From positions 4,480,001 to 4,544,000 of the forward strand of contig CM000154.2 in assembly GCA_000004695.1 (NCBI GenBank): 64,000 bases of DNA. The letters are read 5' to 3'. A program made the position numbers and the translations under genes. The notes beneath the pieces were generated by a model. The model did no database searches. It worked only from the letters and a program-made list of their open reading frames with translations, and was not told the origin of the DNA. Positions 1 through 64,000 of the stretch are shown one piece after another. This DNA is from Dictyostelium discoideum (lineage: Eukaryota). Within the stretch, counting starts at the first letter, position 1. The number at the start of each line of letters is the position of its first letter.

Positions 1-12842: not shown

Positions 12843-13171
12843 TTTTTTTTTTTTTTACACTTTTATATATGTTTCTATTTTTTTTTTTTTTTTTTTTTTT
12901 ATTATTATTATTCTTCTTATTATTTTTATTATTATTAAATTTATTATTATTATTATTATTATATACAAAATGAAAAAAAAAAAAATTAAAAATAATCAAA
13001 AAAAATGAAAAAAAAAAAAAAAAATGAAATAAAAAAAAAAAAAAATGAAATTAAAAAAAAGATTTTTAATTTAGCAAAAATAAAAGATGAGTCATTCTAT
13101 TTTTTTTATTTTTATTTTTTTATTGTTTATTAATAATTTAAATTATTTAAAAAAAATCCGAAGAAAAGAAA

Positions 13172-13213
<42 letters not shown>

Positions 13214-13411
13214 AGAGTGAGAAAAAAATTCATATTTATTGTATATTTATTATTAGGGTTATTAACCTTATAGTAATAAATCACTATTTTTTTTTTTTTG
13301 TTTTTTTTTATTTATTTTTTTTTTTTTAAACAATTAATTTTATTTCTAAAAAAAAAAATTAAAGTATGGTACCAAGAATGCAAACTAAATTTTTTTTTTT
13401 TTTTTCTTTAT

Positions 13412-13454
<43 letters not shown>

Positions 13455-13656
13455 GTTTAAATTGTGGTAAGAAATAAAAATACCACTCGGCATTTTTTTT
13501 CATTTTTTATTTTTTTTTTGAAAGGGGTTAAAAAAATAAAAAAAATAAAATAAAATTTTGTAAAAATAAAAAAGGGGCCACCCTTTAAAATCATCACTTT
13601 TTTTTTAAAATTTTTTTTTTTTATTTTTTTTTATTTTTTTATTGCGAAAAACACAA

Positions 13657-13694
<38 letters not shown>

Positions 13695-14152
13695 CAGAAA
13701 ATTTAAGTGTTTTGTTTATTTTATTTATTTTATTTATTAATATACTTTTTTTAAAAAAAAAAAAAACAAAAAAAAAAAAAAACACCCAAAATTCCTAAAA
13801 AAGGTAAATAAAAATAATAATAATAATAATAAAAAGATAAAAAACAAGAAAAAAACAACTGGAAATCAGTCCGTTTTTACACTTTTTTTTTTTTTATTTC
13901 TTTCTTTCGAAGAACAATTATTTTTTATTTTTTTTTTTTTTTTAACTATTTAATAATAATGTTTAAAACAAAACAAAAAAAACAAAAAAAAAAAAAACAA
14001 AAAAAACAAAAAATAAACAAAATAATTATTCCTGTTTGATAACGAAATACGGCACTACACTTTAAAGAGCACTCTAAATCAACCAGGTTTTTTGAAAGTT
14101 TTTTCATATTTTTTAATTTTTCAATTTTCAATTTTTTTTTTTTTTTGTTGCC

Positions 14153-14186
<34 letters not shown>

Positions 14187-14356
14187 CACTAAAATTATTT
14201 TTATTAATATTAATACCAAAATTAAAAAAAAAAATTCATTTACATCTGAAAAATCAGTTTTTAGATTAGATTTTTAGTTTTTTTTAGAATTTTTTTTTTT
14301 TTTTTTTTTTAGAATCTTTTTTTTTTTTTTTTTTTTTCCAAATTAGACACGTATAA

Positions 14357-17035
<2,679 letters not shown>

Positions 17036-17204
17036 GGCAAAATTATAGCTCAAATAATAAATCCACCATTTTCCATTCCTCATCATCACCATCATCACCA
17101 CTCTCTTCCCACTCCTACTCCTACTCCTCCCTCTCCTCCTCTTTTTCTTTTTTTAGTTATTGCCAATGGTAATTTTATCAAAAGTAAAATAAGAACCTGG
17201 GAAG

Positions 17205-17238
<34 letters not shown>

Positions 17239-17686
17239 AAAGTGCAAAAAAAAAAAAAAAAAAAGTGAAAAAAGAAAAAGAAAAAAAAAAAAGGTAAAAA
17301 AAAAAAAACAAAAAAAAAAAAAACACACACAATCCATCAACCAACAAAACCTCAGATTATTATTTCTTTCCTCCCTTTTGAAAAAAGTAGTTTTCTCCTT
17401 TTTTTTTTTTTTTTTTTTCTTTTAATGTGGCAAATAAAATTTTATTTTTAAGACATAATATATAACATGTTATTTTATTTTCTTATTTTTTTTTTTTTTT
17501 TTTTTTTTTTTCAGAATGGTAAAAGTAAAATTCTGCAAAAATTATTTTACTTTTTTTTTTTTTTTATTTAAAAAATTAGAAAATATCTAGTAAAAATCAA
17601 CTTTTTTGTCCTTTCGTTTTTTTATTTTTACTTTTTTGTATTATATTTTTTTTTATATTTTTTTTTTTTTAATAGTGATAAAAATA

Positions 17687-17742
<56 letters not shown>

Positions 17743-18014
17743 ATGAGTGATAAGAAAAATATTAAATAATATTACTTTATTTTATTTTATTATTTTATAT
17801 TTTATTTTATTTTATTTTATTTTATTTTAATTGAACTTGTAAAATAATTGATATTGAAAACCCCAAATTAATAGTTCTGTTGGTATGCTTGGACAATAAC
17901 ACTGAAAGAATCTGATTGCTTACATTATTAGTTTACGTACGAATATAAAAAGACTCTATTTTTAGCAGCAGTTAAAAAAGTTTTTTTTTTTTTTTTCTAT
18001 CCAAAACCGTTAAA

Positions 18015-18052
<38 letters not shown>

Positions 18053-18886
18053 TTTTTTTTGTTTTTAGAAAAGTAAATAATATTAATAACGGTTTTCATA
18101 TTTTTTTTTTTTTTTTTTTTTTTTATAAAAATTATAAAATTAAATAATAAATTTATTATAATATAATTATATTTGGTTGGACCCATTAAAAAAAAAAAAA
18201 AAAAAAAAAAAGAGGAATAAAAAATTTTATAAATCTAGATTTGGATTTCATTTTTTTTTTTTTTAATTATTTTTTTTAATTTTCTTTTTTTTTTTTTTTA
18301 TTTTTTTTTTTACACATATTTGATATAGATATATATATATAATACACAACAAAGTTTTATTCATTGTGCAAATATCAAATCAATTTCAAGTCATTGTTGG
18401 AAATAATATTATTAACAACAATAATAATAATAATTAATAACAATAATACTAATATTAAAATAACAACAATAAAATAGCAAGGTAATTCATCAAATAAAAT
18501 GGAAATTTTTTTTTTTTTTTTTTTTTGATATATGAAAAAAAAAAAGTTTATTATTTATTCCATTATTATTTTCTCACTATAAAAACATTGTTTTTCATTT
18601 AAATAATATAACTAATAAAGGCTAACAACACAATGTCATCATTAACATCATCACCATATCATCATTTTATTTTTAACAATAATTTTGTAATCTAAAATTT
18701 TTGAAAAATAAAATATAAATAATAATTTGAAAAAAAAAAAAAAAATAAAAATAATAAAGGAATGGTTTATTAAAATAAACATTTCTTTCCATATTGTGTG
18801 AGCCTATAAATGAATTGTTTTTTTAAAAAAATAAAAAAAATAATAAAAAAAATAAAAATAATAAAAATAATAAAAATAATAAATAA

Positions 18887-18925
<39 letters not shown>

Positions 18926-19747
18926 TAAATATATTTTTATATATATAAAAATAACTTACGTTAAAATTCCACACTCACTCAAACCCACACATATTTACAC
19001 CCACTTCGCTCACCTAAATAAATAAAGATTTATTGTGTGGCAGTTTATTTTTAATTTTTTTTTTTTTTTTAATTTTTTTTAATTTTTTTTTTTTTTTTTT
19101 TTTAATAATTTCATTTAAATTTACTATCACAAAATAAAAAAAAAATAAAAAAAAAATAATAATTAAAAAAAAAAAAGAAAAAAAAAAAAAACAATCAATT
19201 TATTTTAATTAAAATAAAAAATAAACACATAATAAAATTTTAATTAATATAAAAAATATATATAACTACATAAATCCATTTTAGAAATAATAAATAACTT
19301 ATTTATATAAAAAAGTTAAAAATATCACATACTAATAATAACTCTTTTCCAAAAAAAAAAAAAATAAAAAAAAAAATAAAAAAAAAAAATATATTTTTTT
19401 TATTTTTGTCCAATACTTGATCAAATTTTTTTTTTTCATAAAAAAAAAAAAAAAAAAATCATATTTTTTTATTTTTTTTTTTTGCTTGTTTTCGAAATTA
19501 TCAGTACCAAAATCCAGTTATCAATAAAAATAAAACAAAAATACGATAAAGAACCAACAAAAAAAATTTTTTTTTTTAAAAAAAAAAAAAAAAATCAAAA
19601 ATTAAAAATTAAAATCATAATAAAACCGTCAACAACCAATAATAATAATAAGAATAAAATATTATAATAATAATAATAATAAAAATATAATAATATAAAT
19701 TTTATTTTTTATTTTTTTTTTAATTTATAAATTTTATAAAAAATAAA

Positions 19748-21978
19748 ATGAAATCTATATTAAAGAAAGCAAAACATTTCTTTCACACCAATGAAACAGT
19801 AAATGGAGAAAATGGTGGTGAAAAAACAGCAAAAGAGAGTGAAAGTCAACAACACCACCAACAACAACAACAACATGATGAAAATGGTGCAAACCCACCA
19901 GACCAAGGAGTTGATGAAGCATCAAATGTATCACAATCTCAACCAACTACATCAGCATTACAAACTTCAACCTCATTACAACCATCATCATCATTACATC
20001 AAATTCCTCAATCACAATCTAGCTTAGAATTAACAACTAATCCAACACAACAACTACCAACAACACCAACCAAACAATTACCAACACCACCACCACCACA
20101 ACAACCACATTCACAACAACAACAACAACAACAACAACAATCACAGTCACAATTAAATAATAATGATATTAGTATAAGTACAAATACAAATAATACAACA
20201 AATAATACAAATAATAATAATAATATAGATTCAACACTAACAACACCAGTACCATCATCAGAGAATTTGGCAACATTATCAACATCAACAACTAGTGAAC
20301 AACAACCAAACTCTCAACCAACACCAAATAATACAAATACAACAACTTCACCACCACCATCATCAGCTTCAACTTCAAATTTATCAACATCAACTACTAC
20401 AACTACCACAACAACTACAACTACAACAGCAGCAGCAAATGAAAATACAAATACAACACAAGAACAAACTGTATCACCAAATAAACCACCACAACCACCA
20501 AATGCATTATCACAATCAACAACATCATCATCAACATCATCAACATCATTATTAAGTAGTACATTTTCTAAATTTAAAATTAAACTTGGTAGCGGTTCAA
20601 CAAAGAATAAAGATTCATCATCAGCACCAGGAACACCACATATAAATAATAATAATAATACTGTATCATCATCAAATAAAAATAGATCAACCCTAGTTAT
20701 AACACCAGGATCTGTAAATAATAATAATAACAACCAAAACAATCATAAAAATAATAATACAACACCAGATCACCCTCCAGAAGAACAAAAACCAGTTGAA
20801 AAGGAAGTGATTACAATTGCAACATTGGCAGATTTCCCTGAAGATTGTCAAAAGTTAATAAGAATATCTGGAATTCCAGAAGAGAAATTAATTAAAAATA
20901 TTCAAATTTTAGCATACGTTTTACATTTTAGAACGGGTAGATTCTTTAAATTGGTTGACGAACCACCAAGAGAACCCAGAAAGAAATTTGTATCTGAAAG
21001 ATTTAATGATGGTGAAAAGTTACTTGAACCTGTTGAACCAGCTTTACTAAAGAAAATGTATAAAGATTCTGATCAAGTTGGTAAAGGGTAAGTTTAAAGA
21101 ATTCTTTAATATTTTTATTAAAAAAGTATTTATATATTAATTTTTATTATTTTTTTTATTATTTTTTTTTTAGTGGTTTTGGTACAGTTTATTTTGCAAA
21201 AAGTACAAAAGAAAAAAGATTAGTTGCAATTAAAAAGATGCCACATGTTACAAAGAGACAACAACAACAAAATTTTAGAGAGGCAGCAATTTTAGCAAAA
21301 TGTGATCATCCAAATATCGTAAAATTACATACATGTCATATTGATAAGGATAGTAATCTATGGATAGTTATGGAGTTTATGGAGGGTGGTACATTTGAGG
21401 AGGCAGCAAAGGCATGGAAATTCAATGAGAATAATTTAGCATACGTGGCAAAAGAGTTGTTGAAAGGGTTACAATATTTACACGAAAATCATATGGTTCA
21501 TAGGGATTTGAAGAGTGCAAATATTATGATGAGCGTTGAGGGTAAGGTCAAGTTAATCGATTTCGGTCTATGTGAAGACGTTGCCACCTCGACACCAATG
21601 CATATGGTGGGTTCACCATTTTGGATGGCACCAGAGATGATTCAACAAAAATATCATTCAACTCCTGTCGATATTTGGAGTTTTGCAATCTCTCTTTTGG
21701 AAATGGCAAATCAACGTCCACCAATGATGGAATCTGCCGTAAAAGCAATGTTTACTGTGGCCACCGATGGTGCTACCGGTTTCGATGATCCTGCACTTTG
21801 GTCTGATTGTTTCAAGGATTTCCTATCACTTTGTTTAAAACAAGATCCAGCTGAACGTGCTACTGCCGAAGAACTTTTAAAACATCCTTTCATTAAAAAA
21901 GCTGATTCAAGAGATAATATGGAAAATATACTTAAAAAGATTTTCCTTACAAATTCTTTAATGAATTCTGGTTTCTAA
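19748..21978 (+). CDS. STE20-family serine/threonine protein kinase with long low-complexity (Q/T/N/S-rich) N-terminus; 2 exons 19748..21087 and 21174..21978; about 714 aa
   Basis: The glycine loop is split by the intron (GKG|GFGTVYFAKS; donor GG|GTAAGT, acceptor TTTTTAG|T, phase 2). Kinase motifs: VAIKK, HRDLKSANIMM, DFG, GSPFWMAPE (STE20 signature). Confidence 0.8.
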
Positions 21979-22020
21979 AAATAAAAAAAAACAAAAAAAA
22001 AAAAAAAACCAAGAAAAAGA

Positions 22021-22057
<37 letters not shown>

Positions 22058-22109
22058 CTAAAAAGAAAATAAGAATTAGAAAAAAAAAAAAAAAAAAAAA
22101 TTTAATTGG

Positions 22110-22150
<41 letters not shown>

Positions 22151-22664
22151 TATCTATATCCTTTTGGAATTTATAAATTATTTGTTCATTTTATTGTAAA
22201 TTATGGAATGAAGATATTTTTTTAATTTTTCCAAGTTAATCACTTAAATGTAATACCATATCCAAAATAATAAATAAAAAAACAGAAACAAAAAAAAAAA
22301 AAGTAAATTAATAATAATAATAATAGTAACAGTAATATATATTATTCATTTAAAATTGTCTAGTATAAAAATAAATAATATTAAATAAACAAAAAATAAT
22401 TCTAAAAAAACTATTTTTAAATTTTCTTTTTTTTTTTTTTTTTTTTTTTCAATTATTTTAATTAATTCTTTTTTTTTTTTTTTTTTTTTTTGATTTTATT
22501 CATTCTTTTTTATTTTTGGGTTGTAATAGTTTTATTTACAATTGGAAGATGTTTAATATGAATGTATAAACGTAATATTAAACCGTCCATTTTTTTTTTT
22601 TGTCATTAAAAAATAATTTTTGTCGTTGTTTTTGTTGTTGTTTTTATAATTATTATTAAATGAT

Positions 22665-22910
22665 TTATTCAACAACTAATTTATTTGTTGAATACATTGA
22701 ATTGATAAATGCTTGTCTTTTGACCATTTCTAAATTTTTAAGAGCATCTTGAATTAATTCTTTTGTTTCGTTTTGGTCTTTATTTTTATTTTCTCTAAAA
22801 CCAACAGATACTCTACGTAAGGAGTATTCTCTAAAATTATAGCTTGAAAACTTTTTTGATTCTCTTACTAATGAACGATATAAATGTAAAACTACTGATT
22901 TTTGTGACAT
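22665..22910 (-). CDS. LYR-motif protein 4 (ISD11/LYRM4 homolog; Fe-S cluster assembly cofactor), single exon, 81 aa
   Basis: Translation MSQKSVVLHLYRSLVRESKKFSSYNFREYSLRRVSVGFRENKN... matches the LYRM4 pattern (L-Y-R motif, RESKKFSSYNFREY, FRENK). Confidence 0.75.
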   Translation of the reverse strand: MSQKSVVLHLYRSLVRESKKFSSYNFREYSLRRVSVGFRENKNKDQNETKELIQDALKNLEMVKRQAFINSMYSTNKLVVE

Positions 22911-22936
22911 TCTTGTTGTTAAAACGTTTTAGTTGA

Positions 22937-22970
<34 letters not shown>

Positions 22971-22992
22971 AAAAATCTGAAAAAAAAAAAAA

Positions 22993-23038
<46 letters not shown>

Positions 23039-23175
23039 ATTTTCAAAAAAAGAACATTAATTTGTTGGCAAAAGAACAAAGTTCGTTTTAATTTAAATTG
23101 ATTAAAATTTTTTAATACCTCATCTTATCTTATTATTATATTTTTTTAATGGGTTGTTTAATTGAAAATCAATTT

Positions 23176-23271
23176 TTTATTTTATTTTATTTTATTTTAT
23201 TTTATTTTATTTTATTTTATTTTATTTTATTTTATTTTATTTTATTTTATATTATTTTATTTTATTTTATT
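23176..23271. repeat. (ATTTT)n pentanucleotide microsatellite, about 19 units
   Basis: Directly visible tandem ATTTT units with one interruption. Confidence 0.95.
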
Positions 23272-24172
23272 AACCTTTGTCGGAAAAAAATAAACAATTC
23301 GGTACCGAATAATTACTATCTAAATTAAAAAATTATTAATGTATAGTAATCATTATTTTTTTTATTATTTTTTTTTTTTTTTTTGTTGATATTTTTTTAA
23401 ACCATCCATTAATCAATAAAATTTGATGATAACGAAAGAAAAAAAAAAAAAAAAAAAATTATTTTGAAATAATTTACTAATTTTTTTTTTTTTAAAAGTA
23501 ATCTTTTATTTTTTACAATACACAAATTATTATAAAATTAGATTTTATTATTTTGTGAAAGCCTCAAATTAAGGGAACACCAATTCCATTTTTTTTCTTT
23601 TTAATTAAAAGAAAATATCTTTTTTTATTTCTCATTTTTTAATTTTTTTTTATAATCAAACCTATTTTTTTTTTTGATCAAAATAAAAATCATTTTTTTT
23701 TAATTATTTTTTATTTTACGGTTACTTTCAAATATAAATAACATGTCAGAAGATTTATACTCAGAGCTTATCGCTTCGCAAGTAGGTATAATTAATAATA
23801 ATAATATTTTTTTAATTTTATTTAATTTTTGAAAAAAAAAAAAATTTCTATAAATTTTAAAAAAAGGTTAGGGGTGGAAATTTATAAATTTATTCTATAA
23901 ACAATATTGAATTACTTATTAATTTTTTTATTATTATTTAATTTTTTTTATTTTCCACCCCAAATTATTTTTAAAATTAATCTTATTTTTTTAAGTTCAA
24001 TTACATTAAACAATTTTTTTTTTTAATTTTTTTTTTTTTTTTTTCTTTTTTTTTTTTAAATTTCTCAATTTTAATAATCAAATTTTTTTTTTTCTATTTT
24101 TTTTTTTTAATTTTCAGATTTATTTTTATAATTTTTTGATAAATAAAAAAACAAAAAAAAAAAAAAAGGAAA

Positions 24173-24181
24173 ATGATTTCA

Positions 24182-24275
<94 letters not shown>

Positions 24276-24779
24276 TTAAAACTGATGATAATAATAGGTG
24301 TTCTCTTCATCCAACACAAGATTTTATTTTTTTATGTCAAGAATGCGAATTAATTCCATGTTGCTCACATTGTATAGCTATTAGTACAGAAGATAATGAT
24401 CATTCTGGTCATAAAGTTGATATTTTATTAGAGCCAATACTACATGAATTATTTGATAATTTCAATGGTGAAGTATACCCAAGGGTGAATGAAAAACTTG
24501 AAATGTGTAAATCATTATTAAATGAATCAAATAATAAATTTAATCAAATTAAAGTTAATTATGATAATAGTGTAATTTTATTAAAGGACAAATTCCAAGA
24601 GTTTCTAAATTTAATTCGAGTTTTAGAGAGATCAATTCAAAATACTTTGAAAACCACCTACGAGAAAGATATAGAAACTTGTGAAAATATTTCATCCCTA
24701 TTAAATAATAATATTGAAATTCTCACTAAAATTTTAAAAAGTAAAGAAATTTTAAATACTAATGAAATTGAAAATCATG

Positions 24780-24830
<51 letters not shown>

Positions 24831-26552
24831 GAGATAAAACAAAAGAAATACTTAAACAATATCAACTTTCATTATTACACACAAAAAAAGATATTGGTAG
24901 TATTGTAAATAATAGTTTTAAGGACTATAAAAATATAACACTGTTATTCAATGATTCTAGAATTTCTGATATTAAAGAATCTTTAAAATTGATTCATTCA
25001 TTTGAAAATCCAAATGAAAATCCAAATGAAAATCAAATTGAAAATCAAATTGAAAATAAAATTGATGAAATTTCTAAAATTATTTATAAAGAAATTAAAT
25101 TAAAAGAAGAAAAAGAAAAGGAAGAAAAGGAAGAAAAGGAAGAAAAGGAAGAAAAGGAAGAAAAAGTAGAAAATGATGAAAAAGAAGAAAAACAAGATAA
25201 AGAAAAAGAAATAGAAAAAGAAGAACAAATAATAAAATTATATGAAAAAGATCATATAGATAATAATGAAAAAGAAAAAAAATTAAAATTTAAAGAAGAA
25301 ACATTGTATAAAAAAGAAGATTTATTTAATGTTAATGAAATTGAAAATAATGAAACAACATTAGAAAATTTTAAAGTTGGTGATAATAATTTATTTATCT
25401 CTTTTGAAGAAATTAAAAAAAATGAAAAAGAAAATGAAAATATTGGAGAAAAAGAAGAAATTTATGGGAATGGGTTAGTTAGTATTGATATTAAAGAAAT
25501 TGAAGAATCTTCAAATCAAATTATAAATAATAATTATAATTTTAAAACTGATATTAATAATTATCCATATATTCCATGTAAGTTATTAATTTTAATTTTT
25601 TAATAATTTATTCTAAAAACTAAAATAAAAAATTTAACTTTTTGCTTTATTTTTTATTTATTTTATATATATTTTTTTTTTAGGGAGGGGAATTAAAATT
25701 TATATATTTTCAAAAGATAAACCATTCCCAAATAAGCCATATGAAAATTGTGGAATTGCATTTGGTAGTGATTGTGGTAATGTTTCAAAATTAAGCATTT
25801 TACCATCATTTCAGAGTGTTTTATTATTGAATGGATTTGATCAAAGTTTGAAACAAGGTGTAATACCAAATGGTGTAAAATCCATATTAATTCATGATAT
25901 TAAACAGCCATTATTTTCATATTCATTTCCACCATCTGTTGAAACTATAATATTTGGGAATGGTTTCAACCAAATGATAACACCAGGTGTGATCCCAGAA
26001 AAAGGTATTGCTACTCTTTTATTTGGTGATATAAAACAACCATTATTTGCAAAATCAATACCCAATGATATATGTTGTATTTCATTTGGTAATGGGTTCA
26101 ATCATTATTTATCACCAGATGTTATTCCAAATGGTATAACTTTTTTATTTTTACACGAAATTAAGAAACCCTTACAAAAAGGTTCAATTCCCTCAAAGAC
26201 TAAAAGTGTAATATTTGGTAATGGTTTCATTCATCCGTTAACACCTGGAATCATACCAGAGGGAGTAAGAGTCACTTATTTCAATGATATTAAAAAACCA
26301 TTAGTAAAAGGTTCAATTCCAAATACTGTTGAAAGTGTTATCATTGGTAGTGATTTCAATCAAACATTATCCATTGGGATCATTCCTTCCAGTGTAAAAA
26401 ATATAAGTTTTTTAGGTATTAAAAAACCATTAGATCATTTATCAATTCCTGAATCTGTTGAAACTGTACAAATAATTCATGGTTTAAAACATTTGTTAGA
26501 GCCTTGTAAACTATCCAAACACATTAAAATTATTGAATTAAAAAAAAAATAA
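24173..26552 (+). CDS. B-box zinc-finger / coiled-coil protein fused to C-terminal FNIP repeats; 2 exons 24173..25577 and 25684..26552; about 757 aa
   Basis: N-terminal poly-Asn, B-box-like CSLHPTQDFIFLCQECELIPCCSHC...H..H, acidic KEE repeats. Donor CCAT|GTAAGT (25578) and acceptor TTTTTTAG|GG (25683), phase 1. This joins in frame to the FNIP-repeat ORF 25827..26552 (repeated IPxxVxxLxFGxxFNQxL units). Confidence 0.7.
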
Positions 26553-26599
26553 ATTAATAGATAAAAAAATAAATCAATAATTAATAAAAAAGTAGTTAT

Positions 26600-27100
26600 A
26601 AAAGTTTTATTTTACCATCTCCTACCAAAGGTATATGGTCGATGCATATATTTCTATCAAGTTTTTGAAAAATTAAATAACCTATTAAATGACCTATTCT
26701 ACCATTACTGTCAGCAAATGGGTGAATGTAAAGAAACATTGAATAAAACTATAATGCAAAAACCACAGGAAGTATTGTTGAATTATTTTGCTAATTCTAT
26801 TAACTTTGATAATAGTGGTGAAACTTCTTGTATATATGTACGTGTAATAACCAGCATGCTATAATTGGAGGATCCTATACTAACATGATTTTTATAAACT
26901 AGTAATAATAGATGTTTACTAATTAGAAGAGTTATAAACTTTATTGGCTTATTAAGAATCGATAAATACTAATACAAATTTTGAGGGTTTTAGTATAAAT
27001 ATTTGTTAAGGAATTTTATACCATTTTCATCATCCATTTTGAGTGCACATTCTCAAGCGAAAACATTTGAGAAAAATAATAATTCCACATGGTCAGGGTA
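26600..27100 (-). pseudogene. Degenerate Fic (filamentation induced by cAMP / AMPylase) domain remnant
   Basis: The - strand reads FYSMFLYIHPFADSNGRIGHLIGYLIFQKLDRNICIDHIPLVGDGKIKLL*. It contains the Fic core motif HPFx(D/E)GNGRxxR as HPFADSNGRIGH, with the flanking hydrophobic pattern. Upstream frames are broken by stops and frameshifts. The region is coding-like (not AT-rich) but has no intact ORF. Confidence 0.4.
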
Positions 27101-27515
27101 TCCAATAAGTTTAATTTCGAAAATAAATGTGTAATGAAAAAAATAAATTACCAATATTAAAAAATTTAAAAGTTTAATTAATTGTTAATATTAAAACCTT
27201 GGTGTAATAGATATATAATTAGTAATTAATTAGTAATTATTATTGAAGCTAAATAATAATATTTAAAAATAGATTTATTATTATATTTTTTTTAAAATTT
27301 GAAATAGATCTATTTAAAAATGTAGATTTGAGTATTTAATATTCGTCAGAAAAATGTGGGTTAAAAAAAAAAAAAAACTAATTAGGGTAAATCTATAAAA
27401 ATGTAATAAATAAAAAACCCAATTTGGAGTTAAATTTTTCTTTGGATTCTTTCTATATTTTTTTAATTTTAAAATTTTAATATTAATTTAATTTTTATTA
27501 AGAAATAAAGAAAAA

Positions 27516-37670
<10,155 letters not shown>

Positions 37671-38149
37671 AATAAAAATTTAATAACATTTACTACCATT
37701 AATTTTTGTCTCTCGTGAATAATTTTTTTTTAACAACATTGTCAATGTTATTAGTGTTTATATGTAAAAAAAAATTATTCACCAATTTCAAAATCATTGG
37801 AGTTTTAAAAAGAACCTTTTTCATTAACATTTTAAAATAATAATAACCAAAAATACTATAAACAACAACCTCTATAATATTTTTTATTAATTTTTCTACT
37901 CAAATAACCATTATTTATTTAAATAATTATTATTAAAATATTTTAATTATAATTTAATCTAATTTATATTAACTTTTTAATAAAAAAAATAAAAAAAAAA
38001 TAAAAAAAAATTTTTATAATAAAAAATTAATATTAATTTAAAAATAAAGTAGTATTTTAACAAAAAGGATAATTGTTTTTTTTTAATTTAAAAAATTAAT
38101 AAAAAAAAGCGAAAATGCGTTTTTCACCTTGGGTTTAAAAACGCATGCT

Positions 38150-41100
38150 GGAATGGCTCATGTGGTTTTTTTATTTTAATTTCAATAGACCCACACGTCT
38201 CAAAATCATTCACACAATTAGGTCTTTTAAGTTCAACAGGTAAATGTCATACATTTTCATCGGATGCTGATGGTTATGTTCGTTCAGAAGGTGTTGGTAT
38301 CGTTGTATTAAAGAGATTAAAAGATGCAATCAAAGATTCAAATAATATCTATTGTGTAATCAAAGGATCAAGTTCAAATATCGATGGTAACTTTGATAAA
38401 TTAAACTTTTATTCACCATCAAAATAATCAATATCAGATTCATTGATTTGACCATTGGTTGATTTGATTGCTAATTTGATGTGTGAAACTCATGGTACTG
38501 GTACTCCAACTGGTGATCCAATAGAATTAGAAGGTATATCAAGAGTTTTCAATAATACTAAAATACCATCAACAACAACAACAACAACAAATAATAATAA
38601 ACAAGTTTTAGTTGGATCAATTAAATCAAATATTGGACATCTTGAAGGTAAGTTTATTAATTAAAAATTAAGTCTATAAATAACCAAAGTCAATCATTAC
38701 TAACATTAAATATTGTTTATAATTAATAACAGCATGTTCAGGAGTTGCATCATTAATTAAATGTTGTTTAATGTTTAAAAATAAACTATTTCTTCAAAAT
38801 ATTAATTTCAAAGAACCAAATCCATTAATTAATTTTAAAGAATGGGGATTAAAAGTTGTCACTGAACCAATTAAATTTAATGAAAATAAATCAACTGTCA
38901 TGTTACTTAATAACTTTGGTATAACTGGTAAAAATATATAAATTTTATCTTTTTTTTTAAGTTTATAAAATAAATAATTAACATTATATCATTAATTTAG
39001 GTTCAAATGTTTGTTTAATATTATCTGAATTTAAAAATAATAATCATAATGACTATAGTAGTGGAGTCGAAATTAATGAAAGAAAGAAATATTTAATACC
39101 ACTCTCAAGTAATTCATCAACATCATTAAATAATTATAATTAAACATTCAAATTCAAATTCAACCTCATCATCGACAATAACAACAACAAGTTTCAAAGA
39201 ATACATAATCAAATTAAATTCAAATCAACATCATTAATTCAAAAATCAGTTATAATCGCAAGTGATTGGAATGAATTTCAAGATGAAAATAATCAAATCA
39301 AATTAAATAATAGTGATAATTTAATTTCAAATATTACAGTTGAAAAAAAGAAATCACCAATCACAGTAATTGTATTATGTGGTTAAGGTTCACAATATAA
39401 TAAAATGGCATTATCATTATATGATAACGAACCAGTATTTAGAGAATCTGTCAATAGATTCGATAAAGAGTTATTCAAATATTATGGTTATTCAGTTTTA
39501 GATAAATTAAGATCAATTGATGAAGATTTAATATCAATTCATCATCCAATTTTAGCACAACCTGCAAATGTTATCATTCAAGTATCACTTTATGAATTAT
39601 ATAAACATTGGGGTGTTTCAGCAGATATTATCATTGGTCATTCTCTTGGTGAAATATCATCGTCATATTGTTCAGGTATGATTGATTTTCAAACATTATG
39701 CTACTTGACTTACCATAGATCAGTAGCTCAAAATAGAACCATAGGTACAGGTAGAATGTTATCAGTTAATATTAGTTCAGATGAATTCATTAATAAATAT
39801 CAATCTACAACTAGATATAAATCATTAGAAATTGCATGTTACAATTCACCAACATCAATCGTTATCTCAGGTAAAGAAGACTTATTAAATGAAATTACCA
39901 AAGATTTCAAATCAAACGATATCTTTTGTTCAATGTTAGGATTATTATCATCATTTCATACATCAAGTCAACAAATGATTAAAGATGAAGTATGTTCATT
40001 AAATATTTCATCGAAACAACCATCGATAGCAGTATTTTCAACAGTTACAACCAGTTTATTCGATCATCAAACTTCACCGTTCAATGCAGGTTATGCATTT
40101 AATAATATTCGCCAACCAGTTCGTTTCACACAAACAATAACAAATCTTTACAAACATATCGAATCAAATGATATGGGTAATGAAATTACATTCATTGAAG
40201 TTTCACCACATCCAACATTACAATATTACTTAAATCAAATGAAATCAACTCAATCAAGTTACTTTAATAATGGTAAAAACATTACAATCTATTCACCATT
40301 AAATAAAAAGAAGAATGATTATAATGAATTCTTAAAGACAATCTCTTTATTATTTGTCAATAATAATTTTGATATTAATTTCAAATCACAATTAATTAAT
40401 AACAGTATTAACCATACAAACCAATCAAATAATTTACCACTTTACCAATGGGATGATAAAGAATACTTTAAACTAAACTCATCACTTGAAAAGATTAAAA
40501 ATGAAGGTCCATCCATTCACAGTCTTGGTAATAATACAGATTCACCATATCCATCATATCAAACATTTATCGATATCAAGAAATTACCATTCCAATGGTT
40601 AAAAGGTCATCAAGTTAGTGATAAATTCTATTATCCAGGAATGGGATATGTTCACAATTTATTATCAATTTATCCATATCAAGATATTACAATTAGCTCA
40701 TTAGAATTTAAATCACCATTATTATTAACAGAAGGTATTAATCAATGTTTACAAACTACAATTGCACCACTATCAAAGAATGAATTCAATATTAAAAGTC
40801 ATTATAAAGATCAAAAAACAAATCAATGGATATTATCATCTCTTGGTAATTTTAGTTTAACCAAACATAACAGTATCATCATCAACAAATTAATTAATAT
40901 TCAATCATTAAAAGATAAATGCAATTTTACAATCATTCCAAAACAAGATTTTTATGAAACTATTAGAATTAAAGCAAATTTAATATACAAAGGTTTATTT
41001 CAAGGTGTAAAACAATGTCATATCGGTAATAATTGTTCATTAGCAATAGTATCACTAAATGAAATTTATAATCAAAAAGAATATAATCATTTAATTAACA

Positions 41101-42268
41101 ATGGCAATATGAATACATTCTTTAATAGGGCAATTTTAGATACTTGTTTACATGGAGTTTTAGGTGGATTTACAAAACCAGTCGTACTTGATAGAATTGA
41201 AGCTTTCAAATTTTACTCTTCAAATATTCCATTATTAAATGAAAATGACAATAGCAATAATAATGGTATTGTTTTAGATATATTAAAATATTTGGTTAAA
41301 TATTCAAATGATTCAATTGAAAATATAATAATACTTTCAAAATCAAAACTAAAATGGGAATTAGAATTATTAATCAATCAAAGCAAATTTAAAAAAGATA
41401 ATAATATTAAATTCCATTTCTATCAAATCGATATTGAAGATTCAAATAAAGTTAATCAAGTATTAAATCAATTAGAATTAAATGAAAATATTACAAACAT
41501 TGATTCAATCATTCATTTTGCATTTATGAATGATATTGTGATGTTCAACAAATTGATATGAATCGTTTAAATAATACACATGGTGCTAAAACGATTGGAG
41601 CAATTAATCTTCACAATCAATCAATTAATTGTTCATGGAATATCAAACAATTTATAATGGCATCATCAGTAGTTTCAATATTTGGATCAGATCAACAATG
41701 TTGTTATGTTAGTGCATGCAATGTAATCGATTCATTATCAAAGTATAGACATTCAATTGGATTACCATCTTTAGCCATTAATTTAGGTGCGATATCGTCA
41801 ACTGGTTTCATATCACGTAATAATGCAATTGAAACAATGTTTCAGAGTTATTTTTTAAAAATATTCTCACCTCAACATGTTATTAGCTCATTAGATTTAT
41901 TCATTCAAAATCAACATCAATATCCAAATTATTGTGTATCAGATTTCGATTTTGAAATTTTACCATCAACTTTAACAAACCAATACCATTCAAAATTTGA
42001 TTTTGGAATTAAATATTTCGCTGGTGATAATAATAATGGAACTATTCACTCAACAATTTTAAATAAAATCAGTGAATTATTATCAATTGACGAATCTAAA
42101 ATCAATGAAGATTTACAACTCACACAATATGGTATGGATAGTTTAGTAATTGTACAATTAAAGAATTTTATCGATAATCAATTAGGTCATAATATTATCA
42201 CAATTCAACAATTACAAAATAATAAAATCAATCAATCAATTGAAATCATTAAATCAGCTCACAACAAA

Positions 42269-42314
<46 letters not shown>

Positions 42315-42350
42315 GCAATAATAATAGCAATAATGAACTGGTATAAAAAT
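38150..42350 (+). pseudogene. Rearranged PKS pseudogene copy: starts at exon-4 homolog, has a 56-bp micro-inversion in KS, a nonsense codon, an internal ~3 kb deletion removing C-MeT+ER, a frameshift before KR, and truncation after ACP
   Basis: 38425..38480 is the exact reverse complement of the KS segment ATCAAATTAGCAATCAAATCAACCAATGGTCAAATCAATGAATCTGATATTGATTA. TGTGGTTAAGGT at ~39380 (CGQG -> CG*). DH sequence ...[31 protein letters not shown] joins directly to KR. ...MNDIVMFNKLI* versus ...[17 protein letters not shown] (frameshift ~41540). It ends NNELV* at 42346, and homology to A/B is lost at ~42350. Confidence 0.7.
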
Positions 42351-42862
42351 AAAATTTGTGACGAAAAAAAAAATAATAATTCAAATATTAATTTGGTTTC
42401 ACATAGTTGTAAACATAATTAATTTTGTTTTTTAAATAACCACTTTGGGCAATTTATTGTTTATTTCCTTTTATGGATTAAAACTGATATATCAAAAAAA
42501 ATGTTAGCTAAGTAAATATTAAATAAATATTTATTTAATAACAATAATAATAATAATAATAATGTTTAATTAATAATATTACATAATATAATTGAAAAAT
42601 CTTTTTATATTTAATTAATAAATGATTACATTTAATCTCTTTTTATAACTTTTTTTTTTTTTTTTCTATTTGATCTCTTTTTTTATTATAAATTAAATAT
42701 ATGAATGTTTAGTAGTTTGAAATCATAAAACAATTGGGAATTTTCCTATTGTGGTTGAGCATTACGATGTGCTAAAATCCTAAATTATCTATCGATACAA
42801 GATTCACTTAGTTTTTCAAGAATATGAAATATAAAATAATAACAAATGTAATTTTTTTTTAT

Positions 42863-44288
42863 TTAATGATTGTTAATGATATCATTAAAAATCATTGATT
42901 CATTAATTTCCCAATCCTGATGATTATATGAACCAATTGAAATTAATAATTCTTTTGTGCTATTTGACATTTTGAATAAACTATTGATTTTAAAGCTTGT
43001 TAATAATAAATTTTGATTTTTGTGAATGTGGAATGTTGAATATCTTTTTGATGATTTTCCATTTGATTTTGAAACTAATTCAATCCATTCATAGAAATCG
43101 ATTTCTTTACATTTAAAACTATTTTCTAATACCCTATAAAATGATTTCATTTCAATTGAATCACCATTAAAATTATAAATTGAAATTGGTTTTGATTTAT
43201 TTTGATTCCAACTGTTTTCATTGAATATTAAATCGATTGTGGTTTTAGCTATAGTTGTAACTGGAGTTGTGAAAACTGATTTATGAATATTTGGATAATA
43301 ACCAATCTCTTTCGAAGATTTTATTAAAAGTGATATAAAATCATTTGAATGACCTATACCTGTTATTGGATTTGAGAATATATCTATAATTAAAATAGCA
43401 ATGAAAATAGTTATTGGAATATTATATATAAATATATAAGGTTAATACTAAATTAATTGATTGGAATCAATATATATTAATATGCTACATACCAGGTGGT
43501 CTAATAATGATTGATGGTATACCTCTTGATTCTGCTGCGTTTGTTAATAATTTCTCTGAAATAACTTTAGATTGAACATATCCAATTGGCGTAGAATTAT
43601 AACTTGGAACTAAATTTGTTTCTTCGAAATCCTCTTCATCTTTAAAAGGATGATTAATGAATACTGCAAGTGATGAAAAATGAACTATTAATTTTTGTGA
43701 GCTATTATTTGAAACTGATAATTTTATAACTTGATTAACGTTGTTGACATTTACAGTTTTACTTTCTTCATAGTTTGATTTTAAATCTAAATCTGCTGCT
43801 GAATTTATAATAATATCACATTCATTTGATAGTTTTAAATAATCTTGTTCAGTTAAACCAAAATTATCTTTTGAAATATCACCAATCGTTGGAATGATTT
43901 TAATTAATTGATCTTCACTTATTTGGCTATTATTATCACTATTATCACCACTTTCAATATTACTATTTAATCTTTGATTTGGTGATCCTTTGTTCATATT
44001 AATTAATTGGTGTTTCTTTAAATTATTAATAATTACATCGATTGGATTTGTTAATTTTGAATTATTTCTTATTAAACAATAAATTTTTGAGATATTGTTC
44101 ATTTTAATTAATTCTGTTAATAAATATGCACCCAAGAATCCTGTTGAACCTGTTAAGAATATTGATTTACTATTATTATTATTATTTAATATATTTTTAA
44201 TTGAATATGGTCTTGAAATGATTGATTCATTTAATTTAGTTTCATTTTTAATAAATTCATCAAGTGATTGTTGTTCTTTTTTAACTAA

Positions 44289-44356
<68 letters not shown>

Positions 44357-47300
44357 GAGCCGATTTAATAATTTCAATTGATTGATTGATTTTATTATTT
44401 TGTAATTGTTGAATTGTGATAATATTATGACCTAATTGATTATCGATAAAATTCTTTAATTGTACAATCACTAAACTATCCATACCATATTGCGTGAGTT
44501 GAAGGTCTTCATTGATTTTAGATTCATCAATCGATAATAATTCACTTATTTTATTTAAAATTGTTGAACGAATAATTTCATTATTATCACCATTACCACC
44601 AGTGAAAGATTTCATTTGATTTGATTTTTTAACAATATTAATTTCAAAATCAAATTTTGAATGGTATTGATTTGTTAAAGTTGATGGTAAAACTTCAAAA
44701 TTGAAATCTGATAAACAGTAATTTGGATATTGATGTTGATTTTGAATGAATAAATCTAATGAACTAATTACGAGTTGAGGTGAGAATAAATTAAAAATTG
44801 AACTCTTAAACATTGTTTCAATTGCATTATTACGTGATACGAAACCAGTTGATGATATCGCACCTAAATTAATGGCTAAAGATGGTAATCCAATTGAATG
44901 TCTATACTTTGATAATGAATCGATAACACTACATGCACTAACATAACAACATTGTTGATCTGATCCAAATATTGAGACTACTGATGATGCCATTATAAAT
45001 TGTTTGATATTCCATGAACGATTAATTGATTGATTGTGAAGATTAATTGCTCCAATTGTTTTAGCACCATGTGTATTATTTAAACGATTCATATCGACTT
45101 GTTGAACATCACCAATATCATTCATAAATGCAAAATGAATGATTGAATCAATGTTTGTAATATTTTCATTTAATTCTAATTGATTTAATACTTGATTAAC
45201 TTTATTTGAATCTTCAATATCTATTTGATTGAAATGGAATTTAATATTATTATCTTTTTTAAATTTGCTTTGATTGATTAATAATTCTAATTCCCATTTT
45301 AATTTTGATTTTGAAAGTATTATTATATTTTCAATTGAATGGTTTGAATATTTAACCAAATATTTTAATATTTCTAAAACAATACCAGTTTGACCAGTGA
45401 GTAAAATATTTTTACCAATATTTAATTTTGAAATATCATATAAATGTTTCATTATGATATGATTGTTATTACTTTGATAATTATTATAAACTCTATTAAA
45501 TTCATCTTGATTATGATTAACAATGATTTTACCAATATGTTTTCTTTGATTTATATATTCAATTGCATCTTTAAATTGATTATTTGAATATTCAATGATT
45601 GGTACACTTAACTCTAATTTATTTGAATTAATCATTTTGATAATTTTCTTTAAATAGCTTTTGATTAATTTACTAGTGAAATCGACAACTTCTACATTAC
45701 TATATGTCATATTAAATTTGAAATGATTATTTGTCATATAATCATTTGGTGTGAGATGAGTGATACTTAAATCAACGATACGTCCTGATAAATTTAAACA
45801 TTGGAAATTTGAATCCATATACTCTGATGATAATGTATTTAATATTAAATCTACACCTTGTTGTTCAACTTCACCTAATTCCATTAATTTATTCTTTATA
45901 TCTTTGACATAGTTTTTATTACGAGATGAATAGATAGCAGTAATTAATGATCCATATTTCTTTATTAAGTATTCTTCTTTATCTTTTGAACTAACTGTTA
46001 AAAATATATAACCTTGATGTTGTTTACTTTTTAATAAATCTAAAGATGATATACCAATACCACCTGCTGCTGAATGAATTAAAATTGATTCATTTGATTT
46101 TAAATTACCAATACTGTAGATACTATGTAATGATGTAATATAAATAGATGGTATTGATGCTGAAACTGAATGGCTATAATTTAATGGTTTATAATAAATA
46201 GAAGTGAAATCTACAATAACATGTGAACTACTTGCTTTTGAACCAATACCACAAACTTGATCACCAACTTTAAATTTCTTTACATTATTACCTAATCTTG
46301 TAATAATACCACTAAAGTCATTACCAATGTTTGGATTATCAATACCAATACCATTTTCAATTTCATACTCTTTACCATACTTAATATCTAAATCTGAACC
46401 AATCATACCGATATACATTAAATAATCTTTATAATTTATACCAGTTGCCTTAACTTCTATCTCTACTTCATTTGAATTTAATTTAGCTTTTTTACTATAT
46501 AATTGATATTCTAAATTTGAATTTAATTGAATATATAAATTATCTTTATTGGTTTCAAATGATTTAGATTGGAATATACTTTTAATATTATTTGATCTTC
46601 TACAATATCTTTCATAGTATACTTTATTATTATTAATTGTAAATTCTTTTTGAATATTATTATTTGGATTGATTAAATAATTGATTAATGATAATTGTTG
46701 ATTATTTTCAATTGAAATATTATCATAATTTAAAGTTAATAAATCTAATTGTGGGAATTCAACGAAATAACGAGCAGCACCAATAATTGATGATGATAAA
46801 TAATTATCAGTGGTTGAATTTAATGATAATAATAAATGTTTGAAATTATTTGATAATTCTAATTTTAATATTAATTGATTAATTTGAATGTATTCAAATG
46901 TGATCTCTTTGAAATTAAAAGTATTCATTGTTGATTCAATTGATTTTAAAAATATTATTAATGTTTTATTACAATCATCTTTATTTTGATAATTTGTAAT
47001 CCATGATTGAAATTCATTGTAATTACTAATATTAACGATTTTGTGTTTTAATTCTTGATTTAATCTTATTAAATTTTGTATACTACTGCTGCAGATATCA
47101 TTTTTATAACTATTAATATTTCTAATATTATTACTGTTACTACTAAATAAAATAATGTTATTGAAAGAATTTAATTGATCTAATGATATTGATTGTTCTG
47201 AAATGATTTCATTAATTGTTGGTTTTCTAGTTTGAATTAAAAATACTAAATTATCATTACCAGACATTATTGTATCTCTATAATTACATTGATTTAAAAG

Positions 47301-48028
47301 GTTAATCCATTTCTCTTGTTTCATACAACATCTATCAGGTCTTAATTCGATATCACTATCAGAGGATGGCCACCATTGTGAAAAACAACCGAATATCGAA
47401 TCAAAATAAAATGATTTGTATGGTGGTTCTATAAATAAAAGTTGACCATTTGGTGTTAATATATTATGAATTTCATTTAATGTTGGTTTGAGTTTCTTAA
47501 CGACATGCATAACATTTGACATTACAACGAAATCATAATAGGATGCTTTAAGATCTTGATCTAATAATGGTTTCTCTAAGTCTAATACACGATAGATAAT
47601 ATTTAAATTGTTATGATTTGTAAATGATGAGAAATTTTCTTTAATTTCAGCGAAAAATGATGCAGATACATCACTCCATGTAAATTCTATATTAATGATT
47701 GATGTTGTACTATTATCGTTTAATAATTTACAAATCTTTTCTAAAATTAATAAACTAAGACTACCAGTACCGCCACCTGCTTCTAATATACGAAATACAA
47801 TTGGTTCATTTAAAATTGGTTTTAGAGTTTCAACTATAATTTCACTTAATAAATTATTTGATGGTTTAATTACATTTGAATTCTTATAAAATTCATCTAA
47901 ATAACCACTTTCAAATAATGATTGTGGTGTATCTGTAATGGAATCATCATCTTTTAATGGGAATAACTGTTTTGCCATTACTTTAGTTGCTCTAATATAT
48001 AAATTTTCATAATTATTATAACCATTAC

Positions 48029-48080
<52 letters not shown>

Positions 48081-51000
48081 TATATTAGGATTGTTTTGGA
48101 ATTTTTTTAAAACTTCAAAAATGAATTTGAAAAGATTTTCATTTGCTAGACTATTATCATAATATAATTGTTTAAATTGATCATATTCTAATGTTGTTAA
48201 TGATTCTAAATTGATACTTGGACATCTTTTATTAATGTGTTTATAAAATAATGATGGTAATAATCCCTTTGAAATGAATCGATTTCCTTCTTCTTTGACA
48301 CTAAATTCATCTACTCTATATAAATGTTTGAATTGTTCAGGTTTATTGATCATAGAATCTTTTGATTGAAGATATGGTGTATAAATTTCATTTGATGGTG
48401 GTTTACAAATTATAGTACTATCAGGATTGGAGCCAACAATAGTGCAAACTACATTTCCAATATCAACTAATAATGTACCATTTGGAAGTATGATTTTAAT
48501 TGATCCTGAATATGTTTGAGAATTGGTTCTTGCTCTAATTTCAGAGTAAACATATAATTCTTTAATTGTATCATTATTATTGCTATTGTTGTTATTATTA
48601 AATGATGGATAATTTGAAGAGTAAAATTTGAAAGCTTCAATTCTATCAAGTACGATTGGTTGTGTAACTGCAACCAATACTCCATGTAAACAAGTATCTA
48701 AAATTGCTGTATTAAAAAATGTATCCATAATACTATTGTTCAATAAATGATTATATTCTTTTTGATTATAAATTTCATTTAATGATACTATTGTCAATGA
48801 ACAATTACTACCGATATGACATTGTTTTACACCTTGAAATAAACCTTTGTATGTTAAATTTGTTTTAATTCTAATAGTTTCATATAAATCTTGTTTTGAT
48901 ATGCTTGTAAAATTACATTTATCTTTTAATGATTGAATATTAATTGGTTCATTATTTTCAATATTATGTTTGGTTAAACTAAAATTACCAAGAGATGATA
49001 ATATCCATTGATTTGTTTTTTGATCTTTATAATGACTTTTAATATTGAATTCATTCTTTGATAGTGGTGCAATTGTAGTTTGTAAACATTGATTATTACC
49101 TTCTGTTAATACCAATGGTGATTTAAATTCTAATGAGCCAATTGTAATATCTTGATTTGGATAAATTGATAATAAATTGAGAACATATCCCATTCCTGGA
49201 TAATAGAATTTATCACTAACTTGATGACCTTTTAACCATTGGAATGGTAATTTCTTGATATCGATAAATGTTTGATATGATGGATATGGTGAATCTGTAT
49301 TATTACCAAGACTATGAATGGATGGACCTTCATTTTTAATCTTTTCATGAAACGAATTAATTTTAAAGTATTCTTTATCATCCCATTGGTAAAGTGGTAA
49401 ATTATTCAATTGATTTGTATTGTTATTATTGATTAATTGTGATTTGAAATTAATATCAAAATTATTATTGACATATAATAAAGAGATTGTCTTTAAGAAT
49501 TCATTATAATCATTCTTCTTTTTATTTAATGGTGAATAGATTGTAATGTTTTTACCATTATTAAAGTAACTTGATTGAGTTGATTTCATTTGATTTAAGT
49601 AATATTGTAATGTTGGATGTGGTGAAACTTCAATGAATGTAATTTCATTACCCATATCATTTGATTCGATATGTTTGTAAAGATTTGTAATTGTTTGTGT
49701 GAAACGAACTGGTTGGCGAATATTATTAAATACATAATCTGCATTGAATGGTGAGCTTTGATGATTGAATAAATTGGTTGTAACTGTTGAAAATACTGCT
49801 ATCGATGGTTGTTTCGATGAAATATTTAATGAACATACTTCATCTTTAATCATTTGTTGACTTGATGTATGAAATGATGATAATAATCCTAACATTGTAC
49901 AAAAGATATCATTTGATTTGAATTCATTGGTAATTTCATTTAATAAGTCTTCATTACCTGAGATAACGATCGATGTTGGTGAATTGTAACATGCAATTTC
50001 TAATGATTCATATTTAGTTGTAGATTGATATTTATTAATGAATTCATCTGAACTAATATTAACTGATAACATTCTACCTGTACCTATGGTTCTATTTTGA
50101 GCTACTGATCTATGGTAAGTCAAGTAGCATAATGTTTGAAAATCAATTATACCTGAACAATATGACGATGATATTTCACCAAGAGAATGACCAATGATAA
50201 TATCTGCTGAAACACCCCAATGTTTATATAATTCATAAAGTGATACTTGAATGATAACATTTGCAGGTTGTGCTAAAATTGGTTGATGAATTGATATTAA
50301 ATCTTTATCATCAATTGATCTTAATTTATCTAAAACTGAATAACCATAATATTTGAATAACTCTTTATCGAATCTATTGACAGATTCTCTAAATATTGGT
50401 TCATTATCATATAATGACGATGCCATTTTATTATATTGTGAACCTTGACCACATAATACCATTACTGTGATTGGCGATTTCTTTTTTTCAACTGTAATAT
50501 TTGAAATTAAATTATCACTATTTTCTAATTTGATTTGATTATTTTCATCTTGAAATTCATTCCAATCACTTGCGATTATAACTGATTTTTGAATTAATGA
50601 TGTTGATTTGAATTTAATTTGATTATGTACAAATTCTTTAAAACTTGTTGTGGTTGATGATGAATTTGAATGTTTAATTATTGATGATTTATAATTATTT
50701 AATGATGTTGATGAATTACTTGAGAGTGGTATTAAATATTTCTTTTTTTCATTAAATTTATTATCAATTTTGATTTTGTGATAACTATTACTTTTATTAT
50801 AACTAAATTGATTACCATAAAATTCAGATAATATTAAACAAACATTTGAACCTAAATAAAAAACATTATTAAAATATTAATTATTTATTTTATAATAATA
50901 AAATATAATGATATATATTTACCTGTAACACCGAAATTATTAAGTAACATGACAGTTGATTTATTTTCATTAAATTTAATTGGTTCAGTGACAACTTTTA

Positions 51001-52622
51001 ATCCCCATTCTTTAAAATTAATTAATGGATTTGGTTCTTTGAAATTAATATTTTGAAGAAATAGTTTATTTTTAAACATTAAACAACATTTAATTAATGA
51101 TGCAACTCCTGAACATGCTATTATTATTTATTATTATTATTATTATAGATAATATTTAATGTTAGTAGTTAATAATTGACTATAGTTATTTATATTTAAT
51201 TAAATTTAATTAACTTACCTTCAGTATGTCCAATATTTGATTTAATTGATCCAACTAAAACTTGTTTGTTATTATTTATTAATGTAGTTGTTGACGCTTT
51301 ATTATTGAAAACTCTTGATATACCTTCTAATTCTATTGGATCACCAGTTGGAGTACCAGTACCATGAGTTTCACAATAATCAATATCAGATTCATTGATT
51401 TGACCATTGGTTGATTTGATTGCTAATTTGATATTTTCATACTGAGATGATTTTGATGGTGAATAAAAGTTTAATTTATCAAAGTTACCATCGATATTTG
51501 AATTTGATCCTTTGATTACACAATAGATGTTATTTGAATCTTTGATTGCATCTTTTAATTTCTTTAATACAACGATACCAACACCTTCTGAACGAACATA
51601 ACCATCAGCATCCGATGAAAATGTATGACATCTACCTGTTGGACTTAGCATATCTAATTTTGTGAATGATTTTGAAATGTGTGGGTCTTTGAATAAATAA
51701 ATAAAATATCAAATTAATATCTTTTTTTTTTTTTTTTTTTTTTTTTTATCACATACCTAATATAAAATTAACACCACCAACAATTGAAACATTTGATTTA
51801 TTTGATTTAATTGAATTATATCCACAATTAATTGCATTTGACGAACTTGAACAAGCTGTATCAATTGTTAAATTTTCACCTCTATTTTTTAAAATTAATA
51901 TAATAGTTAAAATTATAGTTGTGGTAAAAGAAAAGATAAATCAAAAACATACCTAAAATCAAAGCAATAACCAATTCTATTTGCAATAGAATGAGTTGTG
52001 GAACCAAAAATATTATTTTGAGTTTCCAATGGTGATCTTTGAAGATCATTATAATCAATAGTACTACTACCAATAAATGTACTTGTATTGGTACCACGTA
52101 AACTAATTGGATCAATACCACTATCTTCTAATGCTTCCCATACACCTGTTTGTTGATTTTATTTTAAAAATATAATTAATAAATAAATAAATATAAATAT
52201 CTAAATTTTTTGTGGAAAAGTTCAAAAACACTTAATAAATACATACATTTTAATAATAATCTTTGTTGTGGATCTATTGAACTGACATTATCATTGCTTG
52301 GATTAATTGCAAAGAAGATTGGATCAAATTGTTTCCATTCATCAAGTGGAAGTAAACCAGCAAACTTTGAAACGATTTCACCATTTAAATAATAATTATC
52401 AGACCATCTTTCAGAAGTTGTAACGATTCCATCCAATCCATTCAATAATTCATTAAATAATTGATTTGGTTTTGAAATTGATTCTTTTAAATTACCACTT
52501 GGAAATCTTAAACCAATACCAATCACTGCAACATCACCACTACCATCAACATCATCATAATCATTTCTATCCCTTATTAATTTATTATTATAAGTGCTAT
52601 TATTGTGAATATTTTCTGTCAT
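42863..52622 (-). CDS. Type I iterative polyketide synthase B, near-identical convergent paralog of A; 7 exons on the - strand: 52247..52622 (ATG at 52622), 51953..52145, 51757..51881, 51219..51686, 50923..51117, 43493..50851, 42863..43383; about 3078 aa
   Basis: Same exon/intron structure and phases as A. The long ORF 43485..50462 plus an upstream open frame covers AT through R. Same motifs as A. The first listed M of ORF 52176..52658 is a non-ATG start; the real ATG ([24 protein letters not shown]...) is at 52622. Confidence 0.85.
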
Positions 52623-52743
52623 TTTTTTTCTTTTTTTTCTAAATAAAACAATAAACAAAATTATATAAAAAATTTTAAAGTATTTATAATTTTTTTTTTT
52701 TTTTAATCAAGTTAAATTTTCATTTAATTTTTTTTTTTTTTTT

Positions 52744-53009
52744 ATTAAAATTTAAAAATTTTAATCAGAAAAAATAATAATTGTGTGTGGGGTAACCTAT
52801 TTAAATTTTATTTATTTTGATTCAATTAATTTTTTTTTTTTTTTTTTTAGTGTGTAGACTGACCACATTCACCACTGTTGAAAATGAGATATAAACTGAA
52901 AAAACAATTCAGTCTTTTTAAATTTTACCTGAATAATAAAAACCATTGTTTAAAAACAGGGTGTGGTGGGACGGGTTATTTTTTCTGATTAAAATTTTTA
53001 AATTTTAAT
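52744..53009. repeat. Small element bounded by 34-bp perfect inverted repeats (ATTAAAATTTAAAAATTTTAATCAGAAAAAATAA at 52744..52777; reverse complement at 52976..53009) with a GT/G-rich 198-bp core; MITE-like or hairpin RNA locus about 120 bp upstream of the PKS B start codon
   Basis: Exact 34/34 complementarity checked base by base. Core contains TGTGTGTGGGGTAACC ... GGGTGTGGTGGGACGGG and a second short inverted repeat AGACTG/CAGTCT. Confidence 0.6.
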
Positions 53010-53367
53010 TAAAATAATTTCGATAAAAACATCATCATTTTTAAAAAAAAATAAAAAAAAATTAATATTATTTTAAAAAAAAAAAAAAAAATCTATTAAA
53101 ATTGAAAAGATTATTATTATATTCTTTATTGAATGATTTATGTGTTTTTTAATATTTTTATTAATAAAGAACATTTTGGTTAATAGTTGAAAAAATGAAA
53201 TGTAATTTATAATAAATGATTATTATTTTTTTTGAAATTTTTTTTTTTTTTTTTTAAAAAAAATCATATTTTCAATTTTAAAGGTAATAAATTAAACAAA
53301 CAAACAACAAACAAACAAACAATAGTGATGGTTCTAAGGATGAAAATAATATAAATGGTTAAAAATT

Positions 53368-53377
53368 AATAATAATA

Positions 53378-53449
<72 letters not shown>

Positions 53450-53456
53450 CATTTAT
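53368..53456. repeat. (AAT)n microsatellite, noncoding
   Basis: About 29 tandem AAT units with one AGT interruption. Confidence 0.95.
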
Positions 53457-53723
53457 TAAAAATTATAATAACCAAAATCAATATGACAAAAATAATTTAA
53501 TTTTTAATAACAAAGATAGTAAATATAAAATTAGTTTTAATAAAGAGTTTTCAATTATAAAAATCAAAGAATCAATAATCAATGATTATTTTAAATTTAA
53601 TTTATTTAAAAATAATCAATTAGTTTATAATAGAATTTTAGCTGATATTTAAACTGGCTATTATGATGGGAATCAAGATGAAATTTTATTTAAAATACAT
53701 GAATATATCAAAAGAAAATTCAC

Positions 53724-54030
53724 AACTGTTCTATCAACTACTCATGCTAAACCATCAACCATAACTGTTCCATCAACTACCCATCTGCACTACCAACCAC
53801 TACTGGCTCACCAACTACTCAGCCGCACCACCAACCGCTACTGTTCCATCAAATACTCATGCTGCACCATCAACCACTACTGTTGCATCAACTACCATGC
53901 TGCATCTTCAACCCAACTGTTCCATCGACTACTCATGCTAAACCATCAACCACTACTGGCCCACCAACTAATCATGCTGCACCACCAACCACTACTGGCC
54001 CATCAACTACTCATGCTTCACCATTAAATT
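53724..54030 (+). repeat. Degenerate tandem repeats (~36-39 nt unit) encoding Pro/Ser/Thr-rich PSTTHA(A/K)P(S/P)TTTG units; frame broken by indels, so probably a relic of a mucin-like repeat gene
   Basis: About 8 recognisable units. The last two units plus stop read ...KPSTTTGPPTNHAAPPTTTGPSTTHASPLN*. Upstream units are out of frame (e.g. CATCTGCACTACC). Confidence 0.6.
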
Positions 54031-54535
54031 AATAATAATAATATTAATAATAATAATAATAACAAATAAATAAATTAACAAATAAATAAATAAATAAATA
54101 GATTAATAAATAAATAAATTAATAAAAAAAGGTAAATAAAAAAAAACTAGTTTTAATATATTTGTGTATTTTTAAAATTGTAAACATGTTTTGAAAAAAA
54201 AAAATTATTTTATTGTTTAAATTTGGTTTAAAATTCAAATAAAAAATGATCAACTCTAAAAACGAAACCCTTTTCAAAGAATGATAATTGTTGGACACCA
54301 CTGCTACAATCAATACCATCATTGAGTTGAAAATTACCATTGAAACCAAATTCAAAAAATTCAGTTTGATAACATGTTGGAAATTGACTACTTGATGTGA
54401 AACATTGTTGATTTAAACCTTTATTAATCTTTGAAAAGTCATTTCTATTTGTATCTAAATTTATTTATTAAATATTATATTTTTGCAACAATGAAAACAA
54501 TGATTAAAATAATAAAAAAATAAATATTTTTTTTA

Positions 54536-56338
54536 TTAATTACGTTTTATGAATAAGGCATCAAAAGGTTTACATTGCATTGCCAAACCAACTTCTCCTT
54601 CAACATCAATTGGAATATCAGTTGGATTGACTATTTTAAAATTCTTTAACATTATCACCAAAAATGTAAAAGTCAAAGATTCTGTAAATCTTCCTCCTGG
54701 ACAACCTCTAGGTCCTGTTTTAAAAAAAATAATAATGATGATTATTATTATTATTATTATTATTATAAATTAGTTGTAAATTAAAAAAAAAAAAAATAGT
54801 GGTAAATTTTAATTCCTTTTTAAAATGGTATCAAAACATACCTGCACCAAAATGAAAAAGTCCTTTTTGATATAAAGGTTGATTTTTAAATCTTTCTGGT
54901 TTAAATTCTAAAGCATCTTCACCCCAAAACTCTTTTGATAAATGTGTACCACGAAGATTTTTAATTATCATTGTACCTTTTGCAATTTTATATCCATTTA
55001 CTTCAACATCTTCTGTTGTTTTATTCGGTTCAGTTATTGGTACTGAAGAATTATATCTATATGATTCTATTATTCAAATTAATACAAAATTTATTTTTTG
55101 AAAAAATATATCAACACATATTAATACCAATATATATATATATATGGATAATTACCATTCATTACAGAAATAATATATGGATATTTTGTATGATCAGCAA
55201 ATGATATATTATTTGTATTATTATTTTCATCATTTCTCATGATTTCTTCATATATTTTATCTTGAATTTCAGGTTTATTAATTAATTGACCAATTAAAAG
55301 ACTAAACCCATTGGATGTTGAATCAACTGCTGCAAAAATAATATCAGAAATTGAAAACAAGATTGAATCATAATGAATTGAACCATCTAAATAATTTTTA
55401 TAATAATTCTCAATAATTGGAATATTGTTTAGTTTTGAAGATGTTTCATCAGTAGTTTCATTTTTCAATTCATTTTCTTTTTCATATTTAATTTTAATAG
55501 CATCAAGTTTTATACCTATAAAATCTTTTAAAAAAAAGTAACTAGAAATAATATCATTCTTTGACATTGATTTTATATCTAATGGAAATAAAAATGGTAA
55601 ATAATCAGAGTAAATTAATAATCCAGCAGCTTCAAAAATGCATTTAATCTTTTCTACAATGATTAGAATGGTTTCATCATTCTCTTCAATTCCTAATGTG
55701 AAATTTAATATTAATTTAACAGCAAGAATCCTAATTTGATTTGGTGTATTTTTAACAAGAGTTTCTTTATTATCTTTACAAAGATTACTAAACATTTCTA
55801 AAATAAATTTATTTGATTCTAATCTGCCATTATTTAACTTTCTTGTTGTAATTTCACTTGTAAGAATTCCTCTTAGAACATAATGATAATCACCATTTGA
55901 AGAAATAATGTTATAATCTTTACCAAAAAATCTTGAGAATTTAATATATCTTTCTTTGAAAATTTCTCTATGTTTTTTATTAAAACATTCATCAATAACT
56001 TCAGGCCCTGTTAGAACAACAATTTCAACACTACCCAATCTTAATCTAAAAACTTTGCCATATCTTTCATAGAAATCATTTACACTTTTTGGGAAATCTT
56101 TTGCGTTAATTTGTAATAAATTACCAAAAACTGGAATTGTAGAAGGACCAGGTATTAATTTATTAATTTTTTTAATCCTACCTTCAAATAATAAATCCTA
56201 TTTAAAAAAATAAAAGTATAAGTAAGTGTTTAATTTTTAATAATCAATAATATATATAATATTTTAAAATTTTACTTTTAATATTAATGATAATACTAAT
56301 ATTGTAATTGTTAAAATAATTGTAAATATTGTATTCAT
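54536..56338 (-). CDS. Cytochrome P450 monooxygenase, 4 exons on the - strand: 56276..56338 (ATG 56338), 55156..56197, 54842..55066, 54536..54714; about 502 aa
   Basis: N-terminal membrane anchor MNTIFTIILTITILVLSLILK, proline hinge PGPSTIPVFGNL, I-helix AAVDSTS, ExxR (ESYR), PERF, and heme loop split by the intron FHFGAG|PRGCPGGRF. GT-AG junctions and phases are consistent (63+1042+225+179 = 1509 nt). Confidence 0.8.
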
Positions 56339-57478
56339 TGTAATATTATAAAATATTTTAATTGAGAATCTTTTATATTAAAGTTTTTATATTAAAAAAA
56401 AAACTATTTAAATTATAAAATAAAAAAAACCAATAATGTTTTTGTTAAAAACAAATTGATATATTTAAATTTTGGGGAAGTGGGTTAAAATAATTAATTA
56501 TAAAAAAAAAAAAAACCACCAAATTTTTTTTTTTTTTTTCTTTATTAATAATTAAAAAACTTTTTTTATTTCTAAAAACGAACTTGAAAACAGTTTAGAA
56601 AACAGTTTTTAATTTATTTTTTGAAACTGTTTAATTTTATTTTATTTTAATTTTAAAAAAAAAACCAAAATAAAAAAATGACCATTGTACCTTTTGTAAT
56701 ATACTTCAATAAACTGTTTTTTTATTATTTAATTTTAAAAACAAAAATAAAAACAAAAATAAAAATAAAAATAATGAATTAAAAAAAAAAAAAAAAAAAG
56801 TTATAAGATATCTAATTAAGGGTGTAAAAATTTCAGCAATATTTTTTATTTTTATTAATTTTTTTCTGTAATAAATTCGTAAACATATAATAAAAAAGAG
56901 ATATCAAATAGAAACAAAAAAAATAAAAAAGTTTTAACATTTCAAAAAAAGAGAAGTTTAAAATTTAAGGGGGTAAAAAAAACATTTTTTTTTTTTTTTT
57001 TGTAAATTGACAAACACAAAAGCAAACTATACATTAAGTTAAATCTATTAAATAGTTTTTTATATAGAGTCTCGGGGAAATCACCAGATTTCAAAAAAAA
57101 AAATAAAAAAAAATAAAAAAAAACATAATTTTGGGTCAAATAAAAAACAAAAATTTTTTTTTTTATAGTGCGAATTAAAATTAATTATTTGTGTTGAAAG
57201 TAATATCCAAACAATCTAACCTTTTTTTTATTTTTATTTTTTTAATAACTATAAACGTCATCAAATTTTTTATTTAATTTTTTTTTTTATTTCTATAATA
57301 ATATCAAATTTATTTATTTTATTTTATTCTATTTTATTCTATTTTATTCTATTTTATTGTATTTTATTTTATTTTATTTTATTTTATTTTATTTATTTGT
57401 AAAAGAGAAAAGACACAAAATATAGATAATAATAATAAGGGATAGAAATGATGATGATGATGTTGATAGAAATGATGA

Positions 57479-58875
57479 TTTTTTTTTTTTTTTTTTTTTT
57501 GATATAAATAAACTATTGTAGTATGTTATTTTTATTTATTTATTTTAGGTTTTTTAGTTTTTGTGAATTTAAAATGGTATGTTATTTTAGATTAGGTAAT
57601 TAATAATTAATTGGTGGTGTAATTGTTGGAATTGGTTCATTAGTGTTTATGCTCCATTCTTTTTTAAATTTTTTGATTGTTTCGGACCATTGGGTTTCTT
57701 TTTGAGTTTTTGTGAGGTTGTTTTTAATTGAGTATTGGTTAAAGTTTGATAATGTTCTTGAATATTCCAATCTTATTAGCTTGTGCCATTTTGATTTTAA
57801 TATATCATAATCTAGTGTTGTGTTGTTTATTTGGTTGTTCCAATTATCAATTGATTGAGTTATATTGATGTCAAATAATGATTTGCATAACCATATCCAT
57901 ATTTGGTGAATAACTAATGAGATTATGTTCCAATATGCATGTGTTCTGACTAGATCAAGATTTGTGTTTATATAATTCCAGTTGAACCTGTATTTTTTAT
58001 ATTGTGCGTTTTCTGGAAAATGAAAATTAATATTGATAGTTGGATCTGGTTTAAATGCTTTGTTGTTTGTTTGTGGTTTATAAATGAGTGTGTATAATTT
58101 TGTTGTTTGGTTTTTTGTTAATGACCAGTTTTTGTTTCCATTGCAATTTTTATATATAAAATATTTTAATTTGTCGTGGTTTATGAAGTTGATTGTGTGC
58201 TGACAATTGAAAAACAAATGACCATAGGGATCATTATTCATTTCATTGTTGCAAATGGGGCAAACTTTGTTGTGTAGATGATTAATCGGAAGACATCTAG
58301 CATGGAATCTTTGCATTGTATCACGGCCTTTTGGATCTTTTAATTTTTGAATTTTGACAAAAAGTTGGTCGTATGTGTATTTCCATAATAGTTGTATTGA
58401 TTGTTGGTGCGAAGTAAGAAGTAGATCTGAATATTTCTTGCCAATATAGTCTTTTGATTTGCATTGGTGATTGTTGAGTATTGTCGAGTAGATTTCTTTG
58501 AGTGTTGGTGGTAGTGAAATATTATTTGTGTTTAATGTTTGAGAGGTTTGGTTTTTTGTTAATATTGGTTGTAGGGTTTGAACTTTATCTTTTAGATGTC
58601 CAATTTGAGTTGCATAGTTTTCCCATTCTTTTTTGATTTTTATAAGGTATGGAGAAGAGATTGATTTGTTGATGATTTGATCCATCCAACTTATCATGTA
58701 TATTGAATTGTTTGCAGATTTATGCTTTTGTAAAAATCTGTTGTATATCCAAATCTTTTGAGCAACTTGTCGTAATTGTATATTCCACATACCCCAACCA
58801 CCTTCTTTTAATGGTGTTTCAACAAATTGAAACAAATTGAAACAAGTTTTTTTAATGTTTAAAAAAGGAATCTCT
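57479..58875 (-). mobile_element. 5'-truncated non-LTR (LINE-like; TRE-type in Dictyostelium terms) retrotransposon: C-terminal part of ORF2 with CCHC-like Cys/His motif, ~100-nt 3' UTR and poly(A) tail
   Basis: ORF 57600..58835 (411 aa) has no recognisable cellular-gene features, no plausible start, and the motif CPICNNEMNNDPYGHLFFNCQH (C-x2-C-x10-H-x4-C) near its end. A(22) tract (T-run at 57479..57500 on +) lies ~100 nt 3' of the stop. The open frame ends at an in-frame stop at ~58875. Confidence 0.5.
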
Positions 58876-59648
58876 AAAAATAACCTATATTTAAAAATAA
58901 TAAAATTTTTTAAAATTCCAACTTTTTAAAAATGGTTTTTTTATTTTTTAATTGAAAAAAAAAAAAAAATTAAACCCAATTAAACAAAATTTTTTTTCTA
59001 ATTAATCAAACATGATATTATTTTCTCCAAATTTAAAATATTTTTAAATTATTCCACATCATAAAATGTATACATATGTGTATTTTATTGTGAAAAATCC
59101 CCTTGTTAATGAAGGGAAATTTTTTTTGAAATTTCACTACAAAAAGATTTGGTATGAAAATTTGAAAAAGACAAAAAAAAAAAAAAAATTAAAATTAAAA
59201 AAAATATCTTCACGTGGGAATTTATTTTCAGAAAAACCTTTTTTTTTTTTCATTTTTTATTTTTTTTTATTTTTTAAATTCTTAATAATAAATAAAATGA
59301 CAGTAAAATAAACATAAAAACAAAAACCAAATTTACAGACTTTATTTTTAAAATCCCCAACATGATACCGATTATCTCCAAATTTAAAATGTTCCACACT
59401 ATATAAAAAAAAGTGGTACTTGATAATTTTAATTAATATTCATTTTTTTTTATTGGTTCACCTATTTTTAACTGCTTCTTACTATAAAAAATAATAGTAA
59501 AAAAAAAAGTAAATAATGCAAGTTTCTAAAAAAAAAAAAAAATATAAATTAAAAAAAAAAAAAACAAAATTTAATTTTAAAATTAATTTAGAATTATTTC
59601 TGGTAATAACTAATAGAGATATTCCTCAACTAAAATAACTAAGCACCA

Positions 59649-62600
59649 ATGAATAATTTAGAAATTATAAATTTAATAGATAAAGGTGTTGCAATTGTTG
59701 GGGTGGGGTTTAGAATTCCTTCTGGTAATAATGAAAATTCAATTTGTTCACCAGATGATTTATTTAATAATTTAAAGAATGGTTTTGATGGTGTTAGTAG
59801 TACATCAGAAAGATGGAGTGACAATTTTCATAAATTAGGTGAAATTAGTAGTCCAAATGCAGGTTTATTACCATTTAATGAATGCAAATCATTCGATCCA
59901 TTATTTTTTGGTATTAATCCATCCGATGCTCATCAGATTGATCCTCAACAAAGATTATTATTAAAATGTACATGGGAAGCATTAGAAGATGCATCTATCG
60001 ATCCAATTTCAATTCGTGGTACAAATACTTCAGTTTTCATTGGTTCTTCAAATATTGATTATCAACATATAAATAAACACCAAGACTCAGTTTTAAAAAA
60101 TGTAATAGCACAATCTGCCTATGCTGTTTCAAATAGAATTTCATACTGTTTCGATTTTAATGGTCCATCATTATCAATCGATACTGCATGTTCATCATCA
60201 TTAAATGCAGTTTCTCAAGGTTATCATTCAATATTAAATGGTACTTCCAATATGTCAATTGTTGGTGGTGTAAATTTAATATTAGGTAAGAATTACATTT
60301 AAATATATTATATATAAAATACACTCATTAATTAATTTTTTATTTAAATATTTTACTAGATGTTGGAATGATAAAAGCATATTCGTATTTAAGCATGTTA
60401 AGTAAAACACATGGTAAATGTAAAGCATTTGATGAAAGTGGCGATGGTTTTACACGTGGTGAATGTGCTACTATTGTAGTTTTAAAAAATTTACAAGATG
60501 CAGTTAAAGATGGTAATAGAATTTATTGTGTAATTAATGGCTCAAGTTCAAACGTTGATGGCGGCGGTCATATGGATAAAGTTAACCTTTATTCACCATC
60601 AAAGCAATCACAATTTAATAATATTAATTCAGCATTTAAATCAACCAATGGTAAACTTTCAATTAATGATATTCAATATATCGAAGCACATGGTACTGGT
60701 ACTAAAACAGGCGATCCAATTGAAACTGAAGCAATTTCAATGGCTTTTAAAAATAGAGATAAATCAACACCAATTCTAATTGGTTCAATTAAAAGTAATA
60801 TTGGTCATTGTGAAGCTGGTTCAGGTGTTGCATCATTAATCAAATGTTGTTTAATGTTTAAATATCAATGCTTTTTACCAAATATTCATTTCAAAAATCC
60901 AAATCCATTAATTAAATTCAATGAATGGAATTTAAAAGTTGTAACATCACCAATTCCATTCAACAAAAGAATTAATGAAAAACCAGTTTCAATGATGATT
61001 AATAACTTTGGTGTAACAGGTTCAAATTGTTGTTTACTTATTTCAGAATTTAAAAAACAAGATTATGAATCATATGAAAACAACAACAACAACAAAAGTA
61101 ATCATAAAAATATATTAATACCATTCTCAGCAAATTCATCAAATTCATTAAATCAATACCAATCAAAATTTAAAAATATAATTAATAATCAATTCAATTT
61201 TATTGATTTTACCGCAAATCAAATTTATTCAAAATCAAATTATCTTTATCAAAGATCAGTTGTAATTGCAAGTAATTCAAATGAACTTTTTGAAAAAATT
61301 TTAAATAAAAAACAAATTCAAACTAAAAATTCAATCATTTCGAATATGTCATTCAAAGGAAAGAACCCAATTACAATTTTTGTTTTTTCAGGTCAAGGAT
61401 CACAATATCCTAAAATGGCTTTAGAATTATATAATAATGATGAAATTTTTAAGAAGTCAATTGATTTAATCGATTCAAAATTATCAAAGTACTATGGTTA
61501 TTCAGTATGGGGGAAGTTAACAACGATCAAAGATGATGACTTGACCTCAATACATGATCCAATTTTCGCACAACCAGCACTGTGTATGCTTTCAGTATCA
61601 CTATTTGAAATATATTGCCATTGGGGAGTAAATCCATCATTTATTCTTGGTCATAGTCTTGGTGAAATTTCAGCAGCATATTGTTCTGGAATGATCGATT
61701 TAGATACATTCTGTTATACAGTTTATTACAGATCAATCGCCCAATCTAAAACAAATGGTTGTGGTAGAATGTTATCAATTAATATCAGTGATGAAGAATT
61801 TAAATCAATGTATTCTCAAAAGTATCCACAAATTGAAATTGCGTGTTATAATTCACCTCAATCAATTGTTGTGGCAGGTAATGAATCAATATTAAATGAA
61901 ATTTCGAAAGAATTAAAAGAAAAAGAAATTTTCACTGCAATGTTAGGTTCATTATCATCATTCCATACAAGTAGTCAGCAATGTACAAAAGATAGTATAT
62001 TACAACTAAACATTGAAAGTAATCAACCAAAAGTACCAATATTTTCAACAGTTACAACAAATTTATTTAATGAATCAAATCGATTTAATTCACAATATGT
62101 TTATGATAATATTATCAAACCAGTTAAATTCACACAAACAATTTCAAATATTTATAAACATATCGAATCAAATCAATTAAATAATGATATTGTATTCATT
62201 GAAATTGCACCACATCCAACAATATCATTTTATATTAAGCAAATGGTACCATCAAGTTTAAATGAATCAGTTTCAGTTTATTCAGCACTTCACAAGAAAA
62301 AGAATGATGTCGAAGAGTTTCAACAAACCATTTCAAATTTATATTGTCAAAATGGATATAGTATTAATTTTAAATGTCAATTGGAAAATAAAAAATCAAA
62401 TCAATCAATAAATTTACCACTTTACCAATGGGATGATGAATTATACTTCGCTCAAACTCAAACACTTGAACAATATACAAAAGAAGGACCACCAATCGAT
62501 CATCTTGGTCTATCAAACTCTTATTATTCACCATTTAAAAATTCATATAGAACATTTATTGATATAAATAATAAACCATTCCAATATCTTAAAGGTCATA

Positions 62601-64000
62601 TGGTTAAAGGTAAATACTACTTCCCAGGTTGTGGTTATATCGATATTATTATTCAACTTTATAAAAATCAAGATATTTTTATTAGTTTTATTGAATTTAA
62701 AACACCATTAATTTTAATTGAAGGTATCAATCAATATTTACAAACAAACATTCAACAAACTGGTAAAAGTGAATATCGTGCACAATTTCATTTCAAAGAT
62801 CAAAAATCAAATGAATGGATTCAATCATCAAATGCAAATTTCCAATTATTAGATCATGGTAATGATATACCATCAAATTATAATATTGAAGAAATTATTA
62901 AAAACAAATGTAATTTGAGCAAATTAACAAAGAATGAACTTTATACACAAATAAAATCAAAAACTGGTTTGAATTATACTGGTGTTTTTCAAGGTGCTAC
63001 TGAATGTTATTTAGGTAATGATTGTTCATTATCAGTTTTATCTTTAAAATCTCAAACAAATTCATTTTTAAATATACCAATTTTAGATACATGTTTACAT
63101 GGAATGTTAGTATTAATAAATGATCAAAGTCAAATTGTATTTGATAAAGCCATTGGATTTAAATATTATTCATCAAACATACCATCGGATCTTAAAGAAT
63201 ATAAAGATAGTATTTATGTTTATTCCAATTTAAAACCAAAAAATGCTGATTCATACCATGGATCTATTATAGTAATGTTATCAGATGGTTCAGTTTTATA
63301 TGAAATTCAAGAAGTTATTTTTAAATCATTAATTCCAATCAAACATTCACTTAAAATTGAGTATCCAAATGATGAATTATACAAAGTTCATTTACAATCA
63401 AAAGATTCTCAAATTCCAACGCCATCATCATTCAAATCAATTATTTATGAAAATGATTTCTTCCATTCTGCACTTAATATTCCAGAAGATTTATTCAAAT
63501 ATATTTCAACATTATTTTATAAAGATATTATAAAAAGATGTCCAGAAATTAATATCAATAAAATTAATTCTCATAGTGTTAATGAAATTATTTCAAGTTT
63601 CAGTAAAATTTCAAAAAATCAAAGATTATTTAGATTTGTATTTGAAACAATAAAAGAGAATGGTATTCTTAATAGTTTGGAAGAAAATGATGATGCTTAT
63701 TTCGAATTTAATGAATTAGTTATTAAATCATCAAAAATTATTTCAAAATTATTATTCCCACTAGAAAGTGATAATGATAATGAAGATTTACCTCAATCAT
63801 TATTTCAAAATGGTTTAATGGATAAAATTTATAAATGCAGTTATTTAAGAAAGAAGTATCAAATGATTTCACATGTCATTATACATTCAATTAAAGAGAT
63901 TATTAATAATAATATTATAATTAGAATTTTAGAATTTGGAGGAGGCACTGCGTCATTATCAGTTGAAGTTATTGGAGAAATCGTTGCATTACTTCAAGAG
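59649..64000 (+). CDS. Divergent type I PKS D, 5' part (runs off window end): exon 1 59649..60285, exon 2 60360..>64000 (KS-AT-DH-CMeT seen)
   Basis: [30 protein letters not shown]. Intron GTAAGAAT...TACTAG (60286..60359), phase 1. AT motif GHSLGE (~61650), [17 protein letters not shown] (~62600), C-Me[11 protein letters not shown] (~63930). The frame is open to the window end. Confidence 0.8.

What the first reader, a model, noticed from the sequence alone, without database searches (positions are those of the whole stretch)
26600..27100. Fic-domain core motif (HPFxDxNGR) preserved in an otherwise decayed coding-like segment
On the - strand one frame reads ...FYSMFLYIHPFADSNGRIGHLIGYLIFQKLDRNICIDHIP... 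This matches the Fic/Doc AMPylase signature HPFx(D/E)GNGRxxR in 7 of 8 constrained positions. The neighbouring conserved Ile and the downstream hydrophobic periodicity (LIGYLIF) also match. The final motif Arg is His. Everything upstream is interrupted by stops in all frames. A chance match to this motif in 64 kb is improbable (order 1e-4), so this is most likely a relic of a Fic-domain gene, or a Fic-carrying mobile or horizontally acquired element, wedged between the FNIP gene and PKS A. Fic remnants are unusual enough in amoebozoan genomes to deserve a look.
Basis: partly seen in the sequence, partly recalled or inferred. Interest (0 to 1): 0.6.

Follow-up and report, generated by a model that had tools for sequence, protein, structure and literature searches.

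The report
Decayed Fic-domain gene fragment (pseudogene)
Between a FNIP-repeat gene and a polyketide synthase gene of Dictyostelium discoideum lies the broken, non-functional remnant of a Fic-type protein-modifying enzyme gene; it is real but ordinary, a dead gene fragment in a rearranged gene cluster.

Summary
On the - strand, 26698-26724 encodes HPFADSNGR. The match to the Fic family goes well beyond the motif. The stop-free 50-aa piece alone passes Pfam's Fic threshold (24.5 vs 24 bits). After repairing one 1-nt indel the score rises to 33 bits (E 1e-7). hhalign against six bacterial Fic proteins gives 97.7% probability over 53 columns. tblastn against plasmids hits 85 records; every annotated feature under the listed matches is 'Fic family protein'.

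The detectable homology covers about 63 codons (26641-26830). It is split over two frames by an indel next to an A4 run and carries an in-frame TAG. Two further stops lie upstream, and the last ~40-45 residues of a Fic domain are missing. Codon-position GC matches native Dictyostelium exons, so this was a resident gene, not contamination.

No repeats, tRNA or mobile-element features flank it. No close relative appeared among 1.84 billion representative proteins or in viral contigs. In D. firmibasis the same slot holds a cytochrome P450 gene and no Fic-like sequence.

Verdict: a Fic/Fido pseudogene fragment. Fic proteins are already reported in Dictyostelium, so interest is low to moderate.

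The parts
26596..27037 (-). Probable extent of the pseudogene body: candidate ATG 27035-27037 to terminal TAA 26596-26598, 146 codons after repair of one indel
   Evidence: GC is 0.258 here, against 0.167 upstream and 0.093 in the downstream spacer. Codon-position GC resembles real exons. The part above 26830 has no detectable homology, so the 5' limit is inferred.
26641..26830 (-). Fic-homologous core (helix before the motif, the motif, and the helix after it), split over two frames
   Evidence: Pfam PF02661 33.1-33.4 bits, E 1e-7, profile positions 37-91 of 93. BLASTP 39% over 62 aa to a Clostridioides Fic protein, E 2e-10. hhalign 97.7% probability, 53 columns. tblastn against plasmids, 85 records.
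26698..26724 (-). Active-site motif HPFADSNGR, followed by IGH (canonical HPFx[D/E]GNGRxxR; Gly to Ser and last Arg to His)
26749..26751 (-). In-frame TAG inside the helix preceding the motif; it aligns with Leu or Val in bacterial Fic proteins
   Evidence: The homology runs through it (PVVFAL*FYSMFLYIHPF against PVVAAALSAFGFVFIHPF), so it is a nonsense mutation and not an intron end.
26783..26789 (-). Frameshift site: A4 run 26786-26789 followed by TAA 26783-26785. Removing one A fuses the two homologous pieces and removes the TAA.
26786..26968 (-). 61-codon open stretch in the adjacent frame (YLSIL...LIELAK). Its last 15 codons (QEVSPLLSKLIELAK) carry Fic homology.
   Evidence: (GC1/2/3 = 0.34/0.26/0.15)
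26969..26992 (-). Two further in-frame stops upstream (TAG 26969-26971, TAA 26990-26992), if this frame was the original one
   Evidence: the frame assignment here is inferred
24173..26552 (+). Flanking B-box/FNIP-repeat gene, convergent with the relic; model join(24173..25577,25684..26552). Its stop is 43 nt from the relic's stop.
   Evidence: D. firmibasis counterpart
27516..37670 (+). Flanking polyketide synthase gene (PKS A), divergent from the relic, across an AT-rich spacer 27038-27515
   Evidence: called as a 3109-aa product in GCA_054883475.1

Best explanation
This is a non-functional remnant (a unitary pseudogene fragment) of a small Fic/Fido-domain gene in the Dictyostelium discoideum chromosome. 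The gene once lay on the - strand, convergent with the FNIP-repeat gene and divergent from the PKS gene.

Shown:
- About 63 codons retain family-level homology to Fic proteins.
- They cover the helix before the active site, the active-site loop HPFADSNGR, and the following helix.

Shown disabling lesions:
- A 1-nt frameshift next to an A4 run.
- An in-frame TAG inside a homologous helix.
- Loss of roughly the last 40-45 residues of the Fic fold.

Inferred:
- Two more stops upstream belong to the same former reading frame.
- The gene lived long enough in the amoeba genome to take on host base composition and codon-position bias.
- It then lost constraint and decayed, possibly when this PKS cluster was rearranged.
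- It makes no active enzyme now.

Its ancestor would have used the motif His as catalytic base to transfer a phosphate-linked group (AMP in canonical Fic enzymes) from a nucleotide onto a hydroxyl group of a target protein. That follows from established knowledge of the family and was not tested here. I cannot tell whether the Gly to Ser and Arg to His changes are decay or mark a non-canonical subfamily.
For: - Pfam Fic is above its curated cut-off for the stop-free 50 aa alone (24.5 vs 24 bits). It rises as homologous flanks are added: 29.0, 30.8 and 33.4 bits.
- PDB phmmer: all matches with E < 0.5 are Fic proteins.
- NCBIfam: the only hits are two Fic-family models.
- tblastn against plasmids: 85 records at 38-44% identity over query residues 3-65, spanning both frames. 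Every annotated feature under the 25 listed matches is 'Fic family protein'.
- A collinear second HSP, EVSPLLSKLIE, appears in the other frame with 3 of 6 bacterial Fic proteins.
- hhalign gives 97.7% probability, E 2.5e-12.
- With the motif kept and the flanks shuffled, 0 of 1000 shuffles reach the real score. With the motif masked, 17.4 bits remain.
- A six-frame scan of 139 kb of Dictyostelium DNA scores the relic at 43.7 bits. The next best hit, 7.5 bits, is the adjacent shifted piece. Everything else is at or below 5.4 bits.
- Codon-position GC is 0.40/0.27/0.16 and 0.34/0.26/0.15 in the two frames, like real exons, with a phase switch near 26790.
- The + strand frames give no Pfam hit.
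Against: - The homologous stretch is short, and nothing upstream of 26830 can be tied to Fic. The original length and start are therefore guesses.
- The frameshift lies in a homopolymer and could be an assembly error. I do not know how this assembly was sequenced.
- My own HMM was built from sequences picked as hits to the relic, so its scores are inflated. Pfam and PDB results are free of this bias.
- Transcription and polymorphism were not examined.
Confidence: 0.85

Rival explanations
1. It is a live small gene. The frameshift would be a homopolymer assembly error, the TAG would be read through or polymorphic, and a short Fic-like protein or the 47-aa ORF 26596-26739 would be made.
For: - One deleted A restores a 123-codon frame.
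- The catalytic His, Asp, Asn and first Arg of the motif are intact.
- Codon-position GC is still exon-like.
Against: - The TAG lies inside a helix that aligns residue by residue with Fic proteins.
- No room or signals exist for an intron: about 10 nt separate the two homologous pieces.
- Two more stops lie upstream.
- The reading ends 16 codons after the aligned part. A 202-aa Clostridium Fic protein continues for 59 more, so core helices are missing.
- No gene with the 47-aa product is on record.
Confidence: 0.05
2. It is a chance resemblance in AT-rich non-coding DNA.
For: - The region is short.
- The strict signature is met at only 7 of 9 positions.
- The search of 1.84 billion representatives found only two true Fic hits, near the E-value limit.
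Against: - About 1e-5 motif matches are expected in the window, and there were 0 in 300 simulations.
- The flanks alone carry significant signal.
- Pfam's curated threshold is passed.
- The background in 139 kb scanned in six frames is at or below 5.4 bits, against 43.7 for the relic.
- GC content and codon phase are coding-like only here within the intergenic interval.
Confidence: 0.02
3. It is cargo of a mobile element, or a recent horizontal arrival (bacterial, plasmid or viral DNA inserted at this site), rather than an old resident gene.
For: - The best pairwise relatives are small plasmid-borne bacterial Fic genes.
- The Fic family is known for horizontal spread, including into eukaryotes (PMC4454073).
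- The D. firmibasis syntenic slot lacks any Fic-like sequence.
Against: - Base composition and codon-position bias are fully host-like.
- Identity to any bacterial protein is only about 40%.
- There is no close relative among representatives or viral contigs.
- No terminal repeats, tRNA, or second copy were found.
- An old transfer followed by amelioration is not excluded and is compatible with the best explanation.
Confidence: 0.08

Closest known systems
Small bacterial Fic family proteins of the CdFic type (PDB 4x2e/4x2c; WP_228846491.1 of Clostridioides sp., 233 aa; WP_226130735.1 of Clostridium estertheticum, 202 aa)
   Same: - Best pairwise matches: 39-53% identity over 34-62 aa.
- The spacing between the EVxPxLxxLIE helix and the IHPFxDxNGRIG motif is nearly the same (17 residues in the C. 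estertheticum protein, about 15 in the relic).
- The following helix and turn (L..L..N) are shared.
- The inferred overall size is similarly small.
   Different: The relic has Ser for the motif Gly and His for the last Arg. It carries stops and a frameshift, lacks the C-terminal ~40-45 residues, and shows no detectable N-terminal similarity, including no (S/T)xxxE(G/N) inhibitory motif.
Metazoan FICD/HYPE (PDB 4u04, 6i7g)
   Same: It shares the helix, motif and helix core ([26 protein letters not shown] against ILPVVFAL*FYSMFLYIHPFADSNGR), with E about 1e-3.
   Different: It scores lower than the bacterial small Fic proteins. There is no trace of the TPR or transmembrane parts, and the relic is far shorter.
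Dictyostelium Fic proteins of clade E2 (Khater and Mohanty 2015, PMC4454073 supplement)
   Same: They share the genus and the family, which makes them the obvious candidate parent or paralog.
   Different: I could not fetch their sequences. No protein in the 1.84-billion-representative library scored above about 36 bits with the 50-aa piece, so any such paralog is not a close copy.
Non-canonical Fic enzymes (AnkX phosphocholine transferase; the second domains of the double-Fic proteins P0004/P0005)
   Same: - They deviate at the same two motif positions.
- P0004 reads FYCLFLKVHPFADSNG (75% identity over 16 aa), and P0005 reads HPFADANGRVGY.
- AnkX is a weak hit (E 0.2).
   Different: The matches are very short. 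P0004 sits on a bacterial-type contig next to a Phd/YefM antitoxin gene. In a dead gene the same changes could simply be decay.

Membership tests
Fic/Fido domain family (Pfam PF02661) | Score at or above Pfam's curated gathering cut-off (24 bits) | tested here: met
   24.5 bits for the stop-free 50 aa; 29.0, 30.8 and 33.1-33.4 bits for stitched translations
Fic/Fido domain family (Pfam PF02661) | Homology outside the active-site loop (the helix before and the helix after the motif) | tested here: met
   hhalign 53 columns at 97.7% probability; flank-shuffle test 0 of 1000, and 17.4 bits with the motif masked; BLASTP over 62 aa
Fic/Fido domain family (Pfam PF02661) | Complete Fic fold encoded by an open reading frame | tested here: not met
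   One frameshift, an in-frame TAG, two further upstream stops, and a C-terminus about 40-45 residues short. It is therefore a pseudogene fragment of the family, not a member gene.
Canonical AMP-transferring Fic enzymes | Strict motif HPFx(D/E)GNGRxxR | tested here: not met
   HPFADSNGRIGH: Gly to Ser and last Arg to His, 7 of 9 positions
Fic classes I-III (Engel et al. 2012 scheme; from my own knowledge) | Inhibitory helix motif (S/T)xxxE(G/N), located before or after the core or on a partner protein | tested here: inconclusive
   None was seen by eye in the three - strand frames of 26553-27500. The relevant parts may be decayed or deleted.
Fic/Fido domain family | Nucleotide-dependent modification of a target protein | not testable with these tools
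   This needs biochemistry, and the ORF is disrupted.
Mobile element or repeat family of Dictyostelium | Terminal repeats, multiple copies, tRNA-adjacent insertion | tested here: not met
   Only AT-rich low-complexity matches were found. The core 26612-27100 is unique in the window and in L001/L002. No tRNA in 20-32 kb and no Rfam hit.

The most novel reading that the evidence does not exclude
The relic is the footprint of a separate, lineage-specific capture of a small plasmid-type bacterial Fic (toxin-like) gene by the D. discoideum lineage, distinct from the known Dictyostelium Fic genes. On this reading the gene was kept long enough to acquire host codon usage. It was then discarded at a breakpoint of the PKS-cluster rearrangement that separates D. 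discoideum from D. firmibasis.
Probability: 0.15. Interest if true: 0.4.

Novelty: new member of a known kind. Interest (0 to 1): 0.25.

Why it matters
It adds one decayed copy to the sparse record of Fic genes in eukaryotes. It also marks a spot where a Dictyostelium polyketide synthase cluster was remodelled: the same slot holds a P450 gene in D. firmibasis. If the fragment descends from an independent bacterial transfer, it would be a small example of gain and then loss of a bacterial toxin-type enzyme in a bacterium-eating amoeba. It does not open a new mechanism or system. For annotation, 26596-27037 should be labelled a Fic-family pseudogene rather than left as intergenic DNA.

Tried and rejected
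- **Word-index protein search with the 63-aa piece.** No candidates.
- **Exhaustive representative search with the 50-aa piece.**
  - Only five hits. The top three are repeat proteins matched by repeated weak stretches and were rejected as spurious.
  - The other two are unnamed double-Fic proteins from Logan contigs, one in a bacterial-type neighbourhood.
- **Orthologous loci through the PKS N-terminus and the FNIP repeats.** These returned only paralogous loci at about 90% DNA or 38% protein identity, which do not cover the relic.
- **Exact look-ups.**
  - Several window ORFs were not on record.
- **Intron rescue.** The TAG could look like a 3' splice site (tatag|TTT). I rejected this for three reasons:
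  - The upstream PVVFAL aligns with Fic proteins.
  - The only nearby GT gives a 56-nt intron with a poor donor.
  - It puts the exon in the wrong frame.
- **Derivation from the P450 gene in the D. firmibasis slot.** tblastx gave only low-complexity noise. The true D. discoideum homologue of that P450 is at 54539-56179.
- **Weak hit to the 703/795-aa proteins of L001/L002.** A Clostridium Fic N-terminus matched them at E 0.018. They have no Fic motif, so I rejected it.
- **Upstream extension.** Pfam, NCBIfam, PDB phmmer, BLASTP and hhalign found nothing above 26830.
- **Viral contigs.** No relative.
- **Literature.** No paper describes a specific Dictyostelium Fic gene beyond the survey cited.

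Full report
**Source and setting.** The window is Dictyostelium discoideum DNA.
- Window ORFs match KAM9948297.1 and an exon of XP_001134511.1 exactly. The LYRM4 ORF at 22665-22910 (-) equals XP_635573.1 of strain AX4.
- Window 29405-51561 is base-for-base identical to GCA_054883475.1 CM142511.1 4572650-4594806. That puts the finding at about 4,569,841-4,570,282 of that record.
- Overall GC is 22.9%.
- The finding lies in a 963-bp interval. On one side is the stop of a B-box/FNIP-repeat gene, whose model is join(24173..25577,25684..26552) on the + strand. On the other side is the ATG of a polyketide synthase gene at 27516 on the + strand.

**The observation.** The - strand frame that ends at TAA 26596-26598 reads NNSTILPVVFAL*FYSMFLYIHPFADSNGRIGHLIGYLIFQKLDRNICIDHIPLVGDGKIKLL*.
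- The motif HPFADSNGR occupies 26698-26724.
- It meets 7 of the 9 constrained positions of HPFx(D/E)GNGRxxR. The Gly is Ser and the last Arg is His.
- A degenerate DNA pattern for the motif occurs once in the window and in none of 100 shuffles.
- The peptide pattern occurs in none of 300 Markov simulations. About 1e-5 occurrences are expected from six-frame residue frequencies.

**Similarity beyond the motif.**
- The stop-free 50 residues alone score 24.5 bits against Pfam Fic (PF02661, curated cut-off 24).
- Adding the upstream residues through the TAG gives 29.0 bits over profile positions 50-91 of 93.
- Adding the neighbouring frame gives 30.8 bits.
- Against PDB sequences, every match with E below 0.5 is a Fic protein (CdFic-type 4x2e, 4rgl, FICD, SoFic, IbpA, AnkX). 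With the stitched translation the alignments stretch to 55-71 residues.
- NCBIfam returns only two Fic-family models.
- tblastn of the stitched 81-residue peptide against 72,556 plasmids finds 85 records. Every annotated feature under the 25 listed matches is 'Fic family protein'. Identity is 38-44% over query residues 3-65, which spans both reading frames.
- I fetched six of these genes and compared them with the window. Each gives a main match at 26784/26769-26626. Three of the six also give a collinear second match, EVSPLLSKLIE at 26795-26827, in the adjacent frame. The spacing from that helix to the motif is about the same as in the bacterial proteins (roughly 15 against 17 residues).
- hhalign of the six-protein alignment against the reconstructed translation gives 97.7% probability, E 2.5e-12, over 53 columns.
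- With a small HMM of ten Fic segments, shuffling the flanks while keeping the motif drops the score from 59.8 to 20.5 +/- 3.4 bits (0 of 1000 reach the real value). Masking the motif still leaves 17.4 bits. This HMM is biased upward because its members were chosen as hits to the relic. Pfam and PDB are not.
- A six-frame scan of the window plus four other Dictyostelium loci (139 kb) with that HMM gives 43.7 bits for the relic. The next best hit, 7.5 bits, is the adjacent frame-shifted piece. Everything else scores 5.4 bits or less.
- The three + strand frames give no Pfam hit.

**Anatomy of the decay.**
- The two homologous pieces sit in different frames, about 10 nt apart. That leaves no room for an intron.
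- Deleting one A of the A4 run at 26786-26789 fuses them and removes the TAA at 26783-26785. The result is a 123-codon reading with a single TAG, which scores 33.1 bits, E 1e-7.
- The TAG at 26749-26751 lies inside the helix before the motif. It aligns with Leu or Val of bacterial Fic proteins, so it is a nonsense change and not an intron boundary.
- If the same frame is followed upstream, it meets TAG 26969-26971 and TAA 26990-26992 before a possible ATG at 27035-27037.
- After the aligned part only 16 codons remain before the terminal stop, where a 202-aa Clostridium homologue has 59. The last helices of the fold are therefore missing.
- That terminal stop is 43 nt from the stop of the convergent FNIP-repeat gene.
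- Nothing upstream of 26830 can be tied to Fic by any method.

**A former coding sequence of the host.**
- GC is 0.258 over 26596-27037, against 0.167 upstream and 0.093 in the downstream spacer.
- Codon-position GC is 0.40/0.27/0.16 in the motif frame and 0.34/0.26/0.15 in the upstream frame. The FNIP exon gives 0.37/0.34/0.14 and the PKS exon 0.30/0.27/0.12. The spacer is flat at 0.13-0.14.
- The phase of lowest GC switches near 26790, where the frameshift lies.
- Above about 26940 the phase signal is ambiguous.
- This pattern argues for an old resident gene. It argues against contamination or fresh foreign DNA.

**Relatives and context.**
- No close relative exists among 1.84 billion representative proteins. 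Only two true Fic hits appear, near the significance limit, both unnamed, and one is on a bacterial-type contig. Viral contigs also gave nothing.
- There are no flanking repeats beyond AT-rich low complexity, no tRNA, no Rfam match, and no second copy in the window or in the fetched loci.
- I reached the syntenic locus of D. firmibasis through the LYRM4 protein. Gene order is conserved: aminotransferase, ALG7-like, RRM/MLLE protein, kinase, LYRM4, FNIP-like gene, then PKS.
- There the slot between the FNIP-like gene and the PKS is 2.47 kb. It holds a 498-aa cytochrome P450 gene and has no Fic-like sequence.
- The relic shows no similarity to that P450. The D. discoideum homologue of the P450 lies at 54539-56179 (-) of the window.
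- The cluster has therefore been rearranged between the two species. The relic sits at a place where their content differs.
- Either the Fic gene was lost without trace in D. firmibasis, or it arrived or moved here in the D. discoideum lineage. I cannot tell which.

**Comparison with what is known.**
- Fic enzymes use the motif His to transfer AMP, or another phosphate-linked group, to a target hydroxyl. This is family knowledge and was not tested here.
- The relic resembles small bacterial Fic proteins of the CdFic type slightly more than metazoan FICD (26.4 against 21.4 bits). The margin is too small to decide its origin.
- Khater and Mohanty (2015, PMC4454073, main text and supplement) report sporadic, polyphyletic Fic genes in eukaryotes and propose that they arose by several horizontal transfers. 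They place Dictyostelium Fic proteins in their clade E2. A Fic-related sequence in this genus is therefore not unexpected.
- The deviations at the motif Gly and last Arg also occur in live non-canonical Fic domains (P0004, P0005). In a dead gene they may equally be decay.

**Verdict.**
- This is a genuine Fic/Fido-family pseudogene fragment (confidence about 0.85).
- It is a new member of a known kind, of low to moderate interest (0.25).
- The most novel reading still open is an independent, since-lost bacterial capture at a PKS-cluster breakpoint (probability about 0.15).

Noticed in passing
window 1920-2541, 3047-3851, 5252-5518, 27447-37690, 38479-42346, 42851-52755, 57306-57469, 61641-63048: The window is a segmentally duplicated PKS cluster. 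It holds two full PKS genes in opposite orientation, called as 3109-aa and 3078-aa products in GCA_054883475.1. It also holds a run of PKS fragments called as separate genes of 168, 718 and 229 aa, plus several short copies of the PKS N-terminal exon.
   Followed up: partly
window 54539-56179 (-) and L012 4145-5940: A cytochrome P450 gene lies directly between the FNIP-like gene and the PKS in D. firmibasis. Its D. discoideum homologue (66-82% protein identity) is about 28 kb away, beyond the second PKS. The cluster was therefore rearranged between the two species.
   Followed up: partly
window 24173-26552 (+): The B-box/FNIP-repeat gene (my model gives 758 aa with one intron, 25578-25683) found no near-identical protein in the 5.8-billion-cluster collection; the best hit was 38% identical. 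The D. firmibasis counterpart is called as 963 aa. The gene may be unannotated or mis-modelled in D. discoideum.
   Followed up: partly
window 6667-6766 and 11236-11335: Two runs of exactly 100 N, which are assembly gaps.
   Followed up: no
L001 8380-10567 (-), L002 8879-11266 (-): A 703/795-aa Dictyostelium protein with no Pfam family on record lies next to another PKS of the same chromosome region in two other assemblies. A weak similarity to a Fic N-terminus (E 0.018) looks like chance, and there is no Fic motif.
   Followed up: yes
window 26940-27150: The codon-phase signal here fits neither open - strand frame cleanly, and could also be read as a + strand pattern. No family hit was found on either strand. 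What this upstream part of the coding-like block once encoded is unresolved.
   Followed up: partly
window 22665-22910 (-): The LYRM4 protein is in the protein collection as XP_635573.1, but the gene-position index has no record of it. This is a gap in the look-up tool, not a biological feature.
   Followed up: yes

Follow-up and report, generated by a model that had tools for sequence, protein, structure and literature searches.

A derived 56-bp micro-inversion with an adjoining deletion in a PKS pseudogene of Dictyostelium discoideum

An unprocessed PKS pseudogene of D. discoideum (denoted PSI) carries within its KS domain a 56-bp block that stands in reverse-complement orientation between collinear flanks, next to the loss of 18 bp. 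We regard it as close to certain that this inversion is real and derived. It is a genuine mutational scar of a known kind, without sign of function; what is unusual about it is its length of 56-60 nt and the absence of flanking inverted repeats. As far as a mechanism can be inferred, the scar was probably left by a local strand switch during DNA synthesis, all variants of such a switch taken together.

The inverted block and its junctions

The locus lies in a window of 64,000 nucleotides (the whole stretch of DNA that was analysed) with 23% G+C and short, A+T-rich introns, which exact protein look-ups assign to D. discoideum. At 38425-38480 the forward strand reads TAATCAAT...CTAATTTGAT (full sequence TAATCAATATCAGATTCATTGATTTGACCATTGGTTGATTTGATTGCTAATTTGAT), which is the exact reverse complement, at 56 of 56 positions, of 28950-29005 in the intact PKS gene A; the preliminary description had placed this partner four positions off, at 28946-29001. 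A match to the 56-mer with three or fewer mismatches was found in none of 100 dinucleotide-preserving shuffles. On both sides the block is bordered by sequence collinear with copy A (40 of 40 bases matching on the left, 39 of 40 on the right), and for more than 100 bp on either side the two copies are near-identical in the plus sense. Alignment in both orientations, the check proposed at the outset, accordingly returned a block that is reverse-complemented and not collinear. By Pfam, the block and the 18-bp loss fall within Ketoacyl-synt_C (PF02801), directly 5' of the catalytic-His motif CETHGTGT. The preliminary description was thus right about the micro-inversion, its location in the KS domain of a PKS pseudogene, the deletion of ~18 bp at one edge (TCATCTCAGTGCGAAAAT of gene A) and the 19 residues encoded by the sense block, with which our translation agrees.

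The window contains five copies of the 56-mer, at 38425, at 28950 (as the reverse complement) and at 810, 4312 and 51377. The last three plus-strand copies each lie inside a minus-strand KS paralogue and are collinear with their own flanks, so that only the copy at 38425 is inverted relative to its surroundings. These three inverted-orientation paralogues, each an equally possible template, had been overlooked in the two-copy comparison on which the inversion was originally described.

Table 1. Positions of the inverted block, its junctions and the surrounding PKS features in the window.
Feature	Start	End	Strand	Description
Flipped block in PSI	38425	38480	+	Reverse complement of KS-coding ATCAAATTAGC...GATATTGATTA; maximal extent 38423-38482 (56-60 nt) by junction ambiguity
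Sense block, intact gene A	28950	29005	+	Encodes 19 residues; immediately 5' of catalytic-His motif
Collinear block copy, paralogue C	810	865	-	
Collinear block copy, PKS fragment D	4312	4367	-	
Collinear block copy, gene B	51377	51432	-	
18-bp segment TCATCTCAGTGCGAAAAT	28932	28949	+	Present in gene A, with T or A variant in other copies; absent from PSI
Left junction	38423	38424	+	AA found both in the left flank (..CATCAAAA) and in the reverse complement of ..GATTATT
Junctional G	38481	38481	+	Private to PSI; T in 7/7 other aligned copies
Junction-made ATG	38479	38481	+	..TTTGAT/G; in frame with the downstream KS C-terminal exon
Unprocessed PKS pseudogene (PSI)	38166	42398	+	5'- and 3'-truncated, introns retained, extra nonsense codons
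Junction of ~3.2-kb internal deletion of PSI	41264	41268	+	Joins gene-A coordinates 31835 and 35050
Intact PKS gene A	27516	37670	+	6 introns; reconstructed product 3109 aa, the annotated length
Intact PKS gene B	42863	52706	-	6 introns; reconstructed product 3078 aa, the annotated length; convergent with A and PSI
Inverted repeat, left arm	37001	37691	.	3' end and flank of gene A; partner 42844-43538 (3' flank of gene B), 95-98% identity

Across the copies that retain it, the missing segment reads TCATCTCAGTG[C/T]GAAAAT. The dinucleotide AA is the sole microhomology at the first joint. It makes the left breakpoint ambiguous by 2 nt, and the right one is ambiguous by at most 2 nt; the flipped fragment is therefore 56-60 nt long and the loss amounts to 16-20 nt. 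In addition, a single base at the right-hand joint, G38481, differs from all other aligned copies. Private changes occur in PSI at a rate of ~1.5% per site; a coincidental substitution at exactly the joint base is thus unlikely, and on sequence grounds G38481 most likely belongs to the inversion event. The block is a micro-inversion in that a reverse complement of less than 100 bp occupies the same position between collinear flanks, but it is not a 'pure' inversion, with 18 bp lost and one base changed. Inversion and deletion together amount to a net change of -18 bp, which leaves the KS reading frame unshifted across the event. The flipped block itself contributes two in-frame stops, TAA (38425-38427) and TGA.

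The host of the inversion is typical of an unprocessed PKS pseudogene, combining multi-domain PKS homology (KS-N, KS-C, KAsynt_C_assoc and AT pieces by Pfam) with retained introns and multiple disabling lesions, among them more nonsense codons 3' of the block. Homology begins within the intron preceding the block-bearing exon, so that PSI lacks the exons of the KS active-site Cys, and it ends at gene-A coordinate 36220. Over 3.1 kb plus 1.1 kb, PSI is ~90% identical in DNA to genes A and B. This identity is mosaic: it varies from 80 to 99.5% per 200 bp for each paralogue, and the nearest paralogue shifts along the length of PSI, a pattern that, as judged from these alignments, shows past exchange between PSI and its relatives.

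PSI is positioned between the convergent intact genes A and B. The splice reconstructions of these two genes are each unique at the annotated length; an exact-sequence look-up of the reconstructed products in a protein collection gave no match, and none of the proteins returned by a homology search exceeded about 1,250 aa. PSI occupies the ~5-kb spacer between the inverted-repeat arms at the 3' ends of the pair. In the AX4/AX2 lineage the convergent ~10-kb PKS pair thus forms a giant imperfect palindrome, whereas the genes are arranged as a tandem array in CR116C.

Polarity and reality of the inversion

The polarity of the event was assessed against paralogues, which are not proven orthologues, in the window and at three comparison loci: L003 and L005 from GCA_054859385.1 (a divergent D. 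discoideum strain, probably CR116C) and L004 from D. cf. discoideum. In two strains, the block is in sense in all nine KS units other than PSI, none of which has lost the 18 bp, and both D. cf. discoideum copies likewise have the block in sense with the 18 bp present; one comparison fragment lacks the whole block-bearing exon. A search of ten PKS units in two strains (~65 kb) for local reverse-complement patches of at least 16 nt returned only the PSI block. Since the sense orientation is found in all other KS copies compared, the flipped state is, on this comparative evidence, derived and specific to PSI.

No pre-inversion allele of PSI itself was found in L003, L004 or L005, and the ancestral sequence used below is for this reason reconstructed from paralogues. 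The fragments ACTFIR_002633 and ACTFIR_002635 (L003/L005) and ACTFIY_001084 (L004) were considered as orthologues of PSI and rejected: their internal-deletion junctions differ from that of PSI, they are just 86-95% identical to any copy in the window, and where the block-bearing exon is kept the block is in sense.

The 718-aa ORF of PSI was found in one NCBI assembly, GCA_054883475.1, which belongs to a set assembled de novo from Nanopore and Illumina data (PMC12745789) and is probably AX2-214. Its locus shows 0 differences from the window over 10,157 bp, both junctions included. Elsewhere the two assemblies differ, with 99.3-99.7% identity and indels around the neighbouring aminotransferase gene, and the two 100-N gaps of the window are closed in GCA_054883475.1; this assembly is therefore not the source of the window. 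The possibility of an artefact, through a chimeric read or through wrong joining of the five near-identical paralogues, which stand in both orientations, was weighed against these data. The cluster is indeed repeat-rich, the window holds the two N gaps, and the region left of one of them has no match above 97% in GCA_054883475.1. However, the two junctions are within 56 bp of each other and thus inside one read length, and an independently sequenced long-read de novo assembly has the same sequence over the whole 10,157 bp with identical junctions, which makes an artefact extremely improbable.

AX2 and AX4 both derive from isolate NC4. The same junctions in both assemblies, together with this common origin, imply that the inversion would be older than the split of the laboratory lines and presumably arose in an ancestor of the NC4-derived strains. 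The preliminary description had called for the junctions to be sought in other strains or independent reads; the de novo assembly provides the former, whereas exact-protein look-ups of the junction-spanning ORFs (69 aa with a TTG start, 31 aa on the minus strand and 61 aa with an ATG start), read-run assemblies included, returned no record. A PSI-specific 56-aa ORF located 300 bp downstream was likewise without a record in the exact-protein look-up.

Origin of the inversion

According to the mechanism that we favour, a nascent strand at a replication fork or in break-repair synthesis, in the ancestor of the NC4-derived strains, would have reached ...CCATCAAAA in the KS exon of a PKS fragment duplicated earlier. 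It would then have jumped ~75 nt ahead to the opposite strand, pairing by 2 nt only (AA/TT), copied 56-60 nt in reverse, and returned to the original template just past the point from which it had jumped. This order, 1-3-2-4 in the four-point notation, would invert the fragment and at the same time skip the stretch of 16-20 nt that separates points 1 and 3, making inversion and deletion one event; it would require neither a hairpin nor a pre-existing inverted repeat. At the return joint, G38481 may have been mis-incorporated, added without a template, or produced by a one-base slip of nascent ...TTTGAT onto the upstream C-ATCAAA repeat.

Taking A, B, C, D and one CR116C copy in turn as candidate ancestor, we enumerated all solutions with a single switch and return. 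The enumeration yielded 12 equivalent parses, each with exactly one mismatch and all essentially of order 1-3-2-4; in one example p1=40, p3=57-59, p2=114 and p4=115-117, with a fragment of 56-60 nt. The structure is that of the published class, a left flank F1 followed by the reverse complement of the fragment from point 2 to point 3 and by F3, in the order 1<3<2<4 and with a fragment no shorter than 10 bp, and the one mismatch falls inside the 95% identity of the published four-point filter. None of the five candidate ancestors gave an exact single-switch solution, as G38481 was left over in each case. The event is in this respect less 'precise' and 'clean' than the preliminary description had it, although its proposal of a template switch fits well, since one switch-and-return of the 1-3-2-4 type accounts for both inversion and deletion. 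Base for base, G38481 is reproduced by three routes: an untemplated or mis-incorporated base, a one-base slip, or the two-step route discussed below. A microhomology of 2 nt is trivial in a genome of 77% A+T and as such counts against a strand switch.

The hairpin-mediated repair that had been put forward as the other half of the same proposal did not hold. At the breakpoints of the reconstructed pre-event sequence the only inverted repeat is AA/TT, and the arms of the best nearby inverted repeat (28947-28957 / 28990-29000) do not bracket the breakpoints. The 117-nt ancestral context is predicted to fold at -6.4 kcal/mol, compared with a shuffle mean of -8.6 (z = +1.0), and the block alone folds no differently from its shuffles (z = -0.01). 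A hairpin or quasi-palindrome origin was therefore rejected.

A flip between two double-strand breaks yields the same product as the strand switch, an observation that counts against the latter. Here, breaks ~75 bp apart would free TCATCTCAGTGTGAAAAT plus the block, and NHEJ would religate the fragment in reverse after resection of 18 nt at one end, where one nucleotide would also be altered or inserted. Such a flip gives exactly the observed sequence, the junctions are of the end-joining type (0-2 nt of microhomology, loss at one fragment end, an odd base at that joint), and no inverted repeats are required, consistent with their absence. On the other hand, two simultaneous breaks within 75 bp and the retention of a tiny fragment are a priori rarer than one stalled polymerase, and three outcomes, namely inversion, base loss and extra base, have to be explained separately, the first two of which a template switch gives together. 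No feature of the sequence discriminates between the two routes; we consider the two-break flip a possible but rather unlikely origin.

Another route belongs to the template-switch family itself and involves two steps. The return would take place upstream, at G-TGTGAAA-AT, to give an inverted duplication, rc(block)-GTGTGAAAAT-block, from which the sense copy would subsequently be removed between TGTGAAA repeats; the perfect 56-bp palindrome would be resolved by cleavage and microhomology-mediated joining, or by slippage. Under this scheme every nucleotide of the derived sequence is templated and matched exactly, G38481 included, and the 7-bp direct repeat TGTGAAA does bracket the block in C, D and both CR116C-type copies. 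The predicted fold of the intermediate, at -65.7 kcal/mol, implies that it would be strongly unstable. However, two events are needed, the scheme improves on the one-step switch by one base only (a likelihood gain of roughly 4- to 9-fold), and the repeat is imperfect in A and B. The route also presupposes an upstream GTGTGAAA in the pre-event PSI allele. We accordingly hold it to be doubtful.

The block might instead have been copied from an inverted paralogue, B, C or D, during repair synthesis (MMBIR/FoSTeS-like). All three carry the identical 56-mer on the plus strand in the orientation seen in PSI, and the mosaicism of PSI speaks of past exchange with its relatives. Against this, B lies 13 kb and C and D ~34-38 kb away, a local switch would need less physical reach, and past the block the paralogues read ATTTTCAC... 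and not G. An ectopic template is thus quite improbable; the individual sources are indistinguishable because all copies are identical over the block. Homology pairs copies in the same sense, and a converted patch keeps its sense orientation. As homologous exchange for this reason cannot yield a local inversion, an origin by gene conversion with the inverted paralogue B, or by double crossover with it, was rejected on recombination logic.

For the single local strand switch, the location of PSI between the arms of a large inverted gene pair offers a plausible setting for fork stalling. More speculatively, and with little probability in our view, the flip may have been left by a fork that stalled at the giant imperfect PKS palindrome, some switches proceeding via unstable inverted-duplication intermediates resolved at 7-bp repeats. 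If palindromic gene pairs did trigger long, repeat-independent switches, template switching would have a part, so far unrecognised, in the rapid remodelling that Dictyostelium PKS clusters undergo in individual lineages, and such events could run two to three times longer than those in the primate catalogue.

Relation to known events and consequences for the locus

Micro-inversions of less than 100 bp are an established variant class, and type 1-3-2-4, the pure inversion, is the commonest short template-switch class in primates, making up 45% of high-confidence human-chimp template-switch events (PMC5453318); the event in PSI is consequently not of a kind 'seldom seen', as had been supposed. 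Like type 1-3-2-4, it consists of a left flank, the reverse complement of a nearby fragment and a right flank, in the order 1<3<2<4 and in place, creating no repeat and requiring no pre-existing inverted repeat. It differs by the 16-20 nt gap between points 1 and 3, which leads to the deletion, by one mismatch at the return joint, and in that the reference for PSI is a paralogue, not an orthologue.

The 59 human-chimp micro-inversions classed as 'definite' have lengths of 17-33 nt, and in all of them the breakpoints directly adjoin inverted repeats of 3-75 nt (PMC8755829). The PSI segment resembles them in being exact (56/56), in place and below 100 bp, but it measures 56-60 nt, has AA/TT only at its breakpoints, and is accompanied by an 18-bp loss and one changed base. 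With 2 nt of inverted repeat, where at least 3 nt at both breakpoints define the inverted-repeat-flanked class, it falls outside that class. A length in excess of these well-documented, repeat-flanked micro-inversions of 17-33 nt counts against a strand switch. Quasi-palindrome correction or hairpin-templated mutation, as outlined in PMC5453318, requires an imperfect inverted repeat already present, which is made perfect (Ripley model). The model shares with the PSI event the short-range copying from the complementary strand, but not the breakpoints without an inverted repeat or the pre-event fold that is not in excess.

In dictyostelids the PKS family has undergone lineage-specific expansion (PMC3188802), and PKSs are among the largest orthogroups (PMC12745789); decaying PKS duplicates are therefore expected. 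PSI is similar to other unprocessed Dictyostelium PKS pseudogenes as an intron-retaining partial duplicate in a PKS cluster that shows truncation, deletion and nonsense codons, and differently decayed PKS fragments are seen at comparable positions in other strains (L003, L004 and L005). It differs from them as the only one of the ten PKS units examined with a local inversion. We found no description of such events for Dictyostelium in the literature searched. The PSI block may thus serve as a worked example of a long, inverted-repeat-free micro-inversion with clear polarity, in which one strand switch covers both inversion and deletion, from a non-metazoan, extremely A+T-rich genome with no catalogue of such events.

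The biological effect is slight, as the host fragment is dead several times over and nothing functional was altered: the flip would have placed two stop codons in a KS domain from which the 5' exons, 3.2 kb of internal sequence and the 3' end had already gone or were to go later. It does matter for analyses of the locus. Alignments of the PKS paralogues in this cluster, and gene-conversion analyses of it, would wrongly count the flipped block as many closely spaced substitutions and indels. The ATG created at the junction, moreover, seeds a spurious gene model in a new public annotation: it is the start of the 168-aa 'hypothetical protein' KAM9948296.1 in GCA_054883475.1, whose sequence we reproduced from the locus with a unique splice solution and which is the sole member of its protein cluster.

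Mosaic composition and annotation of the pseudogene

Between positions 38166 and 41266 the unprocessed PKS pseudogene is a mosaic whose nearest paralogue switches every few hundred bases, with identities ranging from 80 to 99.5% per 200 bp. As an example, it resembles the intact gene A upstream of the flipped 56-bp segment (38425-38480) and the PKS fragment D just downstream of it. Such a composition would be expected if members of the PKS cluster had repeatedly converted one another. Over positions 39299-40405 the pseudogene is 95% identical to fragment D, which is closer to it here than is either intact gene, A or B; from this sequence relationship we infer that the pseudogene and fragment D share a common history or have exchanged sequence in the past. 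A more distant PKS paralogue, located at the window's right end, shows 68-77% DNA identity to the pseudogene.

In the annotation of GCA_054883475.1, an independent de novo assembly (probably of AX2-214), the pseudogene is cut into three 'hypothetical proteins', models that are probably annotation artefacts.

Features of the PKS cluster (window positions)
Feature	Position	Strand	Remarks
Truncated PKS fragment D	3047-5519	-	Second such fragment; upstream of PKS paralogue C
Inverted repeat arms	37001-37691 and 42844-43538		95-98% identity; made up of the 3' ends of A and B, two convergent genes, with their flanks
'Hypothetical protein', 168 aa	38479-39143		Start is an ATG made by the inversion junction
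'Hypothetical protein', 718 aa	39405-41561		GCA_054883475.1 annotation
'Hypothetical protein', 229 aa	41657-42346		GCA_054883475.1 annotation
More distant PKS paralogue	60398-63048	+	Past the p450 gene

Arrangement of the cluster in strains and assemblies

Genes A and B form an imperfect palindrome of ~10 kb with a spacer of ~5 kb, inside which the pseudogene lies. In the AX4/AX2 lineage gene B (region 42844-53000) lies on the minus strand, whereas its counterpart gene3 in the divergent strain GCA_054859385.1 (loci L003 and L005) shares the strand of the neighbouring genes. Since the adjoining p450 gene (54822-56429) keeps its orientation between the two, this arrangement implies, within the PKS cluster, either a strain-specific inversion of ~10 kb or a duplication that was built differently.

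Near fragment D, to the left of the N-gap at 6667-6766 (region compared, 3400-6766), the window has no match of >97% to GCA_054883475.1 (locus L002); to the right of this gap the match is 99.3-99.7%. The reference may be misassembled beside fragment D, or may differ structurally. At the place corresponding to a second 100-N gap (11236-11335), GCA_054883475.1 has only ~12 bases.

Decayed PKS fragments in other strains

Independently decayed PKS fragments occur at comparable positions in the divergent strain (L005, 10001-14319) and in D. cf. discoideum (L004, 6923-15313). One of the two has precisely lost the exon bearing the 56-bp segment (28746 to 29277 in gene A coordinates); the other is split into five ORFs. 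These fragments show that PKS copies arise and decay rapidly.

Follow-up and report, generated by a model that had tools for sequence, protein, structure and literature searches.

A 4.2-kb partial PKS copy with at least seven disabling lesions lies between two intact PKS genes of Dictyostelium discoideum

About 40 PKS genes have been counted in Dictyostelium discoideum, five of which are pseudogenes whose reading frames are interrupted (PMC9618038), and both PKS pseudogenes and the fast turnover of dictyostelid PKS genes have been reported previously (PMC9618038; PMC3188802). In the 64,000-nucleotide stretch of D. discoideum DNA analyzed here (the window), a 4.2-kb partial PKS copy (hereafter psi) extends from 38166 to about 42398 on the plus strand and is an ordinary case of this known kind. 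Within the same gene cluster, one intact PKS is found on each side of it, namely PKS A (27516-37670, plus strand, 3109 aa) and PKS B (52622-42863, minus strand, 3078 aa), each with 7 exons, GT...AG introns and a single ORF. psi starts 495 bp downstream of A, in tandem with it, and lies tail-to-tail with B. We consider it very likely that psi is a duplicated (non-processed) pseudogene derived from a type I iterative highly reducing PKS gene. It resembles the five published D. discoideum PKS pseudogenes in family, in species and in its decay within clusters of very similar tandem copies; however, it is truncated to a greater extent than a gene that only carries interrupting stops. The sequence-only reading of this DNA had also called psi a PKS pseudogene, and this was supported by the alignments to A and B, the lesions and the retained introns.

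A and B probably correspond to pks33 (DDB_G0290729) and pks34 (DDB_G0290737), both in the PKS cluster on chromosome 5 of D. discoideum; this assignment draws on gene length and neighbourhood and not on a sequence match. The length of B (3078 aa) equals that given for pks34 (PMC3188802). Moreover, alg7 (DDB_G0290751) and mkcB (DDB_G0290723) fall in the same AX4 ID range, and the window contains a GT4 (alg7-family) ORF nearby and a kinase ORF that may be mkcB. The ID and length values were taken from Table S6 and the gene lists in the supplement of PMC3188802. Given that pks33 and pks34 carry consecutive numbers, psi is probably an unnumbered fragment in the pks series if this assignment is right, and no mention of dictyBase IDs between the two was found in the literature searched. 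Protein homology searches to name A and B returned only short PKS fragments of new assemblies, with no full-length or AX4/UniProt entries, and a search for the AX4 locus by way of the neighbouring single-exon genes returned nothing, or only 2.8-kb Logan contigs.

The structure of psi was examined by BLASTN of the region against the whole window, by three-way MAFFT alignment with A and B, and by base-by-base reading of the lesions. All three copies are about 90% identical to one another at the DNA level. When BLASTN matches were compared, psi 38166-41268 aligned with B 51705-48569 at 90.5% identity and with A 28679-31835 at 89.9%; psi 41264-42326 aligned with B 45387-44291 at 91.9%, and psi 41264-42398 with A 35050-36220 at 89.7%. 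Because these alignments are 3.1 kb and 1.1 kb long at about 90% identity, a chance match is excluded. psi thus shares with A and B about 90% nucleotide identity over 4.2 kb, the positions and phases of introns 4 and 5, and the order KS-AT-DH...KR-ACP. Unlike them, it is without exons 1-3, A residues 1206-2271, the reductase and exon 7, and it has stops, frameshifts and an inversion. The lesions described below were verified by base-by-base reading.

The sequence shared with A and B starts at 38166-38173, no more than about 25 nt from the intron-3 acceptor, so that 38166-38188 is a remnant of the 3' end of intron 3 (by both BLASTN and MAFFT). When exons 1-3 of A were used in tblastn, no trace of them was detected in 37671-38200, in agreement with the sequence-only reading that the copy starts at the exon-4 homolog and is missing its promoter and exons 1-3; exon 3 includes the KS active-site cysteine (DTACSSS). 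The exon-4 homolog (38189-38647) encodes the last 45 residues of KS-N and a partial KS-C (Pfam ketoacyl-synt profile positions 208-252 of 252; Ketoacyl-synt_C 47-118 of 119), and retains the HGTGT and GHxE histidines and the donor GTAAGT. It is followed by the intron-4 homolog (38648-38732), the exon-5 homolog (38733-38927; 195 nt as in A, covering the KS-C end and the start of the KS C-terminal extension), the intron-5 homolog (38928-39000) and a truncated exon-6 homolog (39001-42346) that contains the KS-AT linker, AT, N-terminal DH, KR without its Gly loop, ACP and the start of the poly-Asn linker. Both introns keep GT...AG. Introns 4 and 5 occupy the same positions as in the parental gene, which shows that psi arose by local DNA-level duplication. 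A retrocopy (processed pseudogene) was ruled out by the retention of these same introns. A search for direct repeats flanking psi found none. At the 5' breakpoint, a 57-nt filler (38109-38165) contains a perfect 10-bp inverted repeat (ATGCGTTTTT / AAAAACGCAT) and has a G+C content of 46%, compared with 12% in the adjoining 3' flank of A; no tRNA, no Rfam match and no second copy of it were found in the window and the fetched loci.

At least seven independent disabling lesions were found in psi. The sequence-only reading had listed five, leaving out the stops created by the inversion and the indels of the KS-AT linker. The first lesion is the 5' truncation inside intron 3. The second is a micro-inversion with deletion (38419-38481; BLASTN and base reading), which that reading had proposed and which was borne out: 38419-38480 matches the reverse complement of A 28950-29011 at 61 of 62 positions, and B matches equally well. 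The core, 38426-38480, corresponds to the reverse complement of A 28950-29004, giving an inversion of 55-62 nt. In this event 17 nt (A 28933-28949) were lost; the net change is -18 nt and preserves the frame, and the inverted segment creates TAA at 38425-38427 and TGA at 38449-38451. A 7-nt imperfect inverted microhomology (TCAAAAT / TCACAAT) is present at the left junction, and the other PKS copies in the window have the ancestral orientation at this segment. Next, the KS-AT linker contains a frame-shifted stretch (39139-39205; -11 nt, +12, +6 and -4 relative to B), in which the 11-nt and 4-nt deletions give an in-frame TAA at 39141-39143. A nonsense codon (CAA>TAA, 39384-39386) interrupts the LCGQGSQ motif at the start of the AT domain; here psi reads TGT GGT TAA GGT, as had been noted, and both A and B have CAA.

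The largest internal lesion is an in-frame deletion with its junction at 41265|41266 (41264-41267) and a 2-nt TG microhomology. Measured against A it removes 3198 nt, and against B 3186 nt (1,062-1,066 codons), corresponding to A residues 1206-2271: the DH end, C-MeT, ER and, within KR, the structural subdomain and the LLTGQT that belongs to the NADPH motif. The sequence-only reading had described a DH-KR deletion of about 3.2 kb that took C-MeT and ER; its size was right, and the junction peptide lies in ORF 39405-41561, but the loss extends to the C-terminal ~50 residues of DH and, in KR, to the first strand and the Gly loop. A 1-nt deletion between 41537 and 41538, where A reads GATATTAGTGAT and B reads GATATTGGTGAT, then shifts the frame into TGA at 41559-41561. 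This frameshift had been placed just before the KR NAD(P) motif. A frameshift is present, but it lies beyond the FAFMNDI strand, some 90 codons 3' of the Gly-rich NADPH motif (TGQTG), and that motif was destroyed by the large deletion and not by the frameshift. Finally, homology ends at 42335-42398, inside the poly-Asn linker after ACP. Neither the reductase domain (NAD_binding_4) nor exon 7 is present, and no reductase remnant was found in the downstream flank, consistent with the earlier statement that the copy stops after ACP. Four in-frame stops (38425, 38449, 39141 and 39384) together with the 1-nt frameshift at 41537/8 break the frame five times.

Since the duplication, psi has lost its 5' end, its 3' end and 1,062-1,066 internal codons. 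It has also acquired several frameshifting indels, one nonsense substitution and a micro-inversion that resembles a template switch. The locus is a compact textbook example of tandem PKS decay, combining microhomology-mediated deletion, template-switch-like inversion, a nonsense point mutation and small indels.

Pfam analyses showed what remains of the enzyme. KS, AT, DH, Methyltransf_12, ADH_N/ADH_zinc_N_2, KR, ACP and NAD_binding_4 were detected in A; only the KS tail, AT, PKS_DH_N, KR and ACP were detected in psi, and its KR match starts at profile position 23, compared with position 4 in A. No Pfam match to Methyltransf, ADH, PS-DH or NAD_binding_4 was obtained in psi. When psi was compared with a functional PKS, it was found to lack the KS cysteine and a complete KS, a complete DH with C-MeT and ER, the KR NADPH motif, the terminal reductase and a continuous frame, and to have the AT domain with GHSxG. 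The AT match is full-length (Acyl_transf_1, E = 5e-43) and keeps IIIGHSLGE, with the TAA at 39384 preceding the domain; ACP keeps GMDSL. From this organization, psi is predicted to yield no functional enzyme.

Two long ORFs persist within psi. The first (39405-41561, plus strand, 718 aa) contains AT, a truncated DH and a KR fragment, and the second (41558-42346, plus strand, 262 aa) contains the C-terminal half of KR and ACP. That such ORFs are open to mis-annotation had been anticipated by the sequence-only reading, and in assembly GCA_054883475.1 three genes are indeed called on psi: 168 aa (KAM9948296.1), 718 aa (KAM9948297.1, ACTFIT_001647) and 229 aa (41657-42346, within the second ORF), labelled "hypothetical protein" wherever a name is recorded. 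We considered whether they might be real genes, encoding a 718-aa stand-alone AT-DH that acts in trans on the synthases next to it and a free KR-ACP or carrier of 229 or 262 aa. Long ORFs in a genome of 22% G+C, where stop codons are frequent, speak for this, as do the full-length AT with GHSLG, the ACP with GMDSL, a dN/dS below 1 on the psi branch and the existence of annotated proteins. The ORF limits, however, match the lesions exactly: 39405-41561 runs from the first ATG past the TAA at 39384 to the stop reached through the 1-nt deletion. Its DH, without the last ~50 residues, is joined to a KR piece without the NADPH loop, and 41558-42346 encodes half of a KR without the cofactor site. 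Upstream of 39405-41561 there is no promoter-like intergenic region but 1.2 kb of decayed KS with three stops. Moreover, dN/dS within this ORF (28.5 nonsynonymous to 15.5 synonymous changes) is the same as in the untranslatable parts of psi, and within the protein collection searched the exact ORF products were found only in the annotation of this assembly. We thus regard real genes here as highly improbable. Since each long ORF begins at the first ATG past a lesion, in the original frame, and continues as far as the following lesion or the original 3' end, both appear to be by-products of lesion placement. The GenBank annotation itself treats the ORFs as real genes. The main value of the locus is for annotation hygiene: the three calls should be merged and flagged as one PKS pseudogene, as unflagged calls inflate PKS and orthogroup counts and can mislead biosynthetic genome mining.

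Another explanation would be that psi results from misassembly, with A and B reads joined into a chimera or collapsed. Paralogs that are about 90-98% identical are hard for assemblers, the assembly was Nanopore-based and also used Illumina reads (PMC12745789), and a 1-nt deletion is typical of long-read error. Indeed, sequencing error could in theory account for the deletion at 41537/8; the remaining lesions could not be explained in this way. Against this stand 89 codon changes unique to psi, spread along its whole length, together with indels of its own, which indicate a separate locus and not a mixture of A and B. The microhomology at the inversion and deletion junctions is typical of real rearrangements, and the structural quality of the assembly was validated with CRAQ by its authors (PMC12745789). 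Moreover, two other Dictyostelium assemblies, L002 (GCA_054859385.1) and L003 (GCA_054859205.1), also have short KS/AT and KR/ACP calls between full-length PKS genes of ~3,100 aa. An artefact is therefore extremely improbable. The L002 and L003 fragments are 89-90% identical to psi but differ from it in their deletion junctions and neighbours, and no fetched locus was orthologous at near-identity; they are decay events independent of psi, in clusters that are paralogous or rearranged. That strains share one orthologous pseudogene was rejected for the fetched loci, given the differing L002/L003 junctions and an identity of at most 95%.

The substitution pattern was also analyzed on each branch. 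psi has accumulated 57 nonsynonymous and 32 synonymous substitutions (dN/dS 0.44), compared with 26 and 25 in A (0.26) and 30.5 and 26.5 in B (0.29). The difference between psi and A plus B was not significant (Fisher p = 0.11), and dN/dS of psi is below the naive neutral expectation (binomial p = 4.5e-4); for both reasons, the pattern alone is no proof of lost constraint. In neighbour-joining trees psi clusters with A and B, having the longest branch in this group of three, and not with PKS copies from the two other Dictyostelium assemblies. The AT domain of psi is intact and almost unchanged, and the AT segment is 98% identical across all three copies. This identity, together with a dN/dS of only 0.44, suggests that inactivation was fairly recent, that gene conversion with A and B is ongoing, or both.

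It is conceivable, though rather unlikely in our judgment, that psi is dead as a gene and yet maintained as a gene-conversion partner of A and B, serving as a reservoir or sink of variation. In AT, each of the three branches shows a synonymous divergence 2-4 times below that of DH and KR (10 synonymous changes observed, 22 expected; Poisson p = 0.003), and AT and KR segments give different tree topologies. Runs of shared variable sites join psi to A at 38661-38730 (permutation p = 0.003) and to B at 40741-40861 (p = 0.025). Low AT divergence could, however, also stem from a locally different mutation rate, or from codon constraint on A and B together with a recent duplication; the conversion tests rest on three sequences and few sites, and no converted tract bringing a psi lesion into A or B was seen. 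A role as conversion partner is compatible with the pseudogene reading. The stronger proposal, that psi is an active partner in the concerted evolution of the cluster and owes its near-identity in AT to ongoing gene conversion, strikes us as quite doubtful. If true, the dead copy could both receive sequence from the functional synthases and donate variation or lesions to them, and concerted evolution with psi would help to account for the rapid, lineage-specific turnover seen in the PKS genes of Dictyostelium. The locus offers a small hint that dead copies may take part in gene conversion.

The region between the two intact seven-exon PKS genes A (+) and B (-) is very probably a PKS pseudogene (psi; 38166 to ~42398, +). 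Models of A and B were assembled from conserved peptides and GT...AG introns in a window of ~22% G+C. The exons of A were placed at 27516-27879, 28185-28377, 28471-28595, 28696-29160, 29304-29498, 29580-37046, and 37150-37670 (+; 3109 aa), and those of B at 52622-52247, 52145-51953, 51881-51757, 51686-51219, 51117-50923, 50851-43493, and 43383-42863 (-; 3078 aa); both lengths agree with the assembly's own gene table. Pfam analysis of A revealed KS, AT, DH, C-methyltransferase (C-MeT), ER, KR, and ACP domains, with a NAD_binding_4 reductase as the terminal domain. According to Table S6 and the gene lists that accompany PMC3188802, DDB_G0290729 has 3127 aa and DDB_G0290737 (pks34) has 3078 aa, the length of B; mkcB (DDB_G0290723) and alg7 (DDB_G0290751) fall within the pks34 ID range. 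From the length of B, equal to that of pks34, and from the window neighbours, which include a GT4 (alg7-family) ORF and a kinase ORF that may be mkcB, A and B are probably pks33 and pks34. The psi fragment may then account for the three intervening dictyBase IDs.

When 37701-42800 was compared with the window by BLASTN, homology to A and B fell into two blocks. The first (38166-41268) shares 90.5% identity with B 51705-48569 and 89.9% with A 28679-31835; in the second, 41264-42326 matched B 45387-44291 at 91.9% and 41264-42398 matched A 35050-36220 at 89.7%. The anatomy of psi was then determined from three-way MAFFT alignments with A and B, an indel table, and conceptual spliced translation. 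Homologs of exon 4 (38189-38647), exon 5 (38733-38927), and exon 6 (from 39001) lie on the + strand, with GT...AG kept at both introns. Given that these introns are present, psi was born by DNA duplication, and an origin by retroposition is ruled out. In neighbour-joining analyses of the AT and KR-ACP segments, psi clustered with A and B, apart from the PKS copies of two other assemblies, and had the longest branch within this group; this placement fits a local triplication in which the middle copy would later have decayed.

Alignment with A and B revealed at least seven independent disabling lesions in psi. At the 5' end, homology begins at most ~25 nt from the intron-3 acceptor, so that exons 1-3 with the KS cysteine (DTACSSS) are missing, and tblastn found no exon 1-3 remnant in the 495 bp separating the A stop codon from psi. 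Within exon 4, BLASTN and close reading showed that 61 of the 62 positions in 38419-38480 agree with A 28950-29011 read in reverse complement, B matching equally. The sequence is A-like to TCAAAAT, then follows A 28950-29004 in inverted form, and is in sense again from TGTGAAACTC; 17 nt (A 28933-28949) were lost at the site, and the left junction coincides with a microhomology of 6/7 in inverted orientation (TCAAAAT / TCACAAT). With a net change of -18 nt the downstream frame is preserved, and conceptual translation places a TAA (38425) and a TGA (38449) from the inverted stretch in frame. The ancestral orientation is retained in the other PKS copies of the window (BLASTN). This micro-inversion matches the pattern produced by intrastrand template switching, presumably the mechanism here. 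In the KS-AT linker, psi differs from B by -11 nt at ~39139, +12 nt, +6 nt, and -4 nt at 39201, and the out-of-frame segment between the 11-nt and 4-nt deletions holds a TAA (39141-39143). MAFFT alignment with A and B further revealed a CAA>TAA nonsense change at 39384-39386, within LCGQGSQ.

A large deletion has its junction at 41265/41266, on a TG microhomology. Compared with A it removed 3198 nt (31854-35051), and compared with B 3186 nt, each a multiple of three. Lost with it were A residues 1206-2271, comprising ~50 residues at the C-terminal end of the DH Pfam match, C-MeT, ER, the structural KR subdomain, and LLTGQT, part of the KR glycine-rich NADPH motif. Because the KR start and this motif are gone, the KR Pfam match begins at profile position 23 in psi, compared with position 4 in A. 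Past FAFMNDI, loss of a single nucleotide at 41537/41538 (MAFFT) leads to a TGA at 41559-41561. At the 3' end, homology stops in the poly-Asn linker past the ACP, in the interval 42335-42398; a TAA at 42344-42346 closes the reading frame, and neither alignment nor tblastn showed any reductase-domain or exon-7 remnant downstream of psi. The sequence-only reading had counted five lesions, to which two are added here. Its start at the exon-4 homolog, micro-inversion, nonsense codon in CGQG (an exact match to its description), internal deletion with loss of C-MeT and ER, and stop after the ACP with loss of the reductase all held up; the frameshift exists as well, but ~90 codons downstream of the KR NAD(P) motif and not directly ahead of it, as that reading had it. 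In-frame indels were also found in psi: -18/-24 nt (vs A/B) at 39031, -3 at 39522, +3 at 40871, +9 at 38558, -27 at 42010, and -9/-6 at 42030.

The two long ORFs left in psi are bounded by these lesions. ORF 39405-41561 runs from the first ATG past the TAA at 39384 to the stop made by the 1-nt deletion, and an internal Met, where the original frame is regained, opens ORF 41558-42346. Judged by domain content, their products (AT with a shortened DH and a KR fragment lacking the cofactor loop; and a KR half with the ACP, respectively) would be implausible as enzymes, and it is very improbable that they are functional truncated proteins. A single entry of the protein collection, KAM9948297.1 ('hypothetical protein ACTFIT_001647 [Dictyostelium discoideum]'), is identical to the 718-aa product of 39405-41561; it lies on the 5.29-Mb record CM142511.1 of GCA_054883475.1, from an assembly series that appears to stem from Holland et al. 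2025 (PMC12745789). That the structure of psi is an assembly artefact seems less credible still. It had been anticipated that the residual ORFs could be mis-annotated as genes, and the GCA_054883475.1 annotation indeed has three genes on psi: 38479-39143 (spliced, 168 aa, KAM9948296.1), 39405-41561 (718 aa, KAM9948297.1), and 41657-42346 (229 aa). The practical use of the finding is the correction of these three hypothetical-protein annotations.

Selection was assessed over the 1,199 codons alignable in psi, A, and B, with inverted and frame-shifted stretches excluded. dS and dN/dS were 0.094 and 0.36 for psi vs A, 0.095 and 0.38 for psi vs B, and 0.089 and 0.28 for A vs B. Unique nonsynonymous and synonymous changes numbered 57 and 32 on the psi branch (dN/dS 0.44), 26 and 25 on the A branch (0.26), and 30.5 and 26.5 on the B branch (0.29). 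The replacement excess on the psi branch had the expected direction and was not significant (Fisher p = 0.11). The psi-branch ratio was well under neutrality (p = 4.5e-4); psi was either functional for most of its branch or refreshed by gene conversion. Exchange was examined with small-sample tests on three sequences. The AT segment (39206-40411; A 29806-31014, B 50625-49420) differs by ~2% in any pair; DH and KR predict 22 synonymous changes there, and 10 were observed (Poisson p = 0.003); on each branch, synonymous divergence is 2-4 times lower in AT than in these two domains. Permutation expectation was exceeded by runs of variable sites that psi shares with A at 38661-38730 (p = 0.003) and with B at 40741-40861 (p = 0.025). 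These results are suggestive of sequence exchange among the three copies, and the near-identity of the AT segment suggests concerted evolution that takes in the dead copy. A role of psi as gene-conversion partner, which would not conflict with the pseudogene reading, is only weakly indicated.

The 5' breakpoint of psi coincides with a 57-nt stretch (38109-38165) of 46% G+C that stands amid a 12% G+C flank and carries a perfect 10-bp inverted repeat (ATGCGTTTTT...AAAAACGCAT). A second copy was absent from the window and the fetched loci, and searches for tRNAs and Rfam families gave no match; the stretch might be a mobile-element remnant or filler DNA of the deletion event. The 3' breakpoint lies inside an (AAT)n poly-Asn tract. 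Long (AAT)n tracts at 36080-36210, 32340-32430, 44290-44360, and 42263-42335 encode poly-Asn linkers, located between ACP and reductase domain and between DH and C-MeT, whose lengths vary among A, B, and psi.

Zucko et al. 2007 reportedly counted 45 PKS genes, including 5 probable pseudogenes, often in clusters whose copies closely resemble one another. In two other Dictyostelium assemblies, loci L002 (10001-14319; GCA_054859385.1) and L003 (6923-15313; GCA_054859205.1) contain KS/AT and KR/ACP fragment gene calls between ~3,100-aa PKS genes, like psi, and these strings adjoin a P450; their deletion junctions differ from those of psi. Because these analogous fragments have other junctions, decay of PKS fragments is, as judged from these loci, recurrent. 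Fast turnover of dictyostelid PKS families is already known (PMC3188802), and D. discoideum is described as having about 40 PKS genes, among which five are pseudogenes with interrupted reading frames (PMC9618038). The psi locus is an ordinary case of a known phenomenon.

Left of A, the span 7859-26552 holds genes for an O-methyltransferase (7859-9174), a class-III aminotransferase (9222-10469, -), a GT4 (alg7-family) glycosyltransferase (11705-12625, -), a poly(A)-binding protein (14408-17035), a protein kinase (21238-21978), and a B-box protein (24173-25603). The O-methyltransferase and a cytochrome P450 (~54822-56429, -) could act as tailoring enzymes for the PKS cluster. Two further PKS genes are cut by the window edges, at 1-2323 (-; 83% identity to the 5' part of A) and at 59649-64000 (+; identity to A and psi only ~69%). 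Another decayed PKS fragment (3047-5518, -) extends from partial exon 1 to the AT domain, with stops in exon 4 and AT; through an internal deletion that took out the counterpart of A 29181-29900, exon 4 is fused at its end to exon 6, and the fragment is truncated within the AT-DH linker, with 96% identity to A 29900-31008.

Follow-up and report, generated by a model that had tools for sequence, protein, structure and literature searches.

In a 64-kb stretch of Dictyostelium discoideum DNA (hereafter, the window), we found a 266-bp unit that is enclosed by a perfect 34-nt inverted repeat and lies shortly upstream of PKS B. We tentatively favor the interpretation that this unit serves PKS B as a lineage-specific regulatory cassette located upstream, one that provides developmental control of the GBF (G-box binding factor) type, and that it does not represent an RNA gene. 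The informative sequence of the unit is in its 198-bp core.

The left arm of the repeat (52744–52777; ATTAAAATTTAAAAATTTTAATCAGAAAAAATAA as read on the plus strand) and the right arm (52976–53009) are exact reverse complements at 34 of 34 positions and are separated by a spacer of 198 nt. An initial annotation had described such a unit from the sequence, and its observation was confirmed, with its interpretation being partly supported. In each arm, the outer 22 nt (ATTAAAATTT-AA-AAATTTTAAT) constitute a 10+2+10 palindrome on their own, and the inner 12 nt (CAGAAAAAATAA) are the sole asymmetric portion. A longer, imperfect version of the repeat (42 nt, 95%; 52736–52777 and 52976–53017) includes outward extensions at 52736–52743 and 53010–53017 that are complementary at six of eight positions, a match that is without significance in DNA composed only of A and T. 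The core was found to be atypical in composition, as had been claimed, with a GC content of 27% compared with an intergenic median of 15% for 198-nt windows and with 6% for the arms. The core also contains the nested pair AGACTG (52856–52861) and CAGTCT (52910–52915) that had been pointed out, and the distance of approximately 120 bp to the PKS B initiation codon was likewise correct, the left arm beginning 122 nt upstream of 52622 (minus strand).

The maximum inverted repeat in 40 third-order Markov simulations of 64 kb was 14 to 20 nt, which rules out a chance origin for the 34-nt repeat, and the 34-mer was not matched in any of 100 shuffles. The runner-up among exact inverted repeats in the window was 18 nt in length, and the longest in five related Dictyostelium loci did not exceed 20 nt (non-low-complexity repeats with arms up to 1 kb apart in both cases). 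An artefact of assembly or cloning fold-back is also ruled out, given that 282 nt are identical at 100%, and in the same orientation, in the independent chromosome-level D. discoideum assembly GCA_054883475.1 (locus L011, 13322–13603).

The rebuilt gene model for PKS B starts at 52620–52622 on the minus strand and consists of seven exons encoding 3078 amino acids, the same length as that of the gene call in L011. The rebuilt protein had no exact match in the protein collection searched, and homolog searches yielded only short cluster representatives. The P450 gene at 54229–56339 (minus strand) shows complete identity with the corresponding stretch of cyp514A1 of D. discoideum AX4 (Q54FM9), and the window therefore corresponds to the AX4-type PKS/P450 cluster. 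The initial annotation had contrasted PKS B with PKS A (ATG at 27516, plus strand), and PKS A indeed does not have the element. The two genes do not provide a comparison between an insertion and an empty site, however, because their upstream regions are wholly unrelated: nucleotide homology (94–97%) begins only at position 27565 for PKS A and 52561 for PKS B, within the coding sequence, so that the absence of the element from PKS A is uninformative. The proposal that upstream DNA differentiates the paralogs is reasonable if applied to the whole PKS B upstream region from approximately −48, and not to the element alone.

The canonical unit of the cluster is a divergent pair in which a PKS gene and a P450 gene are separated by 1 to 1.4 kb. 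Examples are provided by cyp514A4 (L014), by other D. discoideum strains (L009 and L012), by D. cf. discoideum (L010 and L015), and by window positions 2268–3040. PKS B resembles these units only to approximately 48 nt upstream of its ATG (window position 52670). The adjoining 1.8-kb segment (52671–54489), which extends from the 5′ end of PKS B to the 3′ end of cyp514A1, holds the element together with an (AAT)n tract and 38-nt tandem repeats, and it had no counterpart in the nine PKS/P450 cluster loci compared (approximately 190 kb from five assemblies). Given that upstream homology ends at approximately −48 and that the 1.8-kb segment is unique, PKS B must depend on this segment for its regulation. 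In D. cf. discoideum, the homolog closest to exon 1 of PKS B is 97.9% identical over 143 nt, and its NH2-terminus starts with MTEN, as does that of PKS B; the NH2-terminus nevertheless differs from that of PKS B, and the upstream region is completely different. The DNA in which the element is found, and which has become the upstream region of PKS B, is young, rearranged, and lineage-specific. The orthology of the loci from other species on which the term lineage-specific is based is not secure, a point against the cassette interpretation.

The (AAT)n tract and approximately seven copies of the 38-nt C/A-rich tandem repeat are located at 53360–53447 and 53725–53990. A frame of 225 codons that is N-rich and STP-rich (53350–54024, plus strand) contains one internal stop, has no Pfam match, and may be a gene remnant. 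A Pfam scan of conceptual open reading frames (ORFs) of the 1.8-kb segment yielded nothing significant, and look-ups with 36- and 160-amino acid ORFs returned no matches. The cyp514A1 protein (575 amino acids) has a COOH-terminal extension of approximately 75 residues relative to its 500- to 502-residue paralogs, encoded at 54229–54489 (minus strand). Homology to the 3′ ends of the paralogs stops at 54490, indicating that the 3′ end of cyp514A1 has been replaced by the element-bearing 1.8-kb segment. A stub of a PKS first exon (57421–57470), in which the start codon is destroyed, is divergent from cyp514A1 and has been truncated by a T22 run together with a retroelement (ORF, 57600–58835, minus strand). 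Inversion of the P450 segment beside PKS B was dropped as an explanation for the locus, given that cyp514A1 retains this truncated PKS stub of its own.

Additional PKS pieces in the window include a 5′-truncated copy between PKS A and PKS B (38168–42346, plus strand), a third PKS 5′ end within 1–5528 (ATG near 2270, minus strand), and a more divergent PKS (approximately 73% identity) near 61–63 kb (61217–62745). Recent duplications make the locus a patchwork. In GCA_054883475.1 (CM142511.1; L011 and L014), window positions 1–6666 (plus strand) are joined to the reverse complement of 58819 to 44228, with identities of 100% and 99.98%, respectively, and a retroelement of approximately 3.9 kb with a reverse-transcriptase gene is present at the junction. 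These joins imply that the two assemblies differ by the inversion of approximately 52 kb (6666–58819), a stretch that contains PKS A, PKS B, and cyp514A1. The difference reflects either a genuine inversion event between retroelement copies in opposite orientations or an incorrect join in one of the assemblies.

The response element for GBF has the consensus (T/G)G(T/G)G(T/G)G(T/G) (PMC2257962), and this consensus is matched at two sites in the core, with three overlapping matches at 52782–52792 and one at 52960–52966. The first candidate G-box (TGTGTGTGGGG; 52782–52792, plus strand) corresponds to CCCCACACACA on the sense strand of PKS B and is located at approximately −160 to −170 from the ATG. 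The second (GGGTGTGGTGGGACGGG; 52959–52975, plus strand) contains one exact consensus heptamer followed by TGGG, adjoins the right arm, and is located at approximately −337 to −353. In the sense direction of PKS B, the core thus starts with CCCGTCCCACCACACCC (52975–52959) and finishes with CCCCACACACA (52792–52782), both boxes having the same orientation and being C-rich on this strand. The string GGGTGTGGTGGGACGGG and the string TGTGTGTGGGGTAACC (52782–52797) each occur once in the window. G-box 1 is an 11-nt K/G run, and 10-mers of this type were found four times in 64 kb, compared with an expectation of 0.45. All four KGKGKGK matches in the 1.6-kb intergenic region between PKS B and cyp514A1 fall within the element, at approximately 16 times the density for the window. 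We infer binding of GBF at the two boxes from matches to a degenerate 7-nt consensus that is itself over-represented across the whole window (60 heptamers observed versus 31.6 ± 6.4 expected).

The G-boxes are positioned approximately 100 and 280 bp upstream of TATAAATA (52682–52689, minus strand), which lies outside the element, 60 to 67 nt before the ATG, and is probably the core promoter of PKS B. On the sense strand, a T-rich stretch and an A-rich leader come after it, and the combination of these two features with a TATA sequence is usual for core promoters of D. discoideum. The core of the element contains promoter-like sequence of its own: a TATA-like TATTTAAAT (52798–52806, plus strand) immediately 3′ of G-box 1 and a T19 run followed by AGTGTG (52830–52848, plus strand), which is a candidate start-site context. 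Initiation by pol II in D. discoideum usually takes place at a G preceded by a T-run (PMC6161686). Both of these features are directed away from PKS B, a point against the cassette interpretation. The core may also be able to fire a divergent transcript from the opposite strand, and downstream of this candidate start there is no convincing gene, only the interrupted frame at 53350–54024.

The layout in which a C/G box abuts TTTAAATA is common to the core and to the cyp514A promoters of the cluster. G/C boxes beside a TATA sequence were detected in every promoter of the PKS/P450 cluster, and they are normal regulatory elements of the cluster. The canonical PKS–P450 intergenic regions (2268–3040 and 56340–57420 in the window, as well as those in L009, L010, L012, and L014) share conserved G/C boxes, including AACCCACTTCCCC directly 5′ of TTTAAATA approximately 170 nt before each cyp514A ATG as well as the palindrome CACACTTGAAAAC...GTTTTCAAGTGTG. 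A STAT-like TTGATTCAA at 52817 was discounted because such sequences were not enriched (10 observed, 7 expected), and a scan for bacterial promoters and terminators was uninformative.

In the mechanism that we propose for the cassette, zinc-finger factors of the GBF type would bind the two G-boxes, and the bound factors would bring about developmental, post-aggregative induction of PKS B. PKS A, with its unrelated upstream DNA, would not share this induction. The internal TATA sequence and T-run may also start a divergent transcript that is either non-coding or derived from a gene remnant. The predicted boxes resemble those of the GBF-dependent promoters of sigN genes (PMC2257962) in that there are two short G/T-rich (C/A-rich) consensus boxes within a few hundred base pairs of the ATG and in that the surrounding DNA is approximately 90% A+T, whereas they differ in that a perfect inverted repeat of 34 bp encloses them. 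For a developmentally regulated Dictyostelium gene, paired upstream G-boxes are ordinary; the perfect bracketing is unusual, though not unprecedented in kind. Further GBF-dependent promoters with paired G-box/CA-rich sequences are those of cotC/SP60, cprB, and lagC.

Inverted repeats around a directional promoter between two genes are also characteristic of bacterial invertons such as fimS and hin. The perfect repeats of the PKS B element tightly bracket its promoter-like core in the same manner, and recombination between the arms would keep them identical. The element might accordingly be viewed as a eukaryotic chromosomal inverton, an invertible cassette whose core flips between the 34-bp arms and thereby turns the G-box/TATA/oligo-dT promoter toward or away from PKS B. 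We consider such a scenario extremely improbable. The two independent assemblies (the window and GCA_054883475.1), both of them consensus assemblies, have the core in the same orientation with 100% identity, and only this one orientation was observed. The element also differs from the bacterial systems in its location on a eukaryotic chromosome and in that no site-specific recombinase was identified, there being no recombinase nearby other than that of a retroelement. In addition, 34 bp is short for homologous recombination, and invertons have no known precedent in Dictyostelium chromosomes.

The initial annotation had also suggested a long-hairpin RNA gene, and the evidence was against this suggestion. 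According to this alternative, the arms would form the 34- to 42-bp stem of a primary microRNA (pri-miRNA), a small interfering RNA (siRNA) precursor, or a small non-coding RNA driven by the DUSE motif. The whole 282 nt do fold more stably than shuffled sequences (z = −4.8 for the plus strand and −5.4 for the minus strand) owing to the arms, and the AGACTG/CAGTCT pair followed by TTTTT superficially resembles the architecture of Class I RNA (PMC7919456). All of the excess stability was contributed by the A/U-only arms, however, with the 198-nt interior folding no better than shuffles (z = +0.7 for both strands). The stretch bounded by AGACTG and CAGTCT (52856–52915) likewise showed no excess folding energy on either strand, with a 71-nt inner candidate around this pair having z values of −0.4 and +0.5. 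The stem is thus confined to the arms and does not form a continuous stable hairpin with a short loop. Moreover, transcription from either of the internal start candidates would yield an RNA with only one arm.

Searches for RNA gene signatures also argued against a hairpin RNA. No Rfam match was obtained with cmscan, either for the window at the gathering threshold or for 52500–53300 at E ≤ 10. The DUSE motif, [AT]CCCA[ACT]AA, is located approximately 60 nt upstream of the start of non-coding RNAs, and the conserved 11-nt motif of Class I RNAs (CCTTACAGCAA / CTTACAGC) lies beside the 5′ stem (PMC3188802, PMC7919456). No exact DUSE was present between 46756 and 56087 (at least approximately 3 kb on either side of the element), the nearest look-alikes (TCCCACCA and CCCCACAC) being imperfect, and the 11-nt motif was not found on either strand of 52736–53017. 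A DUSE-driven or Class I RNA was rejected on the basis of the lack of both motifs. The arm sequences were not included in the miRNA supplements of PMC6161686 and PMC4894637. ARAGORN detected no tRNA, and inspection by eye revealed no RUGAUGA beside the 5′ stem that would indicate a box C/D snoRNA. The element shares with miRNA precursors and Class I/DUSE RNA genes of D. discoideum an intergenic location, a T-run before G, and a stem that joins the ends, but its stem consists only of A and U and surrounds 198 unstructured nt, and both the DUSE and the Class I motif are missing. We judge an RNA gene at this position to be highly unlikely.

A genuine long hairpin in the D. discoideum assembly GCA_054859355.1 (L012, 9040–9256) is very different from the element, with a folding energy of −122 kcal/mol and a z value of −19. 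This near-perfect hairpin of approximately 205 nt (9045–9252), which has perfect ends of 20 nt (TCACGCTTGATTAAGGTACG), is flanked by two cyp514A genes in tandem. It gave only sub-threshold, generic plant-MIR-like matches in Rfam and was not found in the window, in the other loci compared, or in the miRNA supplement of PMC6161686. The hairpin may represent either a foldback element or an miRNA precursor specific to the strain. At 9400–9500 of the same locus, the G+C-rich palindromic GTGCC(C)AAAAAGGCGCCTTTTTATTTTATTAC is present twice, 66 nt apart, amid very A/T-rich DNA. A 22-mer common to the element and L012 (52901–52922 in the window and 9622–9643 in L012) was dismissed, given that the extended alignment was no better than that for other A/T-rich windows.

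The cassette interpretation leaves the perfect identity of the arms unexplained. In the proposed mechanism, the A/T-only arms would be the footprint of the arrival of the cassette, and not a functional RNA stem, with arrival having occurred either by insertion of a small element with terminal inverted repeats or by a recent local inverted duplication. Each of these two events also constitutes an explanation of the unit in its own right. In the first, the unit is a non-autonomous DNA transposon similar to a miniature inverted-repeat transposable element (MITE), a type of element also raised in the initial annotation; it would have been inserted upstream of PKS B so recently that its repeats have remained identical, with any regulatory effect being a by-product. 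The terminal inverted repeats, the length of 266 bp, and the non-coding nature of the unit (longest ORF of 36 amino acids) fit such an element, and a second copy was not found in the sampled loci. The perfection of the repeats (34 of 34, against 14 to 20 nt in the null simulations) and their sharp inner boundary favor a transposon, as do the absence of the element from all paralogous promoters compared and the rearranged state of the surrounding region, with retroelements close by. D. discoideum also hosts three families of DNA transposons, Tdd, DDT, and Thug (PMC5633606), and the different small palindromic element in L012 is present in one strain only.

Several observations weigh against a transposon. 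No second copy of the arm or core was detected either in the 64-kb window (up to three mismatches) or in the related loci (blastn with a word size of 7). This copy screen covered loci L007 to L015 (approximately 170 kb), and the region of the element was compared with seven related loci from five Dictyostelium assemblies (approximately 150 kb in total). A family of fewer than approximately 100 copies could escape a sample of 215 kb, and even 280 kb corresponds to <1% of the genome, so that a low-copy family could be missed. The sequences flanking 52744 and 53009 share only T, and the candidates for a target-site duplication were limited to AT, TA, and TTAA, which are self-complementary parts of the repeat, and to TTT for the 42-nt version, which lies in a T-run. 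The ends of the repeat are unlike the termini of Tc1/mariner (CAGT...) or piggyBac (CCC...) elements, and the G-boxes are direct, not inverted, and so are not subterminal transposase sites. Scanning of JGI metagenomes with a 24-mer of the arm gave a single match, to an unrelated bacterial contig, which was attributed to chance. The element resembles MITEs, which are 100 to 600 bp in length, A/T-rich, non-coding, located near genes, and bounded by terminal inverted repeats; it departs from them in the lack of a copy family in the sampled loci, in the lack of a demonstrable target-site duplication, and in termini that were not matched to a known superfamily. The Tdd, DDT, and Thug elements, which are the DNA transposons known from D. 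discoideum, are much larger, and thug-S, a larger, intron-containing transposon, was ruled out as the source. MITEs in Dictyostelium were not reported in the literature searched. We thus regard a MITE-like origin as possible but doubtful. We consider it unlikely that the element represents, as its first known example, a Dictyostelium MITE family not described before that bears GBF sites and rewires paralog expression.

In the second, a local inverted duplication or template switch in native promoter DNA generated arms that have neither mobility nor function. The element is single-copy in all the DNA sampled and has no demonstrable target-site duplication, both consistent with such an event. 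The outer 22 nt of the arm are already palindromic, and A/T-rich quasi-palindromes are sites of replication template switching. Rearrangement also gave rise to the surrounding 1.8 kb. The spacer of 198 nt is long for a template switch, however, and an inverted duplication and a single-copy transposon are difficult to tell apart. We consider this origin, taken as the full account of the unit, to be rather improbable.

D. discoideum has approximately 40 near-identical PKS genes, and their individual regulation is, to our knowledge, largely unknown. PKS A and PKS B are approximately 94% identical, and yet their upstream DNA is completely unrelated from approximately −48. The cassette with its two candidate G-boxes is a concrete, deletable candidate for the means by which a recently duplicated PKS gene acquires an expression pattern of its own. 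At present, it is a modest, locus-specific observation, the weight of which would be raised by the detection of genome-wide copies or of orientation switching. If the cassette is mobile, it would be the first example of a small inverted-repeat element that spreads GBF sites in the D. discoideum genome.
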